The notes: generated from the letters alone by a model not told the origin. Positions 1-64,000 are shown, counted from the stretch's first letter. The stretch: 64,000 nt of DNA from Planctomycetota bacterium (GCA_965223845.1 CBDCXR010000004.1:3787334-3851333), one strand, 5' to 3'. Numbers and translations are program-made.

Positions 1-698
1 CTCGGGCGAATCTGCTCGCCATTATTCCGACGAGCGTTGGCGGCTCGAAGCCGAACGTACTCGCTAGCGGCGACGCGCTTCCGTCGCCGCAGCAGCGTCT
101 CCTCGACACCCTTCGGGCGGAGGTGGAGCGCGGCGAGCTCGAAGGCGCTTTCAGTATCCGCGGCATGCCTCCCGGCCCCCTGAGCGCCGTACTCGCCTGG
201 GGCGTCGCCGAACCCAGTCGCGTCGAGCAGGCGCTCGTCGACCTGTTCGAGTCCGCCAAGAAGTATGGCGCCGGCTCGTTCTCGTCCACCGTGACTCGCT
301 TCCGGGATCGACCCGTCCATCGCGTTCAGTTCGGAAACGAGGATCCCAAGGTCGAGCGAATCTTCGGGCGTGGAGCCGCCGTCCACTGGACGACGACGAA
401 GGACGCCGTGCTCTTCGCGTACGGAGCGAAGAGTCTCGAGGCTCTCAAATGGAGCCTCGAGAGGAAGTCAACTCCCCGACGCAGCAAGCATCTCTACGCG
501 CCGGCGTTGTTCACGACGCGCGTCCGCCCGTGGCTCGATATTTTCGGTCCGCTCGATCGACGCGTCGAAAGCATGAAGTCGGCGGTTCGGCCGACGGACC
601 GTCTGTTCATGGAATCCAGCCTGAACGGCGACGGGATGCTCACGCGGTTCGAGATCCCCACGGGACTCATCCGCGCGCTGGTGAAAGCCGCGAAGTAG
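1..698 (+). CDS. Hypothetical protein, 3' portion of a gene that starts upstream of the window
   Basis: Frame 3 is open from position 3 to the stop at 696-698 with no upstream stop. Composition is normal (K, F, Y, W, I present, not Arg-rich), unlike the shadow ORFs. I do not recognise a family. Confidence 0.5.
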   Translation, partial: RANLLAIIPTSVGGSKPNVLASGDALPSPQQRLLDTLRAEVERGELEGAFSIRGMPPGPLSAVLAWGVAEPSRVEQALVDLFESAKKYGAGSFSSTVTRFRDRPVHRVQFGNEDPKVERIFGRGAAVHWTTTKDAVLFAYGAKSLEALKWSLERKSTPRRSKHLYAPALFTTRVRPWLDIFGPLDRRVESMKSAVRPTDRLFMESSLNGDGMLTRFEIPTGLIRALVKAAK

Positions 699-748
699 CG
701 GGCTCGGAGCGCTCAGGGGTCGGAAAAGAGCTCGCGCGGTTCGATCCG

Positions 749-1912
749 TTATCGGGATTGGGCAGCGTCGGGCCCGTGAACGAGTGGGCCCGCACCCGCG
801 CCTTCGATCGAGTGCGCACCGGCGGGCGTCAGTCGAACGGCGGTCCTCACACGCTCGACGAGATTCCGCGCCGCGAGGCGACGCACGACGCGCTCGACGC
901 GCTTCGGGCTCCAGTTGAAGCGCGCCGCGAGCGAGGCGGGGTCGACCGCTTCGCTTCCGCCGCTCAAATGCAGCAGAAACAGTTGTTCGCGGAGACGCCG
1001 CGCCAGCCGGAGTCGAAACAGCGCTCGCGCCACGAGCCCGTACCGCGGCGAGAGGACGAGGGCGAGAAGGAAGAACACGCCCGCCATCGTCGCCATCGCA
1101 GCTGCGATCGAGCAGTCGATCGCGTAGGCGAGTGCGTATCCGGTCGCCGTGGATGCGATTCCGAACGCGACCGCGAGCGCGATCATGGAGCGCAGTCGAT
1201 CGGTGAGGAGGTACGCGGTCGCCGGAGGAACGACGAGCATCGCGACGACGAGGATCGCACCGACCGATTCGAACGAGCCGACGACGGTCACCGACACGGC
1301 GGACATGAGGAGGTAGTGAACGACGACGGGTGAGATTCCGAGCGCGGCGGCGAGCTGCGGATCGAAGCTGGCGACCTTGAGCTCCTTGTAGAACACGATG
1401 ACGACGAGCAGATCGAGGATGAGGATGGCGAGCGAAACCCAGATCGCCTTCGGGCCGAACTCGGGTCGCCCGGGGATCAAGGGATCGATCGGTGCGAGAC
1501 CGATCTCGCCGTAGAGAACGCAGTCGACATCGATGTGAACCGACGACAGATAGCGACTGAGAAGAATGACGCCGATCGAGAAGAGGGCCGGAAAAACGAC
1601 TCCGATCGAGGCATCCTCCTTGAGACGGCGGGTCCGAACGAGGAGCCCGACGAGAAAGACCGTCAAGACGCCGCACGCGCCGGCTCCGATGAGCGTCAGA
1701 ATCGGTGCGTGGGCTCCAGCGACGAGATACGCGATCGCGATCCCCGGCAGCACGGAGTGGCTGATCGCGTCCCCGAGAAGCGCCATGCGGCGGAGAACCA
1801 GGAACGAACCGACCAGCGCGCAACTCGACGCGACGGCGCTCCCGACGATGAGGATCACCCAGCGATCGGAGTCGAGGCCGAGGAACGAGCTGAGTCCGAG
1901 AACGAAGCTCAC
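749..1912 (-). CDS. Metal (Mn/Zn/Fe-type) ABC transporter permease, ABC-3 family, with a fused C-terminal winged-helix (DtxR-type HTH-like) domain
   Basis: A multi-TM ABC-3 core (about 280 aa) typical of MntB/ZnuB/TroD, followed by about 90 aa of soluble, helix-rich sequence (LREQLFLLHLSGG...VERVRTAVRLTPAG). Its start overlaps the upstream permease stop at 1909-1912 (ATGA). Confidence 0.8.
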   Translation of the reverse strand: MSFVLGLSSFLGLDSDRWVILIVGSAVASSCALVGSFLVLRRMALLGDAISHSVLPGIAIAYLVAGAHAPILTLIGAGACGVLTVFLVGLLVRTRRLKEDASIGVVFPALFSIGVILLSRYLSSVHIDVDCVLYGEIGLAPIDPLIPGRPEFGPKAIWVSLAILILDLLVVIVFYKELKVASFDPQLAAALGISPVVVHYLLMSAVSVTVVGSFESVGAILVVAMLVVPPATAYLLTDRLRSMIALAVAFGIASTATGYALAYAIDCSIAAAMATMAGVFFLLALVLSPRYGLVARALFRLRLARRLREQLFLLHLSGGSEAVDPASLAARFNWSPKRVERVVRRLAARNLVERVRTAVRLTPAGAHSIEGAGAGPLVHGPDAAQSR

Positions 1913-3228
1913 CTTGCACCTCGTCCACTCGTCGTCTCGGCGTCGTTTCCCTCCCCGTCGGGGTTCGGGATCGCTCGGCCGTGCGGGTCGTGCGTCGGAT
2001 GCCCCAGAATGCGCGCGAACTCACGCACGGCTTCGTCGCTGAGCGCGTGCTCCATCTCCTCGGCGTCGCGGTGGACGTGATCGGCGGGAAGGTCGAGTCT
2101 TCGCGTGAGATAGAGCTCCCAGAGCCGGTGCTTGCGGACGACGCGCTGCGCGGCAACGAGCCCGGAAGGAGTTAGGCGCAGTCCATCGGCAACGGTTTCG
2201 ACGAGCCTCCGCGCTGCGAGCGCCTGCGCGGTTCGATCGACGACGCCGCCTCTCTGTCCGCGAAATCCCATCAGAACGGAACGAGGTACGGCTTCCTCCC
2301 AACTGCCGGTGCTCTCACCGCAGCGGTAGAGGTCGTTGAGCAGGTTTTCGCGGCGGATGCGCCGGGCGAGGCGACGGTGGCGCACGAACGCCCAAACCAC
2401 CCCGCGCCGCGGCGCGAGCGCGGTCGAAAGCGCGAGAATCGCGCTCGCGACGACAACGATCGTGGGTCCCGTCGGCATGCGATCGATCGTTCCGCTCAGC
2501 GTCGCGCCGGCAGCGCTCGAAAACGCGCCGATGGTAGCGGCGAGAAGAAGCATGATGCTGAAACGGTCCGTCCACTGCCGCGCGGCCGCCGCCGGCGTGA
2601 CGAGGGCGGCGACGGTGAGGACGACGCCGACGGTTTGCAGTCCGACGACGACGACTGCGACGAGGACCACCGTGAGGAGGACCTCGAGAAAACGCGTCGG
2701 CAGACCGATGCTCGCGGCGAACTCGCGATCGAAGCAGAGGAGCTTGAGTTCCTTGTAGAAAAGGAGGATGCAGGCGAGGACGGCGGCGCCGACGACCGCG
2801 AAGAGTACGAGGTCGCTCCCGAGCAAGGTGACGGCCTGTCCGAACAGGAATCGATCGAGTCCCGCCTGATTTCCGTGCGCCGTCTTTTGAATGTACGTGA
2901 GAAGAACAATTCCCACGCCGAAGAACACCGAGAGCACGATGCCCATCGCGGAGTCTTCCTTGACCCGGCTCCCGCGAGCGACCGCGAGCATGACGAGCGC
3001 CCCCAGAAGTCCCGTGGCCGCCGCACCCGCGAGAATCGCCGGAGAGCTCTTCGCGCCGACGAGCAGATACGCGAGGCAGACCCCGGGGAGCGCCGCGTGA
3101 GCCAGAGCATCGCCGAGGAGGCTCTGCCGCCGAAGCACGGCGAAAACGCCCGTCGCACCACCGATCGTCCCGAGGAGGGACGTCCCGATGAGCACGTTTC
3201 GGAAAGTGGAAGATGTCAGCCAGTCCAT
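1909..3228 (-). CDS. Metal ABC transporter permease (ABC-3 family) fused to a DtxR/MntR-family regulator domain (HTH plus metal-binding dimerisation domain)
   Basis: An N-terminal ABC-3 permease core is followed by a C-terminal about 150 aa containing RKHRLWELYLTRRLDLPADHVHRDAEEMEHALSDEAVREFARILGHPTHDPHGRAIP. This closely matches the DtxR dimerisation/metal-site region (RHRLAERFL...HDEACRWEHVMSDEV...SPFGNPIP). Confidence 0.85.
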   Translation of the reverse strand: MDWLTSSTFRNVLIGTSLLGTIGGATGVFAVLRRQSLLGDALAHAALPGVCLAYLLVGAKSSPAILAGAAATGLLGALVMLAVARGSRVKEDSAMGIVLSVFFGVGIVLLTYIQKTAHGNQAGLDRFLFGQAVTLLGSDLVLFAVVGAAVLACILLFYKELKLLCFDREFAASIGLPTRFLEVLLTVVLVAVVVVGLQTVGVVLTVAALVTPAAAARQWTDRFSIMLLLAATIGAFSSAAGATLSGTIDRMPTGPTIVVVASAILALSTALAPRRGVVWAFVRHRRLARRIRRENLLNDLYRCGESTGSWEEAVPRSVLMGFRGQRGGVVDRTAQALAARRLVETVADGLRLTPSGLVAAQRVVRKHRLWELYLTRRLDLPADHVHRDAEEMEHALSDEAVREFARILGHPTHDPHGRAIPNPDGEGNDAETTSGRGAR

Positions 3229-3431
3229 CGCCTTCGCCCCGTCGCTCCCGCATCGTCCGAGCGACGGATCAACAGCCCGTTGAGAAAGTGCTTCGAGTCG
3301 ACAGCCGGCTCGTGTGCGTTCCGATCGGCCGCGGCAAATGCGGACGATCTTACGGGTTTTCGAGAATGGGCGCGGCCGATTGGAGCGTGAACGCGCCGGT
3401 CGTTCGGCCGAACGAGTTTTTGGGCGGACGG

Positions 3432-4322
3432 TTAACCCGAGCTTCGCGGCGGCCGCGCGCGAAGAAGAGATTCCGCCGCCTTCGACAGCGCGGTCAATCG
3501 GCCGCCGTACGTCATTTGGATGTTCTCTTCGTTGAACGTCGTCGGCACGGGTCCCGCCGCGACGAGTCGCATGTTGAGAAAGATCACGTCGTCGAAGTAC
3601 GCCGCGACGGTTTGTAGGTCGTGGTGGACGGCGACGACCGTCCGACCCTCCGCGCGCAGCTTCTTCAGCAGGCCGAGAACCGCCTCCTCGGTCGCGGCGT
3701 CGACGCCCGCGAACGGCTCGTCCATCAGATAGAGCCGCGCGTCCTGCGCAAGCGCGCGAGCGAGGAACACGCGCTGCTGCTGGCCGCCGGAGAGCTGGTT
3801 GATCTGCCGCCGGGCGAACTCCTCCATGCCGACCTCGGCGAGGCAGCGCATCGCACGGTCACGATGCCGGCGAGTCGGCCACCGAATCCATCCCAGCTCG
3901 CCGTAGAGTCCCATCGTAACGACGTCGAGCGCCGTGGTCGGAAAATCCCAGTCGACGGTCTCTCGCTGCGGCACGTACGCGACCCACGATCGCCGCTCGG
4001 CGTACGGCGCGCCGAACACCTTGACCCAACCGGTCAGCGGACGCACGAGTCCGAGGATTCCCTTGAGCAGCGTACTCTTTCCTGCTCCGTTCGGTCCGAC
4101 GATGGCGATGAGCCGCCCGGGAGGAAAGGTGACGTCGACGTCCCAGAGGACGGGGTGCACGCCGTACGCGACGGTCATGTCGTGCACTTCCACCGCTGCC
4201 GGTGCGTTCTCGTCGGAGGACGAGGACGCCGCTGCGGTCGGCGCCTCATCGGCGCTAGGCTCCGCGCGCACCAAGCGAGCTTCTGCGTTGGGGCGATTCT
4301 CCTCGCGCTCCGCGCCGCTCAT
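3432..4322 (-). CDS. Metal ABC transporter ATP-binding protein (ZnuC/MntA-like)
   Basis: Walker A GPNGAGKST, signature LSGGQQQR, Walker B LYLMDEP. I trimmed the 298-aa Arg-rich N-terminal extension of ORF 3432..5216. The chosen ATG overlaps the substrate-binding-protein stop (ATGA at 4319-4322). The low-complexity about 48-aa N-terminus suggests the true start may be the later MTVAYG Met near 4178. Confidence 0.8.
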   Translation of the reverse strand: MSGAEREENRPNAEARLVRAEPSADEAPTAAASSSSDENAPAAVEVHDMTVAYGVHPVLWDVDVTFPPGRLIAIVGPNGAGKSTLLKGILGLVRPLTGWVKVFGAPYAERRSWVAYVPQRETVDWDFPTTALDVVTMGLYGELGWIRWPTRRHRDRAMRCLAEVGMEEFARRQINQLSGGQQQRVFLARALAQDARLYLMDEPFAGVDAATEEAVLGLLKKLRAEGRTVVAVHHDLQTVAAYFDDVIFLNMRLVAAGPVPTTFNEENIQMTYGGRLTALSKAAESLLRARPPRSSG

Positions 4323-5275
4323 CGCAGCGACTCCACGAGCGTCGTCACGTTGTGGCGAACCATCGTCGCGTAGGTGTCGGCGCCGCTCTCGGCCGGCCCC
4401 AAGGAGTCCGAGTAGAGCTCGCCCCCGACGGCGACCTCGTGGCCGCGGTCGCGGCACGCGGCCTGTACGGCCTCGATGCTCTTTCGCGGCACGCTGCTTT
4501 CGACGAAGATCGCTTTCAATTGTCGATCGATGATCACCTCGGTGACGCGCGCGATGTCGCGTAGACCGGCCTCCGCCGCCGTGTTGATGCCCTGGAGTCC
4601 GACGACCTCGACGCCGTAACGGTCTCCGAAGTAGCCGAATGCGTCGTGCGCCGTGACGAGAACGCGCGAGGATTCGGGGATCTTCCCGATTTCCTCCTTC
4701 ACCCACGCGTCGAGAGCCAGCAACTCGGCCGCGACCGCGCGGTAGCGCTCGTCGATCGCTTCCGCGTCCTCCGGCGACAGGGCTTTCAACTCCGTAGCGA
4801 CCGCACCGCAGACGATCGTCCACAGGGAGACGTCGAACCACACGTGCGGATCGACCGCCCCGTCCTCTCGGCGGACGCGATCCTCCGGCAGCGTCTCGGC
4901 AACCGCGACGACACGCCGGCCGGCGCCGGCGATGCGCTCGAGCACCGAGCCCATCTTCCCCTCGAGATGGAAGCCGTTGTAGAGAACGAGATCCGCGGCG
5001 CCGAGCCGGCGCACGTCGCTCTCCGTCGGATTGTAGAGGTGAGGATCGATCCCCGGGCGCATCAAGCCGACCACCTCGACCCCGTCCGGTGCGAGACGCT
5101 CGGCGATCTCTGCGATCATTCCCGTCGTCGCGACGACAACCGGACCGATGCGTTCCGCCCCGGGGGAGCAAGCGACGCCCGCCGCGAGCGCGAGACCGGC
5201 GAGCGCGCCCCGCCACCAGCGCCCGCGCGCACGTTCCGTGGATGCACCGAGCCGTCGAGTTCGCGCGTCGATCAT
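4319..5275 (-). CDS. Metal ABC transporter substrate-binding protein (cluster A-I; ZnuA/MntC/TroA family)
   Basis: N-terminal signal sequence, conserved His/Asp/Glu positions (DPHLY, DPHVW, HDAFGYF) and overall TroA-like length. It is the first gene of the minus-strand operon SBP-ATPase-permease-permease. Confidence 0.85.
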   Translation of the reverse strand: MIDARTRRLGASTERARGRWWRGALAGLALAAGVACSPGAERIGPVVVATTGMIAEIAERLAPDGVEVVGLMRPGIDPHLYNPTESDVRRLGAADLVLYNGFHLEGKMGSVLERIAGAGRRVVAVAETLPEDRVRREDGAVDPHVWFDVSLWTIVCGAVATELKALSPEDAEAIDERYRAVAAELLALDAWVKEEIGKIPESSRVLVTAHDAFGYFGDRYGVEVVGLQGINTAAEAGLRDIARVTEVIIDRQLKAIFVESSVPRKSIEAVQAACRDRGHEVAVGGELYSDSLGPAESGADTYATMVRHNVTTLVESLR

Positions 5276-5391
5276 AGAGAAGACTCTAACCGAGACGCGA
5301 GCTCGAGAACATGCCGCGCCTTCGGCTCGACGTTAACGCAGCGCCCGATGGCCCCGAACCGAGAACGTGGTCCCAAACCTCTCGGCGATCC

Positions 5392-6684
5392 TCACGGAGT
5401 CTCGTTCGTGCTCGGCTCCGTTGGCGGGGACGAGCCACCGTCCGCGGGAGCATCGGGAGCCGACTCGGCCGCCGCCGATTCCTTCGTCTTTCGGGGGAAC
5501 CGGCCGTTCTGCAGGAAATGAAGCGTGCGGCGGATCACCTCCGGCTCCGACGCCATGAATGTGTGGCCCACCGGAAGGACGCAAAAGTCGCGCGCACCGG
5601 GAAGCCGCGTGTTGTCGACGCGGACGACTCCGTCGTTGTCGCCGAGAAGAAACGGGTTGTAGCCTCGGCCCCCGGTTCCCCCCGCGATGATCCCGAATTC
5701 GCAGTCGGGAACGGGACGTGCGTCGACTTCATCCGGGGTCAGCTCCGGTCCCGACGGGCCCGCGAGCGCCCGAAAGATCGGGAACGACTCGAGCCGATTC
5801 GCGATGACGCTCCCCTGGTTGGGCGGCCCGAGCATCACGAGACGATGAGTCTGGATTCGCTGCCGCCAAGCCGCTGGCCGCGCGAGCAGCTCACGAACGA
5901 CGATGCCGCCGAGACTGTGCGTGACGAAGGAGACTTCCCGAATCTCGGACGCGGCGTCGAGCACTCTCTCGATCCCGTCGGCGTGGTCGTCGATCGAGCG
6001 CCGCGTGCTCGGGTATCCGACCGCAGCAGTTTCGTAACCGGCGGCGGCGAGTGCTTCCTCAAACTGCCGGAACATTCCCCTCGTTCTCCCGAGGCCGTGA
6101 ACGAGGACGACGAGATGGTCGCTCCGAGGACAGAGATCGCGTTCGCGCGCCTCGCGTTCGAAGCTCGTTCGGCACGCAGCGAACGAGCCCCACGCGCGCC
6201 GCACGTTGCCCGCGTCGAGAAGACGAAAGTGACCGAAGTGAACGTGCTCCTGAATGCGCCAGCCGCGACGCACAAAGCGATCCGCCCAGAGCTGAGCTCC
6301 CCCGAGTGTGCGGATCGGAAGATTCGGTCTCCCGACTCCGTGACGGCGCACGAGCTCACGGCTTCGGGCGGCGGCACACTCGTCCCAGCTGCCCGCGGCG
6401 ACGACTCGGGCACCGCGGATGTCGACGACGCGGTACCTCTCCTCGTCCGGAACACGCTCGATGCGAAGATCGAGTACGAGGCGATCAGCGCAGCGATCCG
6501 AGTTCGCGCGGTTCGCCGGGCGGGGCGGGGCTTTCGGCTTCGTTTCCTGAGCTCCTGCCCCGGCGCAAGCGAGCAGAACCGAGACGAACGCCGCCGCGAT
6601 GCGAGCCGCTCCCCCCAACCGAAAGACAAACGCTCCGCGTGGCGGCTTCGAGTCGCCCCGCGACTCGGGTGGATCGTTCGGCAT
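5392..6684 (-). CDS. Secreted alpha/beta-hydrolase (lipase/esterase-like; GxSxG nucleophile HSLGG)
   Basis: Motifs VVLVHGLGR and THSLGG, plus a signal peptide after the chosen start MPNDPPESRGDSKPPRGAFVFRLGGAARIAAAFVSVLLACAGAGAQE. The upstream 105 aa of the ORF are Arg/Ser-rich and were trimmed. Confidence 0.65.
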   Translation of the reverse strand: MPNDPPESRGDSKPPRGAFVFRLGGAARIAAAFVSVLLACAGAGAQETKPKAPPRPANRANSDRCADRLVLDLRIERVPDEERYRVVDIRGARVVAAGSWDECAAARSRELVRRHGVGRPNLPIRTLGGAQLWADRFVRRGWRIQEHVHFGHFRLLDAGNVRRAWGSFAACRTSFEREARERDLCPRSDHLVVLVHGLGRTRGMFRQFEEALAAAGYETAAVGYPSTRRSIDDHADGIERVLDAASEIREVSFVTHSLGGIVVRELLARPAAWRQRIQTHRLVMLGPPNQGSVIANRLESFPIFRALAGPSGPELTPDEVDARPVPDCEFGIIAGGTGGRGYNPFLLGDNDGVVRVDNTRLPGARDFCVLPVGHTFMASEPEVIRRTLHFLQNGRFPRKTKESAAAESAPDAPADGGSSPPTEPSTNETP

Positions 6685-6982
6685 CGAGTCTTCCTCTCTG
6701 CGGCACGGACCGCTTCGAGCCAAAGTCCCGCGCCCGCCGTTCTCGTCTGAAGATGATTGTGGCGTGCTCGAGCGGGATCTCAAGCGTTCACCTCGAGGAA
6801 CGTCGACCCAAGTCCGGCGAGCGCCGCCGCGCGGAGAAGTCCGTTCCCTCGATGCCTCGATGTTCTCGCTTTGAGATCCCCGAGGAACCCAGTACATCTG
6901 GGAACTTCCGAAGGAAACGCCGGCGCGTCTTCTTCGCTCCGGTGTCCGCAGCCCGCTCCCGAGAGTACATCCGAGGAATGAG

Positions 6983-8458
6983 ATGAGACCAATCGCCAAG
7001 ATCTCCCTGCTGCTCCTAGCGCTTGCGTGTACCCCTCAGGCGATGTCCGCGCCGAAGAAGATTCTTCTCGTCGGCACGCATCCGAGTCACGGGTACAACC
7101 AGCACGAATACCTCCACGGGAATCGCATTCTCGCGCACTGCCTGCGGCAGAACGGCGTCGACGCCGTGTCCTACAACGGCTTTCCTCCGGCGGAGGAGAT
7201 CAATGAGGCGGCGCACTTCCACCTCTTCTGCTCCTGGGGCGGCGACTTCGTGCTAAAGGATGCGGACCGCCGGGCAATCTTCCTCGCAAACATTCGCCGC
7301 GGCATGGGCTTCTCGACGCTTCACTTTGCGTGCGATATCACCCCCGACCTCGAAGACAAGGGACTCGGCGACGTCTACATGGAGGCGCTCGGGGCGTTTT
7401 ACGACACCGGGTTCTCGCGCAACCCGCACAATACGGTCACTCTTCGTCCGGCGAACGTCGGGCATCCGATTCTGAGCGGCGTGAGCGAGCTGACGCAGCA
7501 CGACGAGATCTACTTCAACCTGCGGTTCATGCCGTACACGCGTCCGGTCCTCGTCGGACGAATCAAGGATCGCGACGGCGACTTCGATCGCTGGGTCTCG
7601 TGGTGTTACGAACGTCCCGACGGCGGGCGCTCGTTCGGCTACACGGGAGCGCACTTCCACAAGACCTTCGAAGCGGAGAGTTTCCGGCGCCACCTCGTAA
7701 ACGGGATTCTCTGGTCGGCGAAAGTCGAGCTTCCCGAAGGAGGGGCGAAGGTCGACTTCGATCCCGCGTGGCTCGTTCCGCCGCGCCGGAAGGCACCGGC
7801 TGGTCGCCCCCCCGCGGGAAAGCTCCTTCCGCTGGACCGGGCGGGAGGCGACGCGGAGTGGGTGAACATCCTCACGGCCGAATCCTTTCCGCGGTGGACG
7901 CAGAAAGGTAAGGCGAACTGGAAGCTCGAAGACGGAGTGCTCACCGGAACGGGGCCGGTCGGTCACGTCTTCAGCCCGCGCGGCGACTACGCCAACTTCG
8001 AGTACGAGGCCGAGGTGAAGATCAGCAACGATTCGAACAGCGGCATGTACTTTCGTGCGGAGCTCGGCGACTCGTGGCCGAATGGCTACGAAGCGCAGGT
8101 GAACGCCTCGCACGGCGATCCCGTACGCTCCGGCAGCCTCTATCACTTCGAGAAGGTGTTCGAGAAATATACGAAAAACGACGAGTGGTTCACGCAGCGC
8201 ATCGTCGCCGCCGGAAACCGGATCACCATTTCGATCAACGGTGCTCCCGTCGTCGACGTCGATATGGACGAGAAGCTCGCCCGAGTTCAGACTCAGCTCG
8301 CCGCGGAGACGGACGCGAGAAAGAAGCGTCAGCTCGGCCGGCTCGCACAGCAGATCGACAGCTTTCGCAAGCTCGAACGAGGCCACTTCGCGTTCCAGCA
8401 GCATCACGACGGTAGCGTGGTTCAGTACCGGAACGTCCGCGTGCGCGAATTGCCCTAG
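6983..8458 (+). CDS. Secreted ThuA-like (trehalose-utilisation/type-1 glutamine-amidotransferase-like) domain fused to a DUF1080 (3-keto-disaccharide hydrolase / LamG-like) domain
   Basis: Signal peptide MRPIAKISLLLLALACTPQA. The N-terminal ThuA-like part includes KKILLVGTHPSHGYNQHEY. The C-terminal part has the DUF1080 hallmark ending GHFAFQQHHDGSVVQYRNVRV. Confidence 0.75.
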   Translation: MRPIAKISLLLLALACTPQAMSAPKKILLVGTHPSHGYNQHEYLHGNRILAHCLRQNGVDAVSYNGFPPAEEINEAAHFHLFCSWGGDFVLKDADRRAIFLANIRRGMGFSTLHFACDITPDLEDKGLGDVYMEALGAFYDTGFSRNPHNTVTLRPANVGHPILSGVSELTQHDEIYFNLRFMPYTRPVLVGRIKDRDGDFDRWVSWCYERPDGGRSFGYTGAHFHKTFEAESFRRHLVNGILWSAKVELPEGGAKVDFDPAWLVPPRRKAPAGRPPAGKLLPLDRAGGDAEWVNILTAESFPRWTQKGKANWKLEDGVLTGTGPVGHVFSPRGDYANFEYEAEVKISNDSNSGMYFRAELGDSWPNGYEAQVNASHGDPVRSGSLYHFEKVFEKYTKNDEWFTQRIVAAGNRITISINGAPVVDVDMDEKLARVQTQLAAETDARKKRQLGRLAQQIDSFRKLERGHFAFQQHHDGSVVQYRNVRVRELP

Positions 8459-8508
8459 TCCTGCACGGGAAAACGAGGCGACGGCTCTCAAGCTCGAGTG
8501 CGTCGCCC

Positions 8509-9258
8509 CTAGTCTCGCCGCCGCAGATTCGAACGAACGAACTCGCGATTGAGTCGCGCGATGTTTTCGACGCGGATCGACTTCGGGCACGCGGCCTCGC
8601 ACTCGCTCTCGTTCGTGCAGTTGCCGAAGCCTTCATCGTCCATCGCTTCGATCATCGCGCGTGCACGGCGAGCTCGCTCCGGCTGTCCCTGCGGGAGAAG
8701 CGCGAGCTGCGAGACCTTCGCGGAAACGAACAGCATCGCAGAGGCGTTCTTGCACGAGGCCACGCAGGCGCCGCAACCGATGCACGCCGCTGCGTCCATC
8801 GCGAGGTCGGCGTTTTCCTTCGGAATCGCGATCGCGTTCGCGTCGGGAGCCGCCCCCGTCCGCACCGACACGTAGCCACCGGCGCGGATGATTCGGTCGA
8901 AGCTCGAACGGTCGACAACGAGATCCTTCACCACCGGGAACGCGCCCGCGCGCCACGGCTCGATCTCGATCGTGTCGCCGCTCCGAAAGTGCCGCATGTG
9001 GAGCTGACAGACCGTCGTCCCGCGCTCGGGTCCGTGGGCGCGCCCGTCGATGACGAGGCTGCACATTCCACAGATTCCTTCGCGGCAATCGTGGTCGAAT
9101 GCGACCGGATCCTCGCCGCGACGCTCGAGATCTTCGTTGAGGACGTCCAGCATTTCGAGGAACGACGCCTCTTCCGAGATCCCGCTCACCTCGTACGTGA
9201 CCATACGACCGGGATCTTGCGCGTTCTTCTGCCGCCAGATCTTGAGCGTCAACTCCAT
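8509..9258 (-). CDS. sdhB: Succinate dehydrogenase/fumarate reductase iron-sulfur subunit
   Basis: Cys clusters [16 protein letters not shown]...C and [12 protein letters not shown] typical of SdhB 2Fe-2S/4Fe-4S/3Fe-4S sites. I chose the start at MELTLKIW and trimmed 35 aa. Confidence 0.9.
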
Positions 9259-9269
9259 CGCGCCGCTCG

Positions 9270-11179
<1,910 letters not shown>

Positions 11180-11183
<4 letters not shown>

Positions 11184-11833
11184 TGCGCGCCCTCCGCGAA
11201 GAAGTACGCGTAGAGAGGAAGAGACGCGTACCCGACCGCCACGAAGATCGCGAACAGACGACCCGCGATGCGGACGAGCGCAACGCACTTCGGCTGCGAC
11301 AGGCCGAGACTTCGAAACGCGCTTTGAAACCCGTGGCTCACGTGGAGCGCGACGACGCAGGATGCGAAGACGTACCAAATCACGTAGTAGGACCCGTGGA
11401 ACTTGTCGATCACGAGATCGTACAGCGACGCGCCTTCTGCCTTCGCGAACCGGAAGTCCTTGAGGTGGAGAACGAGGAAAACGAGGACGATGATCCCCGA
11501 ATAGATCATGGTCGAGCTCGCGATCGTTCGCTCTCCGGCCGAGGCCCGAGCGACGTAGCGTACGGGGCGCGCACGACGGTTTTCGATCGTCACCCACACG
11601 GCGAAGACGATGTGGACGAGAAAGAGCGCGGCGAGGATCGCTTCCGCCGGGTAGTAGAAGAGGAGGTTCGACGTCATCGCCTCGGCGTAGGCGTCGAAGG
11701 CGTCCTTCCCGAAGAAGAGAAGAAAGTTCCCGAGGAGATGGAGAACCAAGAAGCCGCACAAGAGAAGGCCGCTCACCGCGACGCACTGCTTCTTGCCGAT
11801 GGACGAACAGAGCGTCCGAAACATCCAGGTCAT
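11180..11833 (-). CDS. sdhC: Succinate dehydrogenase cytochrome b558 membrane subunit (type B, single large subunit)
   Basis: A roughly 215-aa polytopic membrane protein with conserved His residues, lying immediately upstream of sdhA with a 4-nt overlap. I chose the start at MTWMFRTL; a nearby alternative Met lies 3 codons downstream. Confidence 0.75.
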
Positions 11834-12039
11834 GAAGGTGATCGAACCTCTCTCATCGTCACCGATTCGGGGTAGACGCCGAACAAGAGCGTTGCTGCCG
11901 AAGCGCGCGTGGGGAGCGGCATACGGGCGAACGCCGCGGGAAGAACCCAGATACTGTAGTCTTCGCATCCGCGCCATCAAGCCCCAACGTCGAGGCGATC
12001 GATCGCCGCCGCAAGCGCGGGCATTCGCCCGGTTGGAGG

Positions 12040-12954
12040 TCAGTTTTCAAGGATACTCTCGGCGGCGACGCTCTCGCGCGACGTGGGAGGCGTCGCGCCG
12101 GCTCGAGCGGCCACGTAGGCGCCGCAGCGACAGCTCCATTCGAGCCACTCGGCGGGAGGGACGCCCCGGAAGTACGCGTCGAGGAACCCAGCGAGAAACG
12201 CGTCGCCGGCGCCGACCGTATCTCCGACTCGAACGCGAAACCCCGGGTGCGCGAAAAATGACCCGGCATTGAGAAGGACGGCCCCGTGCGCTCCCCGAGT
12301 CACGCAGAGCGCAGCGAGCTCGAGCTGATCGGCGAGGCGCGCAAGAGCCGACCGAGCGGCGTCCGGATCCGCGAGATCCTTCGGCCCGGCCTCGCCGGTC
12401 GTCCATTCGTACACCCGCGCAAACTCGTCGTCGTTCATCTTCACGAAATCCGCGACGGCTAGCGAGTCCTTCACGATCGCCGCATCGTCGTACGGGGGGC
12501 GGAGATTGACGTCGAAACATCGGATCGCATCGCGCGCCCAAAGCTCCCGCACCGCGAGCCGCGAGCGCTCGGATCTCTGGGCGAGCGAACCGTAGAGAAC
12601 GAGATCCGCGGCGGGGAGGTCGGGGACGGCCATCCGATCCCACGCCGCGGGCGCCAAGATGTCGTAGGCGGGGATGCCGTCCTCGTCCGTCCGGACGAGG
12701 ACGCGCCCGGTCGGCAGCTCGGGGTGAACCGCGATCCCCGCGGTCGACATGCCGAACGCTTCCATGCGGGAGCGCAGCTCCTCGCCGAGCACGTCGTCGC
12801 CGACCGACGAGACGAGCGTCGCTCCGTGCCCGAGTGCGGTCAGGTGGTAACAGACGTTGAAGACCGCTCCTCCGGGGAAGAGGCCGGCCGGCAGCGAGTC
12901 CCAGAGAACCTCGCCGATCGCGACGATCTCCCCCCGACGCGGTGTCCCGCTCAA
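12040..12954 (-). CDS. PfkB-family carbohydrate kinase (ribokinase/fructokinase/KDG-kinase-like)
   Basis: PfkB signature DTVGAGDAF near the C-terminus and a glycine-rich N-terminal motif. ATGA overlap (12951-12954) with the upstream beta-propeller gene. Confidence 0.85.
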   Translation of the reverse strand: MSGTPRRGEIVAIGEVLWDSLPAGLFPGGAVFNVCYHLTALGHGATLVSSVGDDVLGEELRSRMEAFGMSTAGIAVHPELPTGRVLVRTDEDGIPAYDILAPAAWDRMAVPDLPAADLVLYGSLAQRSERSRLAVRELWARDAIRCFDVNLRPPYDDAAIVKDSLAVADFVKMNDDEFARVYEWTTGEAGPKDLADPDAARSALARLADQLELAALCVTRGAHGAVLLNAGSFFAHPGFRVRVGDTVGAGDAFLAGFLDAYFRGVPPAEWLEWSCRCGAYVAARAGATPPTSRESVAAESILEN

Positions 12955-14306
12955 CGCTGCCCTCCGTCCGTGCCCGATTCGCGCTCGGAGCGGGACGGCT
13001 TGGCCTCACCCCGCTTCGTCCGCAGATCGAACGCGATCAGCTTCCGCTCGTCGCGGACGTAGAGGCGACCGCCGGAAAACGTGGGGACCGCCCACGCCGG
13101 CCAATCGAGGACGTCCGGAACCTCCGCGACGATCTTGTGTCCCTCGGGAGTCAAGCGAAGGAGATAGAGCTGACCGCGCTCGCCGAGAGCGATGAAATGG
13201 CCGTCGCCGTAGATGAACGTTCCCCGGCCGAGCGGGCTCCGCCACCGCCACTTCACGCGGCCCGTCGCGAGCTCGACGCAGTGGAGCTGAGCTTGACCTT
13301 CGTGCCGCCCGGCGAATCCGTACACGTGATCGTCCACGCAAACGATCGTCGACCAGTGGCTGTCGAGGATCTTCTCGCGCGAGAGGAGGTCGTCTTTCCA
13401 CAAGACGTCGTAGTCGTCTGCTCGAAGCCGAAGCGCGACCGCGCCGGTACCGTAGGTCGCCGAGAACAGCAGCTTGTCGCCGACGACGAGCGGCGTCGAA
13501 GCATTGACGGATTCGTGCTTCCTCGAACGCCAGGGAAAGTCCCATTTTCGTCGCCCAGCGACCGGGTCGAAGCACGCCATTCCCCCGCGGTGAAAGACGA
13601 AGAGTCGATCGACGCCAGCGACGGGGACCACGCGCGCGGCGGCGTAGCTTCCGCCTGCGGTCTTCTCCTTCCACACCGTCTCCCCCGTCCGCGCCTCCAG
13701 CGCGAGAGTGAGACCCGAGACTCCCATCGTCCCGCCCAAGTTGACGTAAAGGCGCCCACCGTGAAGCGCCGGGGCGGCGCCGACGCCGAAAAAATTTTGC
13801 GTCAGCGAGTACTCGCCGAGGAGATCGCGCCTCCACGCTTTTCGCCCGCTCTCGAGCTCGATCGCGTGGAGGATTCCGTTCGGGCCCAGTGTGTAAACGA
13901 GCTTCTTCTCCGCTGTGACGTCGACCTGGGGGCAGCAACGCGGCCCCCCGCTATACCCCCACGCGTCGACGTAGTCGGTGTCGTAGCTAAACCTCCAGCG
14001 ACGATCGCCGGTCTCCGGGTCGAGGTCGTCCACGTGCATCTGACCGCGGACGCGATGGAAGAAGATCAGATGCTCGCCGACGACGATCACCGAGCTGTAT
14101 CCCTCGCCGCCAGGGATGCGGAAGAGCTCGGGCGGACCGGTCTCGGGCCAGTCCTTCAGCCAGCCCGTCTCATCGAACGTAGCATCTTGCCGAGGGCCGA
14201 GCCAAAGGGCCCAATCGGTCGCGCTCACGCGCGAAGGGAGCGCGGTTCCGACGATCGCCGCCAGCACTGCGAGCCAACGCCCGTCCCATCGAAGGTTTCG
14301 ACGCAT
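12951..14306 (-). CDS. Secreted PQQ-like / BamB-like beta-propeller repeat protein
   Basis: Repeated W/G-containing blade motifs (LYV..G.L.A.D..TG...W), and a signal peptide after the chosen start MRRNLRWDGRWLAVLAAIVGTALPSRVSA. The upstream 40 aa are Arg/Gly-rich and were trimmed. Confidence 0.7.
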   Translation of the reverse strand: MRRNLRWDGRWLAVLAAIVGTALPSRVSATDWALWLGPRQDATFDETGWLKDWPETGPPELFRIPGGEGYSSVIVVGEHLIFFHRVRGQMHVDDLDPETGDRRWRFSYDTDYVDAWGYSGGPRCCPQVDVTAEKKLVYTLGPNGILHAIELESGRKAWRRDLLGEYSLTQNFFGVGAAPALHGGRLYVNLGGTMGVSGLTLALEARTGETVWKEKTAGGSYAAARVVPVAGVDRLFVFHRGGMACFDPVAGRRKWDFPWRSRKHESVNASTPLVVGDKLLFSATYGTGAVALRLRADDYDVLWKDDLLSREKILDSHWSTIVCVDDHVYGFAGRHEGQAQLHCVELATGRVKWRWRSPLGRGTFIYGDGHFIALGERGQLYLLRLTPEGHKIVAEVPDVLDWPAWAVPTFSGGRLYVRDERKLIAFDLRTKRGEAKPSRSERESGTDGGQR

Positions 14307-14742
14307 CGATCTCTGCCTTTCCCCCGAGCGCGATCCACCACCGGCGACGAGACGCGCTCGCAGCGAGGTCATCGCGCGCGCACCTCGCCCGCGATCACGC
14401 GACGGCGTATTCTCCGCGGATGGCACGCGCCCCGCAACTTTCGTGCGGGTGTGCCCTCGTCCGCGGGACTCGCAGCTCCGGCTGAACGACGTCGCGCCCG
14501 GGAGGGCAAAAGGGAATCGGAAGGGGTCGACCTGGTCGCGTCGAGCGCGACTTCACTCTCGGGGTGCACACTTGGAACACCCCCACGTCCGCGGTCCAAA
14601 CGGTCCCCGGAGGCCGGTGACCACGAGAGCGCGCGGGCAGTCCGAGGTTCTTCTGTCCGCGTCTCGTCAAACCCCTTCCGAACCGATGAGCCTGTCTAGA
14701 CTCGCGCTCTACCATGCCTCAGAACAGTGCAAATGGCACGCG

Positions 14743-14795
14743 AAAAAAACCACCGAGGGGAAGACTTTCCGCCGAGCCTCACGGGCCCCGAACAT
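14743..14795 (-). terminator. Putative intrinsic terminator downstream of the nspC operon
   Basis: On the minus strand a GC-rich imperfect hairpin (GAGGCUCGGCGG...CCCCUCGGUGG) is followed by a 7-U run (plus-strand AAAAAAA at 14743-14749). It lies about 100 nt past the nspC stop. Confidence 0.35.
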
Positions 14796-14851
14796 CGCGG
14801 CTGAACCGCCCGCGAACTCGGAGAGCGGAGCGAGAAACACGGCGACTCGAC

Positions 14852-15997
14852 TCAAGAAAGTCGACGTCGATAGTCGTCGTAGTCGAATTCTCGGACGACG
14901 CGGAGACGATCGGTCTCGGGATCGAAGAGCGCGATCGAGGGGAGCCGAACGCCATTGAACGTCGTCGTCTTCACCATCGTGTAGTGGATCATGTCCTCGA
15001 AGACGACCCGATCTCCCACCCCGAGCGGCTCGTCGAACGAATAGTCGCCGATCACGTCTCCCGCGAGACAAGTCAGTCCGCCGAGACGATACGAGTACGG
15101 TTTCTCGCCCGGGCGTCCCGCGCCGCGAACCTCCGGTCGGTAGGGCATCTCGAGCACGTCCGGCATGTGCGCCGTCGCAGAAGTATCGAGAATCGCGATG
15201 TCGATGACGTTTCGAACGACGTCGAGAACCGACGCGACGAGAACGCCGGTCTCCCACCCGATGGCCTCCCCCGGCTCGAGGTAGACGTCGACTCCGTACC
15301 GCTCGCGAAAGCGGGAGATCAGTGCGCAGAGTCGCTCGACGTCGTACCCCGCGCGGGTAATGTGGTGACCGCCGCCGAAGTTCACCCACTCGACCCGCTC
15401 GAGCGCCGGGCCGAACCCTTCCTCGACTGCGACCAGAGCGCGCTCGAGAACGTCGGCGCCCTGACCGCAAAGCGCGTGGAAGTGGAGTCCCCGAATCGGC
15501 CCGAGAGCGTCCGCCGAGAAGTCGAACTCGCGGCGCGGAATTCCGAGCCGCGACTGCGGCGCGCACGGATCGTAGAGCGCGACCTCGACCTCGGAGTGCT
15601 CGGGATTGACGCGGAGGCCGGGAGACACGCGACCATCGGTCGCCTCTACGGCCCCGCGAAACCGCCGCCACTGCGCGAACGAGTTGAAGCTCACGTGATC
15701 GGCGATCTCGAGGATCGCCGGAAACTCCGCGTCCGAGTAGGCCGGGGCGTAGACGTGGAGCTCACCGCCGAACTCCTCGGCCCCGAGGCGCGCCTCGTGG
15801 AGGCTGCTCGCCGCCGTGCCCGCGAGATAGCGCGCGCAGAGCGGAGCCGCGGCGTGGAGCGCGAATCCCTTGAGCGCGAGAAGCACTCGCGCTCCGCTGG
15901 ACTCGCTGACTCCGCGCAAGACGCGTAGGTTTCGCTCGAGGCGCTTCTCGTTGCAGACGAAGCAGGGCGAGGGCGCCCGAGCGGGATCGAAGGTCAA
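14852..15997 (-). CDS. nspC: Carboxynorspermidine/carboxyspermidine decarboxylase
   Basis: Fold-III PLP decarboxylase motifs, with GGG.H, EPGEAIG and CLAGDVIGDY regions matching CANSDC. The start is a TTG (MTFDPARAPSPCFVCNEKRLERNL) preceded by GGAG, overlapping the upstream stop as TTGA. The 89-aa Arg-rich extension was trimmed. Confidence 0.8.
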   Translation of the reverse strand: MTFDPARAPSPCFVCNEKRLERNLRVLRGVSESSGARVLLALKGFALHAAAPLCARYLAGTAASSLHEARLGAEEFGGELHVYAPAYSDAEFPAILEIADHVSFNSFAQWRRFRGAVEATDGRVSPGLRVNPEHSEVEVALYDPCAPQSRLGIPRREFDFSADALGPIRGLHFHALCGQGADVLERALVAVEEGFGPALERVEWVNFGGGHHITRAGYDVERLCALISRFRERYGVDVYLEPGEAIGWETGVLVASVLDVVRNVIDIAILDTSATAHMPDVLEMPYRPEVRGAGRPGEKPYSYRLGGLTCLAGDVIGDYSFDEPLGVGDRVVFEDMIHYTMVKTTTFNGVRLPSIALFDPETDRLRVVREFDYDDYRRRLS

Positions 15998-17169
15998 AGA
16001 TCTCGCTCCACCCAGGGGAGCCCGTACGTCGGGAGAAGCTCCATGAACGGAGACGGGTCGAGTTGCTCGACATTGAACACGCCCTCGCCGCGCCAGATTC
16101 CGCGGAGCAGAAGCTGGGCCCCGATCATCGCCGGCACTCCCGTCGTGTACGAAACCGCCTGCGCGCCGACCTCGCGGTAGCACTCCGCGTGGTCGCACAC
16201 GTTGTAGATGTACATCTTCCGCGGACGCCCGCCCGAATCTCCCTCGACGATGCACCCGATGCACGTCTTCCCGGCGTAAGTCTCACCCAGACGCCCCGGA
16301 TCGGGGAGGACGGCCTTCAGAAACTGCAGCGGAACGATCGAGTGGCCCTCGTACTCGACTGGGTCGATGCGCGTCATGCCGACGTTCTGAAGGACGCGAA
16401 GATGCGTGAGGTACTCGTCGCCGAACGTCATCCAAAAGCGGATGCGTTCGACCCCCGGAATGAACTTCGCGAGCGACTCCAGCTCCTCGTGGTAGAGGAG
16501 ATACATCCGCCGCGGTCCGATCTCCGGAAAGTCGAACGTCTCTGAGACGGACAGCGGCTCCGTCTCGACCCAGGCGCCGTTCTCGTAGTACTTCCCTCGC
16601 TGCGTGATCTCCCGGACGTTGATCTCCGGATTGAAATTCGTCGCGAACGGGTGGCCGTGGTCGCCGCCGTTGCAGTCGAGGATATCGATGGTTCGAATGG
16701 AGTCGAAGCGCTCCTTCGCGAGGTGAGCACAGAAGATGCTCGTCACGCCGGGATCGAATCCGCAGCCGAGGAGCGCCATGATGCCGCGCTCGCGAAAGCG
16801 ATCGTGATACTCCCATTGCCAGCGATAGCAGAACTTCGCCTCGTCCGGCGGCTCGTAGTTCGCCGTGTCGAGGTAGTGGACGCCAGTCGCGAGGCACGCG
16901 TCCATGATCGCGAGATCTTGATAGGGAAGTGCGACGTTGACGACGAGGTCGGGACCGAAGTCTTCGATCAGGCTCACGGTCTCGTCGACGTGATCCGCGT
17001 TCACCTGGGCCGTACGGATCGGGCGGTCGATCGCCGCTGCGATGCGATCACACTTCTCGAGCGTACGGCTCGCGAGACAGATCTCCTCGAACACCTCCGG
17101 CACCGCCGCGCACTTCCGCGCGACGACGTTTCCCACTCCGCCCGCCCCGATGATGAGTACTCTCGGCAT
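15994..17169 (-). CDS. Carboxynorspermidine/carboxyspermidine dehydrogenase (saccharopine dehydrogenase-like)
   Basis: N-terminal Rossmann MPRVLIIGAGGVGNVVARK and overall CANSDH similarity. ATG at 17169 is preceded by GGAGG at spacing 6; the ORF-track start 5 codons upstream is a GTG without an RBS. Confidence 0.85.
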   Translation of the reverse strand: MPRVLIIGAGGVGNVVARKCAAVPEVFEEICLASRTLEKCDRIAAAIDRPIRTAQVNADHVDETVSLIEDFGPDLVVNVALPYQDLAIMDACLATGVHYLDTANYEPPDEAKFCYRWQWEYHDRFRERGIMALLGCGFDPGVTSIFCAHLAKERFDSIRTIDILDCNGGDHGHPFATNFNPEINVREITQRGKYYENGAWVETEPLSVSETFDFPEIGPRRMYLLYHEELESLAKFIPGVERIRFWMTFGDEYLTHLRVLQNVGMTRIDPVEYEGHSIVPLQFLKAVLPDPGRLGETYAGKTCIGCIVEGDSGGRPRKMYIYNVCDHAECYREVGAQAVSYTTGVPAMIGAQLLLRGIWRGEGVFNVEQLDPSPFMELLPTYGLPWVERDL

Positions 17170-17276
17170 CCCGACCTCCGGCACGGACCTCGCCGCGCCG
17201 AACGGATCGCGGGCGACAGCTCGGAGCCAGGATGTACCCGATGGACCGGGGCGGGAACAGAGCTAATTCACCGCGC

Positions 17277-17300
17277 GAAAACGCCTTCGCGGGCGTGTCG
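17277..17300 (-). terminator. Possible small intrinsic terminator after the dockerin-protein gene
   Basis: The minus strand reads ACGCC-CGCGAA-GGCGU followed by UUUU, about 30 nt after the stop. Confidence 0.3.
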
Positions 17301-17309
17301 ACGTCGGGG

Positions 17310-18500
17310 TCAACAAGAGCCGTAGACACACTCCGTGTGCTCGTCGTCGACGGTCGGGTCCGGGCCGCAAGTCTCGAGACCCGGCGGAGCCGGAGGCGCC
17401 TCACCCTGAAAGAGGCTCCCGAGAAGATGGAGCGGGTCGTTCAGATTGATCCCGCCGTCGTCGTTCACATCGGAGGCATCGGGACAGGGGGATGGATCCG
17501 CGCTCTTGAAGAGGTGGTTCAGGAGAGAAATCGCATCCGAAATATTGACCGATCCGTCGGTGTCGAAGTCGCCGCGGCGAAAGTCGACGGCCGGTGCGTC
17601 GCCGATGATCGCCGTACAGGTGAGGCTACCGTCCTCGCCGCAAGCGATGTCGCAGACGGACGCGACGAGCGTGTAGACATTCTCTCCGGCAACCGGCTCG
17701 GAATCGGTGTACCCCGTCGACGTGACGCGCGGTTGGTTCTCGAGCGGCACTCCGTTTCGCGAGAGCTCGATGCTCGTGTACGCGGTCCCCGCCGGACGCG
17801 TCCAGCGAACGCGAACCGAGCCGTTGTCGCGGACTTCGCAGGTGATCTCGGTCGGGCAGGGATCCGCATCGTCGACGAAAAGCTCCGGCTCGAGAACGAA
17901 ATCCGAGCTGTCGAGCGACGTATTGTGTCCCTGAATCGCGATGACGTTTTCGCCCGCTTGAAGCGAAGCGATCGCCTCGCAGTTGCTGATCACTATGCTC
18001 TGAAACTGATTCTCGCTCGCCCGATTCGTCGCCGTGGCGTCGAACGGAACTGGATCGCCGGGGTTCCCCGGGAGACCGACGCGCGCGGCCTCGATTCCGT
18101 TGATGTACGCCACGAAGCCGTCGTCGTAGCGAATGAAGAGCCTCAGCTTCGAGACCGCACTCGGATCGTCGATAGTAAAGATGCTGCGGATGTAGAGGCT
18201 CCAGAACCCGGTGTTGCCTCCACCGCCCTGCATCCCGTCGATCATGGTGTTGATCCAGGCCTCGCCGTACCCGAGCGCACTCGGACCGAGATCCCAGCGC
18301 CGATCGTCGTACTCGGCGGTGAACCAATCGGGATCGGGCTCTTCCACGCCGGGAAAGTACGTCCAGAGGTCACCGGATTGGATCAGCTGGACTTCTTCCG
18401 TCTTCGCCGGGGCCGCGAACACGAACGCGACGACGAACGGGACCGCAGACCGAGCGAAGCGCTTCGCTCCCACAAGCCTCTTCGGATGAACAGCGCGCAT
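17310..18500 (-). CDS. Secreted multi-domain protein with a C-terminal dockerin-like double Ca-binding repeat
   Basis: A signal peptide (AVPFVVAFVFAAPA), a beta-sandwich-like region, an Ig/Fn3-like stretch, then DFDTDGSVNISDAISLLNHLF...DVNDDGGINLNDPLHLLGSLF followed by PPAPPG..CG. Confidence 0.65.
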   Translation of the reverse strand: MRAVHPKRLVGAKRFARSAVPFVVAFVFAAPAKTEEVQLIQSGDLWTYFPGVEEPDPDWFTAEYDDRRWDLGPSALGYGEAWINTMIDGMQGGGGNTGFWSLYIRSIFTIDDPSAVSKLRLFIRYDDGFVAYINGIEAARVGLPGNPGDPVPFDATATNRASENQFQSIVISNCEAIASLQAGENVIAIQGHNTSLDSSDFVLEPELFVDDADPCPTEITCEVRDNGSVRVRWTRPAGTAYTSIELSRNGVPLENQPRVTSTGYTDSEPVAGENVYTLVASVCDIACGEDGSLTCTAIIGDAPAVDFRRGDFDTDGSVNISDAISLLNHLFKSADPSPCPDASDVNDDGGINLNDPLHLLGSLFQGEAPPAPPGLETCGPDPTVDDEHTECVYGSC

Positions 18501-18835
18501 CACACCCTCCCTCACGAACGTTCGCGACGCATCGGCCGCCGGATCGTAGCGAATCGAATCTCAAACCGGACGGCTTTGCGAGACCACAGTCGCGCCGCTC
18601 AGCGAGCGGCTCCGACCGAGCGGCGCCTCCGAGACCCCTGGAGATCCGCCGCAGGCAAGCGTCCGAGCGCCTTCCATTTAATGAGCGCTCGCCTCCCCTG
18701 TAAAGAACGGCGACGTGTCGACGCCGACTTCACTTGCCGCTCGGCGACGAATCGGTCAACATTCCCAGCCCGCGGGCGAGAGCCATCTACGATGAGGAGC
18801 CCGCCGCGAGTCCACTACCGCAAGGCGAACACCGC

Positions 18836-20140
18836 GTGAGCTCGACGCACAACACCTTCGTGGGATTCGGCTTCGGTGCAATTCAGGCCGGGCTCTTCGC
18901 GCTCGAGGCCCAGCGCTCCGGACGCTTCGAGCGGATCGTGCTGGTCGAGGTCATCCCGGAGCTGGTCCACGCCGTTCGAGCGGCCGAAGGACGCTTTCGC
19001 GTCAACGTCGCCCACCTCGACCGGGTCGAGGACGTCGGCGTCGGTCCCGTCGAGATCTACGATCCCGCCGACGCGAGCGATCGCAGCCGGATCGTTCGCG
19101 CGATCGGCGAGGCCGCCGAGCTCGCCACGGCCGTTCCGAGCGTCGGCGCCTACTCGACCGGCGAACCCTCGAGCATCGACCGGCTGCTCGCGGACGGACT
19201 CGCCGCGCGACACGGGTCGGATCGCTCCGCGCCGCCACTCGTCGTCTACGCCGCGGAAAACCAGCTCGAAGCCGCAGCGATCCTCCGCGGAAAAGTCGCG
19301 AGCGCACTCGCGGGGACACCGCACCGCGACGCGGTTCTCTCCGGCGCCTGCTTTCTCGATACGGTGATCGGGAAAATGAGCGCGGTCGTGAGTGATCCTC
19401 GCCGTATCGCGGCGGAAACGCTCGCTCCGATCGCTCCAGGGATCGACCGCGCGTTCCTCGTCGAAGCGTTTCGCCACATTCTCGTCTCGCGGGTAGAGCG
19501 CGCCGACGGAACGCGCATCGATCGCTGCCTCGACATCTTCGAGGAGAAGGTCGACCTCACGCCTTTCGAGGAAGCGAAGCTCTTCGGTCACAACGCGACG
19601 CACGCGCTCGCCGGCTACCTTGCGGCGGCGCTCGGAATCGGTCGGATGGCGGAAATCGCAAGCGTTCCGGGGGCAATCGAGTTTCTTCGCGACGCGTTCA
19701 CCACGGAGTCTTGGCCCGCGCTCGCAGCTCGTTGGGCGGACGTCGATCCGCTCTTCACCACGTCCGGCTACGCGCGCTACGGCGACGAGCTCATCGACCG
19801 GATGCTCAATCCGTTCCTCGGCGATCCGGTCGCCCGCATCACCCGCGATCCCGAGCGCAAGCTCGGCTGGGATGATCGACTCGTCGGCGTGGTGCGACGG
19901 GCGCGCGCAGCCGGGGTGCCCGCACGGCGCTACGCGCTCGGGACGGTCGCGGCTCTCGATGCGAATTCCCCGGCGCTCCTCTCGAGCTGGTCCGAAGCCG
20001 AGACGTTCCTCCGAAACCTCTGGCCCGCGAGCGCGCCCGCCGGCGAAGTCGAGGCGATCCTCGATCTCGTTCGCGACGCAACGGGGGCGTTTCTCCGGTG
20101 GCGGAGCTCGGCGAGCCGAACATTTCCCTCGGTCGAGTAG
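18836..20140 (+). CDS. Mannitol dehydrogenase family protein (mannitol-1-phosphate 5-dehydrogenase-like)
   Basis: N-terminal FVGFGFGAIQAGLF resembles MtlD HFGAGNIGRGF, and C-terminal EEAKLFGHNATHALAGYLAAALG resembles [22 protein letters not shown]. I chose the GTG start at 18836, which places the Rossmann motif 7 residues from the N-terminus as in MtlD; the ORF-track start is a TTG at 18734. Confidence 0.6.
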   Translation: MSSTHNTFVGFGFGAIQAGLFALEAQRSGRFERIVLVEVIPELVHAVRAAEGRFRVNVAHLDRVEDVGVGPVEIYDPADASDRSRIVRAIGEAAELATAVPSVGAYSTGEPSSIDRLLADGLAARHGSDRSAPPLVVYAAENQLEAAAILRGKVASALAGTPHRDAVLSGACFLDTVIGKMSAVVSDPRRIAAETLAPIAPGIDRAFLVEAFRHILVSRVERADGTRIDRCLDIFEEKVDLTPFEEAKLFGHNATHALAGYLAAALGIGRMAEIASVPGAIEFLRDAFTTESWPALAARWADVDPLFTTSGYARYGDELIDRMLNPFLGDPVARITRDPERKLGWDDRLVGVVRRARAAGVPARRYALGTVAALDANSPALLSSWSEAETFLRNLWPASAPAGEVEAILDLVRDATGAFLRWRSSASRTFPSVE

Positions 20141-20358
20141 CGGGACCGCGCCGCCCGTCCGGTGAGCGGGGCCACGCGGCGGTCTCCCACCGTCCCGCTC
20201 GACGCCGCCGGCGCCCGGGCTCGATCGCGAGCGAAGGGCTGCCACGGAACGGTGAATTTGAGAGAATGGCCGGCCGGCTCCGCGCGCGACGCGGGTGGAC
20301 GCAGCGGACGGACGAGCAACGACACCGAACGACCGAGAGGAATCCCCAGAAGTCTACG

Positions 20359-22029
20359 ATGGCACACGCAATCCAGATGCCCCGAGCGGGACAGAGCATG
20401 ATCGAGGGCCGGGTCGTCGCGTGGCTCAAGAAGGAAGGCGAGGCCGTCGAGCGCGGCGAGCCTCTGCTCGAGATCGAGACCGACAAGGCGAATCTCGAAG
20501 TCGAAGCACTCGAGGCGGGCATCCTCCGCAAGGTGCTGGCGAAAGAAGGCGACGTCGTCCCCGTGCTGTCCGTGGTCGGCGTGATCGGCGCGGCGGACGA
20601 AGCGATCGACTACGATGCTCTCGTATCTGCCGCCGCCGAAGCGGCGGAGGAGTCTAAGCCGACCACCGACGCGGCGACGGAACCCTCGACGGAAGCGGCG
20701 ACGCCGCCGGCTGACGCGGAGCTCGTCGGCCACACGGTGCTCATGCCCCAGGCGGGACAGAGCATGACGGAAGGCCGAATCCTCTCGTGGCTGAAGAACG
20801 AAGGGGACGCGGTCGAGCGCGGCGAGCCGCTCGTAGAGATCGAAACGGACAAGGCGAATCTCGAGATCGAGGCTCTCGCCGCGGGACATCTGCGCAAGAT
20901 CTTCGCGAACGAAGGAGAGCTCGTCCCCGTGCTCGCCGCGGTCGCGGTGATCGGACCGAGAGACGCGGACATCGACTTCGACGAGCACGCGCGGCGCGCC
21001 GAGGCGGCGCGGGCGCAAGGGACCGCGCCGCCGCCCGCCGCGCCCACGGCGAGTCCGGCCCCCGCCCGCTCGCCCGCCGAGCCGGCGGCGGCGACGAATC
21101 CGCGGCGCCCGGCGCCCGCGGTGGCGAGCCCGACGGTGACCGCCGCCGCGTCGCGCCGTCTCGCCGCCTCGCCGCTAGCGCGGAGGGTCGCGAAGGAGCG
21201 CGGCGTCACGCTCTCCGCCGTCCGCGGCACCGGACCGAACGGGCGCATCCTCCGGCGCGACGTCGAGGCGGCGCCGGCCGGCGGCGGTCACGCAGCTGCG
21301 AATGGCGCGGGGATCGATCTCTCCGCGCTCGGTGCGAGCCGCCCGTACCCCGAACCGGCCGCGCGCCCGCCGGCCGAGGTTCCGCTGACCGGCATGCGGG
21401 GCGCGATCGCGTCGGCTCTCCAGCAGTCGAAGCAGACGCTCCCCCATTTCTACGAGGCGATCACCGCGGATGTGACGGCGCTTCTCGAGCGGAGGAGTGG
21501 GCTCGAGCAAGAAGGTGCCCGCGTTTCCGTGAACGACTTCGTCGTCCGGGCCGTCGCGATCGCACTAGCCGATGAACCTCGCGTCAACTGTCGCGTTGCG
21601 GACGATCGCATCGAATATCCTTCGGCGGTCAACATCGGCATCGCCGTCGGAACGGAAGACGGGCTCGTCGTCCCCGTCGTGCAGAACGCCGCGACGCTCG
21701 ATCTCGTCGGACTCTCCGCCGAGTCGAAGCGCATCATCGAAGCCGCGCGCTCCGGGAAGTTGATCGGAATGGGAACGGGCACCTTCACGATCTCGAATCT
21801 CGGCATGTTCGGCATCGAGAGCTTCAGCGCGATCATCAATCCGCCGGAAGGCGCGATCCTCGCCGTCGGCGCCGCTCGACCCGAGCTCCGGCCCTGGGCC
21901 GGCGGCTTCGCGCCGCGAGCGGTGATGACGCTCACGCTTTCTGCGGACCACCGCGCGATCGATGGCGTGCTCGCCGCTCGATTCCTCAGTCGTCTGCGTT
22001 CGCTGCTCGAAGAGCCGGATCGGTTGTAA
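20359..22029 (+). CDS. 2-oxo-acid dehydrogenase complex E2 component (dihydrolipoamide acyltransferase) with two lipoyl domains
   Basis: Two lipoyl domains each with ETDKA, an E3-binding region (RRLAASPLARRVAKERGV), and the catalytic DHRAIDG motif. The start at MAHAIQMPRAGQS; the upstream 87 aa of the ORF are Arg-rich and were trimmed. Confidence 0.9.
   Translation: MAHAIQMPRAGQSMIEGRVVAWLKKEGEAVERGEPLLEIETDKANLEVEALEAGILRKVLAKEGDVVPVLSVVGVIGAADEAIDYDALVSAAAEAAEESKPTTDAATEPSTEAATPPADAELVGHTVLMPQAGQSMTEGRILSWLKNEGDAVERGEPLVEIETDKANLEIEALAAGHLRKIFANEGELVPVLAAVAVIGPRDADIDFDEHARRAEAARAQGTAPPPAAPTASPAPARSPAEPAAATNPRRPAPAVASPTVTAAASRRLAASPLARRVAKERGVTLSAVRGTGPNGRILRRDVEAAPAGGGHAAANGAGIDLSALGASRPYPEPAARPPAEVPLTGMRGAIASALQQSKQTLPHFYEAITADVTALLERRSGLEQEGARVSVNDFVVRAVAIALADEPRVNCRVADDRIEYPSAVNIGIAVGTEDGLVVPVVQNAATLDLVGLSAESKRIIEAARSGKLIGMGTGTFTISNLGMFGIESFSAIINPPEGAILAVGAARPELRPWAGGFAPRAVMTLTLSADHRAIDGVLAARFLSRLRSLLEEPDRL
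20365..20960 (+). repeat. Intragenic tandem duplication encoding the two lipoyl domains of E2 (unit about 370 bp)
   Basis: Protein segments MPRAGQSMIEGRVVAWLKKEGEAVERGEPLLEIETDKANLEVEALEAGILRKV and MPQAGQSMTEGRILSWLKNEGDAVERGEPLVEIETDKANLEIEALAAGHLRKI are near-identical. Confidence 0.6.
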
Positions 22030-22043
22030 AACTCGCGGGGGAT

Positions 22044-22061
22044 CGACGCCTCGAGGCGTCG
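22044..22061. terminator. Perfect GC palindrome between convergent E2 and lipB genes (candidate bidirectional terminator hairpin)
   Basis: CGACGCC-TCGA-GGCGTCG. It lacks a flanking T-run on either side, so it may be Rho-dependent or simply a structural element. Confidence 0.35.
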
Positions 22062-22068
22062 GTTCGAG

Positions 22069-22779
22069 TCAACCGTTCGCGAGCGCTTCGGCCTCCGCCG
22101 CGACGAGTAGCCGGAGATTCCGATCGAACACGCTCGTGAACGACCGGTGAACCGCGCCGCAGAGCGCCGTCCACTCGGGAAGAGACCCGGCCGGCAACTC
22201 GCGCTCGAGGCTCGTTACTTCGGCGTCCGAGATCCCGCAGGGAACGATCGTATCGAAGCCGTCGAGATCTCTCTCGACGTTGAGAGCGAAGCCGTGTGAC
22301 GTCACCCACTGCTGCGCGCGGATGCCGATCGCCGCGATCTTGCGCGGAGCCGCGTCCGGACCGACCCACACTCCCGTGCGCCCGTCGACGCGTCGCCCGA
22401 CGATCTCGTAATCCGCGAGTACTCCGAGCAGAGCCTCCTCGACGCGCCGAAGATAGGCGTGGAGGTCCCGCTCGTCGCCCGAGAGCTGGACGATCGGATA
22501 TCCGACGAGTTGCCCCGGACGGTGAAACGTCACGTCGCCGCCGCGGCGCGACGGGACGATCGCGATGCCGCGCGAGGCGTACTCGGCTCGCGGGAGGCGG
22601 AGATGCTCATCGCCACCTCTCGTGCCCCACGTCACCGTAGGCGGGTGCTCGAGGAGCCACAGAAGATCCGGAATCTCGTCCGCTGCACGGCGTTTGACGA
22701 GACGCTCTTGCGTTCGCGTGGCGTCGTCGTAGCGGATCGGAGTTCGAGGTGTACGGACGTTCTCGGGGAGGAGATTCAC
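22069..22779 (-). CDS. lipB: Lipoyl(octanoyl) transferase
   Basis: LipB motifs: HPPTVTWG, a RGGDVTFHRPGQLVGYP-like segment, and the conserved K/C region GxRKIAAIGIR...HGFALNV with Cys CGI. GTG start. Confidence 0.85.
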   Translation of the reverse strand: MNLLPENVRTPRTPIRYDDATRTQERLVKRRAADEIPDLLWLLEHPPTVTWGTRGGDEHLRLPRAEYASRGIAIVPSRRGGDVTFHRPGQLVGYPIVQLSGDERDLHAYLRRVEEALLGVLADYEIVGRRVDGRTGVWVGPDAAPRKIAAIGIRAQQWVTSHGFALNVERDLDGFDTIVPCGISDAEVTSLERELPAGSLPEWTALCGAVHRSFTSVFDRNLRLLVAAEAEALANG

Positions 22780-22875
22780 ACGAAGTGCGCGAAGGATCGC
22801 GAAGGGAGAGAAGAAGTAAGAATAAGAGTAGGAATGAGAGCGAGAATAAAAGGAAGCGCGCCCGGGTGGGAAGGA

Positions 22876-22911
22876 AAACGCCCGGCGAACGGGGAACCGG
22901 TCGCCGGGCGT
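22876..22911 (-). terminator. Rho-independent terminator of amtB
   Basis: A 12-bp perfect stem AACGCCCGGCGA/TCGCCGGGCGTT with a 12-nt loop. On the minus strand it is followed by UUUUCC, about 25 nt after the amtB stop. Confidence 0.55.
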
Positions 22912-22935
22912 TTCGCTATTACCGACTGAAGCGAG

Positions 22936-24324
22936 TTACACGTCGTAGCCGACTTCGCCGTGCTGCGAGAGGTCGAGGCCCTGGAGCTCCTCGTCCTCGC
23001 TCGCGCGGAATCCCTTCGTGACCGCGTTCACGATTGCGTAGAGGATCGCCGTCACGACGGCGGAGTACACCATGGTGATGACGACGGCGAGAATCTGCGT
23101 GAGGATCAACCCGCCGCTCGGCACTCCGCCTACAGAGACGAAGACGCCCGTGAGGATCGCGCCGACGGTTCCACCGACTCCGTGGACGCCGAACGCGTCG
23201 AGCGAGTCATCGAATCCGAGGCGCGCCTTGAGGACGGCGACGCAGAAGTAGCACACCGCCGCGACGATGACGCCCATGATGAGAGCGGCTCCGGGCTGGA
23301 CGTATCCCGCCGCCGGGGTGATGCAGACGAGGCCCGCAACGAGTCCCGTGGCGACGCCGAGCACGGTGGCCTTTCCGTGGTGGACCCGCTCGATCACCGC
23401 CCACGCGAGAGCGGCCGATGCCGCGCAAACGTGAGTGACGGTGAACGCGAGAACGGCGGTCCCGTCGCTCGCGAGACCGCTCCCGCCGTTGAATCCGAAC
23501 CAGCCGAACCAGAGGAGACCGGCTCCGAGCACGGTGAGGGTCAGGTTATTCGGCGCCATTTTCTGCTGCGGGTAGCCGCGGCGCTTCCCGATGAGGATCG
23601 CGAGAACGAGCGCGGACACACCCGACGAGATGTGGACGACGGTTCCACCGGCGAAGTCGATCGCGCCGTAGCCGGTCACGCCTTCGAGCCACCCGTCACC
23701 ACCGAGCAGGCCACCACCCCAGACCCAGTGGCAGATCGGATCGTAGACGAGCGTCGCCCAGAGGAGCGTGAAGAGGACGTAGGGTCCGAACCGCACGCGT
23801 TCCGCGAACGCTCCGGCGATGAGGGCCGGCGTGATGATCGCGAACATCATCTGGAAGGTCATGAAGAGCATGTGCGGGATGACGTGTCCCGAGTTCGGTT
23901 GGGGCGCATCCCAAGCGACTCCGCTCAGCATGAAGTAGTCCATGCCGCCGATGAATCCGCCCACATCGGTCCCGAAGGCGAGACTGTAGCCGATCACCAC
24001 CCACTGCACGCTCACGAGTCCCATGCAGAACACGCTGTGCATCATCGTCCCGAGGACGTTCTTCGAGCGCACCATGCCCGCGTAGAAGAGGGCGAGGCCC
24101 GGCGTCATGAGGAGTACTAATGCGCACGAGGCGAGAATCCACGCGATCGATCCCGAATCGAGCGCCGACGCCACCTCGGCGGCGGCTTCGGCAGCGGCTT
24201 CGGTGGCAGCCTCGACGACTTCGGCGCCCTCGGCACCTTCACCCTGGCCGAAAGCGATCGCCGGCATCCCGGCACTGAGCAGGCCGGCGACCCAAGATCG
24301 CCGGCGTTTTGAGAAGGAAAACAT
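22936..24324 (-). CDS. amtB: Ammonium transporter
   Basis: Amt/MEP signature regions (DFAGGTVVHISSG, twin-His context) and a signal peptide MFSFSKRRRSWVAGLLSAGMPAIAFG. The 96-aa Arg/Ser-rich extension was trimmed. Confidence 0.9.
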   Translation of the reverse strand: MFSFSKRRRSWVAGLLSAGMPAIAFGQGEGAEGAEVVEAATEAAAEAAAEVASALDSGSIAWILASCALVLLMTPGLALFYAGMVRSKNVLGTMMHSVFCMGLVSVQWVVIGYSLAFGTDVGGFIGGMDYFMLSGVAWDAPQPNSGHVIPHMLFMTFQMMFAIITPALIAGAFAERVRFGPYVLFTLLWATLVYDPICHWVWGGGLLGGDGWLEGVTGYGAIDFAGGTVVHISSGVSALVLAILIGKRRGYPQQKMAPNNLTLTVLGAGLLWFGWFGFNGGSGLASDGTAVLAFTVTHVCAASAALAWAVIERVHHGKATVLGVATGLVAGLVCITPAAGYVQPGAALIMGVIVAAVCYFCVAVLKARLGFDDSLDAFGVHGVGGTVGAILTGVFVSVGGVPSGGLILTQILAVVITMVYSAVVTAILYAIVNAVTKGFRASEDEELQGLDLSQHGEVGYDV

Positions 24325-24451
24325 CTCGAATGACCTCAAACGAAGTTTGCTTGCGGAACGCGACGTCGGTGGGGACCCCTCCACCACGGAGTCGCACGCG
24401 CGAACAAACGCGAGGAATCGTCCTCCGGAAGCTGCCTCGACCGCGAGTGCG

Positions 24452-24799
24452 TTAGATCGCCTCGTTGCCGCGTTCGCCCGTGCGGATGCGCACGCAGTCT
24501 TCGAGCGGAAGGACGAAGATCTTGCCGTCTCCGATCTTCCCTTCCTCGCCGGTGCGACCGCCGCGGATGATCGCCTCGATCGTCGCCTCGACGAATTCGT
24601 CGTTGACCGCAATCTCGAGCCGAACTTTCGGGATGAGATTCACCTGGTACTCGTGACCGCGGTAAATCTCGGTGTGTCCCTTCTGGCGTCCGAGCCCCTG
24701 CGCGTCGCTAACGGTGAGGCGAAAGACCTCGACCGAGCTGAGCGCTTCTTTCACCGCCTCAAGTCGAGACGGCTGCACGACAGCGATGATGTACTTCAT
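24452..24799 (-). CDS. glnK: Nitrogen regulatory protein P-II
   Basis: MKYIIAVVQP...GRQKGHTEIYRGHEY (T-loop Tyr)...GKIGDGKIFV, and 115 aa long. It lies upstream of amtB on the same strand. The 35-aa extension was trimmed. Confidence 0.9.
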   Translation of the reverse strand: MKYIIAVVQPSRLEAVKEALSSVEVFRLTVSDAQGLGRQKGHTEIYRGHEYQVNLIPKVRLEIAVNDEFVEATIEAIIRGGRTGEEGKIGDGKIFVLPLEDCVRIRTGERGNEAI

Positions 24800-24952
24800 A
24801 GGAACCTCTCCGATGGGCTGTTCTCTCGACGGTGGAGCTCGGGCCGATTCGGCGCGAATCGGATCAGAAACAACCCTCCTCGCCGCACCGCGAGATTCGT
24901 TCATCCTCTCTAGTTTGAGCCGATCGCCCTCGACGACCGGCGCCGAAAGCTT

Positions 24953-27682
24953 TTACCCCACGCCTGTAGTCTCCGCACCACTCTCCTCGGGCTCCGCCGC
25001 GTCGCGGCCGCGCGCCCGAAGGAGCAGCTCTCTCTCGACACGACGTTGAATCTCCGGGTCACTCACCTTCAACCCGTCGGCTCCGAGCACGTAGAAGACG
25101 TCTCGAACTCGAGCGCCGAAGGTGGAAAGTTTTGCCGTGTGGACGCCGAGGCCGCGCTCGTGGAGACCCGACGCCACATCGAACAGGAGGCCGGGCCGGT
25201 CTCCCGCATTCACCTCGATCACCGTAAACCGTTCCGAGCTCACGTTGTTGATCGTCACCCGCGGCCCGTACAACGGACGGGGAGCTCGATGGCGCCCGAG
25301 TCTCGCGCGGTGCTCCTCCACGACGCTCGAAACTTCGATCGCTGACGATTCTAAAGACGCGAAGGAGCCGCGCAGGCGCTCGATTCGCGTCGAGACGGGG
25401 ATCCTCACGCCGTCGTCGACCTCGACGATGAACTGATCGATCGCGAAGCCATCGGCGTGCGAGTAGATGCGCGCCCCGAGAACGCTGAACCCCTGACAAA
25501 AGAGAAGCCCGGTCAACTCGGCAAATAGTCCGGGGCGATCGGGAGCGCAGATGCTCACCTCGTGGTAGTCGCCGAACGCCTCCGCGCTCACCCCGACCGA
25601 TCCGTGCTCGCGGACCCCGTCTAGCAACTCGACGTGACGGAGCATCGTCTCCGGGCGCACTTCGCGCCCGTAGTCGGAGCCCTCCATCGAACGGCAATGC
25701 TCCCGCAGTCTCGCGCGCTGCGCGTCGTCGAGGTCGGCGTCCTCGACGAGGGACCGCAGCTCGGTCCCCGCTGGCTCTCCCGTGCGCAGCCGCTCGAGTG
25801 TGTTCTCGTACACTTCCTTGAGCTGTGCGCCCTTCCACCCCGTCCAAGTGCCCGGGCCGACAGATTTGATGTCGAGGTGAGTCAGTAGGTAGAGCATCTT
25901 GAGCCGTTCCGCGGTTTCGCACGCTGTCGCGAGCCCCGCGATGACGTCGGGGTCCGAGTAGTTCCGCCGCTCGGAGACTCGGAAGAGTCGAAGATGCCGG
26001 TAGACGAGGAATTCGACCGCGGATGCGATCTCGCTCGTTAGCCCCAATCGCTCACAAACGATGGCCGAAATCGTCCAGCCGCTCACCGAATGATCGCCTT
26101 CGAATGCCTTTCCGACGTCGTGGAGAAGAAGCGCGAGGCGGAGCGGCAAAGGATCGCTGAGCTCGTCGTAGACGCGGCGGAACTCGCGCTCGGTCGAGTC
26201 GTCGCCCTCGGCGATGCGGTCGAGCTCACGGAGGGCACGAAGCGTGTGGGCATCGACGGTGAAATGGTGGTGTCCATCGAAGCTGACGAGACAATCGAGC
26301 TTCCGGAACTCCGGTAGAATCCGTGCGAGGAGCCCGGTCTCGTGCATCGCGGTCAACGCTTCCCCGACGCGTTGCTCGTGCCGCAGAATCGAGACGAACT
26401 TGCGCATCACCGGAGCCGAGTGCGTCAAGTCGCCCGGCTCGCGCGCGACGCGCTGGCGAATCCATTCGCGCAGCGTTTCGCTCGGTCGAATGTCTTTCTT
26501 CTGTGCGACGCGAAGGAAGTCGAGGATCTCCTCGGGCGTCCCTCCGTTCGGCGGATCACCCGCGAGGTAAAGACGTCCCCGGTACGAATTGAGGACCGGG
26601 TGGACGCGATCGGCGACGAATGTCCGCGTGACCCAACTGAACGAACGACGCCCGCGCGTTTCGCTTTCCACGTAGTAGCGAAGAAAGCAATCGACGGCGC
26701 GGGTGTGACGGTAGTAGTCGCCCATGAGCTCCTCGACCGCGGCACGCGGATCGGCATCGGATCCGTAGCCGAGGTGTCGAGCGACGGCGAACTGGGTATC
26801 GCGCTCGAGCACGTCGAGGCGACTCTCGCTCTCCAAGTGGAGGGCACAGCGAACGCGGAGAAGAAAGCGATACGCCGCGCGCCAAGCGGTGACGTGATCC
26901 ACGGAGAAGTCGCCCGTCTGGGAGAGGCTGCGCATGCCTCGTCCGGCGTGGCGGAGATTCTCGATCCACCGAACGCGCTGAAGATCACGGAGTCCGCAGA
27001 TGCCGTCTTTCGTGTCGGGTTCGATGACGTACAGAGTGCGGCGCGGATCCTCGAGAGACTCGCGGAGAAGTCGCACCTGCTCCGAGCAGAATCTCGCTCC
27101 CCGACGTCGCCGATACCGCCAGAGCGCTTTCTCGCGGAACGTCGAGTAGACTTCGTCGCTTCCCCAGAGGTGGCGGGCGTCGAGAAGAGCCGTCGCCGTG
27201 CTCAGATCGTCGTGCATCCACCCGAAGCACTCCCGCGGCGATCGCACCGAGTGACCGAGTTCGAGCCCCGCGTCCCAGAGAAGAGGGACGAGTCGCTCCA
27301 CGCGATCCGTCGCGGCGCCCCGGCGAATGAGCACCAGGAGATCGACATCGGAATGCGGGCATTGCTCCGCGCGACCGAATCCGCCCACCGCGGCCAAGCA
27401 AACGCTCGCGGGCTCGAGCTCCGCGGCCAGAGCGCGCTCGACGACGACGCGATCGATCGCGGTCGAAAACGAGCGACAGGCTTCGAACGCGTCGCGGCCG
27501 GACTGAATCTCGCGGCGGAGTTGAGCGAGCGCGGAGTCGACCGAGGCGCGCTTCGCGTCGAGTCCCTCCGAGGCGCGCGGCGACGATCCGCGCATTCGCT
27601 CGCCGGAGTCGAGTCTCGGCCCGCCCGACCGGGACGAGTCGCCGGAATCTAGCGCCGGGCTCTCTGAATTCATTCGGGCCAT
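24953..27682 (-). CDS. glnD: [Protein-PII] uridylyltransferase/uridylyl-removing enzyme
   Basis: N-terminal nucleotidyltransferase (GGFGRAE..SDVDLL), an HD domain (HHFTVDAHTL...LLLHDVGK) and two C-terminal ACT domains. The start is uncertain: M53 is used, and M82 (near 27595) is equally plausible. Confidence 0.85.
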   Translation of the reverse strand: MARMNSESPALDSGDSSRSGGPRLDSGERMRGSSPRASEGLDAKRASVDSALAQLRREIQSGRDAFEACRSFSTAIDRVVVERALAAELEPASVCLAAVGGFGRAEQCPHSDVDLLVLIRRGAATDRVERLVPLLWDAGLELGHSVRSPRECFGWMHDDLSTATALLDARHLWGSDEVYSTFREKALWRYRRRRGARFCSEQVRLLRESLEDPRRTLYVIEPDTKDGICGLRDLQRVRWIENLRHAGRGMRSLSQTGDFSVDHVTAWRAAYRFLLRVRCALHLESESRLDVLERDTQFAVARHLGYGSDADPRAAVEELMGDYYRHTRAVDCFLRYYVESETRGRRSFSWVTRTFVADRVHPVLNSYRGRLYLAGDPPNGGTPEEILDFLRVAQKKDIRPSETLREWIRQRVAREPGDLTHSAPVMRKFVSILRHEQRVGEALTAMHETGLLARILPEFRKLDCLVSFDGHHHFTVDAHTLRALRELDRIAEGDDSTEREFRRVYDELSDPLPLRLALLLHDVGKAFEGDHSVSGWTISAIVCERLGLTSEIASAVEFLVYRHLRLFRVSERRNYSDPDVIAGLATACETAERLKMLYLLTHLDIKSVGPGTWTGWKGAQLKEVYENTLERLRTGEPAGTELRSLVEDADLDDAQRARLREHCRSMEGSDYGREVRPETMLRHVELLDGVREHGSVGVSAEAFGDYHEVSICAPDRPGLFAELTGLLFCQGFSVLGARIYSHADGFAIDQFIVEVDDGVRIPVSTRIERLRGSFASLESSAIEVSSVVEEHRARLGRHRAPRPLYGPRVTINNVSSERFTVIEVNAGDRPGLLFDVASGLHERGLGVHTAKLSTFGARVRDVFYVLGADGLKVSDPEIQRRVERELLLRARGRDAAEPEESGAETTGVG

Positions 27683-27953
27683 ACAAGTCCATCGACCCAG
27701 GCGGAGCTCCGCCGAGTCGAGATCTGCCGCTTCGGCGATCCGGAGGGGCTCGGCAAACGCACGAGAGCTCGAGACGGTACCGTCCGATCTCGCGTTTCGT
27801 TCGCCGGCAGTCCAGGAGCGACGCGAGCGAGCGAGCAAGTCCTATCTTGAAACTGTATGGACCCCCAATGGTCGCGCGCATTGTGGCCGATGGGCGGGCA
27901 CGGCGCAAGCCCGCCGCCTCTCCCGCCTAAACGAGATCGACCGCGCGGCGAGA

Positions 27954-29081
27954 TCAGTAGGTCCAGGCGTCGCGTCCCGGCGAAAACACCCTTCGCTCAC
28001 CGGGGAGAGCGGCCGGCCGGAGCTCGAAAGCCGGAACGATCCCGCGAGGCCAGCCGCGGGTCTCGGCGCCTTCGTCGACGAAGACGTGATAGAGACGGGC
28101 GCCCGAGACGCGCAGCGGCTCATCGCGCTCGCGCTCGCGGCCGCGAATCGCGCGAAGCGGGATGAACCATCGCCCTCCCCGCGCCGTCACGCCCTCGACC
28201 GGCACGAGGATGTATCGCGTATCGCCGCGCGAACGAACCGCGTCGGGATCGAGCTCGACTTCGACGAGCCACTCCGGCTCGAGCGAGGCCGTGGTAGCGC
28301 GGGAACGCTCGAGATCCAAATCGAGAGTCTCGGCGCGTCCGTCCAGCGACTCGCCCAACCGGTGGCGAATCCCGACAAGGCGCGGATGGGGCCGCTCGCG
28401 GGAAGCCGGCTCGAGGTGCCACTGAAGCTCCGTCGAGATCTCCCGCTCGCCGTTCCATCGCGTCGAATGAGCCGTCGACGATCGATAGGCATCGGCGGCC
28501 TGAGGACGACTCCGATCCTGCGGCGCGGGGGACTCGGCGAGGCGCGTGGCGTTCCCGTCTACCCAAAGAGCGCCCGCGAAAACTCCGGCCACGCCGGCGA
28601 TCAAGACCGCGGCCGCGACTGCTTCGCGGTGCCGAACTCGGCGCGCGGGCATGCGCTGCACAGTAGCCGTCGCGCGATGGCTCGGATCGTCGGCGGTCTC
28701 GCCTTCGCGTCGCACGAGGCGCCGTTCGGTGCGCTCCGCCCTTTCGGCCAGTCCCACGACCGAGGTGCGCGGTGGACGACTTCGCTCGACCGTCCGTTCG
28801 CAGCGCCTACCGGGAAGCATCGAGAGAGCCTCGACGCGGGCGACGATCGCCCCGGCACGCTTTCGCCGCATCTCGGCAACGCGAGAACCGGTTCGCTCGA
28901 TCTCTGGCGCCGCCGACTCAAAGAGCGAACGCACATCCTCGTCGAACTCGTCCACCCACCTCGAGCAGTCGGCGCAGCGTCGGAGGTGCCGCCGCACGAG
29001 TTGAAGCGCGAAAGGATCAGCCAGCTCGCCTTCGCAGTAGAGCCAGAGGTCGTCGCGCAGTTGGCTACAGACGTCCTTCAT
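27954..29081 (-). CDS. Anti-sigma factor with N-terminal zinc-finger (HxxxCxxC) and one TM helix
   Basis: RRHLRRCADCSRW motif, a TM segment AVAAAVLIAGVAGVFAGALW, and a 17-nt overlap with the upstream ECF sigma gene. Confidence 0.7.
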   Translation of the reverse strand: MKDVCSQLRDDLWLYCEGELADPFALQLVRRHLRRCADCSRWVDEFDEDVRSLFESAAPEIERTGSRVAEMRRKRAGAIVARVEALSMLPGRRCERTVERSRPPRTSVVGLAERAERTERRLVRREGETADDPSHRATATVQRMPARRVRHREAVAAAVLIAGVAGVFAGALWVDGNATRLAESPAPQDRSRPQAADAYRSSTAHSTRWNGEREISTELQWHLEPASRERPHPRLVGIRHRLGESLDGRAETLDLDLERSRATTASLEPEWLVEVELDPDAVRSRGDTRYILVPVEGVTARGGRWFIPLRAIRGRERERDEPLRVSGARLYHVFVDEGAETRGWPRGIVPAFELRPAALPGERRVFSPGRDAWTY

Positions 29082-29688
29082 GGCTCAACCTCACTCGCGC
29101 GCGCCGCTCGAGCCGGGCGCGCGCCGTTCGAATCAAGTGGTCGACCTTGGAAAAGCTCACGTTCAAGCGCGTCGCCAGCTCGCGGTACGACAGCCCGTCG
29201 AAGTAGCGCAGGATCAGGATGTCGCGCTCCGCCGCCGGCAACTCGTCGAGGAGTCCGTTCAGATCTGCGCATTCGTTCTTCGGCTGCGACCATCCCTGCT
29301 GGAGCTCCTCGGCTCGCGCGGCCAGCGCCTTTCGCTCGGACCGATAACGCCGCCGGCGATCGCGACAGAGCGATCGCGCGATCTGGTAGAGCCACGGCGC
29401 GAATCGCCGCGCATCGTCCAGCTGCGCAAGGTGCGTGTACGCACGGATGAACGTCTCCTGCGCGATCTCTTCGGCGTCGGATCGATTCGACCCGAGCAGT
29501 CTGAAACAGAGCCCGAACACGGACGGCTCGTAGTGTTCAACCAACTCGCGAAACGCATCGCGGTCGCCGTCGAGCACACGCCGGACCGTCTCCCCTGCGT
29601 CGGAGATCGTCCCGGGCGGCTCAACCCGTTCGGGGTCGGGCCGGTCGGGATCGGTGCTGGCGTCTGGCCCGCGCTGCGGGTCGCGCAT
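29065..29688 (-). CDS. ECF (sigma-70 family, group IV) RNA polymerase sigma factor
   Basis: Region 2 (FRELVEHYEPSVFGLCFRLLGSNRSDAEEIAQETFIRAY) and region 4 (ERDILILRYFDGLSYRELATRLNVSFSKV). I chose the start at M59 of the ORF. Confidence 0.8.
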   Translation of the reverse strand: MRDPQRGPDASTDPDRPDPERVEPPGTISDAGETVRRVLDGDRDAFRELVEHYEPSVFGLCFRLLGSNRSDAEEIAQETFIRAYTHLAQLDDARRFAPWLYQIARSLCRDRRRRYRSERKALAARAEELQQGWSQPKNECADLNGLLDELPAAERDILILRYFDGLSYRELATRLNVSFSKVDHLIRTARARLERRARVRLSHEGRL

Positions 29689-29728
29689 CAAGCTGGATGA
29701 AGCTCGCACGTCGAAATCGCCCGAAAAA

Positions 29729-29748
29729 GGATCCTTTTTTTCGTCCCG
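29729..29748. promoter_or_regulatory. Perfect 16-nt AT-rich palindrome AAAAAGGATCCTTTTT upstream of the ECF sigma gene
   Basis: A strikingly AT-rich perfect palindrome in GC-rich DNA, about 40-60 nt upstream of the sigma start codon. Candidate operator, or a weak bidirectional terminator. Confidence 0.3.
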
Positions 29749-30025
29749 GGGAACGCGGACGGGTGCGCTGAGAGTCCCGAGGAGATCGCGAATCGAGGAT
29801 TCTAACGTGGATGCCGGGCGGGCTTCCACTCCGTCCGGGGCGCGCCGGGACGCTGCGTCCACACCTTCTCTGGTTCCCTCCCGAGGTCGGGTTTCGGAGC
29901 TCGTCTCGCCGTCCTTCCCCCACCTGCGGCTCTCTCCTGGCCCCCTCTCACCTCGCTCCTCTGCCGTGCTCTGCGCTCCCGCGTGAATCGCCTTCTCGAG
30001 CGAGCGAGAGCAACCGAGTCCGACG

Positions 30026-31039
30026 CTAGATCCCGAAGTCGTACTGATCGATGTTCTCGCGCGTGAACCGGATCGGCTCCGAAAGGATGACCACGCGATC
30101 GTCGCGCGGACTGAAGACTAGCTCGCCGTGACCGGGAACGCTTACGCCGGGCGCCACCGGCTCGCCGCCGACGAGCCGCGCCGCGAGCCGGACCGTGAGC
30201 GAGCCGAGAGCGCGCGGGTCCCAGAGGTAAAAGCTCTCGAGGACGCCCTCCTTCACGTAGGAGCGCATCTTGTTCGGCGTCGAATTGCCCACGAGAGCTA
30301 CCGCCCCAGCGCGCCCCGTACGCTTCAAGGCCTCCGCCGCACCCGGCACGGAGTTCGAGTCGAACGCGATGATCCCGCGGAGATCGGGAACGGCGTTGAG
30401 AAGGGTCGCCACCTTCTGTCGTGCTTCGTTCTCGTTCTCGTTCGTGACGACGGTCTCCGCGAGAACGAGCTCGGGGTAACGCTCCGCAGCCCGCGCCTCC
30501 GCGATGCGACGCCACGTGTTCAGGTTCGCTGCGTCGAGGCTGCCGATGACGACGGCCCACTTACCCTTCTCGCCCATCTGGCGCGCCAGATCGTCGATGA
30601 GGCGCTCGCCGAGAACTTGGTCGTCGATCTGATTCACCATGATCTCGCGCGTGCTCTCGGCGGCGTCCGTGTCCCACGTGAGAACCTTGATCCCGGCGGC
30701 CTGAGCTTTCGAGATGAACTTCGCCATCGATTTCGGCTGATTCGGAGCGACGCAGATCGCATCGACCCGCTGACGGATCCAGGTGTCGACAAAGCGCGTT
30801 TGCTCCGCGGCGCTCGCCGTCGTCGGACCGTCGTAGATCAACTGAACTCCGAGCTCTTCCGCCGCCTTTCGCGCCCCTCGCTCGCAGGCGTCGAAATAAT
30901 CGATGTTGATGAGCTTCGGCATCATGGCGATCACGACCCGATCGCTCGACGCCCCCGAATCGCAGGCCGAAAGCACCACGCCCAAGATAGCGACGAGCAC
31001 CGACCTCACACCCGCCTCCGCCCGCGTCGATCTGCGCAT
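30026..31039 (-). CDS. Sugar ABC transporter substrate-binding lipoprotein (CUT2; ribose/AI-2/LsrB-like periplasmic binding protein)
   Basis: Lipobox VLSAC after MRRSTRAEAGVRSVLVAILG, and a type-I periplasmic binding fold resembling RbsB/LsrB. Confidence 0.8.
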   Translation of the reverse strand: MRRSTRAEAGVRSVLVAILGVVLSACDSGASSDRVVIAMMPKLINIDYFDACERGARKAAEELGVQLIYDGPTTASAAEQTRFVDTWIRQRVDAICVAPNQPKSMAKFISKAQAAGIKVLTWDTDAAESTREIMVNQIDDQVLGERLIDDLARQMGEKGKWAVVIGSLDAANLNTWRRIAEARAAERYPELVLAETVVTNENENEARQKVATLLNAVPDLRGIIAFDSNSVPGAAEALKRTGRAGAVALVGNSTPNKMRSYVKEGVLESFYLWDPRALGSLTVRLAARLVGGEPVAPGVSVPGHGELVFSPRDDRVVILSEPIRFTRENIDQYDFGI

Positions 31040-31187
31040 TCCAAACTCCTTTCGATACTCCGCATCCAGAGGTTTGGTTCCCGTACCTGTCCCCTGCTCC
31101 GATAGGCGAACGATTTCACACTCCTGGCCCTCACACCTCAAACTCTCTCTTCTGGTCTCCCGTCGGAAACGAAGCTTGCGCGGACTC

Positions 31188-32144
31188 CTAGCGTTCGCGG
31201 TGAAGCCACACTCCGCTGATCAGAAGCAGGCCGAGAAGCACAGGATCGAGGTGACTGATCTTGAACGGAAGGTTCGCGTCGCCCCAGAGCGCCGCACTGC
31301 GAAGGCCCTCCTCGAGTGCCGCGATCACCAAAACTCCGAGAATCGAACCGCGGAGGGAGCCGAAGCCGCCGTCGACCCTCGTGCCTCCGAGGACGACGGC
31401 GACGATGACGCGGAGCTCGAGCCCCCCGAGCGCACTCGCACTCACCGAGCTGTTTCTCGCCGTGAACGCAATCGCGGCAAAGAAGGCGAGACCACCCATG
31501 AGGGCGTAGGTTTCGACGAGCCTTCGCTCGACGCGAATCCCGGCGTAGCGCGCGGCGACACGGTTCCCTCCGATGACGAGGAGCTCTCGCTGCCATCGCG
31601 CCGCGCGGAGCCAAGCCCCGCCGCCGAGAAAGAGGACGAGCGTGAACACGCCGACGAATCCGAGCTCACCGAGTGCCCCGTATCCCGGGACCGAGACGAA
31701 CGGAGCCCGCTCGGCGTCACCGAGAAGCACGAAGCACAGTCCACGGAAGAGAATCATCGTTCCGAGGGTCGCGATCAGCGGCGGCATGTGGAGCCGGGCG
31801 ACGAGCACTCCGTTCGCCAGGCCCGCGGTGAACCCGACGGCAAGCCCGAGCGGAAGCGCGGTCATCCAGAACCCCATCCCACCGTCGATGCAGGCCATCG
31901 CTGCGGCGACGAGCGCCACCATCGAACCGACGGAGAGGTCGATGCCACCGGTCTCGAGGACGAGCGTCATTCCGAACGCGAGGAAGAGGAGCGGCGCCGA
32001 TTGGACGATGAGATCCGACGAGTACGAAGCGAGGTAGCTCGCGACATCGCCGACGGATGCGAAACGAGCGCCGCTGATGGCCGTAAAGAGCACAACCTCG
32101 AGAACGAGCACTCCGGCGAGAATCCAGTGGCGCTTCGCGCTCAT
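31188..32144 (-). CDS. Sugar ABC transporter permease (CUT2; RbsC-like)
   Basis: Polytopic branched-chain/ribose permease fold. The start MSAKRHWILAGVL overlaps the upstream permease stop (ATGA). The 322-aa Arg-rich extension was trimmed. Confidence 0.85.
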   Translation of the reverse strand: MSAKRHWILAGVLVLEVVLFTAISGARFASVGDVASYLASYSSDLIVQSAPLLFLAFGMTLVLETGGIDLSVGSMVALVAAAMACIDGGMGFWMTALPLGLAVGFTAGLANGVLVARLHMPPLIATLGTMILFRGLCFVLLGDAERAPFVSVPGYGALGELGFVGVFTLVLFLGGGAWLRAARWQRELLVIGGNRVAARYAGIRVERRLVETYALMGGLAFFAAIAFTARNSSVSASALGGLELRVIVAVVLGGTRVDGGFGSLRGSILGVLVIAALEEGLRSAALWGDANLPFKISHLDPVLLGLLLISGVWLHRER

Positions 32145-33124
32145 CGCAGCTCCTCTTCGAGCTTCGCGCGGCGGCCGATCAAGCAATCCGCCCCGATGAC
32201 GAGCACGATCGCACCGCCGATGACGACCTCCCGCGCGTAGGGATTTACGCCGGAGTAGATCAGCGCCTGCTGCGCGAAATAGAGGAAGAACGCGCCCAGA
32301 ATCGTCCCGAGATAGCTGCCCTCTCCGCCGAAGATATTCGTTCCGCCGAGAACCACCGCGCCGACGACCGTCAATTCGAAGCCGCGCATCATGCGAGCCG
32401 GCTCGATCGCCTGGATCTGAGTGACGGCGACGAGCGCCGCGGCACCGAGGAACACGCCACCGACCGCGAACGCACTCAGAAGTATGCGGCCGGAATCGAG
32501 GCCTTGGAGTCGGCACGCCGCGGGCGAGTTGCCGCGCGCGAGCCAGCGGCGCGGAGTCTCCGCACTCGCCTCCCACACGATCGCCACCACCACCGCGACG
32601 AGCGCGATCGAGCCGGCGTAAAACTTTCCCGGGAGATGGAACGCGTCGTCGGGAACGGACACGTTGCCGCTGAACCCGTCGATCGTGAGGTCGGCGACGA
32701 TGAGAGCGAGGCCACGGTAGAGCGGGAGCGCGCCGAGGGTCACGATGATCGCGGGAATCCCCAGCGCGCGGACGAGCGCACCGTTGACGAACGAAAGTCC
32801 GCCGGCGGTGAGGAAGAGAACGGCGTAGCACGTCGCGGGCGACGCTCCGAGGTGGACGCAGACGCCGAAGAGCGTTCCGGCGAACGCGATCACGCTTCCG
32901 ACCGAGAGATCGATCGCACCGGAGCAGACGATCCCGGTCATCCCGAGTGACGCGAGCAGGACCGGCGCGCAATCCGGTCCGGCTTGCGCAAGGACGGCTC
33001 GAAACGAAGCCCCCTCTCGAAGCTGCGCCGCGATCCAGACGAGGAGGAGCGCGTTTCCGCCGAGGAGAACCCACACCCGCAAGCGAAGCGGTGCGGAGAG
33101 TCGAGACCACAACTCTTTCGTCAT
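32141..33124 (-). CDS. Sugar ABC transporter permease (CUT2; RbsC-like)
   Basis: Second permease of the operon; ATGA overlap with the ATPase stop at 33121-33124. Confidence 0.85.
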   Translation of the reverse strand: MTKELWSRLSAPLRLRVWVLLGGNALLLVWIAAQLREGASFRAVLAQAGPDCAPVLLASLGMTGIVCSGAIDLSVGSVIAFAGTLFGVCVHLGASPATCYAVLFLTAGGLSFVNGALVRALGIPAIIVTLGALPLYRGLALIVADLTIDGFSGNVSVPDDAFHLPGKFYAGSIALVAVVVAIVWEASAETPRRWLARGNSPAACRLQGLDSGRILLSAFAVGGVFLGAAALVAVTQIQAIEPARMMRGFELTVVGAVVLGGTNIFGGEGSYLGTILGAFFLYFAQQALIYSGVNPYAREVVIGGAIVLVIGADCLIGRRAKLEEELR

Positions 33125-34641
33125 CGCTCGTCGTCCTCGTCGCCGGCCCCGATCGCAGCCAGCAGCGCGTCCGCCGGAGTCCGCCGCGCTCCCGTGAGCT
33201 CGTCGACGATGCGTCCCTCCCGCACGACGAGGACTCGATCGCCGAGAGCGACGACCTCCGGCAAGTCGCTCGACACGACGAGCACCGCGACCCCGCGCGC
33301 CGCGAGGTCGCGCACCATCGCGTGGATCTCCGCCTTCGCTCCGACGTCGACGCCTCGCGTCGGCTCGTCGAGGATGAGGACGCTCGGCTCGCGCTCGAGC
33401 GCGCGCGCGAGTACTGCCTTCTGCTGGTTTCCCCCGCTGAGCGTGGCGATCGGCTGAGTCACGTCCGCCGTGACGATGCGGTAGTCGCGGACGAGTCGAC
33501 TCACCGTTTCCGCGACGCGACGCGGCGGCGCAACCCCCCAGCGCGTGATGAGATCGCTAAACCCCACGCTCAGGTTGTCCGCGAGCGAATGATCGAGGAC
33601 GAGCGCCTGACCCGCCCGCTCCTCGGGTACGAGCACCACCCCGCGAGCGAGGGCATCGTAGGCGCTCTTCGGCGACCAGGCTTTGCCGTGAAGACTCAGT
33701 GCTCCGGCACGGAGAGGCACGAGACCGAAGAGAGCGCGCGCGATCTCCGATCGACCGGCGCCGACGAGACCCGCGAGCGCGACGATCTCACCGCGGTGAA
33801 GTGAGAACGAAATGTCCTCGAACTCTCCGGAGCGAGAGATCCCGCTTACCTCGAGGACGGGCGGCCCCGGCTCCGATCGCGGACGAGGGGTTTTCTCCGC
33901 GAGCGTACGTCCGACCATCGCCCGCACGATGGTCGAGGCATCCACTTCCCGTGCAACATGCACCGCGACGAGCGCGCCGTCGCGAAGAACGGCGATGCGA
34001 TCGGCGATCGCGAGAACTTCCTCGAGGCGGTGCGAGACGTAGAGAGCCGAACGACCGCTCGCGCGGATGCGCCGGAGCTGGTCGAAAAGACGATCGACAT
34101 CGGGGCCGCTCAGACTCGCGGTCGGCTCGTCGAGAACGAGCAAGCGGGCGTCTCGTGCGACTTCCCTCGCGATCGCTACCTCCTGCTTCTCCGCCGCGCT
34201 CAGCCGGCCGAACGCCGTTCGCGGCTCGACGGCGACGCCCGATCGCGTCAGGCGGGCGAGAGCGAGCGCGTGGAGAGCCTCCCAGTCGACGGCGCCCCAC
34301 TTCCGCCGCGGCCACGGCTCGCCGAGGAGCAGATTCTCGCTGACGCTCAGCCGATCGAAGTACGTGAGCTCCTGGTGGATCGTCGCGATCCCGGCCGCGT
34401 GCGCGGCGCGGGGATCAGCGAAGTCGACGCGGGCGCCGGCGAGCGTGATCTCTCCGGCGTCGGGAGCGTGAACGCCGCTCAGGATCTTGATCAGCGTCGA
34501 TTTTCCCGCGCCGTTCTCACCGACGAGCGCGAGGACTTCGGCGCGGTGGACATCGAGGTCGATCGGATGCAGCGCCGGAACGCCGGAGTACGACTTCTCC
34601 ACTCCTCGAAGCGAACACAGCGGGCCGTCGCTCAAAGACAT
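33121..34641 (-). CDS. Sugar ABC transporter ATP-binding protein with duplicated ATPase domains (RbsA/MglA-like)
   Basis: Two Walker A (GENGAGKST, GLVGAGRSE), two signature motifs (LSAAEKQ, LSGGNQQK) and two Walker B motifs. 506 aa from MSLSDGPLCSL. Confidence 0.9.
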   Translation of the reverse strand: MSLSDGPLCSLRGVEKSYSGVPALHPIDLDVHRAEVLALVGENGAGKSTLIKILSGVHAPDAGEITLAGARVDFADPRAAHAAGIATIHQELTYFDRLSVSENLLLGEPWPRRKWGAVDWEALHALALARLTRSGVAVEPRTAFGRLSAAEKQEVAIAREVARDARLLVLDEPTASLSGPDVDRLFDQLRRIRASGRSALYVSHRLEEVLAIADRIAVLRDGALVAVHVAREVDASTIVRAMVGRTLAEKTPRPRSEPGPPVLEVSGISRSGEFEDISFSLHRGEIVALAGLVGAGRSEIARALFGLVPLRAGALSLHGKAWSPKSAYDALARGVVLVPEERAGQALVLDHSLADNLSVGFSDLITRWGVAPPRRVAETVSRLVRDYRIVTADVTQPIATLSGGNQQKAVLARALEREPSVLILDEPTRGVDVGAKAEIHAMVRDLAARGVAVLVVSSDLPEVVALGDRVLVVREGRIVDELTGARRTPADALLAAIGAGDEDDER

Positions 34642-35606
34642 CGCCAGAGCATGAACGCGCAGTAGCCGACGAGGAGCACGCCGCCCTCGGGACGACTGAT
34701 CCGCCGCGGTCCGACGACCGAGAAGCAGAGGACGAGCACCGAGAAGAGAGACGCGGCCGCGAAGTCCCACACCCCACCGGCCGGAACCTGCACGGAGCCG
34801 ATGGACGCCGTCACGCCGAGCACGAAGAGAAGATTGAAAATATTCGATCCGACGACGTTCCCGACCGCGATATCGGTCTCGCCGCGTCGGGCAGCGACGA
34901 TGGTGGCGACGAGCTCCGGGAGGCTCGTACCGAAGGCGACGAGCGTGAGTCCGATGATCGCTTCGGGAACGTCGAGCGCCCGTGCGATGGAAGCGGCGGA
35001 ATCGACGGTCAGCGTGGCGCCGCCGGCGAGACCAAAGGCTCCACCGACGACGAGGAAGAGATTCTTGACGAGCGATCGCGGCTCGACCGACGCGGTGCTG
35101 CGCTCGACGTCGTCGCGAAACCCACCCGCTGCCCGCTGACTGAGTGCGTCCCGCGCGGCGTTGTAGAGGAAGATGCAGAAGAGGAGAAGAAGAAGGACGC
35201 CGTCGGTGCGATCGAACTCGGAGACCTGACCGCGGAGGATCGTGTCGAGCGCCATCACGAACGCCGCCGCCGTGGCGAGGAGCATCGTCGGGATTTCCCG
35301 CGGTACGACCGAACCGGTGACCATGAGCGGACGGACGAGCGCTCCGCACGCGAGCACGAGACCGACGTTCGCGATGTTGGAGCCGACGACATTCCCAAAC
35401 GGAAGCTCGGCTCGCCCCTGGAGAATGGCGCTCACGTTGACGGCGAGTTCGGGCGCGCTGGTCCCGAAGGAAACGACGGTGAGGCCGACGACGAGTGGGG
35501 AGACTCCGAAGGATCGTGCGATTCCCGCCGCACCGCGAACGAGCCACTCTCCGCCGATGACCAGCACGACCAGTCCGGTCACCAACCATAGGAAGTCGTA
35601 AACCAA
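34632..35606 (-). CDS. Ca2+/cation antiporter (CaCA family; YrbG-like K+-dependent Na+/Ca2+ exchanger)
   Basis: Two alpha-repeats with GTSAPELAV/GNVVGSNI and GTSLPELVAT/GNVVGSNIFN. TTG start preceded by GGCGGGAG. The 73-aa extension was trimmed. Confidence 0.8.
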   Translation of the reverse strand: MVYDFLWLVTGLVVLVIGGEWLVRGAAGIARSFGVSPLVVGLTVVSFGTSAPELAVNVSAILQGRAELPFGNVVGSNIANVGLVLACGALVRPLMVTGSVVPREIPTMLLATAAAFVMALDTILRGQVSEFDRTDGVLLLLLFCIFLYNAARDALSQRAAGGFRDDVERSTASVEPRSLVKNLFLVVGGAFGLAGGATLTVDSAASIARALDVPEAIIGLTLVAFGTSLPELVATIVAARRGETDIAVGNVVGSNIFNLLFVLGVTASIGSVQVPAGGVWDFAAASLFSVLVLCFSVVGPRRISRPEGGVLLVGYCAFMLWRCL

Positions 35607-35826
35607 CGATGAACTCCCGCCTTCGGTCGAGCGCGACAAGTGACCGAGAGAGCCTACCGGAGGGGCGTTCGAGGATTCAAGCCCGGCGCACGAGTCAGGA
35701 CGAGCGGGGCCGGTTTGCGTTTCGATGCGATTCGCGATGCGCGGCGCGTTCGTTGGCGGCGGACGACGCATCCCGTATTCTGGTCGTTCCTCGTCAGACC
35801 CCATGCGATCCGAACTGGAGACCACG

Positions 35827-37062
35827 ATGAAGCCGCGCGTCGCCGTAGTGGCCTGCCTCGATACGAAAGGGCGCGAAACGGGCTTTCTCGCGGATCGACT
35901 GCGCGCCGAGGGCTGCGACGTTCACGTCGTCGACGTCGGGATTCAGGGAGAGCCGGCGTTCCCCGCGGAGACGACGCGGGAGCAAGTCGCGACCGCCGGT
36001 GGCACGACTCTGGGCGAGCTCCGCGCGCGCGGCGACCGCGGTCACGCGGTCGCGCACATGGCTCGCGGAGCAGCGGAAGTGGTCCGCGAGCTGTACGCGG
36101 ACGGACGGATCGACGGCATCATCGGTGCGGGTGGGTCCGCCAACACGACGATCGCCACGCGCGCGATGCAGACGCTTCCCGTCGGCGTTCCGAAACTCAT
36201 GGTGTCGACTCTGGCCTCCGGCGACGTCTCGCCGTACGTCGACACGAAGGACATCACGATGATGTACTCGGTTGTCGACATCGCCGGAATCAATCGCATC
36301 TCCCGGCGGATCCTCGACAACGCTGCACGCGCCATCGCGGCGATGACTCGCGCGGCGTCCGCGCCGGAGCCGGAGGAAACAGACCGTCCGCTCATCGCCG
36401 CGACGATGTTCGGCGTCACGACTCCGTGCGTCACCGCGGCGAAAGAGCACCTCGAAGCGCGCGGGTATGAAGTCTTAGTGTTCCACGCGACCGGAAGCGG
36501 CGGACGGGCGATGGAAGGACTGATCGCCGACGGATTCATCCGCGGTGTACTCGACATCACGACCACCGAGCTCGCCGACGAGCTCGTCGGCGGAATCCTG
36601 AGCGCGGGTCCCGACCGCCTCACGGCGGCCGCGCGGCACGGCGTTCCGCAGATCGTCTCCATCGGAGCGGTCGACATGTGCAACTTCGGCCCGCGAGACA
36701 GCGTGCCGAACGAGTTTGCCGCGCGAACGTTTTACGAGCACAATCCGACGGTGACGCTGATGCGCACCACCGCCGAGGAAAACGCGGAGATCGGACGACG
36801 CATCGCCGCGCGCGTCGGACGCTCGCGCGGTTCCTGCCGCGTCGTCGTGCCGCGACGAGGTGTTTCCGCAATCTCGACGGCGGGGCAGCCGTTTCACGAT
36901 CCACACGCGGACGCGGCGTGCATCGACGCCTTGAGGCGCGAGCTCCCGGACGGCATCCCCTGCGTCGAGCTGGACGAGGACATCAATGCACCCGCATTCG
37001 CGCTCGCGTGCGCTGACGCACTCCTCGAGCTGCTCGACGAAACGCACGAACGACCCTCGTGA
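35827..37062 (+). CDS. UPF0261 family protein (Tm-1-like N-terminal domain)
   Basis: MKPRVAVVACLDTKG...GAGGSANTTIA... matches the UPF0261/Tm-1 family. It is followed 52 nt later by its usual TIM-barrel partner. Confidence 0.8.
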   Translation: MKPRVAVVACLDTKGRETGFLADRLRAEGCDVHVVDVGIQGEPAFPAETTREQVATAGGTTLGELRARGDRGHAVAHMARGAAEVVRELYADGRIDGIIGAGGSANTTIATRAMQTLPVGVPKLMVSTLASGDVSPYVDTKDITMMYSVVDIAGINRISRRILDNAARAIAAMTRAASAPEPEETDRPLIAATMFGVTTPCVTAAKEHLEARGYEVLVFHATGSGGRAMEGLIADGFIRGVLDITTTELADELVGGILSAGPDRLTAAARHGVPQIVSIGAVDMCNFGPRDSVPNEFAARTFYEHNPTVTLMRTTAEENAEIGRRIAARVGRSRGSCRVVVPRRGVSAISTAGQPFHDPHADAACIDALRRELPDGIPCVELDEDINAPAFALACADALLELLDETHERPS

Positions 37063-37114
37063 CGTCGAGCGAGCCATCGCATTCGAGTATCGGCAACCCA
37101 TCTGAGGAAATCCC

Positions 37115-37945
37115 ATGGCGATTCCGCGTTCCGAAATCCTCCGGCGACTCCGCGATCAGATCGACCGTCGGCGACCGATCATCGGCGCCGGAGCGGGGAC
37201 GGGAATCACCGCGAAGTTCGCCGAGAAGGGCGGCGTCGATCTCATCATCATCTACAATTCGGGGCGATACCGGATGGCCGGGCGCGGCTCGCTCGCCGGC
37301 CTTCTTCCCTACGGCGACGCGAACGCGATCGTCGTCGACATGGCGCGCGAGGTCCTTCCCGTCGTCGACGACGTTCCCGTGCTCGCCGGCGTCTGCGGGA
37401 CGGATCCCTTTCGTGTCATGGACGTCTTTCTGCCGGAGCTCCAGCGCATCGGATTCTCCGGCGTGCAGAACTTTCCCACGGTCGGACTCTACGACGGCAA
37501 TCTACGCACGAATCTCGAAGAGACGGGGATGGGATACCGACTCGAGGTCGAGCTCGTCCGGAAGGCGCGCGCCCTCGATCTCTTCACCGCTCCGTACGTA
37601 TTCTCTCCCGAAGATGCGGTCGCGATGGCCGACGCCGGCGCGGACGTCCTCGTCCCTCACATGGGCCTCACGACGAAAGGGGCGATCGGAGCGCAGAGCG
37701 CTCGCTCTCTCGAGGAGTGTCCGGCCGTCATTCAAGAGATGGCAGACGCCGCCAAAGCAGTACGAGACGACGTCATCATCCTCTGCCACGGGGGACCGAT
37801 CAGCGAGCCGGCCGACGCGGAGTTCATACTCAAAAGGACGCGAGGCGTGGACGGGTTCTTCGGCGCCTCGTCGATCGAGCGGCTCGCGACGGAGCCCGCG
37901 ATCACACGGCAGACGGAAGCGTTCAAGTCGATCGCGATCGATTGA
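37115..37945 (+). CDS. TIM-barrel PEP-hydrolase-like protein (Tm-1 C-terminal-domain homologue; partner of UPF0261)
   Basis: [40 protein letters not shown]...VQNFPTVGL... is characteristic of this family. Confidence 0.8.
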
Positions 37946-37959
37946 TCCACGAGCAGCGC

Positions 37960-39678
37960 TCAATCGATCCCGAGCTCGATCTGAAGCCGCTCGAGGAGGA
38001 CGCGCTCGTACTCCGTCATGCTCGTCGCATCTGAACTCGCCGCTCTCGCCGCCTCGAGCGCTTCGTCGATGTTCCGAAGCTGTTGGTGAGCGATCGCGAG
38101 ATAGAGGAGGTTCGCACCGGCGGGAAAGAGCTCGGCGGCGCGCGTGAGATTTGCGATCGCCTCTTCCTCGTCCGCACCGAGGCGGAACTGAATCCAACCG
38201 AGGGTGTTGAGGACGATGCCTTCGAGTTCGGCGGGATCGATGGATCCACCGAAACTCTCCCAAAACTCCGGACGGCGCCCTCGAACGAGGCGCAGAGCTT
38301 CGGTCGCAATCCTCTCGGCAGTGACGAGTTCATCGTCGTCCATCGCCATGAACCAAGCGAGGTTGTTCGCGTCGTGCGCGCGAGCGAGCCACTGTGCCTG
38401 CGCCTTTTTTCCGGCCTCGTATCGGTGGCGGTAGATCTCTACGATGGTCGCGCGCACTTTGGCTGCGCGCGTCTCGAACCGAACCGCGCGAAGCATGTCG
38501 TGAAGCACGAATCCGACTTCCGCTTTTGCCGTGCTCCCGAAGGCGTCCCAGATTCTGATCGCTTGGTCGAGCATTCGTTCGACCGTGCCTTCGAGCGCCT
38601 CGACCTCTTCCGGCGCCGCGTTCTCTGCGAGCGCATCGCGCAGCTCCTTTCGGGCTCGAATGGCCCGGTAGAGGGAGTCGCGGACGAAGTATTCGACGTA
38701 CTCGGGAACTTCGGTCACATCGACGAGACGCCGCACCGACTCGAGATCCGCGTCGCCCCGGTGGAGCGCGGCCCGGAGAGGACGCCACTCGCGCCAAACC
38801 GGATGATGGACGGGAAAGACGGAGTAGGTTCCGAAGAGCACAAACGCCGCCCAAACGGCGACCGTCGCCGCGGCGCGTACGGGTCGAACGCTCGGGATCG
38901 CGCGAGCGAACGCGAGGAATCCGAGGACGGATCCCGTGACGAATCCCCCGAGGTGCGCGCTCGTCGCAATCCGAACCTCATCGCCCGCGAACGAACGTAT
39001 GAGTGCGCCGGTGATGAAGTGGTCGGCGATGAGAATCGTCGGGACGATCAGGAAGTACCGGCCACGAACGCGGAGTCGACCGTTCCGGACGTATCCGAAC
39101 ATGGCGACGAGCAACGCGCCGACGAGACCGTAGAGCGCACCCGACGCTCCGACTCCCAACCCCGAGGAAAACGCCTGGAACGCGAATCCGCCGCCGAGGG
39201 CACTCGCGAGGTAGAGCGTGAGGAATCGCGCGCGTCCGAGCCGAGGCTCGAGACGGATTCCGAACAGGTAGACGCCGAGCATGTTGAGGGCGATGTGCCC
39301 GAAGAACCCGTGCAGAAACGTCGCGGTGAGGATCCGCCAGTATTCGCCGTCCCAAACGCTGATCTGGAACTGCGCCCCGAGCTGCTCGATCGCCGGACTG
39401 CGCGCTTGGAGCCCGTAGACGATCACGTTCGCGAGGATGATCGCCATCGTGACCGGCGCGCGGCCGCGCCGGCGAGGCCTCTGCACGTCGCGACGCGGCG
39501 ACGCCTCCTCGGAGAACGTGTCGGCCGAGCCGTCCTCGCTCGTCGGCGGCGAGCGATCGGTTCCGAGCGGTCCCGACGCGCGCGGCGAATGGATCTCGTG
39601 ACTCTCGCGGCCGGGAACGGGCGGCGGAGTCGACGATCCCAGATGGAACTTCTCGTCCTCTCGCTCAGGCGCGGGCAT
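37960..39678 (-). CDS. Rhomboid-family intramembrane serine protease with a C-terminal TPR-like soluble extension
   Basis: Catalytic GASGALYGLVGA (Ser) and AHLGGFVTG (His) in a 6-7 TM core, then about 280 aa of helical repeats. Pro-rich N-terminus. Confidence 0.75.
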   Translation of the reverse strand: MPAPEREDEKFHLGSSTPPPVPGRESHEIHSPRASGPLGTDRSPPTSEDGSADTFSEEASPRRDVQRPRRRGRAPVTMAIILANVIVYGLQARSPAIEQLGAQFQISVWDGEYWRILTATFLHGFFGHIALNMLGVYLFGIRLEPRLGRARFLTLYLASALGGGFAFQAFSSGLGVGASGALYGLVGALLVAMFGYVRNGRLRVRGRYFLIVPTILIADHFITGALIRSFAGDEVRIATSAHLGGFVTGSVLGFLAFARAIPSVRPVRAAATVAVWAAFVLFGTYSVFPVHHPVWREWRPLRAALHRGDADLESVRRLVDVTEVPEYVEYFVRDSLYRAIRARKELRDALAENAAPEEVEALEGTVERMLDQAIRIWDAFGSTAKAEVGFVLHDMLRAVRFETRAAKVRATIVEIYRHRYEAGKKAQAQWLARAHDANNLAWFMAMDDDELVTAERIATEALRLVRGRRPEFWESFGGSIDPAELEGIVLNTLGWIQFRLGADEEEAIANLTRAAELFPAGANLLYLAIAHQQLRNIDEALEAARAASSDATSMTEYERVLLERLQIELGID

Positions 39679-41146
39679 GCGAAGTCTCGCTCAACGATCC
39701 GCGGAGCTGGAGCTTCCGCCACACGTCCGGATGAAGAAGCGCCAGCACGGCGACGATTTCGAGACGTCCGACCCACATCGCGCCGGTGAGGACGAGCTTG
39801 CTCGCCGTGGGCAGGTCGGCAAAGTTCCCCATCGGTCCGACGCTCTGAAACCCCGGTCCGATGTTCCCGAGACACGCGAGCGATGCGGAAAACCCGGTGA
39901 CGAGATCGCTCCCGAAGAGGACGAGGACCGATCCAACGAGAAGATAGCCGAGGAGGTAGAGTCCCCAGAGTGTGACCACCGCGCGCAGAATCTCCGTGGG
40001 AATCGTCCGCTCGCCGTAGCGGATCGGCAACACCGCACGAGGGTGCAGCACTCGCGTGAGCTCGCTCCAAAAAAGCTTGAGCACGAGAAGGAGTCGAATC
40101 GCTTTCGCACCGCCCGCCGCAGATCCAGCGCAGCCTCCCACGAGCATCACGAGCACGAGCAGCACCTTCGCCGAGTCGCCCCAGAGAGCGTAATCCGCGC
40201 TCGCGTAGCCGGTGCTTGAGATCAAGCTCGCCGACTGAAAGAGCCCTAGGCGCACGCGCTCCGCCATCGACCCGCCATCGACGAGTGCGGCGACACCGAG
40301 ACCGCCAAAGACCGCGACACCGATGTAGAAGAGAAACTCGCCATCGCGAAAGACGACGCTCGGGCGCTGCGTGAACGCTCGGTACTGGAGTGTAAAGCTC
40401 GCTCCCGCCAGCAACATAAAGACGATGATAATCCACTCTGCGGCGGGATTCTGGTATCCCGCGATCGACTGCCCGTTCGGAGAGAATCCGCCGGCCGCGA
40501 GCGTCGTCAGGCTGTGGACGAACGCGTCGTAGGGCGACATCCCCGCGATGATGAGCGCAACCGTCTCGATGCCGGTGAGGATCGAGTAGAGCGCCCAGAG
40601 CCGCTGAGCGGTCGAGCGAATCTGCGGCGTGAGCGGCTCCGAAGCAGCGCCCGACGCCTCGGCGAAAAAGAGCTGGCGCCCGGCGATCCCGAGGCGCGGG
40701 AGAACCACGACGAAGAGCGCGATGACACCCAAGCCGCCGAACCACTGCGTCATCGCACGCCAGAGAAAAAACGCGCGCCCGTAGCGCGGATCATCGAAAT
40801 CCCGCAGGATCGTCGCGCCCGTCGTCGTGAATCCCGACATCGACTCGAAGAACGCATCGACGATCGGGAGACCGGAAAAGATGAAGGGCAGAGAGCCGAT
40901 GAGAGCGACGACGAGCCAGGTCCCCGAGACGACTCCCATCGCCTCGCTGCGGCGAAAGACGGAGACTCTACGGTAGCCGAGACTGAACAGAACGCCGATC
41001 GTCAACGCCGCGGCGAGTGCGATGGCAAACTGACCGACCGACGCCCACTCGCGATCGTACGCCGCGAGTAGCATCGGAAGGACGAAGGCGACGCTGAAGT
41101 AGCGAAGAAGGTGACCGATGACGCCGAGAACGAGGAGGATGCGCAC
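39665..41146 (-). CDS. trkH: Trk-type K+ uptake membrane subunit
   Basis: Four MPM repeats with selectivity-filter-like TTTG/STGY/AGGF/GNIGPG segments, downstream of trkA. Confidence 0.85.
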   Translation of the reverse strand: MRILLVLGVIGHLLRYFSVAFVLPMLLAAYDREWASVGQFAIALAAALTIGVLFSLGYRRVSVFRRSEAMGVVSGTWLVVALIGSLPFIFSGLPIVDAFFESMSGFTTTGATILRDFDDPRYGRAFFLWRAMTQWFGGLGVIALFVVVLPRLGIAGRQLFFAEASGAASEPLTPQIRSTAQRLWALYSILTGIETVALIIAGMSPYDAFVHSLTTLAAGGFSPNGQSIAGYQNPAAEWIIIVFMLLAGASFTLQYRAFTQRPSVVFRDGEFLFYIGVAVFGGLGVAALVDGGSMAERVRLGLFQSASLISSTGYASADYALWGDSAKVLLVLVMLVGGCAGSAAGGAKAIRLLLVLKLFWSELTRVLHPRAVLPIRYGERTIPTEILRAVVTLWGLYLLGYLLVGSVLVLFGSDLVTGFSASLACLGNIGPGFQSVGPMGNFADLPTASKLVLTGAMWVGRLEIVAVLALLHPDVWRKLQLRGSLSETSHARA

Positions 41147-41319
41147 GGCTAGAAGCTCGCTCCACGGGCGCCCCGGGCCGGACGCCGGTGGATCCGCCGC
41201 GACGGTCGTCGCTGCGCGCGCGCGCCATCGCGACGACTCGCGAGACGGAGCGAGCTCGACGTGGAGGGGACCGACCGTCGTTCAATGCGAATCGATGGGC
41301 TCACCGTGCTCACGACTCC

Positions 41320-42663
41320 TCACACCGTCCGACTCAGGAAGAAATTCCGCGCTTCTTCCTCGAACTCGCGCGTGCAAAAGAGAAGAACTCGATCGTCCGC
41401 GAGGATCTCGTCGCTTCCCTTCGGAATGATGACGTCGGCACCGCGAAGGATCGCGCCGACGATCACGAACTCCGGGACCTTCAGCGAAAAGAGCGGGGTC
41501 CCCGGATAGTCGCTCGGGAGTCGCACCTCGAGCACCATCGCGTCGCCGTGCTCGAGCTCGGCGAGAAGCTCCGTGCCGGAATCGGAGATGCACTTGAGCA
41601 CACTCCGGATCGCCGCGCCGCCCGCCGAACGCACGACGTCGATGCCGACGCGCTCGAACAGGCGCTCGTTCGCTTGCGAACCCGCGCGCGTGACGATTCG
41701 AGGCACGTTGAGCTGCTTCGCGAGCAACGAGACGAGGAGATTCTTCTCGTCGTTCGACATCACCGCGATGAGGACGCTGGCGTCCGCGATGCGCTCCTCT
41801 TCGAGGAGATCGATGTCGGCCCCGTCGCCGTGGAGGACGAGAGAATTGAGCACGCGAGCCACTTCTTCGCAGCGCGTGCGATCCGACTCGATCAACTTCA
41901 CCTGCCAGCCGGCGTCTTCCATTCCCAGCGCGACCGCCAATCCGACCTCGCCCCCGCCGACGACGGTCGCCCGGCGCGCATCGCGCGAGCCGTTCTCCGA
42001 TTTCAAGTATTTGAAGAGGAGCCGGTTCATGTCACCGGGGTTTCCCATCGCGGTGATCTTGTCGCCGGGCTGGAACTCCGTGTTGCCCTTCGGGATGAAG
42101 ATCTCGTCGCCCCGACGAGCCATCACGAGGACGACTCCGCTCGGCACTCCGACTTCCATGAGCCGTCCGCGCGTGACCGGAGCGCCCTCCTCGACGGCGT
42201 GCCGGAACAACTTGACCTTTCCGCCGACGAACGCCTCGACGTCGAGTGCACCCGGGACCGCGACGATCCGCAGGATCTCCTTCGCGAGTTGCTCCGCCGG
42301 CCGGAGCACGTGATCGATGCCGAGCGATTCTGCGAGCGCGGCCGCGCTCCCGACCGCGCCGTGAAAGTCCGATCGGAAGAGGAGGCAGATCGTTTTCTCC
42401 ACGCCGAGCCGCTTCGCGACCACGCAGGCGACGAGATTCTGCTCGTCGTGAGCCGAACACGCGATGAAGACGTCCGCGCTCGCGATCCTCGCGCGGTGGA
42501 GAGTCTCCGTCGACGAGATCAGCCCCGGGACCGTCTCGACATCGAGTCGATCGAATCTCCCGCCGCTTTCCTTCGACGTGACGAGGACGACGCCGTGGTC
42601 GGTCATCGTCGCCTCCGCGATGCGGAAGGCGATCTCGTCGTCTCCAGCGATGACGATATTCAT
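41320..42663 (-). CDS. trkA: Trk system NAD-binding regulatory subunit (two RCK/TrkA-N and TrkA-C domains)
   Basis: Two Rossmann motifs, MNIVIAGDDEIAF and ATVVGGGEVG, and two TrkA_C regions. Confidence 0.9.
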   Translation of the reverse strand: MNIVIAGDDEIAFRIAEATMTDHGVVLVTSKESGGRFDRLDVETVPGLISSTETLHRARIASADVFIACSAHDEQNLVACVVAKRLGVEKTICLLFRSDFHGAVGSAAALAESLGIDHVLRPAEQLAKEILRIVAVPGALDVEAFVGGKVKLFRHAVEEGAPVTRGRLMEVGVPSGVVLVMARRGDEIFIPKGNTEFQPGDKITAMGNPGDMNRLLFKYLKSENGSRDARRATVVGGGEVGLAVALGMEDAGWQVKLIESDRTRCEEVARVLNSLVLHGDGADIDLLEEERIADASVLIAVMSNDEKNLLVSLLAKQLNVPRIVTRAGSQANERLFERVGIDVVRSAGGAAIRSVLKCISDSGTELLAELEHGDAMVLEVRLPSDYPGTPLFSLKVPEFVIVGAILRGADVIIPKGSDEILADDRVLLFCTREFEEEARNFFLSRTV

Positions 42664-42932
42664 GGGCTACGAATGCGCACGGTCGGTGCTCGGACTCGGC
42701 GGCGGGTTCCCGAACGGTCGGCTCTCGTCGCCCGGCGGGAGCGAGCGAGGGCTCGGGTACACGTGGCCCGTCACGTTTTCGGAACAGAGACGGTAGGAGA
42801 CGTCCCAAACCCTGTCAAGCGCCCTCGGCTCACGCCGGACCCGAGCACGGGAGTCCCACCCTCCTTCTTCGGCGGCCGCCATCTGCTCGCTTGAACCGAT
42901 CGTCGGGTCTCACCGCTTCGAACCGCACCCGA

Positions 42933-44372
42933 TCAAGCGAGGAAGCCGAGAGGAGCGAAGTACCCGTCGCGATCGTCGGCCGCGAGACGCCCGTAGCCGG
43001 GAATGATCTCGCCGATCCTGGACGCCGGATCCCCGAGATGTTGCGTGAGGATCTCGTGGTAGACCGCGCGAAAATCCGTGCGGTGCGCCAGATACCGGCC
43101 GTTTGCGGTGGAGAAGAGATCGCCGTTCTCCCAGCGGTCCGGAGAACAGTTGTAGACGCCCCCGCGCACTCCGCCTCCGAGGGCGAACAGACAGGCGGCC
43201 TCGCCGTGATCGGTCCCCCCGTTCGCGTTCTGGAGCGATGTGCGGCCGAATTCCGTCAGGGTGACGATCAGGACGTCGTTCCAGATCGGCTTCAAGTCGA
43301 AGTAGAGCGCCGTGAGCGCCGCGCCGAGATCGCGAAGAAGTCGAGGAAACGCGGTGACCTGATTCCCGTGCGTATCGTAGTTCCCTTGGTTGCAGCCCGT
43401 GATCTGCAGTCCGTCGACCTGCTTGAGGAGCCGCGCGCAGTCCGCTACGAATCCCGCAAACGCTCGGTCGCTGATGGCAGCGTAGTGCGGCACGGCGTTC
43501 GGCTCCGGATCGTACGGCGCCTCGCGGACGTGAGTCTCGAAGAACTCGAGACTCTCGAGCAGGGTACGCCCGGTCGAGTAGGCGAGCGTCTCGTATGGGA
43601 TCGTCCGCGTAAGACTTCGACCGTACGCGCCCTTGAGGCCGGATCCGATCGGCGGCGCAGCGTTCGGAAACTCGCCGAGCGGCACTCCGGCGGGGAGGGC
43701 GTAGTCGGCGACGGAGCGCAAGACCGGAACGAGGGTCGGTCCCTTCATGAGAACGACTTGGTTGCCGCTGAGTGTCGCGGCGCGCATCGGGTTCGCAGGA
43801 TCAGGATACGCCGTCAGGTAGCGGTTGAACACGCCGTCCTCGCGTGTCGTCTCGCCCGGGAGGCCATTCTCCCAAAACTGCTGGCTCGAAAAGTGCGAGC
43901 GGTTCTGCTCGGCGTAGCCGACGCGGTGAAGAACAGCGAGCTGCGGCCCGCGTTCGTCGAGCCGACCATGAAAGATATCAGCGAGCCGCGGTGCGCCGTC
44001 GCCCGACTCATCGACCGTCGGGTAGAAGTGAGCGAATCCGTTGAGATCGTGCGTCCGCGCCCGGTCCGGACGGAGCTGTGGACGTGCCTCCTCGAACGTC
44101 GGCGCACGCCCGGAGATCCCGGGGTCGCCGTAAGGAATCACCGCCTGGACGCCGTCGAGTCCTCCGCGAAGGAAGATGAAGAGGATCTTCTTCCGCCTCC
44201 CGGCGGGATCGACCGCCGCTGGCTCGCCCGCAAGAGCCGTACCGATCGTCCGGTGAAAAGGCGCCGGAACGCCGAAGCCCAACGCGGCGAGAGACGCCGC
44301 ACTCCAGCGGCAGAATCTGCGCCGACCGAATCGACGAAGCGGATTCCAGATTCGTTCTTCAGATGAATTCAT
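42933..44372 (-). CDS. DUF1501 domain protein (sulfatase-like, TAT-exported)
   Basis: Twin-arginine signal RRFGRRRFCRWSAASLAALGF and conserved DUF1501 regions (FLRGG.DG, GG.DHG). ATGA overlap with the DUF1800 gene stop at 44369-44372. Confidence 0.85.
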   Translation of the reverse strand: MNSSEERIWNPLRRFGRRRFCRWSAASLAALGFGVPAPFHRTIGTALAGEPAAVDPAGRRKKILFIFLRGGLDGVQAVIPYGDPGISGRAPTFEEARPQLRPDRARTHDLNGFAHFYPTVDESGDGAPRLADIFHGRLDERGPQLAVLHRVGYAEQNRSHFSSQQFWENGLPGETTREDGVFNRYLTAYPDPANPMRAATLSGNQVVLMKGPTLVPVLRSVADYALPAGVPLGEFPNAAPPIGSGLKGAYGRSLTRTIPYETLAYSTGRTLLESLEFFETHVREAPYDPEPNAVPHYAAISDRAFAGFVADCARLLKQVDGLQITGCNQGNYDTHGNQVTAFPRLLRDLGAALTALYFDLKPIWNDVLIVTLTEFGRTSLQNANGGTDHGEAACLFALGGGVRGGVYNCSPDRWENGDLFSTANGRYLAHRTDFRAVYHEILTQHLGDPASRIGEIIPGYGRLAADDRDGYFAPLGFLA

Positions 44373-46798
44373 TGGAGCTGAAATTGAGGCAAACTAGCGA
44401 GGAATGCGGTCACGGCGCGGACGCGATCGACGGCTCCCGCTTCGCGGTAGATCTCGAGCGCGAGCTCGCGATGCTCGACGGGGAGGGCTTGGCCGTGGAG
44501 GAGGAGCGCGAAAAACTCGACCACTCGCTCCCCGCTGTCGAGCGCCCACTGCCGCTGAAACGAGAGCGGATTCCACACGAACCGCCGATCGGCCGGAGAC
44601 CCGGGGTGGATTCCGCGGCTGAGATACTTGAGCCGCTCGAGGAGTCCGATCGTGTGCATCCAGTCGAAGCCGAGCTCCGACTCCCCCGTCGGATCGGCGA
44701 ACTCGAAGAGCTCCATTCCCGCGAGAGTGAGCTCTCGCGACGCGCGAATTCCGTCGTTGACGCTCAAGCCTCCGTCTAGCGCCCGTACCGCGCTCACAAT
44801 CGTCTCGAGCGGTGTCTTTACCTTGGCGCAGGCGTACTCGAGGCTCAGGAACTCGTCCGAGCGAAGGATCGTCCGCACGACCTCGCGCAAGTCTCCGTTC
44901 GAGTGCGCCCACGCGTCGATGACGTCGACGAGAAGATCCGGCTCTTGGTACTCGCGCGGAGAGATTCGCTCGTCCGCGTTCGTGTCGAGTCGGCGAAAGA
45001 CCGCGAGCGGTCTCCCATTCGGAAGAACGAGCGGGATCGGCATCTCCCACTCGTCGAGATCGAGCAATCCGTCACCATCGGAATCGACGCTCTCGAAGTG
45101 CGCAGCGAGCTCGGCGCGGAGAGGGTATGTGCGAGGAAGAGCGGAAAGATCGTCCGTCACGAAGAGCTGGATCAGCTTCGTTCCGACGAACTTCGCCGTG
45201 TCGCGGAAATGCGCGATTCGTCGCAAGACGAGGTCGAACTCCTCGACCGCCCGCTCCGGCGTCCGCTGATCTTCGTTGGCGGGAATCGTGAGCGCCGCCC
45301 GCGGCGGAACGGGGTTCCCGAGCGAGTCGACGCCCCCGTAGCGCGGGAGGAACAGATCTTTTCGCCCCCAATCGTGGCCGCCGTCTCGGAGTCCGGGATG
45401 GCCGAACGCGAAGGCCCACACGTACGTCCCGTCGTCCCAATTCGCCCGCGCCGGGAAGGCAAACGGCCGAGGCTCGCGCCCATCGATCGGGAATCGCGGG
45501 AGGTCGGGCTGGTCGTGAAAGCCGATGTCGTGCGGAAAAAAATGCCGCCGCTCGACCCACGCGACCGTCCAGCCCGTAAGGATGCGCGAGAGCTCCTCGA
45601 TGTCGCGCTGAGTGTACAGATGGTCCACGCCGAGCGTCGACAGCTCAAGCACTTCGCGCGCGTAGTTCTCATTCGGGGCTGCGGCGGTATTCTCGAAGCC
45701 GTTCAAGTAGATGAGCATCGCAACGCTCTTCGCCGAACCTTCGACGAGATCCGCAAAGCTCCCGAGCGCGTGACGCCGAAAGTACTCGTACTCTCGGCGC
45801 TCCATGTCCGCGGCGACAGCGAGCTGAGCGGCGCCGGTTCCGTACTTCCAGTACGCGACCGGAGCGAACTCGAACTCGGCGGGACTCAGCGTGCCGTCGG
45901 CCGTCGAGCGACCGAACTCCGCGAAGCTACGCACACCGGGATGCGCCGCGCGAAACTCACTCCACTCGCCGGCGTCGATCGTGCCGGAGCCGTCGCCATC
46001 GACGTGCCGAAACAGCTCCGCCGAACCGCGCGCGGCGACCCCCCCGCGTCGCATCCGTCCAAAAAAGAGGTCGCGGAGGGTCGTGATCTGAGTGTGAAAG
46101 TGGTTGTTCCAAAACAGCGCGAGGACGTGGAGCAGCTGCCACCGGCTCGAACGCGCGTTTTCGATCAGCATCGCTTCGAGGCGCTCGATGGGCGCGCCCG
46201 ACACCGGATCGCGAAAGCCGATGCGGAGACGATCGATGCGCTGCGCGAGCTCGGGTTCGTGGCCGACCGGATCGTAGTCGACCGGGGGGCGCAGCTGATC
46301 CTCGATATACCGCTCGAGATCGGCGCGCGTTTGAATCCGGGCGAGCAACTCCTCGTTTGGGCCGAACGTGATTCTTCTCAGTGCATGAGCGATGAGCGCG
46401 GTGTCGTCCGGGCACAGCTCGTACTTCGAGCAGCCTAGGTACCCAGAGTTGCGATCGACGCCGCAGGCGACCGGCCCCGGAGGAGCGGGCGGTGGCAGGT
46501 CGCCGAAGAGATGGCCGAGGAGATAGAGCGCATCGGAAATGTCGACGCCATCGTCGTCGTTCGCGTTGGCGGCTTCGACGCACGTCCCGCGACGGCTCTC
46601 CGCGAAGAGTGCGTTCAACACGAAGATCGGATCGGCGACGTTGACCGCACCGTCTGCGTTGGCGTCGCCGCGGCGAAACTGAACCCGGCGAACGAAGGAA
46701 TCTCCGAGCGTCGCGACCAACGGAAGGAGCGTCAAGCAGGTGACGCGCGCCGCGACCGCCAACCCTCCCCCGAACATCCTCTGTCGCTGCTCGCGCAT
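44369..46798 (-). CDS. DUF1800 domain protein with an N-terminal dockerin-like double Ca-binding repeat
   Basis: DUF1800 signature NENYAREVLELSTLGVDHLYTQRDIEELSRILTGWT. The N-terminus has RGDANADGAVNVADPIFVLNALF...ANDDDGVDISDALYLLGHLF followed by PPPAPPGPVACG. Start at MREQRQRMFGGGLAVAARVTCLTLLPLVA. Confidence 0.8.
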   Translation of the reverse strand: MREQRQRMFGGGLAVAARVTCLTLLPLVATLGDSFVRRVQFRRGDANADGAVNVADPIFVLNALFAESRRGTCVEAANANDDDGVDISDALYLLGHLFGDLPPPAPPGPVACGVDRNSGYLGCSKYELCPDDTALIAHALRRITFGPNEELLARIQTRADLERYIEDQLRPPVDYDPVGHEPELAQRIDRLRIGFRDPVSGAPIERLEAMLIENARSSRWQLLHVLALFWNNHFHTQITTLRDLFFGRMRRGGVAARGSAELFRHVDGDGSGTIDAGEWSEFRAAHPGVRSFAEFGRSTADGTLSPAEFEFAPVAYWKYGTGAAQLAVAADMERREYEYFRRHALGSFADLVEGSAKSVAMLIYLNGFENTAAAPNENYAREVLELSTLGVDHLYTQRDIEELSRILTGWTVAWVERRHFFPHDIGFHDQPDLPRFPIDGREPRPFAFPARANWDDGTYVWAFAFGHPGLRDGGHDWGRKDLFLPRYGGVDSLGNPVPPRAALTIPANEDQRTPERAVEEFDLVLRRIAHFRDTAKFVGTKLIQLFVTDDLSALPRTYPLRAELAAHFESVDSDGDGLLDLDEWEMPIPLVLPNGRPLAVFRRLDTNADERISPREYQEPDLLVDVIDAWAHSNGDLREVVRTILRSDEFLSLEYACAKVKTPLETIVSAVRALDGGLSVNDGIRASRELTLAGMELFEFADPTGESELGFDWMHTIGLLERLKYLSRGIHPGSPADRRFVWNPLSFQRQWALDSGERVVEFFALLLHGQALPVEHRELALEIYREAGAVDRVRAVTAFLASLPQFQLQ

Positions 46799-46975
46799 TC
46801 GAGTTTCGTCTCTCGCTTCGCCGGCCGATGGCACCGGTGATCTAACCGCGCATCCTCCGTCTTTCTTGTACCCGAGAACGATCTCTCGTGCGCCTCCGAA
46901 CCGCGCGCGACCTTGGCTCGGGTCGGAACTCGTGAGACGATGGCGAGAACGAAACGGCTCCGAGTTCCATCGACA

Positions 46976-48526
46976 ATGCGCTTCACCCTCGCGTTCTGCG
47001 CTCTAACTCTGGTCGTCGCGTTCTCGTCCATCGCGCGAGCCGAAGACTTCGTTCGCGGTGATGGGAACGGCGACGCGGCGGTCGACATCGCCGATCCGGT
47101 TTTCGTCTTTCTCGCCCTCTTCGGCAGCGAAGGTCCTCTACCCTGCGCCGACGCGGCGGACGCCAACGACGACGGCGCTGTCGACGTCGCGGACGTCGCC
47201 TATCTCCTCAACTATCTCTTCGGCGACGGGACCGCCCCGCCGCCGCCGGGTGACGGCCCATGCGGAGGCGTCGACCCGACGCTCGACGAGCTCGCGTGTT
47301 CGGAGCCGCTCGAACCGCCGCTCGCGAGCGGACCACCGAGGCTCCGCTGGACGGCGACGTACGCGCCGGCACGGGGACTGGAGCAGCGAACTCGGCTCCC
47401 TCTTTCGACGGAAAGCGACGACACGGTCCGCGCCGACCTCGGCGTCGCGTTTTCCCTGCTTCTCGAGGCTTCGGCACATCCGGACGGCCGCGCGCCCGTC
47501 GAGATTCTGCTCGACCCTCACACTGTCGATCCGGAAGTCCTCGCCGTACGCTGCGATCGCGATCTCCTCTCGCCCGAGGGGATCGTCCCGGCCGGCACCA
47601 ATCTCGCCCCGTGGTTCTCACGCGAGACCGAGGGCTGGATCGACCCGATCTACCTCACCCAGGAGGTCGCGCTCCGGGTCGATCGCCTCACCTCGGTAGG
47701 ACCGATCGATCCGGGTCGCCACGTGTTCACAGCGGAAGCGGTCGACACCGCTTGCGCTCGTGCGTCTCCTGCTGCGATCGCGATCGAGATCGTACCGTCG
47801 CTCGCCCCGCGGATCTCCATCGCCGCGATCGACGAGACCGGAGCTCCGCACCCCCACCACGCGGGGAGCGGCAACCTTCGCGTTTCGCCCGGAGCGGACG
47901 ACATCCTCCTCGAGATCGATGCCACCCCGAACGCCGCCGTTGAGGACGCGCCCATCGACGCGGAGAGTCTACACGTCTCGTCCTCGCCGCCGGTGGACGG
48001 CGCGGCCGATCTCACGGAACGATTCGAGCGCGTCGCACCGACTCTCTGCCGATGGCGGGGCCGCGTCCCCGTGCGCGAGCTCACGCCCGGGAACACGACG
48101 ATCACGGTTTCGCTTCGGTCGGCGAATGACGCCGCGGCGAGCAGCGTCCTCTTCACGATCGAGCTCGAGGTGTCGTACGCCCGCGACGTCCAGTCGATTT
48201 GGAACGCCAACTGCTCCGGCTGCCACGAGGGGCCGAACGCGGCGCGCGGACTCGAGCTCGTCGCGCCCGGAGAAGACCCGGAGGAAATTCGGCGCTCCTT
48301 CGTCAACGTGTTCGCTGCGGGGCCGTCGATCGAATCGGTCGCGCCGGTTCACGTCCGCCCGTTCTTTCCGCGCCGGAGCTACCTCTTTCACAAGCTCGAG
48401 GGCACGCACCTCGACGAGCCCGTCCGCGGCAGCGGCGAACGCATGCCGGCGGACGGTCCGCCGTACTTGAGTGAGGCTGCCATCCACACGGTCCGGAGCT
48501 GGATCGTCCAGGGCGCCGCTCCGTAA
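46976..48526 (+). CDS. Secreted protein with an N-terminal dockerin-like double repeat and a C-terminal PSCyt1-type (Planctomycete cytochrome c) heme-binding domain
   Basis: Signal peptide MRFTLAFCALTLVVAFSSIARA. Dockerin-like VRGDGNGDAAVDIADPVFVFLALF...DANDDGAVDVADVAYLLNYLF followed by PPPPGDGPCGG. C-terminal VQSIWNANCSGCHEG...MPADGPPYLSEAAIHTVRSWIVQGA carries CxxCH. Confidence 0.7.
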   Translation: MRFTLAFCALTLVVAFSSIARAEDFVRGDGNGDAAVDIADPVFVFLALFGSEGPLPCADAADANDDGAVDVADVAYLLNYLFGDGTAPPPPGDGPCGGVDPTLDELACSEPLEPPLASGPPRLRWTATYAPARGLEQRTRLPLSTESDDTVRADLGVAFSLLLEASAHPDGRAPVEILLDPHTVDPEVLAVRCDRDLLSPEGIVPAGTNLAPWFSRETEGWIDPIYLTQEVALRVDRLTSVGPIDPGRHVFTAEAVDTACARASPAAIAIEIVPSLAPRISIAAIDETGAPHPHHAGSGNLRVSPGADDILLEIDATPNAAVEDAPIDAESLHVSSSPPVDGAADLTERFERVAPTLCRWRGRVPVRELTPGNTTITVSLRSANDAAASSVLFTIELEVSYARDVQSIWNANCSGCHEGPNAARGLELVAPGEDPEEIRRSFVNVFAAGPSIESVAPVHVRPFFPRRSYLFHKLEGTHLDEPVRGSGERMPADGPPYLSEAAIHTVRSWIVQGAAP

Positions 48527-48705
48527 CGGTCGCTGGCGATCGCAGAGCTCGAATCCACCGGGACGCCGAGCAGAATCCGCAGTGACACGGATCTCGGGTA
48601 GGATCTGAAAGAGTAAGCGAGCAGAACTCCGCCGCGATTCGACCCGGAGAGTCCGCCTGCTCGCGGTGCGTCACGCGACTTCAACCAAGTTCATTCTCCG
48701 AGGAG

Positions 48706-49281
48706 TTGACCATGCGCCGAAAAACGTGGCTCGGCGGTGTGCTCTCTGTGCTCGCCCTCACGCTTCTCATCTCGCCCGACGGCCGCGCTCGTTCCCAGTC
48801 GGGGGACGCGGGTGACGACGGCCCGAAGAAACCCGAGACCGCGACCGTCGACCGCGCCGCGCTCGAAGCAGAGTTCGCCAAGACGCTCGAAAACGCCGTC
48901 CTCGTCGGCAAATTTCGGCTGATCTCGAACGACGAGATCGGCGACGAGAAGCCCGAGCGCTACGAGATTCGGTCGGCGAAGAAGCTCGCGGGCGATCGCT
49001 GGATCATCACCGCTCGCGTCAAGTACGGCACGCTCGACGTCGAGTTTCCGTTCCCGGTCGACGTCGTGTGGGCCGGCGATACACCGATCATCTCTGTCAC
49101 CGACGTGCGCTTTCTCACGTACGGTCCGTACACCGCTCGCGTCATGGTCTACCGCGGACTCTACACCGGAACCTGGTTCGGTCCCGGTCACGGCGGACTC
49201 ATGAGCGGCCGCGTCGAACGCGCCGCAGCGGACGCGAAGGACGCGAAAGACGCAGAACGCGCCGAGCCGAAATCGGAGTAG
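48706..49281 (+). CDS. Secreted hypothetical protein
   Basis: Signal peptide MRRKTWLGGVLSVLALTLLISP and normal amino-acid composition. I do not recognise a family. Confidence 0.6.
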   Translation: MTMRRKTWLGGVLSVLALTLLISPDGRARSQSGDAGDDGPKKPETATVDRAALEAEFAKTLENAVLVGKFRLISNDEIGDEKPERYEIRSAKKLAGDRWIITARVKYGTLDVEFPFPVDVVWAGDTPIISVTDVRFLTYGPYTARVMVYRGLYTGTWFGPGHGGLMSGRVERAAADAKDAKDAERAEPKSE

Positions 49282-49317
49282 GCTCCTCGTCCGAACGCGA
49301 GATCACGGACCGATGAC

Positions 49318-52300
49318 TCACGCCTTCGCGAGGTAGATCACAACTTCGGTTCCAGCGCCCGTGGCGGCCTTGAGGCGGAGGTCCCCTCCGTGTCCTCGCA
49401 CCGCGCCGTATGCGATCGAGAGCCCGATCCCTGAATTGCCGTCGGACAGCTTGGTCGTGAAGAACGGCTCGAGAGCGCGCTCGCGCTCGGGCTCGTTCAT
49501 CCCGGGGCCGCTGTCTCGGATGCGCACTTCAACGTACGCTCCGTCGAGAAGCCCCCCGGGATCGTCCACGAGACGAGTGTTCGACGTGCGAACGGTCAGC
49601 GTACCCGTCGTCGCCATCGCTTCTCGCGCGTTCCGAAGGATCGCCTCGAAGGCGGCGGACAGTCGATTCCGCTGCGCGCGAACCGGCCACAGTCCGACTT
49701 GCGCGCGAAAATCGACTCGCACGCCGCCCCGGCTCGCCGTCTCGGCATCGACGAGCGACTGGAGAAGAGCGTTGAGATCGATCTCCTCTTCCGGCTCCGA
49801 CGAATCGTTCGCGCTGCCGCAGAAGAGAGCCAGCCGATCGGTGAGCTCCTGGGCCTCGGTAAGACGTTCGAGCAGACGGTCGTCGACGCTGGGAGGATGT
49901 TCCTCGGAGCCGAGAAACGCGTCCAGGTGGTCGAGGATCCCGCGCAAGTCGCGAGAGAGTCGGCGCGAGAGTCCTTGGAGACTCTCGAGACGACGATCGC
50001 GCTCGCGAAGCGCCGCGACGCGCGCCTCCCGAGTCTCTTCGACGACGACGACGACACGGGTTCGTTGCCCACCCCCGATCGTGAATCCGCGCAAACGAAA
50101 GATCCGCTCGTCGGCGTCGTTCGGGCGGAACCCCTGAATCGAAAACGGTTCTCCCGCCGCGAGCATGCGAAGAGGAGCGTCGAGGTCGCGATGCGCGAAG
50201 AAGGGGAGGAGCGTGAGGGGCCGTCCGACGACATCGTCGAGTCGCGCCGGATCGATTCCGAGGCTCTCGGCGGCATTCCCGTTGAAGTCGATGACGCGGC
50301 CGCCGGCGTCGAGGACGAAAAGCGGATGGGGATAACTCGCGAACAGCGCGCGGTACCGCGTCTGTCGCCGGCGGTGCGCGAGCGACCACCGAAGCACGAT
50401 CGCCAGCGCAGCGAGCCCGACGATCGCCGCCACGGCGAGGAGCGCGCTCGTGACCCAGTCCCGCGACGGCGCGAAGCCTGCGACGGAAAACCGGTGCACG
50501 ATCGGCTCCCGGCAACTGTTGCCGTCGCGATCGCGCACCTCGACTTCGAGGACGTGATCCCCCGCGGCCAGCGGCCCCACACGAAGCGAGCTCTCGTGCG
50601 AGAACACGGACCACGGCTCGTTGTCGACGCGAGTGCGGTAGAGAAGCTCCCCGGGCGGCGTATCACCCCGGTGATCGTTCGCTCCCCACGAAAACGTGCC
50701 GACGCCGTCCTCATCGATCTCGTTCGGCAGGTCGCGGTGCGTGAAGCGAGGCGGGCGCCGCCCCTCGAGCGGTCGGTAGCGCCACACGCCTTGTCCATGA
50801 GTTCCGATGAGGAGAGTTCCCGGCTCCGAAACCGATGGAAAGACCGGCCAAACGCCGCTCCAACGATCGCCGGCCGAGCCGACGGGGACGTCGTAGAAAC
50901 ATTCGCCGTCGAAGCGGGTAAGCCCTCGATCCGTCCCGAACCAGAGATCGTCCCCGAGAGTCCTGATCGACCACACCGCGCTCGAAATCTCGCGAAAGCT
51001 CTCGACCTCGTCGCCACGGATGCGGCTCACCCCGGTGGCGGAGTCCGGGTAGCAGACCCAGATCGATCCGTCGGAACCTTCCGCGACCGACCACGTCGCG
51101 GACGAGAGCAGCCCGTCGTCGAGATCCCACTGCTGCTCCGGGACGAATCGCGGCTCGCCGACTTCCTCGCCGGAGAGAAACCGGCCACGAAAGACGCCGC
51201 GATCGGTAGCGAGCCAGAGCTCACCCGTCCGGAGGCGAAGGAGGTCGTTGACCGCGTACCGGCCGCCCTCGAGGCTCACCGTCTCGAATTGGGATCCGGT
51301 GAGCACCGAATGACGAAAGATCGCCGAGCTCGGGCCGTCGACGTCGCGGTGCGGGAGAAACCACAGCTCGCCGCGCCAATCCTTCACAATCCGGGCGATG
51401 CGGTGATCGCGAAGGCCCGGCGCGGTGACGCGGTGCCAATTGATCCCGTCGTAGACGTGCGCACCCAAGAACGCGTTCGAAGTGATCCAGACTCGTCCTT
51501 CGCCGTCTTCGGCGAGGCCGGTGACGCGCGGAAACGGAAACGACTGAATCCGTCCGCTGCGTTCGTGGAGCACGACGGCACTGTCCATGCCGGCGAAGAC
51601 GTCCCCGCCGCTGGTTTCGATGAGACTGAGAACACTCGGATGGACTCCCTCGTGCCCGGTCTCGACGTGCGACCAGCGACGCGACTCGGGATCGAAGACG
51701 GCGATTCCTCCCGGTCCCACGCGGAACCAGACGACGCCCGAGGTGTCGACGATCTCCGCCGCGAGCGCGACCGACCCGATGCCCAGCTCCGCCGCCGTCT
51801 CCCAATCGCGACCGTCCGGCGAGACGATGACTCGGCCGTCCTCGGTCGTCGCGACGTAGATGCCGTCGTGGAGGCGGAGGATCCTCGTCACGCTTCGATC
51901 CGGCGCACTCGCCGGACGCCAAACCTCGCCGTCGAGTCGAGCGAGAATGCCCGACGCCCCGGTCTCGGTGCTCGCATCGTCGCGCGGGACGAACCATCCC
52001 CACAGCTCGGCGCTCTCTTCCCCGCCGATCGGATCGCCCGCTGCTCGCCGCGGCGACGCTTCGTGCTCGACGCGGAAAAACCGCACGCAAACCTGGTCGC
52101 CGAGCCGCGGATCGACCTCCCGGCGTTCGACCCGTTTCCACCGCTTTCGACTGAGATCGCGCGTGAAGAGATCGAACGTCGTCGCGATCCAGTGGCGGCC
52201 GTCTCCGGCGACTGCGTACGCGCGGATCTCGCCGGTCACGTTGAGAAGAGGCTGATCCTCCGGGTCGAGAGGAGAGAGAGCCTCGCGGCGAATCTTGAAG

Positions 52301-52839
52301 TGACGGCGCTCCCCGCCGTCGAGAAGAAAGAGCTCGCCGAAACGTCCGCGCGCGAGAAAGAGACTCTGGCCTCGGTACACCGGTTCGAGGACGCCCTCGC
52401 CGAGGAGACGCCAGAGCACGCCCGCGCCGAGCGCGTAGATCTCCTTGAGCGACTCGGCGATCGTCGTGATGTCCGGCGCCGGATTCCCCGCCGGGAACGG
52501 AAACACGTCCCACTGCCACAGGTCGTAGCGGCACACACCGAGATTCGTCGCGGCGTAGACCTCGTTCGTGCTCGCTTGAAGGAGAGCCGTCACCGAGTTC
52601 GAGTTGAGTCCGTCCTCGCGCGAGTAGCTGTTCCAGCGCCACGCTTCGCCGAGCGCCGCTCGCAGCCGCAGAGCGCCGGCCGTCAACTCCGTCGCCGGGG
52701 CAGCTCTCGCCGGGATCGCCGGTTCGAACTGCCCCTGCGCCGGTACTACGGAGGCGCAGATGAGAGATGCACCCACACCAACCGCGGAGACCCTACGCCG
52801 AAGGCGAGCGGCAACGCAGACAGAGCGGCGTGCGTTCAA
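49318..52839 (-). CDS. Sensor histidine kinase with a periplasmic two-component-regulator beta-propeller and Y_Y_Y domain, a TM helix, PAS, HisKA and HATPase_c
   Basis: Repeated propeller blades, a Y_Y_Y-like segment, the TM helix WVTSALLAVAAIVGLAALAIVL, and a C-terminal HATPase (GPGMNEPERERALEPFFTTK, GIGLSIAYG). I chose a TTG start giving the signal MNARRSVCVAARLRRRVSAVGVGASLICASVVPAQG; the start is uncertain and the 79-aa extension was trimmed. Confidence 0.8.
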   Translation of the reverse strand: MNARRSVCVAARLRRRVSAVGVGASLICASVVPAQGQFEPAIPARAAPATELTAGALRLRAALGEAWRWNSYSREDGLNSNSVTALLQASTNEVYAATNLGVCRYDLWQWDVFPFPAGNPAPDITTIAESLKEIYALGAGVLWRLLGEGVLEPVYRGQSLFLARGRFGELFLLDGGERRHFKIRREALSPLDPEDQPLLNVTGEIRAYAVAGDGRHWIATTFDLFTRDLSRKRWKRVERREVDPRLGDQVCVRFFRVEHEASPRRAAGDPIGGEESAELWGWFVPRDDASTETGASGILARLDGEVWRPASAPDRSVTRILRLHDGIYVATTEDGRVIVSPDGRDWETAAELGIGSVALAAEIVDTSGVVWFRVGPGGIAVFDPESRRWSHVETGHEGVHPSVLSLIETSGGDVFAGMDSAVVLHERSGRIQSFPFPRVTGLAEDGEGRVWITSNAFLGAHVYDGINWHRVTAPGLRDHRIARIVKDWRGELWFLPHRDVDGPSSAIFRHSVLTGSQFETVSLEGGRYAVNDLLRLRTGELWLATDRGVFRGRFLSGEEVGEPRFVPEQQWDLDDGLLSSATWSVAEGSDGSIWVCYPDSATGVSRIRGDEVESFREISSAVWSIRTLGDDLWFGTDRGLTRFDGECFYDVPVGSAGDRWSGVWPVFPSVSEPGTLLIGTHGQGVWRYRPLEGRRPPRFTHRDLPNEIDEDGVGTFSWGANDHRGDTPPGELLYRTRVDNEPWSVFSHESSLRVGPLAAGDHVLEVEVRDRDGNSCREPIVHRFSVAGFAPSRDWVTSALLAVAAIVGLAALAIVLRWSLAHRRRQTRYRALFASYPHPLFVLDAGGRVIDFNGNAAESLGIDPARLDDVVGRPLTLLPFFAHRDLDAPLRMLAAGEPFSIQGFRPNDADERIFRLRGFTIGGGQRTRVVVVVEETREARVAALRERDRRLESLQGLSRRLSRDLRGILDHLDAFLGSEEHPPSVDDRLLERLTEAQELTDRLALFCGSANDSSEPEEEIDLNALLQSLVDAETASRGGVRVDFRAQVGLWPVRAQRNRLSAAFEAILRNAREAMATTGTLTVRTSNTRLVDDPGGLLDGAYVEVRIRDSGPGMNEPERERALEPFFTTKLSDGNSGIGLSIAYGAVRGHGGDLRLKAATGAGTEVVIYLAKA

Positions 52840-53150
52840 GGGCGGGCGGGCGGCGGATCTCCTGCAGCCGCGCTCCCCTGGGCGACCGCCGCGACTCCGG
52901 AGAGGCTCTCGGCGCGCGCGACGCGGGCGATGAATACCGCGAGCCCTGCGCCGATGCTGAGAACGACACCGAGCATAAAGAGGATGCTCCAGTAGAGGCC
53001 CGCCGCCAGACTCCCCTGCGAATCGCCGCCGTCCGATCGAGCGCTGTCCTCGACGGCCTCGCCGCACATCGCACACTGGGCGGTGAGCTCCGGTGCGAAC
53101 GCTGCAAAGGAGAGGGCGACGATGACGAACATGCGCGCGGGAGTGTTCAT
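52836..53150 (-). CDS. Small (104 aa) signal-peptide/TM protein with a CxxC motif, translationally coupled to the sensor kinase
   Basis: MNTPARMFVIVALSFAAFAPELTAQCAMCGE...LYWSILFMLGVVLSIGAGLAVFIARVA has non-Arg-rich composition. Its stop overlaps the proposed kinase TTG start (TTGA). Confidence 0.45.
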   Translation of the reverse strand: MNTPARMFVIVALSFAAFAPELTAQCAMCGEAVEDSARSDGGDSQGSLAAGLYWSILFMLGVVLSIGAGLAVFIARVARAESLSGVAAVAQGSAAAGDPPPARP

Positions 53151-53400
53151 GCTCTAATTCTATCCCGGACCGCGCGGGAGTTTCTACTCCGCCGCACGTT
53201 TCTCGGCGGACGCGGGCTGGGCCGGCTCGGTTTCGCGCGCGCCCCGGGCAGCGCGCCGCGATACGATGCGCTCGCGGTCGATTTCCGACCGATCATAGGC
53301 CCCACCCACTCGAAATCGACGAGCTCCCACGATGCCGTTTCTCCCTCGACGTCGACCCGACGAACGTGTGCGCAGAGATCGAACGCCGCACGCATACACG

Positions 53401-56085
53401 ATGTCTCCCTCCTCGATCGCGTTTCCACTCGTCGCCGGCGTGCTGGTCGCGAAACTCGCGTTCGGAGACCCGACCGCCCTCCCTCTGGACCGCGGCGCCG
53501 CGGGACTCGAGCGCGCGCTGAAGCAGCTCTCGACGACGGCGAGCGTTCTCCACGTCGTCGCCCACCCCGACGACGAAGACGGCCCGCTCCTCACCTACCT
53601 CGCGCGCGGGCGCGGTGTGCGTACGATGGCCCTCTCGCTCACACGCGGTGAAGGCGGCGCAAATCTCATCGCACCGTATTTCTTCGATGAGCTCGGCGTC
53701 CTTCGCACGCTCGAATACCTCGAGGCGAATCGCTACTACGGCGTCGAACAGTTCTTCACCCGCGCCGCAGACTACGGGTACTCGAAACAGCTCTCCGAAG
53801 CCCAGCGCAAGTGGAAGGGATCCGAGATCCTGCTCGAGGACATGGTTCGCGTGATCCGCCGCGAGCGCCCGGACGTCGTGATCTCGCGCTTCTGGGGCGG
53901 GCGGAGAGACGGTCACGGTCACCACACCCTCGCGGGTGTCCTCACGCCGGAGGCCTGCGCCGCCGCCGCGGATCCGGAACGCTTCCCCGATCAACTGCGC
54001 GAAGGGCTCTTTCCCTGGCGAGTGAAGAAGCTCTACCGCGGGAACATCCGCCCCGAGCGCCGCGCGGAGGACGCGGAGGCGTGGACGGTGAAGGTCGATG
54101 CGGGCGAGTACGATCCCCTCCTCGGGGCGTCGTACTACCAGATCGCGCGCCGGGGCTACGGTTTCCATCGCTCCCAGGGGATCCTCCATCACGACGGTCG
54201 CGCCGGCAGCCGCGTCAGCCACTACCAGCTCATTCCGGCCGACTCGGACGAGCGCGTCGTAGAGGAAAGCCTGTTCGACGGCCTCGATACGACCCTTCGC
54301 GGTCTCACCGAATACTGGAGTGGCGAGACTCCGGCTTGGCTCGTCGACGGACTCGATCGGACTGCGGACTGGATCGCCTCCGCCCGTTCAGAATTCCGCG
54401 CGGACGATCCGCCGCGTATCGTTCCCCCGCTCGCGAACGCGCTGCGCTCGGTGCGCTCGCTCTCGAGTCAACTCTTCGACACGAGCTCCGGCACGCCCGA
54501 AAGCCATCGCGAGATCGCACGGCACCTCGCGCGGAAGGAACACGAACTCGAGCGCGCGCTCAGCCTCGCGCTCGGAATCGATCTCGAGGCGGCCGCGGGG
54601 AGAGACTCGCTCACCGGTTCGTCGCCCTTCTCACGCTCGAGCACGTTCGCCCACGCGACCCCGGGACAGATGTTCGACGTCGGTGTACGCCTCGTGCATC
54701 GCAGCCGCGTCCCGGTCGAGTTTCTGAAGGCGACGCTGAGCCTACCTCCGGGTTGGAGCTCGATGCTTCGAGACGCGACTCCGCCCGACTCGAATCTCGC
54801 TTACAACGGCGAAGCCCGGGCGAAGTTCAGCGTCGCGGTACCTTCCGCAGCATCGCCCACCCGACCGTACTGGCGACGCGCATCGATTTCCGACGCGTTT
54901 TACGACGTCGTCGATTCGCTCGCGACGCTGCCGTTCGCCCCGCCGCCGGCGTCCTGCCGCGCGACGATTCGCGTCGCCGGCGTCGAGGTCTCGGTCGACA
55001 CTCCGGTCCGCCTCGTCCTTCGCGATCCGGGGCTCGGGACTCGCTATCCGCCGCTCGCCGTCGCGCCACCGGTCAGCGTTCGATTCGCCGAGGGCGCGGG
55101 GATCCTGCCGCGCGGCAGGACGCGCTACGAGCTCACCGTGACCGTCCGCGGCGACGTCGCGGGCGGCGCATCGGGCGACGTGCGCCTCCAGGTCCCCGCC
55201 GGCTGGTCCGTCGAACCGGCGAGTGCGCCGTTTCGATTCGATCGCGAGGGCGCCGAGTCGACGCTCCGCTTCACGCTCTCGGCGCCGACGGAGCCCGCCG
55301 GCGAACGGTACGAAATCCGCGCGATCGCACGCCACGCGGACCGTGAGTACTCCGAAGGCTACCGGACGATCGAAGCACGCGACGTCGGCCGCTACGATTA
55401 CTATCTACCCGCGATTCACCGAGTGCGCGTCGTCGACGTCAACCTCGCGAACGACCTCGCCATCGCTTACGTGACGGGTTCCGGAGACGACATTCCGCAG
55501 AGCCTCCGTTTCCTCGGAATCGCGCCGACGCTTCTCGATTCCGAGACGCTCCAGAGCGGTGACCTCGATCGCTTCGACGCGATCGTCGTCGGCGTTCGGG
55601 CCTACGCGGTCCGAGAAGACGTCCGCCGCGTCAACTCGCGCCTCCTCGGCTACGTCGAACGCGGCGGCGTCCTCGTCGTTCAGTACCAGACGCCCGAGTT
55701 CGATCGAAACTTCGGCCCGTATCCGTATTCGATGGGACGCGCCGAAGAAGTGAGCGAGGAAGACGCCGCGGTCCGCATCCTCGCCCCGGAACATCCGCTT
55801 TTCACACAGCCGAATGCGATCGCCGCCGCCGACTTCGACGACTGGGTTGAGCAGCGCGGCTCGAAGTTCTGGGCGACCTGGGATGAGCGATACACACCGC
55901 TTCTCGAATGCCACGACGAAGACCAGGAACCACAACGCGGCGGGATGCTCTACGCACGCTCCGGAAAGGGCGCATACATCTACAGCGCGTACGCATGGTA
56001 CCGCCAGCTTCCCGCGGGAGTTCCCGGTGCGTTCAGGATCTACGCCAACCTGCTGTCCCACCGGAGAACTCTCGAGTCTCGCTAG
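53401..56085 (+). CDS. PIG-L/LmbE-family N-acetylglucosaminyl deacetylase domain protein with a roughly 600-aa C-terminal extension
   Basis: HVVAHPDDEDG motif (zinc-binding HPDDE). The far C-terminus resembles a class-I glutamine-amidotransferase-like domain (DAIVVGVRAY...GGVLVVQYQ). Start at MSPSSIAFPLVAGVLVAKLAFG. Confidence 0.75.
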   Translation: MSPSSIAFPLVAGVLVAKLAFGDPTALPLDRGAAGLERALKQLSTTASVLHVVAHPDDEDGPLLTYLARGRGVRTMALSLTRGEGGANLIAPYFFDELGVLRTLEYLEANRYYGVEQFFTRAADYGYSKQLSEAQRKWKGSEILLEDMVRVIRRERPDVVISRFWGGRRDGHGHHTLAGVLTPEACAAAADPERFPDQLREGLFPWRVKKLYRGNIRPERRAEDAEAWTVKVDAGEYDPLLGASYYQIARRGYGFHRSQGILHHDGRAGSRVSHYQLIPADSDERVVEESLFDGLDTTLRGLTEYWSGETPAWLVDGLDRTADWIASARSEFRADDPPRIVPPLANALRSVRSLSSQLFDTSSGTPESHREIARHLARKEHELERALSLALGIDLEAAAGRDSLTGSSPFSRSSTFAHATPGQMFDVGVRLVHRSRVPVEFLKATLSLPPGWSSMLRDATPPDSNLAYNGEARAKFSVAVPSAASPTRPYWRRASISDAFYDVVDSLATLPFAPPPASCRATIRVAGVEVSVDTPVRLVLRDPGLGTRYPPLAVAPPVSVRFAEGAGILPRGRTRYELTVTVRGDVAGGASGDVRLQVPAGWSVEPASAPFRFDREGAESTLRFTLSAPTEPAGERYEIRAIARHADREYSEGYRTIEARDVGRYDYYLPAIHRVRVVDVNLANDLAIAYVTGSGDDIPQSLRFLGIAPTLLDSETLQSGDLDRFDAIVVGVRAYAVREDVRRVNSRLLGYVERGGVLVVQYQTPEFDRNFGPYPYSMGRAEEVSEEDAAVRILAPEHPLFTQPNAIAAADFDDWVEQRGSKFWATWDERYTPLLECHDEDQEPQRGGMLYARSGKGAYIYSAYAWYRQLPAGVPGAFRIYANLLSHRRTLESR

Positions 56086-56261
56086 CCTACTTTGGGGCCA
56101 ACGAGCCGGTCGGAGAACCGGTTCGACGACGCGGAACGAACCATCTCCGGCGGCATCGCGAGGTACGGGAAGAGTCGTCGCAGAGTCGCGAAGAGGAGAC
56201 CGCCCGAGATGGTTTCCGCTCGCGGTTTCTTGGACGGGTTCTCAGCTCGTGCGCACCGCTG

Positions 56262-58388
56262 TCACTCGCCCGCTTTGTCTTCGCTTCCCTCTTCGGACGA
56301 CTCGGAGTCCTCGTCCTTCTCCTTCTCCGGAGCGTACTCGAGCTCCGGAGCCGGCGGTTCACCGCCGTCGCCTTTCAAGTAGTGCTCGAACCACCGCAGC
56401 ATCCGCAGGTGGTAATCGAAGCGCGCCGCCGACTTCCGGTTGCCGTGGCCTTCTCCCGGATAGAGGACGAGGCGCACGGGTGTCTTCCCGAGATGGCGAA
56501 GGTGACGGTAGAGCTCCATCGACTGGCTCGGATGGACGCGGGTGTCCTCTTTACCGTGGAGAATGAGGAGTGGCGTGCGCGACTTCTCGACGTGGTAGAT
56601 GGGACTTCGTTCGAGGAACCATTCCCAATTGCCGTAGAGTTTCTTTCGCGCGTGGACGAGGAACATCTCGTTCGGGATGTCCGTCGTACCGAACTTCGAG
56701 ATTTGATCGCTGATACCGACGAACATCACGCCAGCCGCGAAGCGCTCGGAGTGATAGGTCGAGCACCACGCCGTCGCGAAGCCGCCGTAGGACCCGCCCG
56801 TGACACCGACTTTATCCTTGTCGACGAGTCCGATCGAAACGAGGTGATCGACGGTGTCGACGAGGTCGTCGAACTCCTTCCCCGCGTAGTCACTCTGGCC
56901 GAGCTTCGAGAACGCGACTCCGCGTCCCGTACTGCCGCGGTAGTTGGGGTGGAACACCGCAAAGCCGCGTGCCGAGGCGACCTGACCCGGTCCCGAGTAG
57001 AACGATGTCCACCCGTTTCGATCGTGAGCCTCGGGTCCACCGTGAACGCGAAGGATCAGCGGGTACCGTTCGCCCTCTTTCTCGTCGAGCGGTCGAATCA
57101 GGATCCCCTCGAGCTCGAGACCGTCGCGCGCTTTGTAGCGGACGATCTCCTGCTTCGCAAAGCGCATCGCGTCGAGCCAGTCGTTGCTCGTCGTCAAACG
57201 ACGCGGCGATTCTTCCGATGTCCGGAGCGCAAAGACCTCATTCGGGTACTCGGGATGACTCGAGAGGAACGCGATGCGCGAGCCGTCGCGCGAGATCGAG
57301 AGATCGGACGCGACGAGCGATCCCTTCTCGACGAGCACACGCGGCTTCTCGGCGTCGATGTGATACTCGCCGATCGAGCACGTCGCCCCGACCGAGGCGA
57401 TGTAGCTCACGGTGAAGTCGTCCTTCCAAACGATCGCGTCAAAGTCGCCCTCTCCCGGAAACGGAAGCTGCTTCGGCGCGCCGCCGACGGCGGGTACGAC
57501 CATGAGTCGCCCGGCGTTCGGATCGTGGATGTCCTCGGCCGAGAGAAACGCGAGCTTCGTTCCGCTCGGATTCCAGGCGAGGGGCCCGAGCTTCCCCGGC
57601 GTGTCGAAGACGGCGAAGACTTGCGCCGACTCGACGTCGACCACGTGGATCTTTCGCTTCATGAACCAGTCGTCGATGAGCGGGGTCGGCGCGATCGTGA
57701 GCGCGAGGCGGTCGCCGCGCGGCGACCAGTGAAGATCGGACGGGAATCCCTCGATCTCGAGCGCTCGCGGCTCATCGTCGCTGTTGATCGAGCCGACGAG
57801 GACGCGCGTCGGGCGAAACTCTTCTTCGTAGATCTGCTGATTGAAACCCTTCTCGACGAGAGACTTTCGATCGTCGGCGACCGGGTCGGTCGCGATGAAC
57901 GCGACGCGCTTCCCGTCCGGACTCCACGAGTAGGACGCTATGTCACTCTTATGAGAGAGAACCTTGCTCGCCTCACCACCGTCGATCGGGATGACGTAAA
58001 GACTTCGGTGAGCGTCTTTCCCGCGTTTCGCGAGAAACGAAATTCCGGTTCCGTCGGGCGTCCACTCGACTTGACCGACGCTCACTTCACCGCTCACGTA
58101 CGGTCGCGAAGTGCCGTCCGCGCCGATCACGTGAAGCTCGGCCCACGACGAGCCGGACGGCTCGGCGACCGGCGTTCTCGGGACGCGGAGAACGTACGCG
58201 ATGCGCTGCCCGTCCGGCGCGATCCGCGCGGACGAGACCATGCGGAGCTTCGCCACGTGCTCGGGAGTGAACACCTCGCCGGCGGAGTCGTTCGCGACCG
58301 GAGTGTCCGAGTCGTCCGCGGCGACGGCGAGAGTGGCGATGCTGGCGAAGAGCGCGGCGGACGCAACAAGCACAGTACGTTCGTTCAT
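56262..58388 (-). CDS. S9 family serine peptidase (prolyl oligopeptidase / acylaminoacyl-peptidase-like) with N-terminal beta-propeller
   Basis: GGSYGG nucleophile motif, catalytic Asp/His region (LILHGKEDTRV, EGHG), and a signal peptide MNERTVLVASAALFASIATLAVAADD. Confidence 0.9.
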   Translation of the reverse strand: MNERTVLVASAALFASIATLAVAADDSDTPVANDSAGEVFTPEHVAKLRMVSSARIAPDGQRIAYVLRVPRTPVAEPSGSSWAELHVIGADGTSRPYVSGEVSVGQVEWTPDGTGISFLAKRGKDAHRSLYVIPIDGGEASKVLSHKSDIASYSWSPDGKRVAFIATDPVADDRKSLVEKGFNQQIYEEEFRPTRVLVGSINSDDEPRALEIEGFPSDLHWSPRGDRLALTIAPTPLIDDWFMKRKIHVVDVESAQVFAVFDTPGKLGPLAWNPSGTKLAFLSAEDIHDPNAGRLMVVPAVGGAPKQLPFPGEGDFDAIVWKDDFTVSYIASVGATCSIGEYHIDAEKPRVLVEKGSLVASDLSISRDGSRIAFLSSHPEYPNEVFALRTSEESPRRLTTSNDWLDAMRFAKQEIVRYKARDGLELEGILIRPLDEKEGERYPLILRVHGGPEAHDRNGWTSFYSGPGQVASARGFAVFHPNYRGSTGRGVAFSKLGQSDYAGKEFDDLVDTVDHLVSIGLVDKDKVGVTGGSYGGFATAWCSTYHSERFAAGVMFVGISDQISKFGTTDIPNEMFLVHARKKLYGNWEWFLERSPIYHVEKSRTPLLILHGKEDTRVHPSQSMELYRHLRHLGKTPVRLVLYPGEGHGNRKSAARFDYHLRMLRWFEHYLKGDGGEPPAPELEYAPEKEKDEDSESSEEGSEDKAGE

Positions 58389-58734
58389 GACGATTCGTTT
58401 CCGTCGAAAGACAAGCACACCCGCAGAGCGGCGGACAAAACTCCCGCTCTGGTTGCTGGTGCGCGCAAGATCGGAGGCGCCGCCCGCATCGGAGGTCGGG
58501 TTCCGGCGCACGAAGACCATCGGATTTCGAGACCCACGGTCACGATGACCGCGCGCTTCTTCCGGGTCAACCGATTCCTAGCGTCGGCATCAGCGGGCGC
58601 GATCTTCGGCGCGGGAACGTCCAAAGCGCCGGGACGGGGTTTTCGGAACGAGCTCCACTCGTCCGGCCGCCCGCGCTTCAGCCGGACGGGGGCGCGGCGG
58701 AGAAACTGTCCGAAATCCCGACGAACGGGCCCTC

Positions 58735-59991
58735 TCAGTCCTTGGGGCGGAGCAGCGCCAGCGCACGCGCGGCCGCGGCGGCTCGAGCTCCGCCTCGCGC
58801 CGACTCCGCACGAAAGAGCGCGACGACGTCCGCTCGGTCGACGCCCTTCGTCCTCGGCTCGATACCGCCGAGGAGACGGACGACGTACGCGACTTCGTCG
58901 TCCGATTCACTCGCGCCGGCCAGCTCGAGGAGCCGAGCGATCGCGGGATCGTCGCCGCGCCGAGCGAGGACCCAGAGGATCCGCCGGCGCTCGTCCGCAT
59001 CCTTCGCCTCGCGAGAGCGCGCGACGAGCGCCGCGGTCATTCGCGGTCCGGGGAGCAGCACCGCCGCCTCGAGCGCGGCGCCGCGGATCTGGCGATTCGC
59101 ATCGCCCGTCGCCGCCGCGATGCGCGCGATCTCACTCTGGAGACCCGCGCGCGCGAACCCGATGAGCGCCGCGCAGTGCTCGGCGATCCCGAGGCTCGTC
59201 GCTCGATCGTAGATGCGACGCGCCGTCCCGCGCTCGGAGTTCGCCACGAGACTGTCGGCGAGCCGAAGATACGCCCGGCGAACGCGCAGGTGATCGATCC
59301 CCTCGGTCGTGCGGAGCGCCTCCTCGAGGACGCTAACGGACGAAATCTCACCGATGAGTGCGAGCGATTCGATCGCGACGAGGCGAACTTCCCGATCCTC
59401 GTCGCGCGCAGCTTCGAGCAGGTGCTGAACGGCCAGCGCGTCCTTGCGCAGTCCCATCGCTCGGAGGACGCCGAGTCGCAGATTCCCCGTCGCGCCCGAG
59501 AGCGCATCGCGGAGCGCCTTCTTCACGGTGACGACAGGGATCCGTTCGAGCGCACGCCGCGCGGCTTCGCGGACGGCCGCCTCGCCGTGCCCGCCGAGGA
59601 TCGACGCGAGCGGCCGCACGGATTCGTACTTTCCCAGTCGTCCGATCTCCTCGATGAGCGCGACGCGAGCCCGGAGCGGAAGCTCCGCCTCGAGGGCGGC
59701 GAGGGCGGACTTGACGAACTCACGCCTCGCGCCATCCGCACCGGGGCGTCCGCTCTCCGCACTCGCACGTTCCAGCCGGTCCGCACCGCGCGCAAACTCG
59801 CTCGGCTCTTCGCTCGCAAGCTGCGAGACGATCGCAGCGAACGGCGGCGGATCCTGGGCGCGAGCTCCGTCGGCGAGGAATGCAAGCGCGAACGGGATGA
59901 TCGACAAGAAGATCGGCAGCGCACGCGACGGCGCGAACGGTCTCGACCGGCGCGCCAGCGCGACGACAAGGAAACAGGCGTTCGAATTCAT
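58735..59991 (-). CDS. HEAT/PBS-lyase-like repeat protein (membrane-anchored or secreted)
   Basis: Repeated Ala/Leu/Arg-rich HEAT-like units (E.R..AA.AL..IG) and an N-terminal hydrophobic segment LPIFLSIIPFALAFLA. Confidence 0.6.
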   Translation of the reverse strand: MNSNACFLVVALARRSRPFAPSRALPIFLSIIPFALAFLADGARAQDPPPFAAIVSQLASEEPSEFARGADRLERASAESGRPGADGARREFVKSALAALEAELPLRARVALIEEIGRLGKYESVRPLASILGGHGEAAVREAARRALERIPVVTVKKALRDALSGATGNLRLGVLRAMGLRKDALAVQHLLEAARDEDREVRLVAIESLALIGEISSVSVLEEALRTTEGIDHLRVRRAYLRLADSLVANSERGTARRIYDRATSLGIAEHCAALIGFARAGLQSEIARIAAATGDANRQIRGAALEAAVLLPGPRMTAALVARSREAKDADERRRILWVLARRGDDPAIARLLELAGASESDDEVAYVVRLLGGIEPRTKGVDRADVVALFRAESARGGARAAAAARALALLRPKD

Positions 59992-60026
59992 GGTGACGAG
60001 CTTCTAGTGGCGAGAGCGATCGACGA

Positions 60027-61253
60027 CTATATCTGGTACGGAGCCCGCATCGGACGGTCGAGCCAACGCGAGGCCGCTTCGTCGTCGACGATTTCTTCCT
60101 TGGCCGGATCCCAGCGGATCGTGCGACCGAGCCAGATCGCGATGTTCGAGAGATGACACACCGTGACCGAGCGCGCGCCGATTTCGACGTCGGCGACCGG
60201 CTCGTCGCGCGTGGTCATGCAGTTCCACCAATCGCGATGGTGTCCGGGGCTCCGGTAGAGTTTCACCGCCGGACTCGCGAGCTCGGCTCCGAGCTCCGCG
60301 GGATCCGCCGCGAATTTGCCGCGGTTCACGGTGATCGAGCCGGCCGACCCGACGAACTTGACCCCGTCGGCCGCTACCTTGCCGCAGCGCACCGTGACAC
60401 CGTTCTCGTAAACGATCGTCACGTACTCTTTTCCAGATTCGGGCGGGCGAACCTCTACCGGTCCGCTGCGCTCGTACCCGAGACCCCATTGCGCGATGTC
60501 GAGATGGTGAGCTCCCCAATCGGTCATCGTGCCGCCGGAAAACTCGCGGTACGCCCGCCAGCTCCCGGGGTGGAGCTTCCGATTGTAGTCACGCCACGGC
60601 GCGGGTCCGATCCAGCGGTCCCAATCGAGTCCCGATGGTACCGGCTCGGCGGGGAGGCGACAGGGTCGCGACGATCCCCATACGCTCACGAGGACTTCCT
60701 TGACCGCTCCAATTCGACCATTTCGAACGAGCTCGCAGGCGCGATGGAACTCCGCGCCCGAGCGCTGCTGACTCCCGACTTGAACGACGCGAGCGTAGCG
60801 ACGCGCGGCGTCGACCATCTTTCGTGCCTCGACGACGGTGAGGCTGAGCGGCTTTTCGCAGTAGACGTCCTTCCCCGCTTCACACGAGTGGATCGCCGGA
60901 AGCGCGTGCCAGTGATCGGGCGTCGCGATGACGACCGCGTCGACGTCCTCCCGGTCGAGGAGCGCGCGATAGTCGTTCGTCTTGAAACACGCCGAGCCAA
61001 CGCGGGCGGCGGCGGCGTCACGCTTCGACGCGTCGACGTCGCAGACCGCGACCGACGGGTGGGACTTGCTCGTCGCATATCGGCCGAGGTGTCCGTTTCC
61101 CATGCCGCCGACACCGATGTGTCCGATTCCGACGCGCTCGTTCGCATCGGGACGAAACGCCGTCCCGATGGCCCCTGGACGAGCGATCGCCGGAGCGACG
61201 AGTCCGGCTCCGAGCGCGCCTAGGAACGAGCGACGACTGACGCGCCGAGACAT
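60027..61253 (-). CDS. Gfo/Idh/MocA-family NAD(P)-dependent oxidoreductase with a twin-arginine signal (GH109-like/inositol-dehydrogenase-like)
   Basis: TAT motif SRRSFLGALGAGLVAPAIA, Rossmann GIGHIGVGGMG, ATPDHWHA and EKPLSLT motifs. The 84-aa extension was trimmed. Confidence 0.85.
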   Translation of the reverse strand: MSRRVSRRSFLGALGAGLVAPAIARPGAIGTAFRPDANERVGIGHIGVGGMGNGHLGRYATSKSHPSVAVCDVDASKRDAAAARVGSACFKTNDYRALLDREDVDAVVIATPDHWHALPAIHSCEAGKDVYCEKPLSLTVVEARKMVDAARRYARVVQVGSQQRSGAEFHRACELVRNGRIGAVKEVLVSVWGSSRPCRLPAEPVPSGLDWDRWIGPAPWRDYNRKLHPGSWRAYREFSGGTMTDWGAHHLDIAQWGLGYERSGPVEVRPPESGKEYVTIVYENGVTVRCGKVAADGVKFVGSAGSITVNRGKFAADPAELGAELASPAVKLYRSPGHHRDWWNCMTTRDEPVADVEIGARSVTVCHLSNIAIWLGRTIRWDPAKEEIVDDEAASRWLDRPMRAPYQI

Positions 61254-61868
61254 CGCGATCCTCCGAGCTGGTTTCGGTCGAGATGAGCCGCGCCCGCGTC
61301 GCGTCACATCGCCATCGAGCTGAAGCGAGCCCCGCGCGCGGAGGAACCGAACGACCGCGAAGGCAGCAACAGCGGTAAATCGAGAACGTAATCCCAGGAA
61401 AGGATAGTCCACCGTGCGCGCGATGACAGCTCTCTCGTCCGTTCGATTTGTCGATTCCGGCGTGCTGAGACGGGCGCTGCGCTTGTGTTCGACGAGACTC
61501 GGCACGGGGCGATTCGATTTAGCCGGGAACTAGCGCGTTCGCTCTCCTCCGACAAACAACGGACGAATCCTCCCCGGCTCGAGACGCGAGGCGCGAACGG
61601 GACGACTCCCGATCGGGCGAGCCGTGAGACGGGATCGATACCGCTTTCGCCCACGGATGCTCTGTCGTGAATCCGCGACGATCGTCTGGAAACACGTGCC
61701 GTTCGGTTCGCGATGCCGACCGATGTCCCTCGTTTTCTGACGGCGAACCGATTCGCGCGCGGACCCCCAGCTCACGACTCGTGTTCAGGCGACCGAACTC
61801 TTAGCTCGATCGCGCTCCGAGGCCGGTAGAATGACGCGCAACGAGAATCCACTGAGCGAGGTATCAAG

Positions 61869-63143
61869 ATGGCAGAACGCTCGACCCGACGGCGGTTTCT
61901 AAAGCGCGCGGCGCAGATCGGAGCGGCCGCGAGCGCACCGGCGATTTTTCCGCACGGAATGCTCGGTGCGGCATCGCCGAACGAGCGCATCGTCACCGGT
62001 CATATCGGCGTCGGCGGCATGGGCACGGGACAGCTCCGCGGCTCGTTTCTTCAGAACGCGGGGGCGATTTGCGATGTCGACGAAAACCACCTCCGCCGCG
62101 CCGCTCGTCTCGTCGGTCGGTACGTCCCGCTCTACCGCGACTTTCGCGAGCTCCTCGACCAGCGTGACATCGACGGCGTCGTCGTCGCGACGCCCGATCA
62201 CTGGCACGCAGTGCAGACTGTCTACGCGTGCGAAGCGGGAAAGGACGTCTACTGTCAGAAGCCCCTCAGCCTCACCGTCGAAGAAGGGCTCAAGATGAAA
62301 GCCGCCGCGGATCGCTGCGGGCGCATCATCCAAGTCGGCTCGCAGGGACGCTCGACGCGCGCCGCGTACAAGGCCTGCGGTTACGTTCGGAACGGACAGA
62401 TCGGCCGCGTGAAGGAAGTGCGCTGCTGGCACTACGCCAATCCCGTCGGGGGCTTCAAACCCGACGAGCCGCCGCCTCCGCACCTCGACTGGGATCTCTG
62501 GCTCGGTCCGGTTCGCTACGTGCCCTACAACGTCGACCGCTGTCACTTCAATTTTCGTTGGTTCCTCGAGTTCGGTGGCGGACAGATCCGCGACCGCGGC
62601 GCGCACGTCATGTCCGTTGCGCTGTGGCTGCTCGGCGCCGACACGCAGCCGCTTCACTCGGTCGAAGCAACGGGAACGGCTCCCAAGGAGGGCATCTGGG
62701 ATTGTCCCGTCGACATGGAGGTGAAGTACGAGTTCAAGGACCCGGACTGGACGATGTACTGGCTCCAGCCCGGCGAGCCGCAGCGCGGTGCGGGCTACGG
62801 CGCGACGTACCTCGGGGAGAAGGGAAACCTCATCGTCACCGGAGGAGACGGCGGCTGCGGCACCGAGGAAAAAGCGATGCAGTACACTCCGCCCTCCGAT
62901 GGAGTTCAGCCGTACAAGAGTCCTGGTCACGAACGCGATTGGCTGAATTGCATGAAGACGCGGGAGAAGCCGATCATGCACATCGACGCGGGTCTCGCGG
63001 TCGCCAATCTGTGCATTCTGGGGAACATTTCGTACATCCTCGGACGCGAGCTCCGGTGGGATGCCGAGACGAATCGTGTGATCGGTGACGCGGAGGCGAA
63101 CCGGATGCTCGCTCGGCCAAATCGCACGCCGTGGCGGATTTGA
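61869..63143 (+). CDS. Gfo/Idh/MocA-family oxidoreductase with a twin-arginine signal (paralogue of 60027..61253)
   Basis: TAT motif TRRRFLKRAAQIGAAASAPA, Rossmann TGHIGVGGMG, ATPDHWHA and QKPLSLT motifs. Confidence 0.85.
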   Translation: MAERSTRRRFLKRAAQIGAAASAPAIFPHGMLGAASPNERIVTGHIGVGGMGTGQLRGSFLQNAGAICDVDENHLRRAARLVGRYVPLYRDFRELLDQRDIDGVVVATPDHWHAVQTVYACEAGKDVYCQKPLSLTVEEGLKMKAAADRCGRIIQVGSQGRSTRAAYKACGYVRNGQIGRVKEVRCWHYANPVGGFKPDEPPPPHLDWDLWLGPVRYVPYNVDRCHFNFRWFLEFGGGQIRDRGAHVMSVALWLLGADTQPLHSVEATGTAPKEGIWDCPVDMEVKYEFKDPDWTMYWLQPGEPQRGAGYGATYLGEKGNLIVTGGDGGCGTEEKAMQYTPPSDGVQPYKSPGHERDWLNCMKTREKPIMHIDAGLAVANLCILGNISYILGRELRWDAETNRVIGDAEANRMLARPNRTPWRI

Positions 63144-63147
63144 GGAG

Positions 63148-64000
63148 GGACGGACCATGAGATACCACGCACTCGCGATCGCGATCGCCACCTCGCTGCT
63201 CCTCGCCGCTGCCTCCCCGATCCGCGCGGAGACTCCCGCCACCGAAACCGTCCCCGATCCGGCGGCCGACCGCGCCGTCGCGAAGCTCGTCGAACAGGTC
63301 ACATCGGACGACAAGGACGTCCGCTACGCCGCTCGATCGGCGGCGCGTACGCTCGGGGCGCGGGCGATCAACCCGCTCGGCCGGCTGCTCGAGCACGAGA
63401 GCCGCGAAGTTCGGATCACGGCGCTCCGAGCGCTCGAGCAGATCGTGCATCACGCCGGTCGACCTGGTGCGGCTCGAGAGGCGCTCGCGGCGAGCCGGTC
63501 GTTGGCTCGGGTCGTCCGCTCGGACTCCCCGCAGTGGGTGAAGCTCGAGCTTCTCAGTCTCGTCGCGCACATTGGCGGGGACGCGATCGTTCCCCGCGTG
63601 AGCGGCTTCCTCCACGACCCCGATCCGCACGTCCGCGAGACGGCGCGCCTCGCCCTCGAGCGCATCCCAACGCGCGCGGCGAGCGGAGCTCTCATTCGCG
63701 CGGTGCGCGAATCGACCGGCGCAGATCGCGTCGCGTTTCTGTTCTCGCTCGGGAAGAAGCGTGACCCCGCGCTGACATCGTTTCTCCTCAGTCAGGCGTA
63801 CGACAGAGACGAAGAGGTCCGCCTCGCCGCACTCCGCGCGCTCGCGCACGCCGGTGCGCCGGAGGCTCAGCCGGCGTTTCGAGACGAGATCCAGCGCTCG
63901 GAGTCTCACGAGCGCGCTCAGCTGTTCGGAGAACTGCTCCGTCTCGCCGACGAGCTCGCAGACGCGGGTCGCTCGGGCGTCGCACGCCACCTGTTCGGCG
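63148..64000 (+). CDS. HEAT-repeat protein, 5' portion (runs off the window end; absent from the ORF track because it has no stop)
   Basis: ATG at 63148 preceded by GAGGAGGG. Signal-like MRYHALAIAIATSLLLAAASPIRA, then HEAT-like repeats (VRYAARSAARTLG, VRITALRALEQI, VRETARLALERI). Confidence 0.6.

Follow-up and report, generated by a model that had tools for sequence, protein, structure and literature searches.

Planctomycetota and Verrucomicrobiota are major degraders of complex glycans, and few gene families in either phylum are as expanded and as poorly understood as the Tat-signal Gfo/Idh/MocA genes. At one end of a 64,000-nucleotide stretch of Planctomycetota DNA (the window), two such genes stand back to back, each followed by a gene for a HEAT-repeat protein. 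How did this mirror-image arrangement arise, and what would an exported oxidoreductase do with a HEAT-repeat partner? The gene order given in a preliminary description, HEAT1(-) Gfo1(-), a 615-bp spacer, Gfo2(+) HEAT2(+), is borne out, with every gene found where it had been placed and HEAT2 cut at the window end:

HEAT1, 58735-59991, minus strand: 418 aa, exported (predicted) PBS-type HEAT-repeat protein, partner of Gfo1; Pfam HEAT_2
Gfo1, 60027-61253, minus strand: 408 aa, Tat-signal Gfo/Idh/MocA oxidoreductase; N-terminus MSRRVSRRSFLG; motif SRRSFLG
Spacer, 61254-61868, no strand: 615-bp divergent intergenic region, presumably holding both promoters
Gfo2, 61869-63143, plus strand: 424 aa, Tat-signal Gfo/Idh/MocA oxidoreductase; motif TRRRFLK
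HEAT2, 63157-64000, plus strand: first 281 aa of an exported (predicted) HEAT-repeat protein, cut by the window end; signal-like N-terminus MRYHALAIAIATSLLLAAASPIRA

The gaps within the pairs are 35 nt between Gfo1 and HEAT1 and 13 nt between Gfo2 and HEAT2, the latter containing GGAGG, and each pair therefore looks operonic. A cassette is defined here as a Tat-Gfo gene followed directly, on the same strand, by a gene for an exported HEAT protein with the shared N-terminal module, and both pairs in the window are cassettes in this sense.

The two Gfo proteins are clear paralogues, as had been proposed, with 40% identity (175/435, E 6e-93) in pairwise alignment. The HEAT proteins, whose dissimilarity would have undermined the idea of a duplicated module, are also related to each other (30% identity over 189 aa, E 2e-12); their alignment is collinear, and they have in common a signature that lies outside the repeats, (A)YLRLAD..x..GxxGxARxxY. 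The duplication itself is nevertheless not a simple inverted one of a two-gene module. Gfo1 has many relatives at 50-77% identity, compared with 40% to Gfo2, and in a neighbor-joining tree (no bootstrap) it groups with a third type, Gfo3, rather than with Gfo2. Gfo2 in turn has orthologues in loci L002, L087 and L089 (74-85% identity), and the best match of locus L092 is the Gfo2 of L087, at 74%. In L002, L087 and L089, a HEAT2-type gene comes after the Gfo2 orthologue, and HEAT2 shares 45-47% identity with these three. The types are congruent, with Gfo1 and HEAT1, Gfo2 and HEAT2, and Gfo3 and HEAT3 forming matching groups. Because Gfo1 has these closer relatives and joins Gfo3 in the tree, the sequences indicate that the two modules are old paralogous lineages set back to back, not the outcome of a recent inverted duplication.

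A recent local duplication around a long spacer that holds a shared bidirectional element or an sRNA might still account for the mirror symmetry of the four genes. Five other loci, representing four independent cases (L002, L087/L088, L089 and L092), have the same mirror layout, and this recurrence suggests co-regulation. On the whole, however, such an origin is very unlikely, given the low identity between Gfo1 and Gfo2, their separation in the tree and the far closer orthologues that each has elsewhere. The spacer is conserved in neither sequence nor length: the four mirror loci that were measured, including the window, have spacers of 615, 449, 257 and 439 bp, alignment of the window spacer with the syntenic one of L002 gives no conserved block, and no k-mers are common to the four spacers above shuffle expectation. 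Rfam gives no match to the window spacer at E<=1, scans for sigma-70-like promoter sites, terminators and repeats find none, and excess RNA folding is not seen on either strand (z-scores 0.30 and +1.99); the shared element or sRNA suggested in the preliminary description finds no support in these results. Nor is the spacer unusually long, as had been thought, since a crude GC3-filtered gene call shows several intergenic gaps of 392-1059 bp in the window. The reported dip in GC content is present but small (0.629, compared with about 0.65-0.69 in the flanking genes), and the sole ORFs in the spacer are indeed short, Arg-rich shadow ORFs.

A different doubt is whether the pairs are pairs at all. 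Both families are expanded in Planctomycetota, and HEAT repeats align with one another in many registers, so the adjacency could be a chance meeting of two abundant families and the similarity between the HEAT proteins merely one of repeats. An alignment of all three HEAT types proved too divergent to seed a genome scan, and the HEAT3 type was therefore used for genomes and the Gfo2 type for metagenomes. Relatives of the HEAT3 type (roughly 700 aa) are found in 271 GTDB species; 80 loci were fetched, of which 77 could be assessed, and in 73 of the 77 the gene immediately upstream, in the same orientation, is a Gfo gene, against a background of 23 further Gfo genes across 593 kb of flanking sequence (0.039 per kb). 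From the Gfo side, a HEAT neighbour is present in 39 of 45 assessable metagenome relatives that are at least 44% identical to Gfo2 (36 directly downstream and 3 directly upstream), as opposed to 0 of 17 relatives below 44%, a different Gfo subfamily that served as control. With these frequencies, and with a HEAT similarity that is collinear and includes a non-repeat signature, chance adjacency is barely credible. The preliminary description had treated a failure to find the adjacency elsewhere as fatal to its proposal; the frequencies lie far above what was needed to dispel that concern.

Judged from these surveys, hundreds of genomes from Planctomycetota, Verrucomicrobiota and related groups have the pairing, and the cassette is also present in the cultured Novipirellula herctigrandis CA13 (locus L011). 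Nothing is conserved around the pair except the pair itself: in a Pfam census of 59 downstream neighbours, no family occurs more than six times, and there is no third conserved gene. The preliminary description had held that a conserved HEAT partner is not a described arrangement. A literature search (HEAT repeat with MocA; DUF1080 with HEAT) found no paper on Gfo-HEAT pairing, in agreement with that view, and the pairing is apparently new to the literature.

The nature of the oxidoreductases narrows down what the pairs may do. Gfo1 and Gfo2 both belong to the Gfo/Idh/MocA family, with the Rossmann N-terminal and the C-terminal alpha/beta domain above the Pfam gathering scores (24 bits for PF01408 and 23.3 bits for PF19051). 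The matches to GFO_IDH_MocA and GFO_IDH_MocA_C2 are 6.7e-23 (82.1 bits) and 1.6e-27 (97.1 bits) for Gfo1, and 8.7e-16 (59.1 bits) and 1.4e-22 (80.9 bits) for Gfo2. Gfo1 is also among the proteins predicted on a 7.87-Mb contig. The Tat signals attributed to both proteins are there, in the form of an S/T-R-R-x-F-L motif ahead of a hydrophobic stretch (SRRSFLG in Gfo1, TRRRFLK in Gfo2), and export is predicted. An RR motif is present in 57 of 62 HEAT-linked Gfo proteins, and those of L003 and L068 match TIGR01409. The top NCBIfam model for the tested Gfo1, Gfo2 and Gfo3 proteins is BT_2158_fam (NF058561, an equivalog model), although the scores of 170.3 bits for Gfo1 and 176.3 bits for Gfo2 are far below its cut-off of 750 and leave both outside the equivalog. 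The best structures for both are 8tdf and 8tdh (top match 8tdf, at 3.4e-34 for Gfo1 and 3.1e-36 for Gfo2), in matches limited to the N-terminal ~220 residues. Like 8tdi, these two structures probably stem from the work of Nasseri et al. (Nature 2024) on a related pathway in Alistipes and Bacteroides. By sequence, then, the nearest enzyme relatives of the Gfo proteins are glycoside 3-dehydrogenases of the BT2158 type and not GH109, and C3 oxidation would be the most likely reaction.

The HEAT partners are less uniform. Pfam HEAT_2 (PF13646) is found in both window proteins, in HEAT2 at 2.6e-22, which identifies them as HEAT-repeat proteins, and a hydrophobic N-terminus is present in 75 of the 77 HEAT proteins surveyed. 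Within the HEAT1 type, the HEAT1 protein of the window is shortened at its C-terminus, and an exact-match look-up of it gives no record. The HEAT2 orthologues are 699-742 aa long and have a C-terminal W-W-L-I-G-P domain, and an extra C-terminal domain also occurs in the full-length HEAT1 orthologue of L089. This extra domain looks like a beta-sandwich. The W-W-L-I-G-P domain has no Pfam match, and nothing significant was found for it in the PDB with either a single sequence or a profile, the best matches being a sialate O-acetylesterase (0.066) and GH2 sugar-binding regions (0.29-0.68); hhalign against the rhamnosidase-N-like module of L068 gives a probability of 2%.

A large sister group has HEAT partners that are fused to DUF1080 (3-keto-disaccharide hydrolase) and are still encoded right after a Tat-Gfo gene. 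Proteins with DUF1080, a beta-sandwich and HEAT repeats are encoded directly after a Gfo gene in L068, L079 and L084. The fusion genes of L171 and L173 directly follow a Tat-Gfo gene, as does that of L172, whose upstream gene runs off the end of the contig, and DUF1080 (PF06439) was found in the related partners of L068, L171, L172 and L173. Among the best 120 database matches to the DUF1080-HEAT fusion protein, 104 combine PF06439 with HEAT_2. Fusion of the HEAT partner to a rhamnosidase-N-like module recurs as well, and GH116, GH78 and GH31/melibiase genes adjoin the pair in other genomes. In the window, neither HEAT1 nor the 281-aa part of HEAT2 matches PF06439, which is also absent from the full-length HEAT1 and HEAT2 orthologues that were checked; the nearest DUF1080 gene there is a ThuA-DUF1080 fusion at 6983-8458, 50 kb away. 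DUF1080 genes make up roughly 1% of the ORFs in the fetched flanks (based on an estimated gene number), which may be close to the background of these phyla. Since endo-glucanase activity has been reported for DUF1080 (PMC10881899), the fusion does not prove 3-keto chemistry.

The closest described counterpart is the BT2156-BT2160 3-keto-glycoside route of Bacteroides thetaiotaomicron, in which a periplasmic Tat-signal Gfo/Idh/MocA dehydrogenase is coupled to a DUF1080 3-keto-disaccharide hydrolase. BT2158 is the Tat-exported Gfo protein of this route, has a proposed tightly bound cofactor and works with the hydrolase BT2157 (Liu et al. 2021, PMC8121099). No HEAT protein is reported for the BT operon (PMC8121099), whereas here the invariant partner is a HEAT solenoid. 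DUF1080 forms part of the solenoid protein in other lineages and is missing from the locus in the window. There is also no isomerase/epimerase-like gene or SusR-type regulator beside the pair. The periplasmic ThuA/ThuB and LacABC 3-ketoglycoside dehydrogenases follow a similar two-gene logic, an oxidoreductase and a second protein for the formation of 3-keto-disaccharides. They are described as cytochrome c-dependent, however (PMC8121099), while no cytochrome is linked to the Gfo-HEAT pair, and ThuA is not a HEAT protein.

The reading that we lean towards, with somewhat better than even confidence, is that the locus consists of two old paralogous cassettes placed head to head, in each of which a periplasmic Gfo enzyme with pre-bound NAD(P) and a non-catalytic alpha-solenoid HEAT partner or scaffold take part in a 3-keto-type breakdown of glycosides. 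By analogy with GFOR and BT2158, the Gfo protein would bind NAD(P) in the cytoplasm and be exported, folded, via Tat. In the periplasm, it would be limited to redox-balanced chemistry on sugars or glycosides, most likely oxidation of a glycoside at C3. The HEAT protein, a PBS-type alpha-solenoid with a predicted Sec signal and no redox or catalytic motif, would, we infer, bind the oxidoreductase through its conserved N-terminal module of about 280 aa and offer a platform on which the next step takes place or the substrate is bound. Adjacency and fusions establish a shared function of the two proteins but not contact. Gene content, paralogy, export signals, the very strong adjacency with its subfamily specificity, the domain fusions and the nearest enzyme relatives are seen directly in the sequences; the physical association, the substrate and the 3-keto mechanism are our inference. 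A bolder version, which we put forward tentatively, is that the Tat-Gfo proteins of these subfamilies might be obligate two-subunit periplasmic enzymes, with HEAT as a docking “scaffoldin” that has repeatedly been given DUF1080 or binding modules.

Other enzymatic roles can be imagined for the pair. One, which seems unlikely, is a GFOR-like sugar-sugar oxidoreductase for osmoprotection or sugar interconversion, in which HEAT would have a regulatory, stabilising or envelope-anchoring role. GFOR, with its non-dissociable NADP, is the founder among the Tat-exported members of the family, and we know of no partner protein for it. The Zymomonas mobilis enzyme shares the fold of the Gfo proteins, is exported by Tat with its cofactor already loaded and carries out redox-neutral chemistry in the periplasm (cited in PMC8121099). 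GFOR structures match at E about 1e-12 for Gfo1 (1ofg and 1h6a) and at 1e-5 to 1e-6 for Gfo2, there is no catalytic add-on in HEAT1 or in the in-window part of HEAT2, and no carbohydrate-active enzyme genes are present among the genes around the window's pair. These matches are, however, much weaker than those to 8tdf and 8tdh, and both the recurrent fusions of the partner (DUF1080 or the rhamnosidase-N-like module) and the glycosidase neighbours in other genomes speak against such a role.

Another is a GH109 identity, the preliminary description having named GH109 glycosidases, along with periplasmic sugar oxidoreductases, among the exported members of this fold. The Tat-Gfo protein would then be an NAD-dependent glycoside hydrolase that oxidises, eliminates and re-reduces in one active site, and HEAT a substrate-binding accessory; we regard this as quite unlikely. 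GH109 alpha-N-acetylgalactosaminidases share the Gfo/Idh/MocA fold, carry a signal peptide and bind NAD+ tightly (the last of these is predicted for the proteins here). The fold and the Tat export would fit, as would the requirement that periplasmic chemistry be redox-neutral. The GH109 structure 6t2b is a detectable relative of Gfo1 (E 1.9e-7), but the match is weak, covers residues 20-182 only (the Rossmann part) and is outscored by about 50 other Gfo structures, and for Gfo2 it does not reach 1e-5. A GH109 assignment is not supported by sequence, the best model and structures (BT_2158_fam, 8tdf and 8tdh) being of the glycoside 3-dehydrogenase type. That the partner is fused to DUF1080, a distinct domain for cleavage, also argues that cleavage takes place at another active site, and no HEAT partner of GH109 is known to us. 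More doubtful still is the idea that HEAT is the active party, either as an electron-transfer or cofactor partner that re-oxidises the bound NAD(P)H or as a lyase-like enzyme comparable to CpcE/F or DOHH. No CxxCH, Cys cluster or His-Glu motif is present in the HEAT partners, and the positions that are invariant across the three types are structural (V, L, A and G, plus the R/D of the repeat consensus). Scores against CpcE, NblB and other HEAT-type NCBIfam models do not exceed about 54 bits (about 30 for HEAT1 and HEAT2 of the window), compared with cut-offs of 75-1196, and against the bilin lyase CpcE/F and NblB models the window proteins score 17-30 bits, where 220-330 are required. PBS-type HEAT scaffolds such as CpcE/F, NblB, E. 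coli YibA and the PP2A A subunit are cytoplasmic, whereas the HEAT proteins of the window are predicted to be exported and are genetically tied to an oxidoreductase.

Glycoside cleavage by the oxidative 3-keto route has, to our knowledge, been worked out only recently and only in Bacteroides. If the glycoside-breakdown reading of the cassettes is true, it would give a functional handle on hundreds of unannotated “HEAT repeat protein” genes, suggest that such Gfo enzymes work as complexes and make the Gfo-HEAT pair a simple genomic marker for loci of this kind. Should the two-subunit arrangement prove obligate as well, it would amount to a widespread and so far unrecognised architecture by which Planctomycetota, Verrucomicrobiota and allied phyla break down glycans oxidatively.

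The HEAT partner is seldom missing, its evolution outpaces that of the enzyme, and many lineages have DUF1080 attached to it.

The two Gfo-HEAT pairs are arranged back to back, each with the Gfo/Idh/MocA oxidoreductase gene first and the HEAT-repeat gene after it:

58735–59991, minus strand: HEAT1, HEAT-repeat protein, 418 aa (Pfam HEAT_2)
60027–61253, minus strand: Gfo1, oxidoreductase, 408 aa (Pfam GFO_IDH_MocA and GFO_IDH_MocA_C2)
61254–61868: spacer of 615 bp between the divergent Gfo genes
61869–63143, plus strand: Gfo2, oxidoreductase, 424 aa (Pfam GFO_IDH_MocA and GFO_IDH_MocA_C2)
from 63157, plus strand: HEAT2, HEAT-repeat protein, 281 aa visible, the gene being cut by the window end (Pfam HEAT_2)

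Because the HEAT gene follows the Gfo gene after only 35 nt (Gfo1-HEAT1) or 13 nt (Gfo2-HEAT2, with a GGAGG in the gap), each pair looks operon-like. The Gfo proteins carry N-terminal twin-arginine motifs (SRRSFLG in Gfo1, TRRRFLK in Gfo2), and the N-termini of both HEAT proteins are hydrophobic and resemble Sec signals. The two Gfo proteins share 40% identity (E 6e-93); for HEAT1 and HEAT2 the figure is 30% across 189 collinear residues (E 2e-12). Coordinates, domains and pairwise similarities thus agree with the four-gene mirror layout of the preliminary description.

The top NCBIfam model for Gfo1, Gfo2 and Gfo3 (a third type, found in other genomes) is BT_2158_fam, a glycoside 3-dehydrogenase family named for the Tat-exported enzyme BT2158 of Bacteroides thetaiotaomicron. 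The scores of 128–176 bits are far under the equivalog cut-off of 750, so the proteins are relatives rather than equivalogs. BT2158 has been proposed to make 3-keto-disaccharides in the periplasm by means of a tightly bound cofactor, the products then being cleaved by the DUF1080 hydrolase BT2157 (PMC8121099). Among solved structures, 8tdf and 8tdh match Gfo1 and Gfo2 best (E 1e-34 to 1e-36), in alignments that cover the N-terminal ~220 residues; glucose-fructose oxidoreductase matches at about 1e-12. The glycosidase family GH109, suggested earlier, is unsupported, as its structure 6t2b matches Gfo1 at only 1.9e-7 and is below threshold for Gfo2.

A search with HEAT1 returned a few close relatives (332–438 aa) and a set of HEAT proteins of roughly 700 aa at about 30% identity, and in every contig of this first look, the HEAT gene lay directly after a Gfo/Idh/MocA gene. 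An apparently reversed order in one locus, L001, was ruled out, as the C-terminal end of a Gfo1-type gene is encoded in its first 70 bases. When an alignment of the roughly 700-aa HEAT3 type was scanned against one genome per GTDB species, 271 relatives were found, mostly in Planctomycetota (Pirellulales, Phycisphaerae, Sedimentisphaerales), Verrucomicrobiota, Lentisphaerota and Kiritimatiellia, with a few in Abditibacteriaceae and Aegiribacteria. Eighty of these loci were fetched, and 77 had enough upstream sequence to assess; a Gfo gene lies directly upstream on the same strand in 73, while the remaining flanks, 593 kb in all, hold only 23 other Gfo genes. An RR motif is present in 57 of 62 HEAT-linked Gfo ORFs and a hydrophobic N-terminus in 75 of 77 HEAT ORFs. 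No conserved gene was seen downstream of HEAT, the commonest Pfam family there being present in at most 6 of 59 neighbours.

The scan from the other side, with an alignment of Gfo2 orthologues against metagenome contigs, gave 45 relatives at ≥44% identity with enough downstream sequence. HEAT is directly downstream in 36 and directly upstream in three (L124 4373–6283, L127 2749–4695 and L129 5374–7323), where adjacency is retained but gene order is not. For four of the six without a HEAT neighbour, Pfam names an unrelated downstream gene. Below 44% identity, in a different Gfo subfamily that serves as an internal negative control, a HEAT neighbour is found in 0 of 17 assessable relatives, and the linkage is therefore specific to certain Gfo subfamilies and not a by-product of common HEAT genes. 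The adjacency thus recurs widely from both sides (73/77 and 39/45): the oxidoreductase and the solenoid, both with export signals, form a two-gene unit that is co-inherited in different phyla and has no further constant member. An ECF sigma factor gene directly after the HEAT2-type gene (L087 614–1195, minus strand; L087/L088) and a DUF6807 gene directly before the Gfo gene (L174 2724–3638, plus strand) are possible lineage-specific additions to the cassette.

An identity matrix separates three matched types. Within types, identities are 63–72% for Gfo and 41–59% for HEAT (Gfo1+HEAT1), 74–85% and 42–47% (Gfo2+HEAT2), and about 68% and about 42% (Gfo3+HEAT3); between types, they fall to 29–40% and 23–35%. 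The HEAT partner diverges much faster than the enzyme. In a midpoint-rooted neighbor-joining tree of 54 Gfo proteins, built without bootstrap and only indicative, Gfo1 groups with the Gfo3 type, and the Gfo2 type stands apart beside a HEAT-less clade. Three HEAT-less members are nested within the Gfo2 type, which suggests secondary loss of HEAT. The cassette thus duplicated as one unit, long ago. The inverted duplication proposed earlier holds as to paralogous modules duplicated together, but not as a recent event, as Gfo1 has very many relatives at 50–77% identity, compared to 40% for Gfo2. The head-to-head layout itself, HEAT2(-) Gfo2(-) | Gfo1(+) HEAT1(+), also occurs in L002, L087/L088, L089 (a 9.18-Mb genome) and L092 but is absent from L090, L093, L095 and L139, and is therefore a trait of one small clade. 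In the syntenic contig L002, the Gfo1 orthologue (about 3772–5002) is split across two reading frames near 4118–4137, giving two tblastn pieces and a called gene of only 265 aa, so that it is a pseudogene unless the assembly is at fault.

The spacer had been described as unusually long, low in GC and possibly holding a shared regulatory element or sRNA. Its GC content is indeed lower, but the dip is small (0.629 versus about 0.65–0.69 in the flanking genes), and by a crude gene call several other gaps in the window measure 392–1059 bp. The spacer contains no Rfam family at E ≤ 1, no sigma-70-like site, one terminator-like hairpin where 0.7 are expected, and only short, chance-level repeats; on neither strand does it fold better than shuffled sequences (z 0.30 and +1.99). 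In four measured loci with the same layout, spacer length is 615, 449, 257 and 439 bp, with no common k-mers above shuffled controls, and the spacers of the window and L002 do not align despite 85% identity between the Gfo2 proteins beside them. The most plausible reading is a divergent promoter region of an ordinary kind that evolves quickly and may contain a short operator.

All HEAT partners share an N-terminal module of ~280 aa, and conservation among the three types falls on the structural residues of the repeat; neither CxxCH nor any other cofactor motif was found in the HEAT proteins. HEAT1 of the window is a short form: its L089 orthologue runs to 891 aa, with the W-W-L-I-G-P domain of HEAT2-type proteins at its end. 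In three loci, the gene directly after Gfo encodes one protein of 1038–1084 aa that joins 3keto-disac_hyd (DUF1080, PF06439; E 9e-38), a relative of the alpha-L-rhamnosidase N-terminal beta-sandwich (NCBIfam E 3.5e-27) and a HEAT array. These nearly identical fusions, and a further DUF1080 protein of the window, are:

L068 2563–5679: DUF1080 + rhamnosidase-N-like + HEAT fusion
L079 1073–4327: DUF1080 + rhamnosidase-N-like + HEAT fusion
L084 4609–7857: DUF1080 + rhamnosidase-N-like + HEAT fusion
Window 6983–8458, plus strand: ThuA + DUF1080 fusion, 491 aa (Pfam ThuA 6.1e-16, DUF1080 8.4e-33)

The aligned middle modules of the three are 81–85% identical, and their bins are labelled Kiritimatiellia, Planctomycetaceae and Victivallales, suggesting either mis-binning or recent inter-phylum transfer. 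The fusion of DUF1080 to HEAT is not a rarity, since 104 of the 120 best matches to the fusion protein in a collection of 5.8 billion proteins combine PF06439 with HEAT_2; most have a length of about 830 aa, and their sources are mostly Verrucomicrobiota, Phycisphaerae and Flavobacteriaceae. In the three such loci examined, L171, L173 (which also has GH116 and GH78-like neighbours) and L172, the fusion gene comes immediately after a Tat-signal Gfo3-type gene, which in L172 is cut by the contig end; DUF1080 forms the C-terminal part of the protein in L171 and L172 and the N-terminal part in L173. Stand-alone DUF1080 genes flank the pair in L066, L086, L082, L140, L143 and L050. Both activities reported for DUF1080, 3-keto-disaccharide hydrolase (PMC8121099) and promiscuous endo-glucanase/xanthanase in the planctomycete Thermogutta (PMC10881899), cleave glycans. 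The ThuA (trehalose utilisation) fusion, 50 kb from the cassettes, is another tie to 3-keto-glycoside chemistry in the same genome.

Confidence is high that the Gfo-HEAT pair is one functional unit. We place moderate confidence in a 3-keto scaffold model, in which contact, substrate and cofactor retention are all inferred: the enzyme would leave the cytoplasm with NAD(P) already bound and oxidise a glycoside, probably at C3, while the HEAT protein would bind it through the conserved N-terminal module and position, in the DUF1080 fusions, the cleavage domain or, in the HEAT2 type, a binding module formed by the C-terminal domain. Short forms such as HEAT1 of the window may only stabilise or localise the enzyme, in which case a separate protein could do the cleaving in trans; the ThuA + DUF1080 protein is encoded in the window itself.

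Neither the enzyme family, the Tat logic nor the 3-keto route is new. We found no description in the literature of the near-obligatory HEAT partner, the three co-diverging types or the frequent DUF1080 fusion, in line with the earlier statement that the arrangement was undescribed; databases name these proteins only as "HEAT repeat protein", "DUF1080 domain-containing protein" or "family 16 glycoside hydrolase". Rather than a new principle, the pairing is a widespread element of architecture, open to testing, in an enzyme expansion that is poorly understood.

Many HEAT3-type partners also contain a small module weakly like DnaJ-like_C11_C (DUF3395; Pfam E 3e-4 and 9e-5, below cut-off) with the motif ...YG...GDPAPG..K.L.V.Y..., as in the proteins P0009 (residues 636–708) and P0011 (residues 450–514) and the L057 HEAT ORF; some proteins have it at the C-terminus, others in the middle of the array. 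Next to HEAT1, the window encodes an S9 prolyl-oligopeptidase-type peptidase with a PD40 propeller (56262–58520, minus strand). In L002, too, HEAT1 is followed by an S9 peptidase gene, and L001 has a peptidase gene of the S15/S9 type as the second gene downstream of HEAT1, so that synteny reaches one gene past the cassette in close relatives. Further away are a 917-aa PIG-L (LmbE-like) de-N-acetylase with an NPCBM-associated domain (53332–56085, plus strand) and adjoining DUF1501 and DUF1800 genes, the latter with EF-hand motifs (42933–46834, minus strand), a pairing common in Planctomycetota and in keeping with the phylum to which the names of homologues point. An 838-aa FAD_binding_2/Succ_DH_flav_C flavoprotein (9270–11786, minus strand) has an N-terminal extension of about 236 aa.
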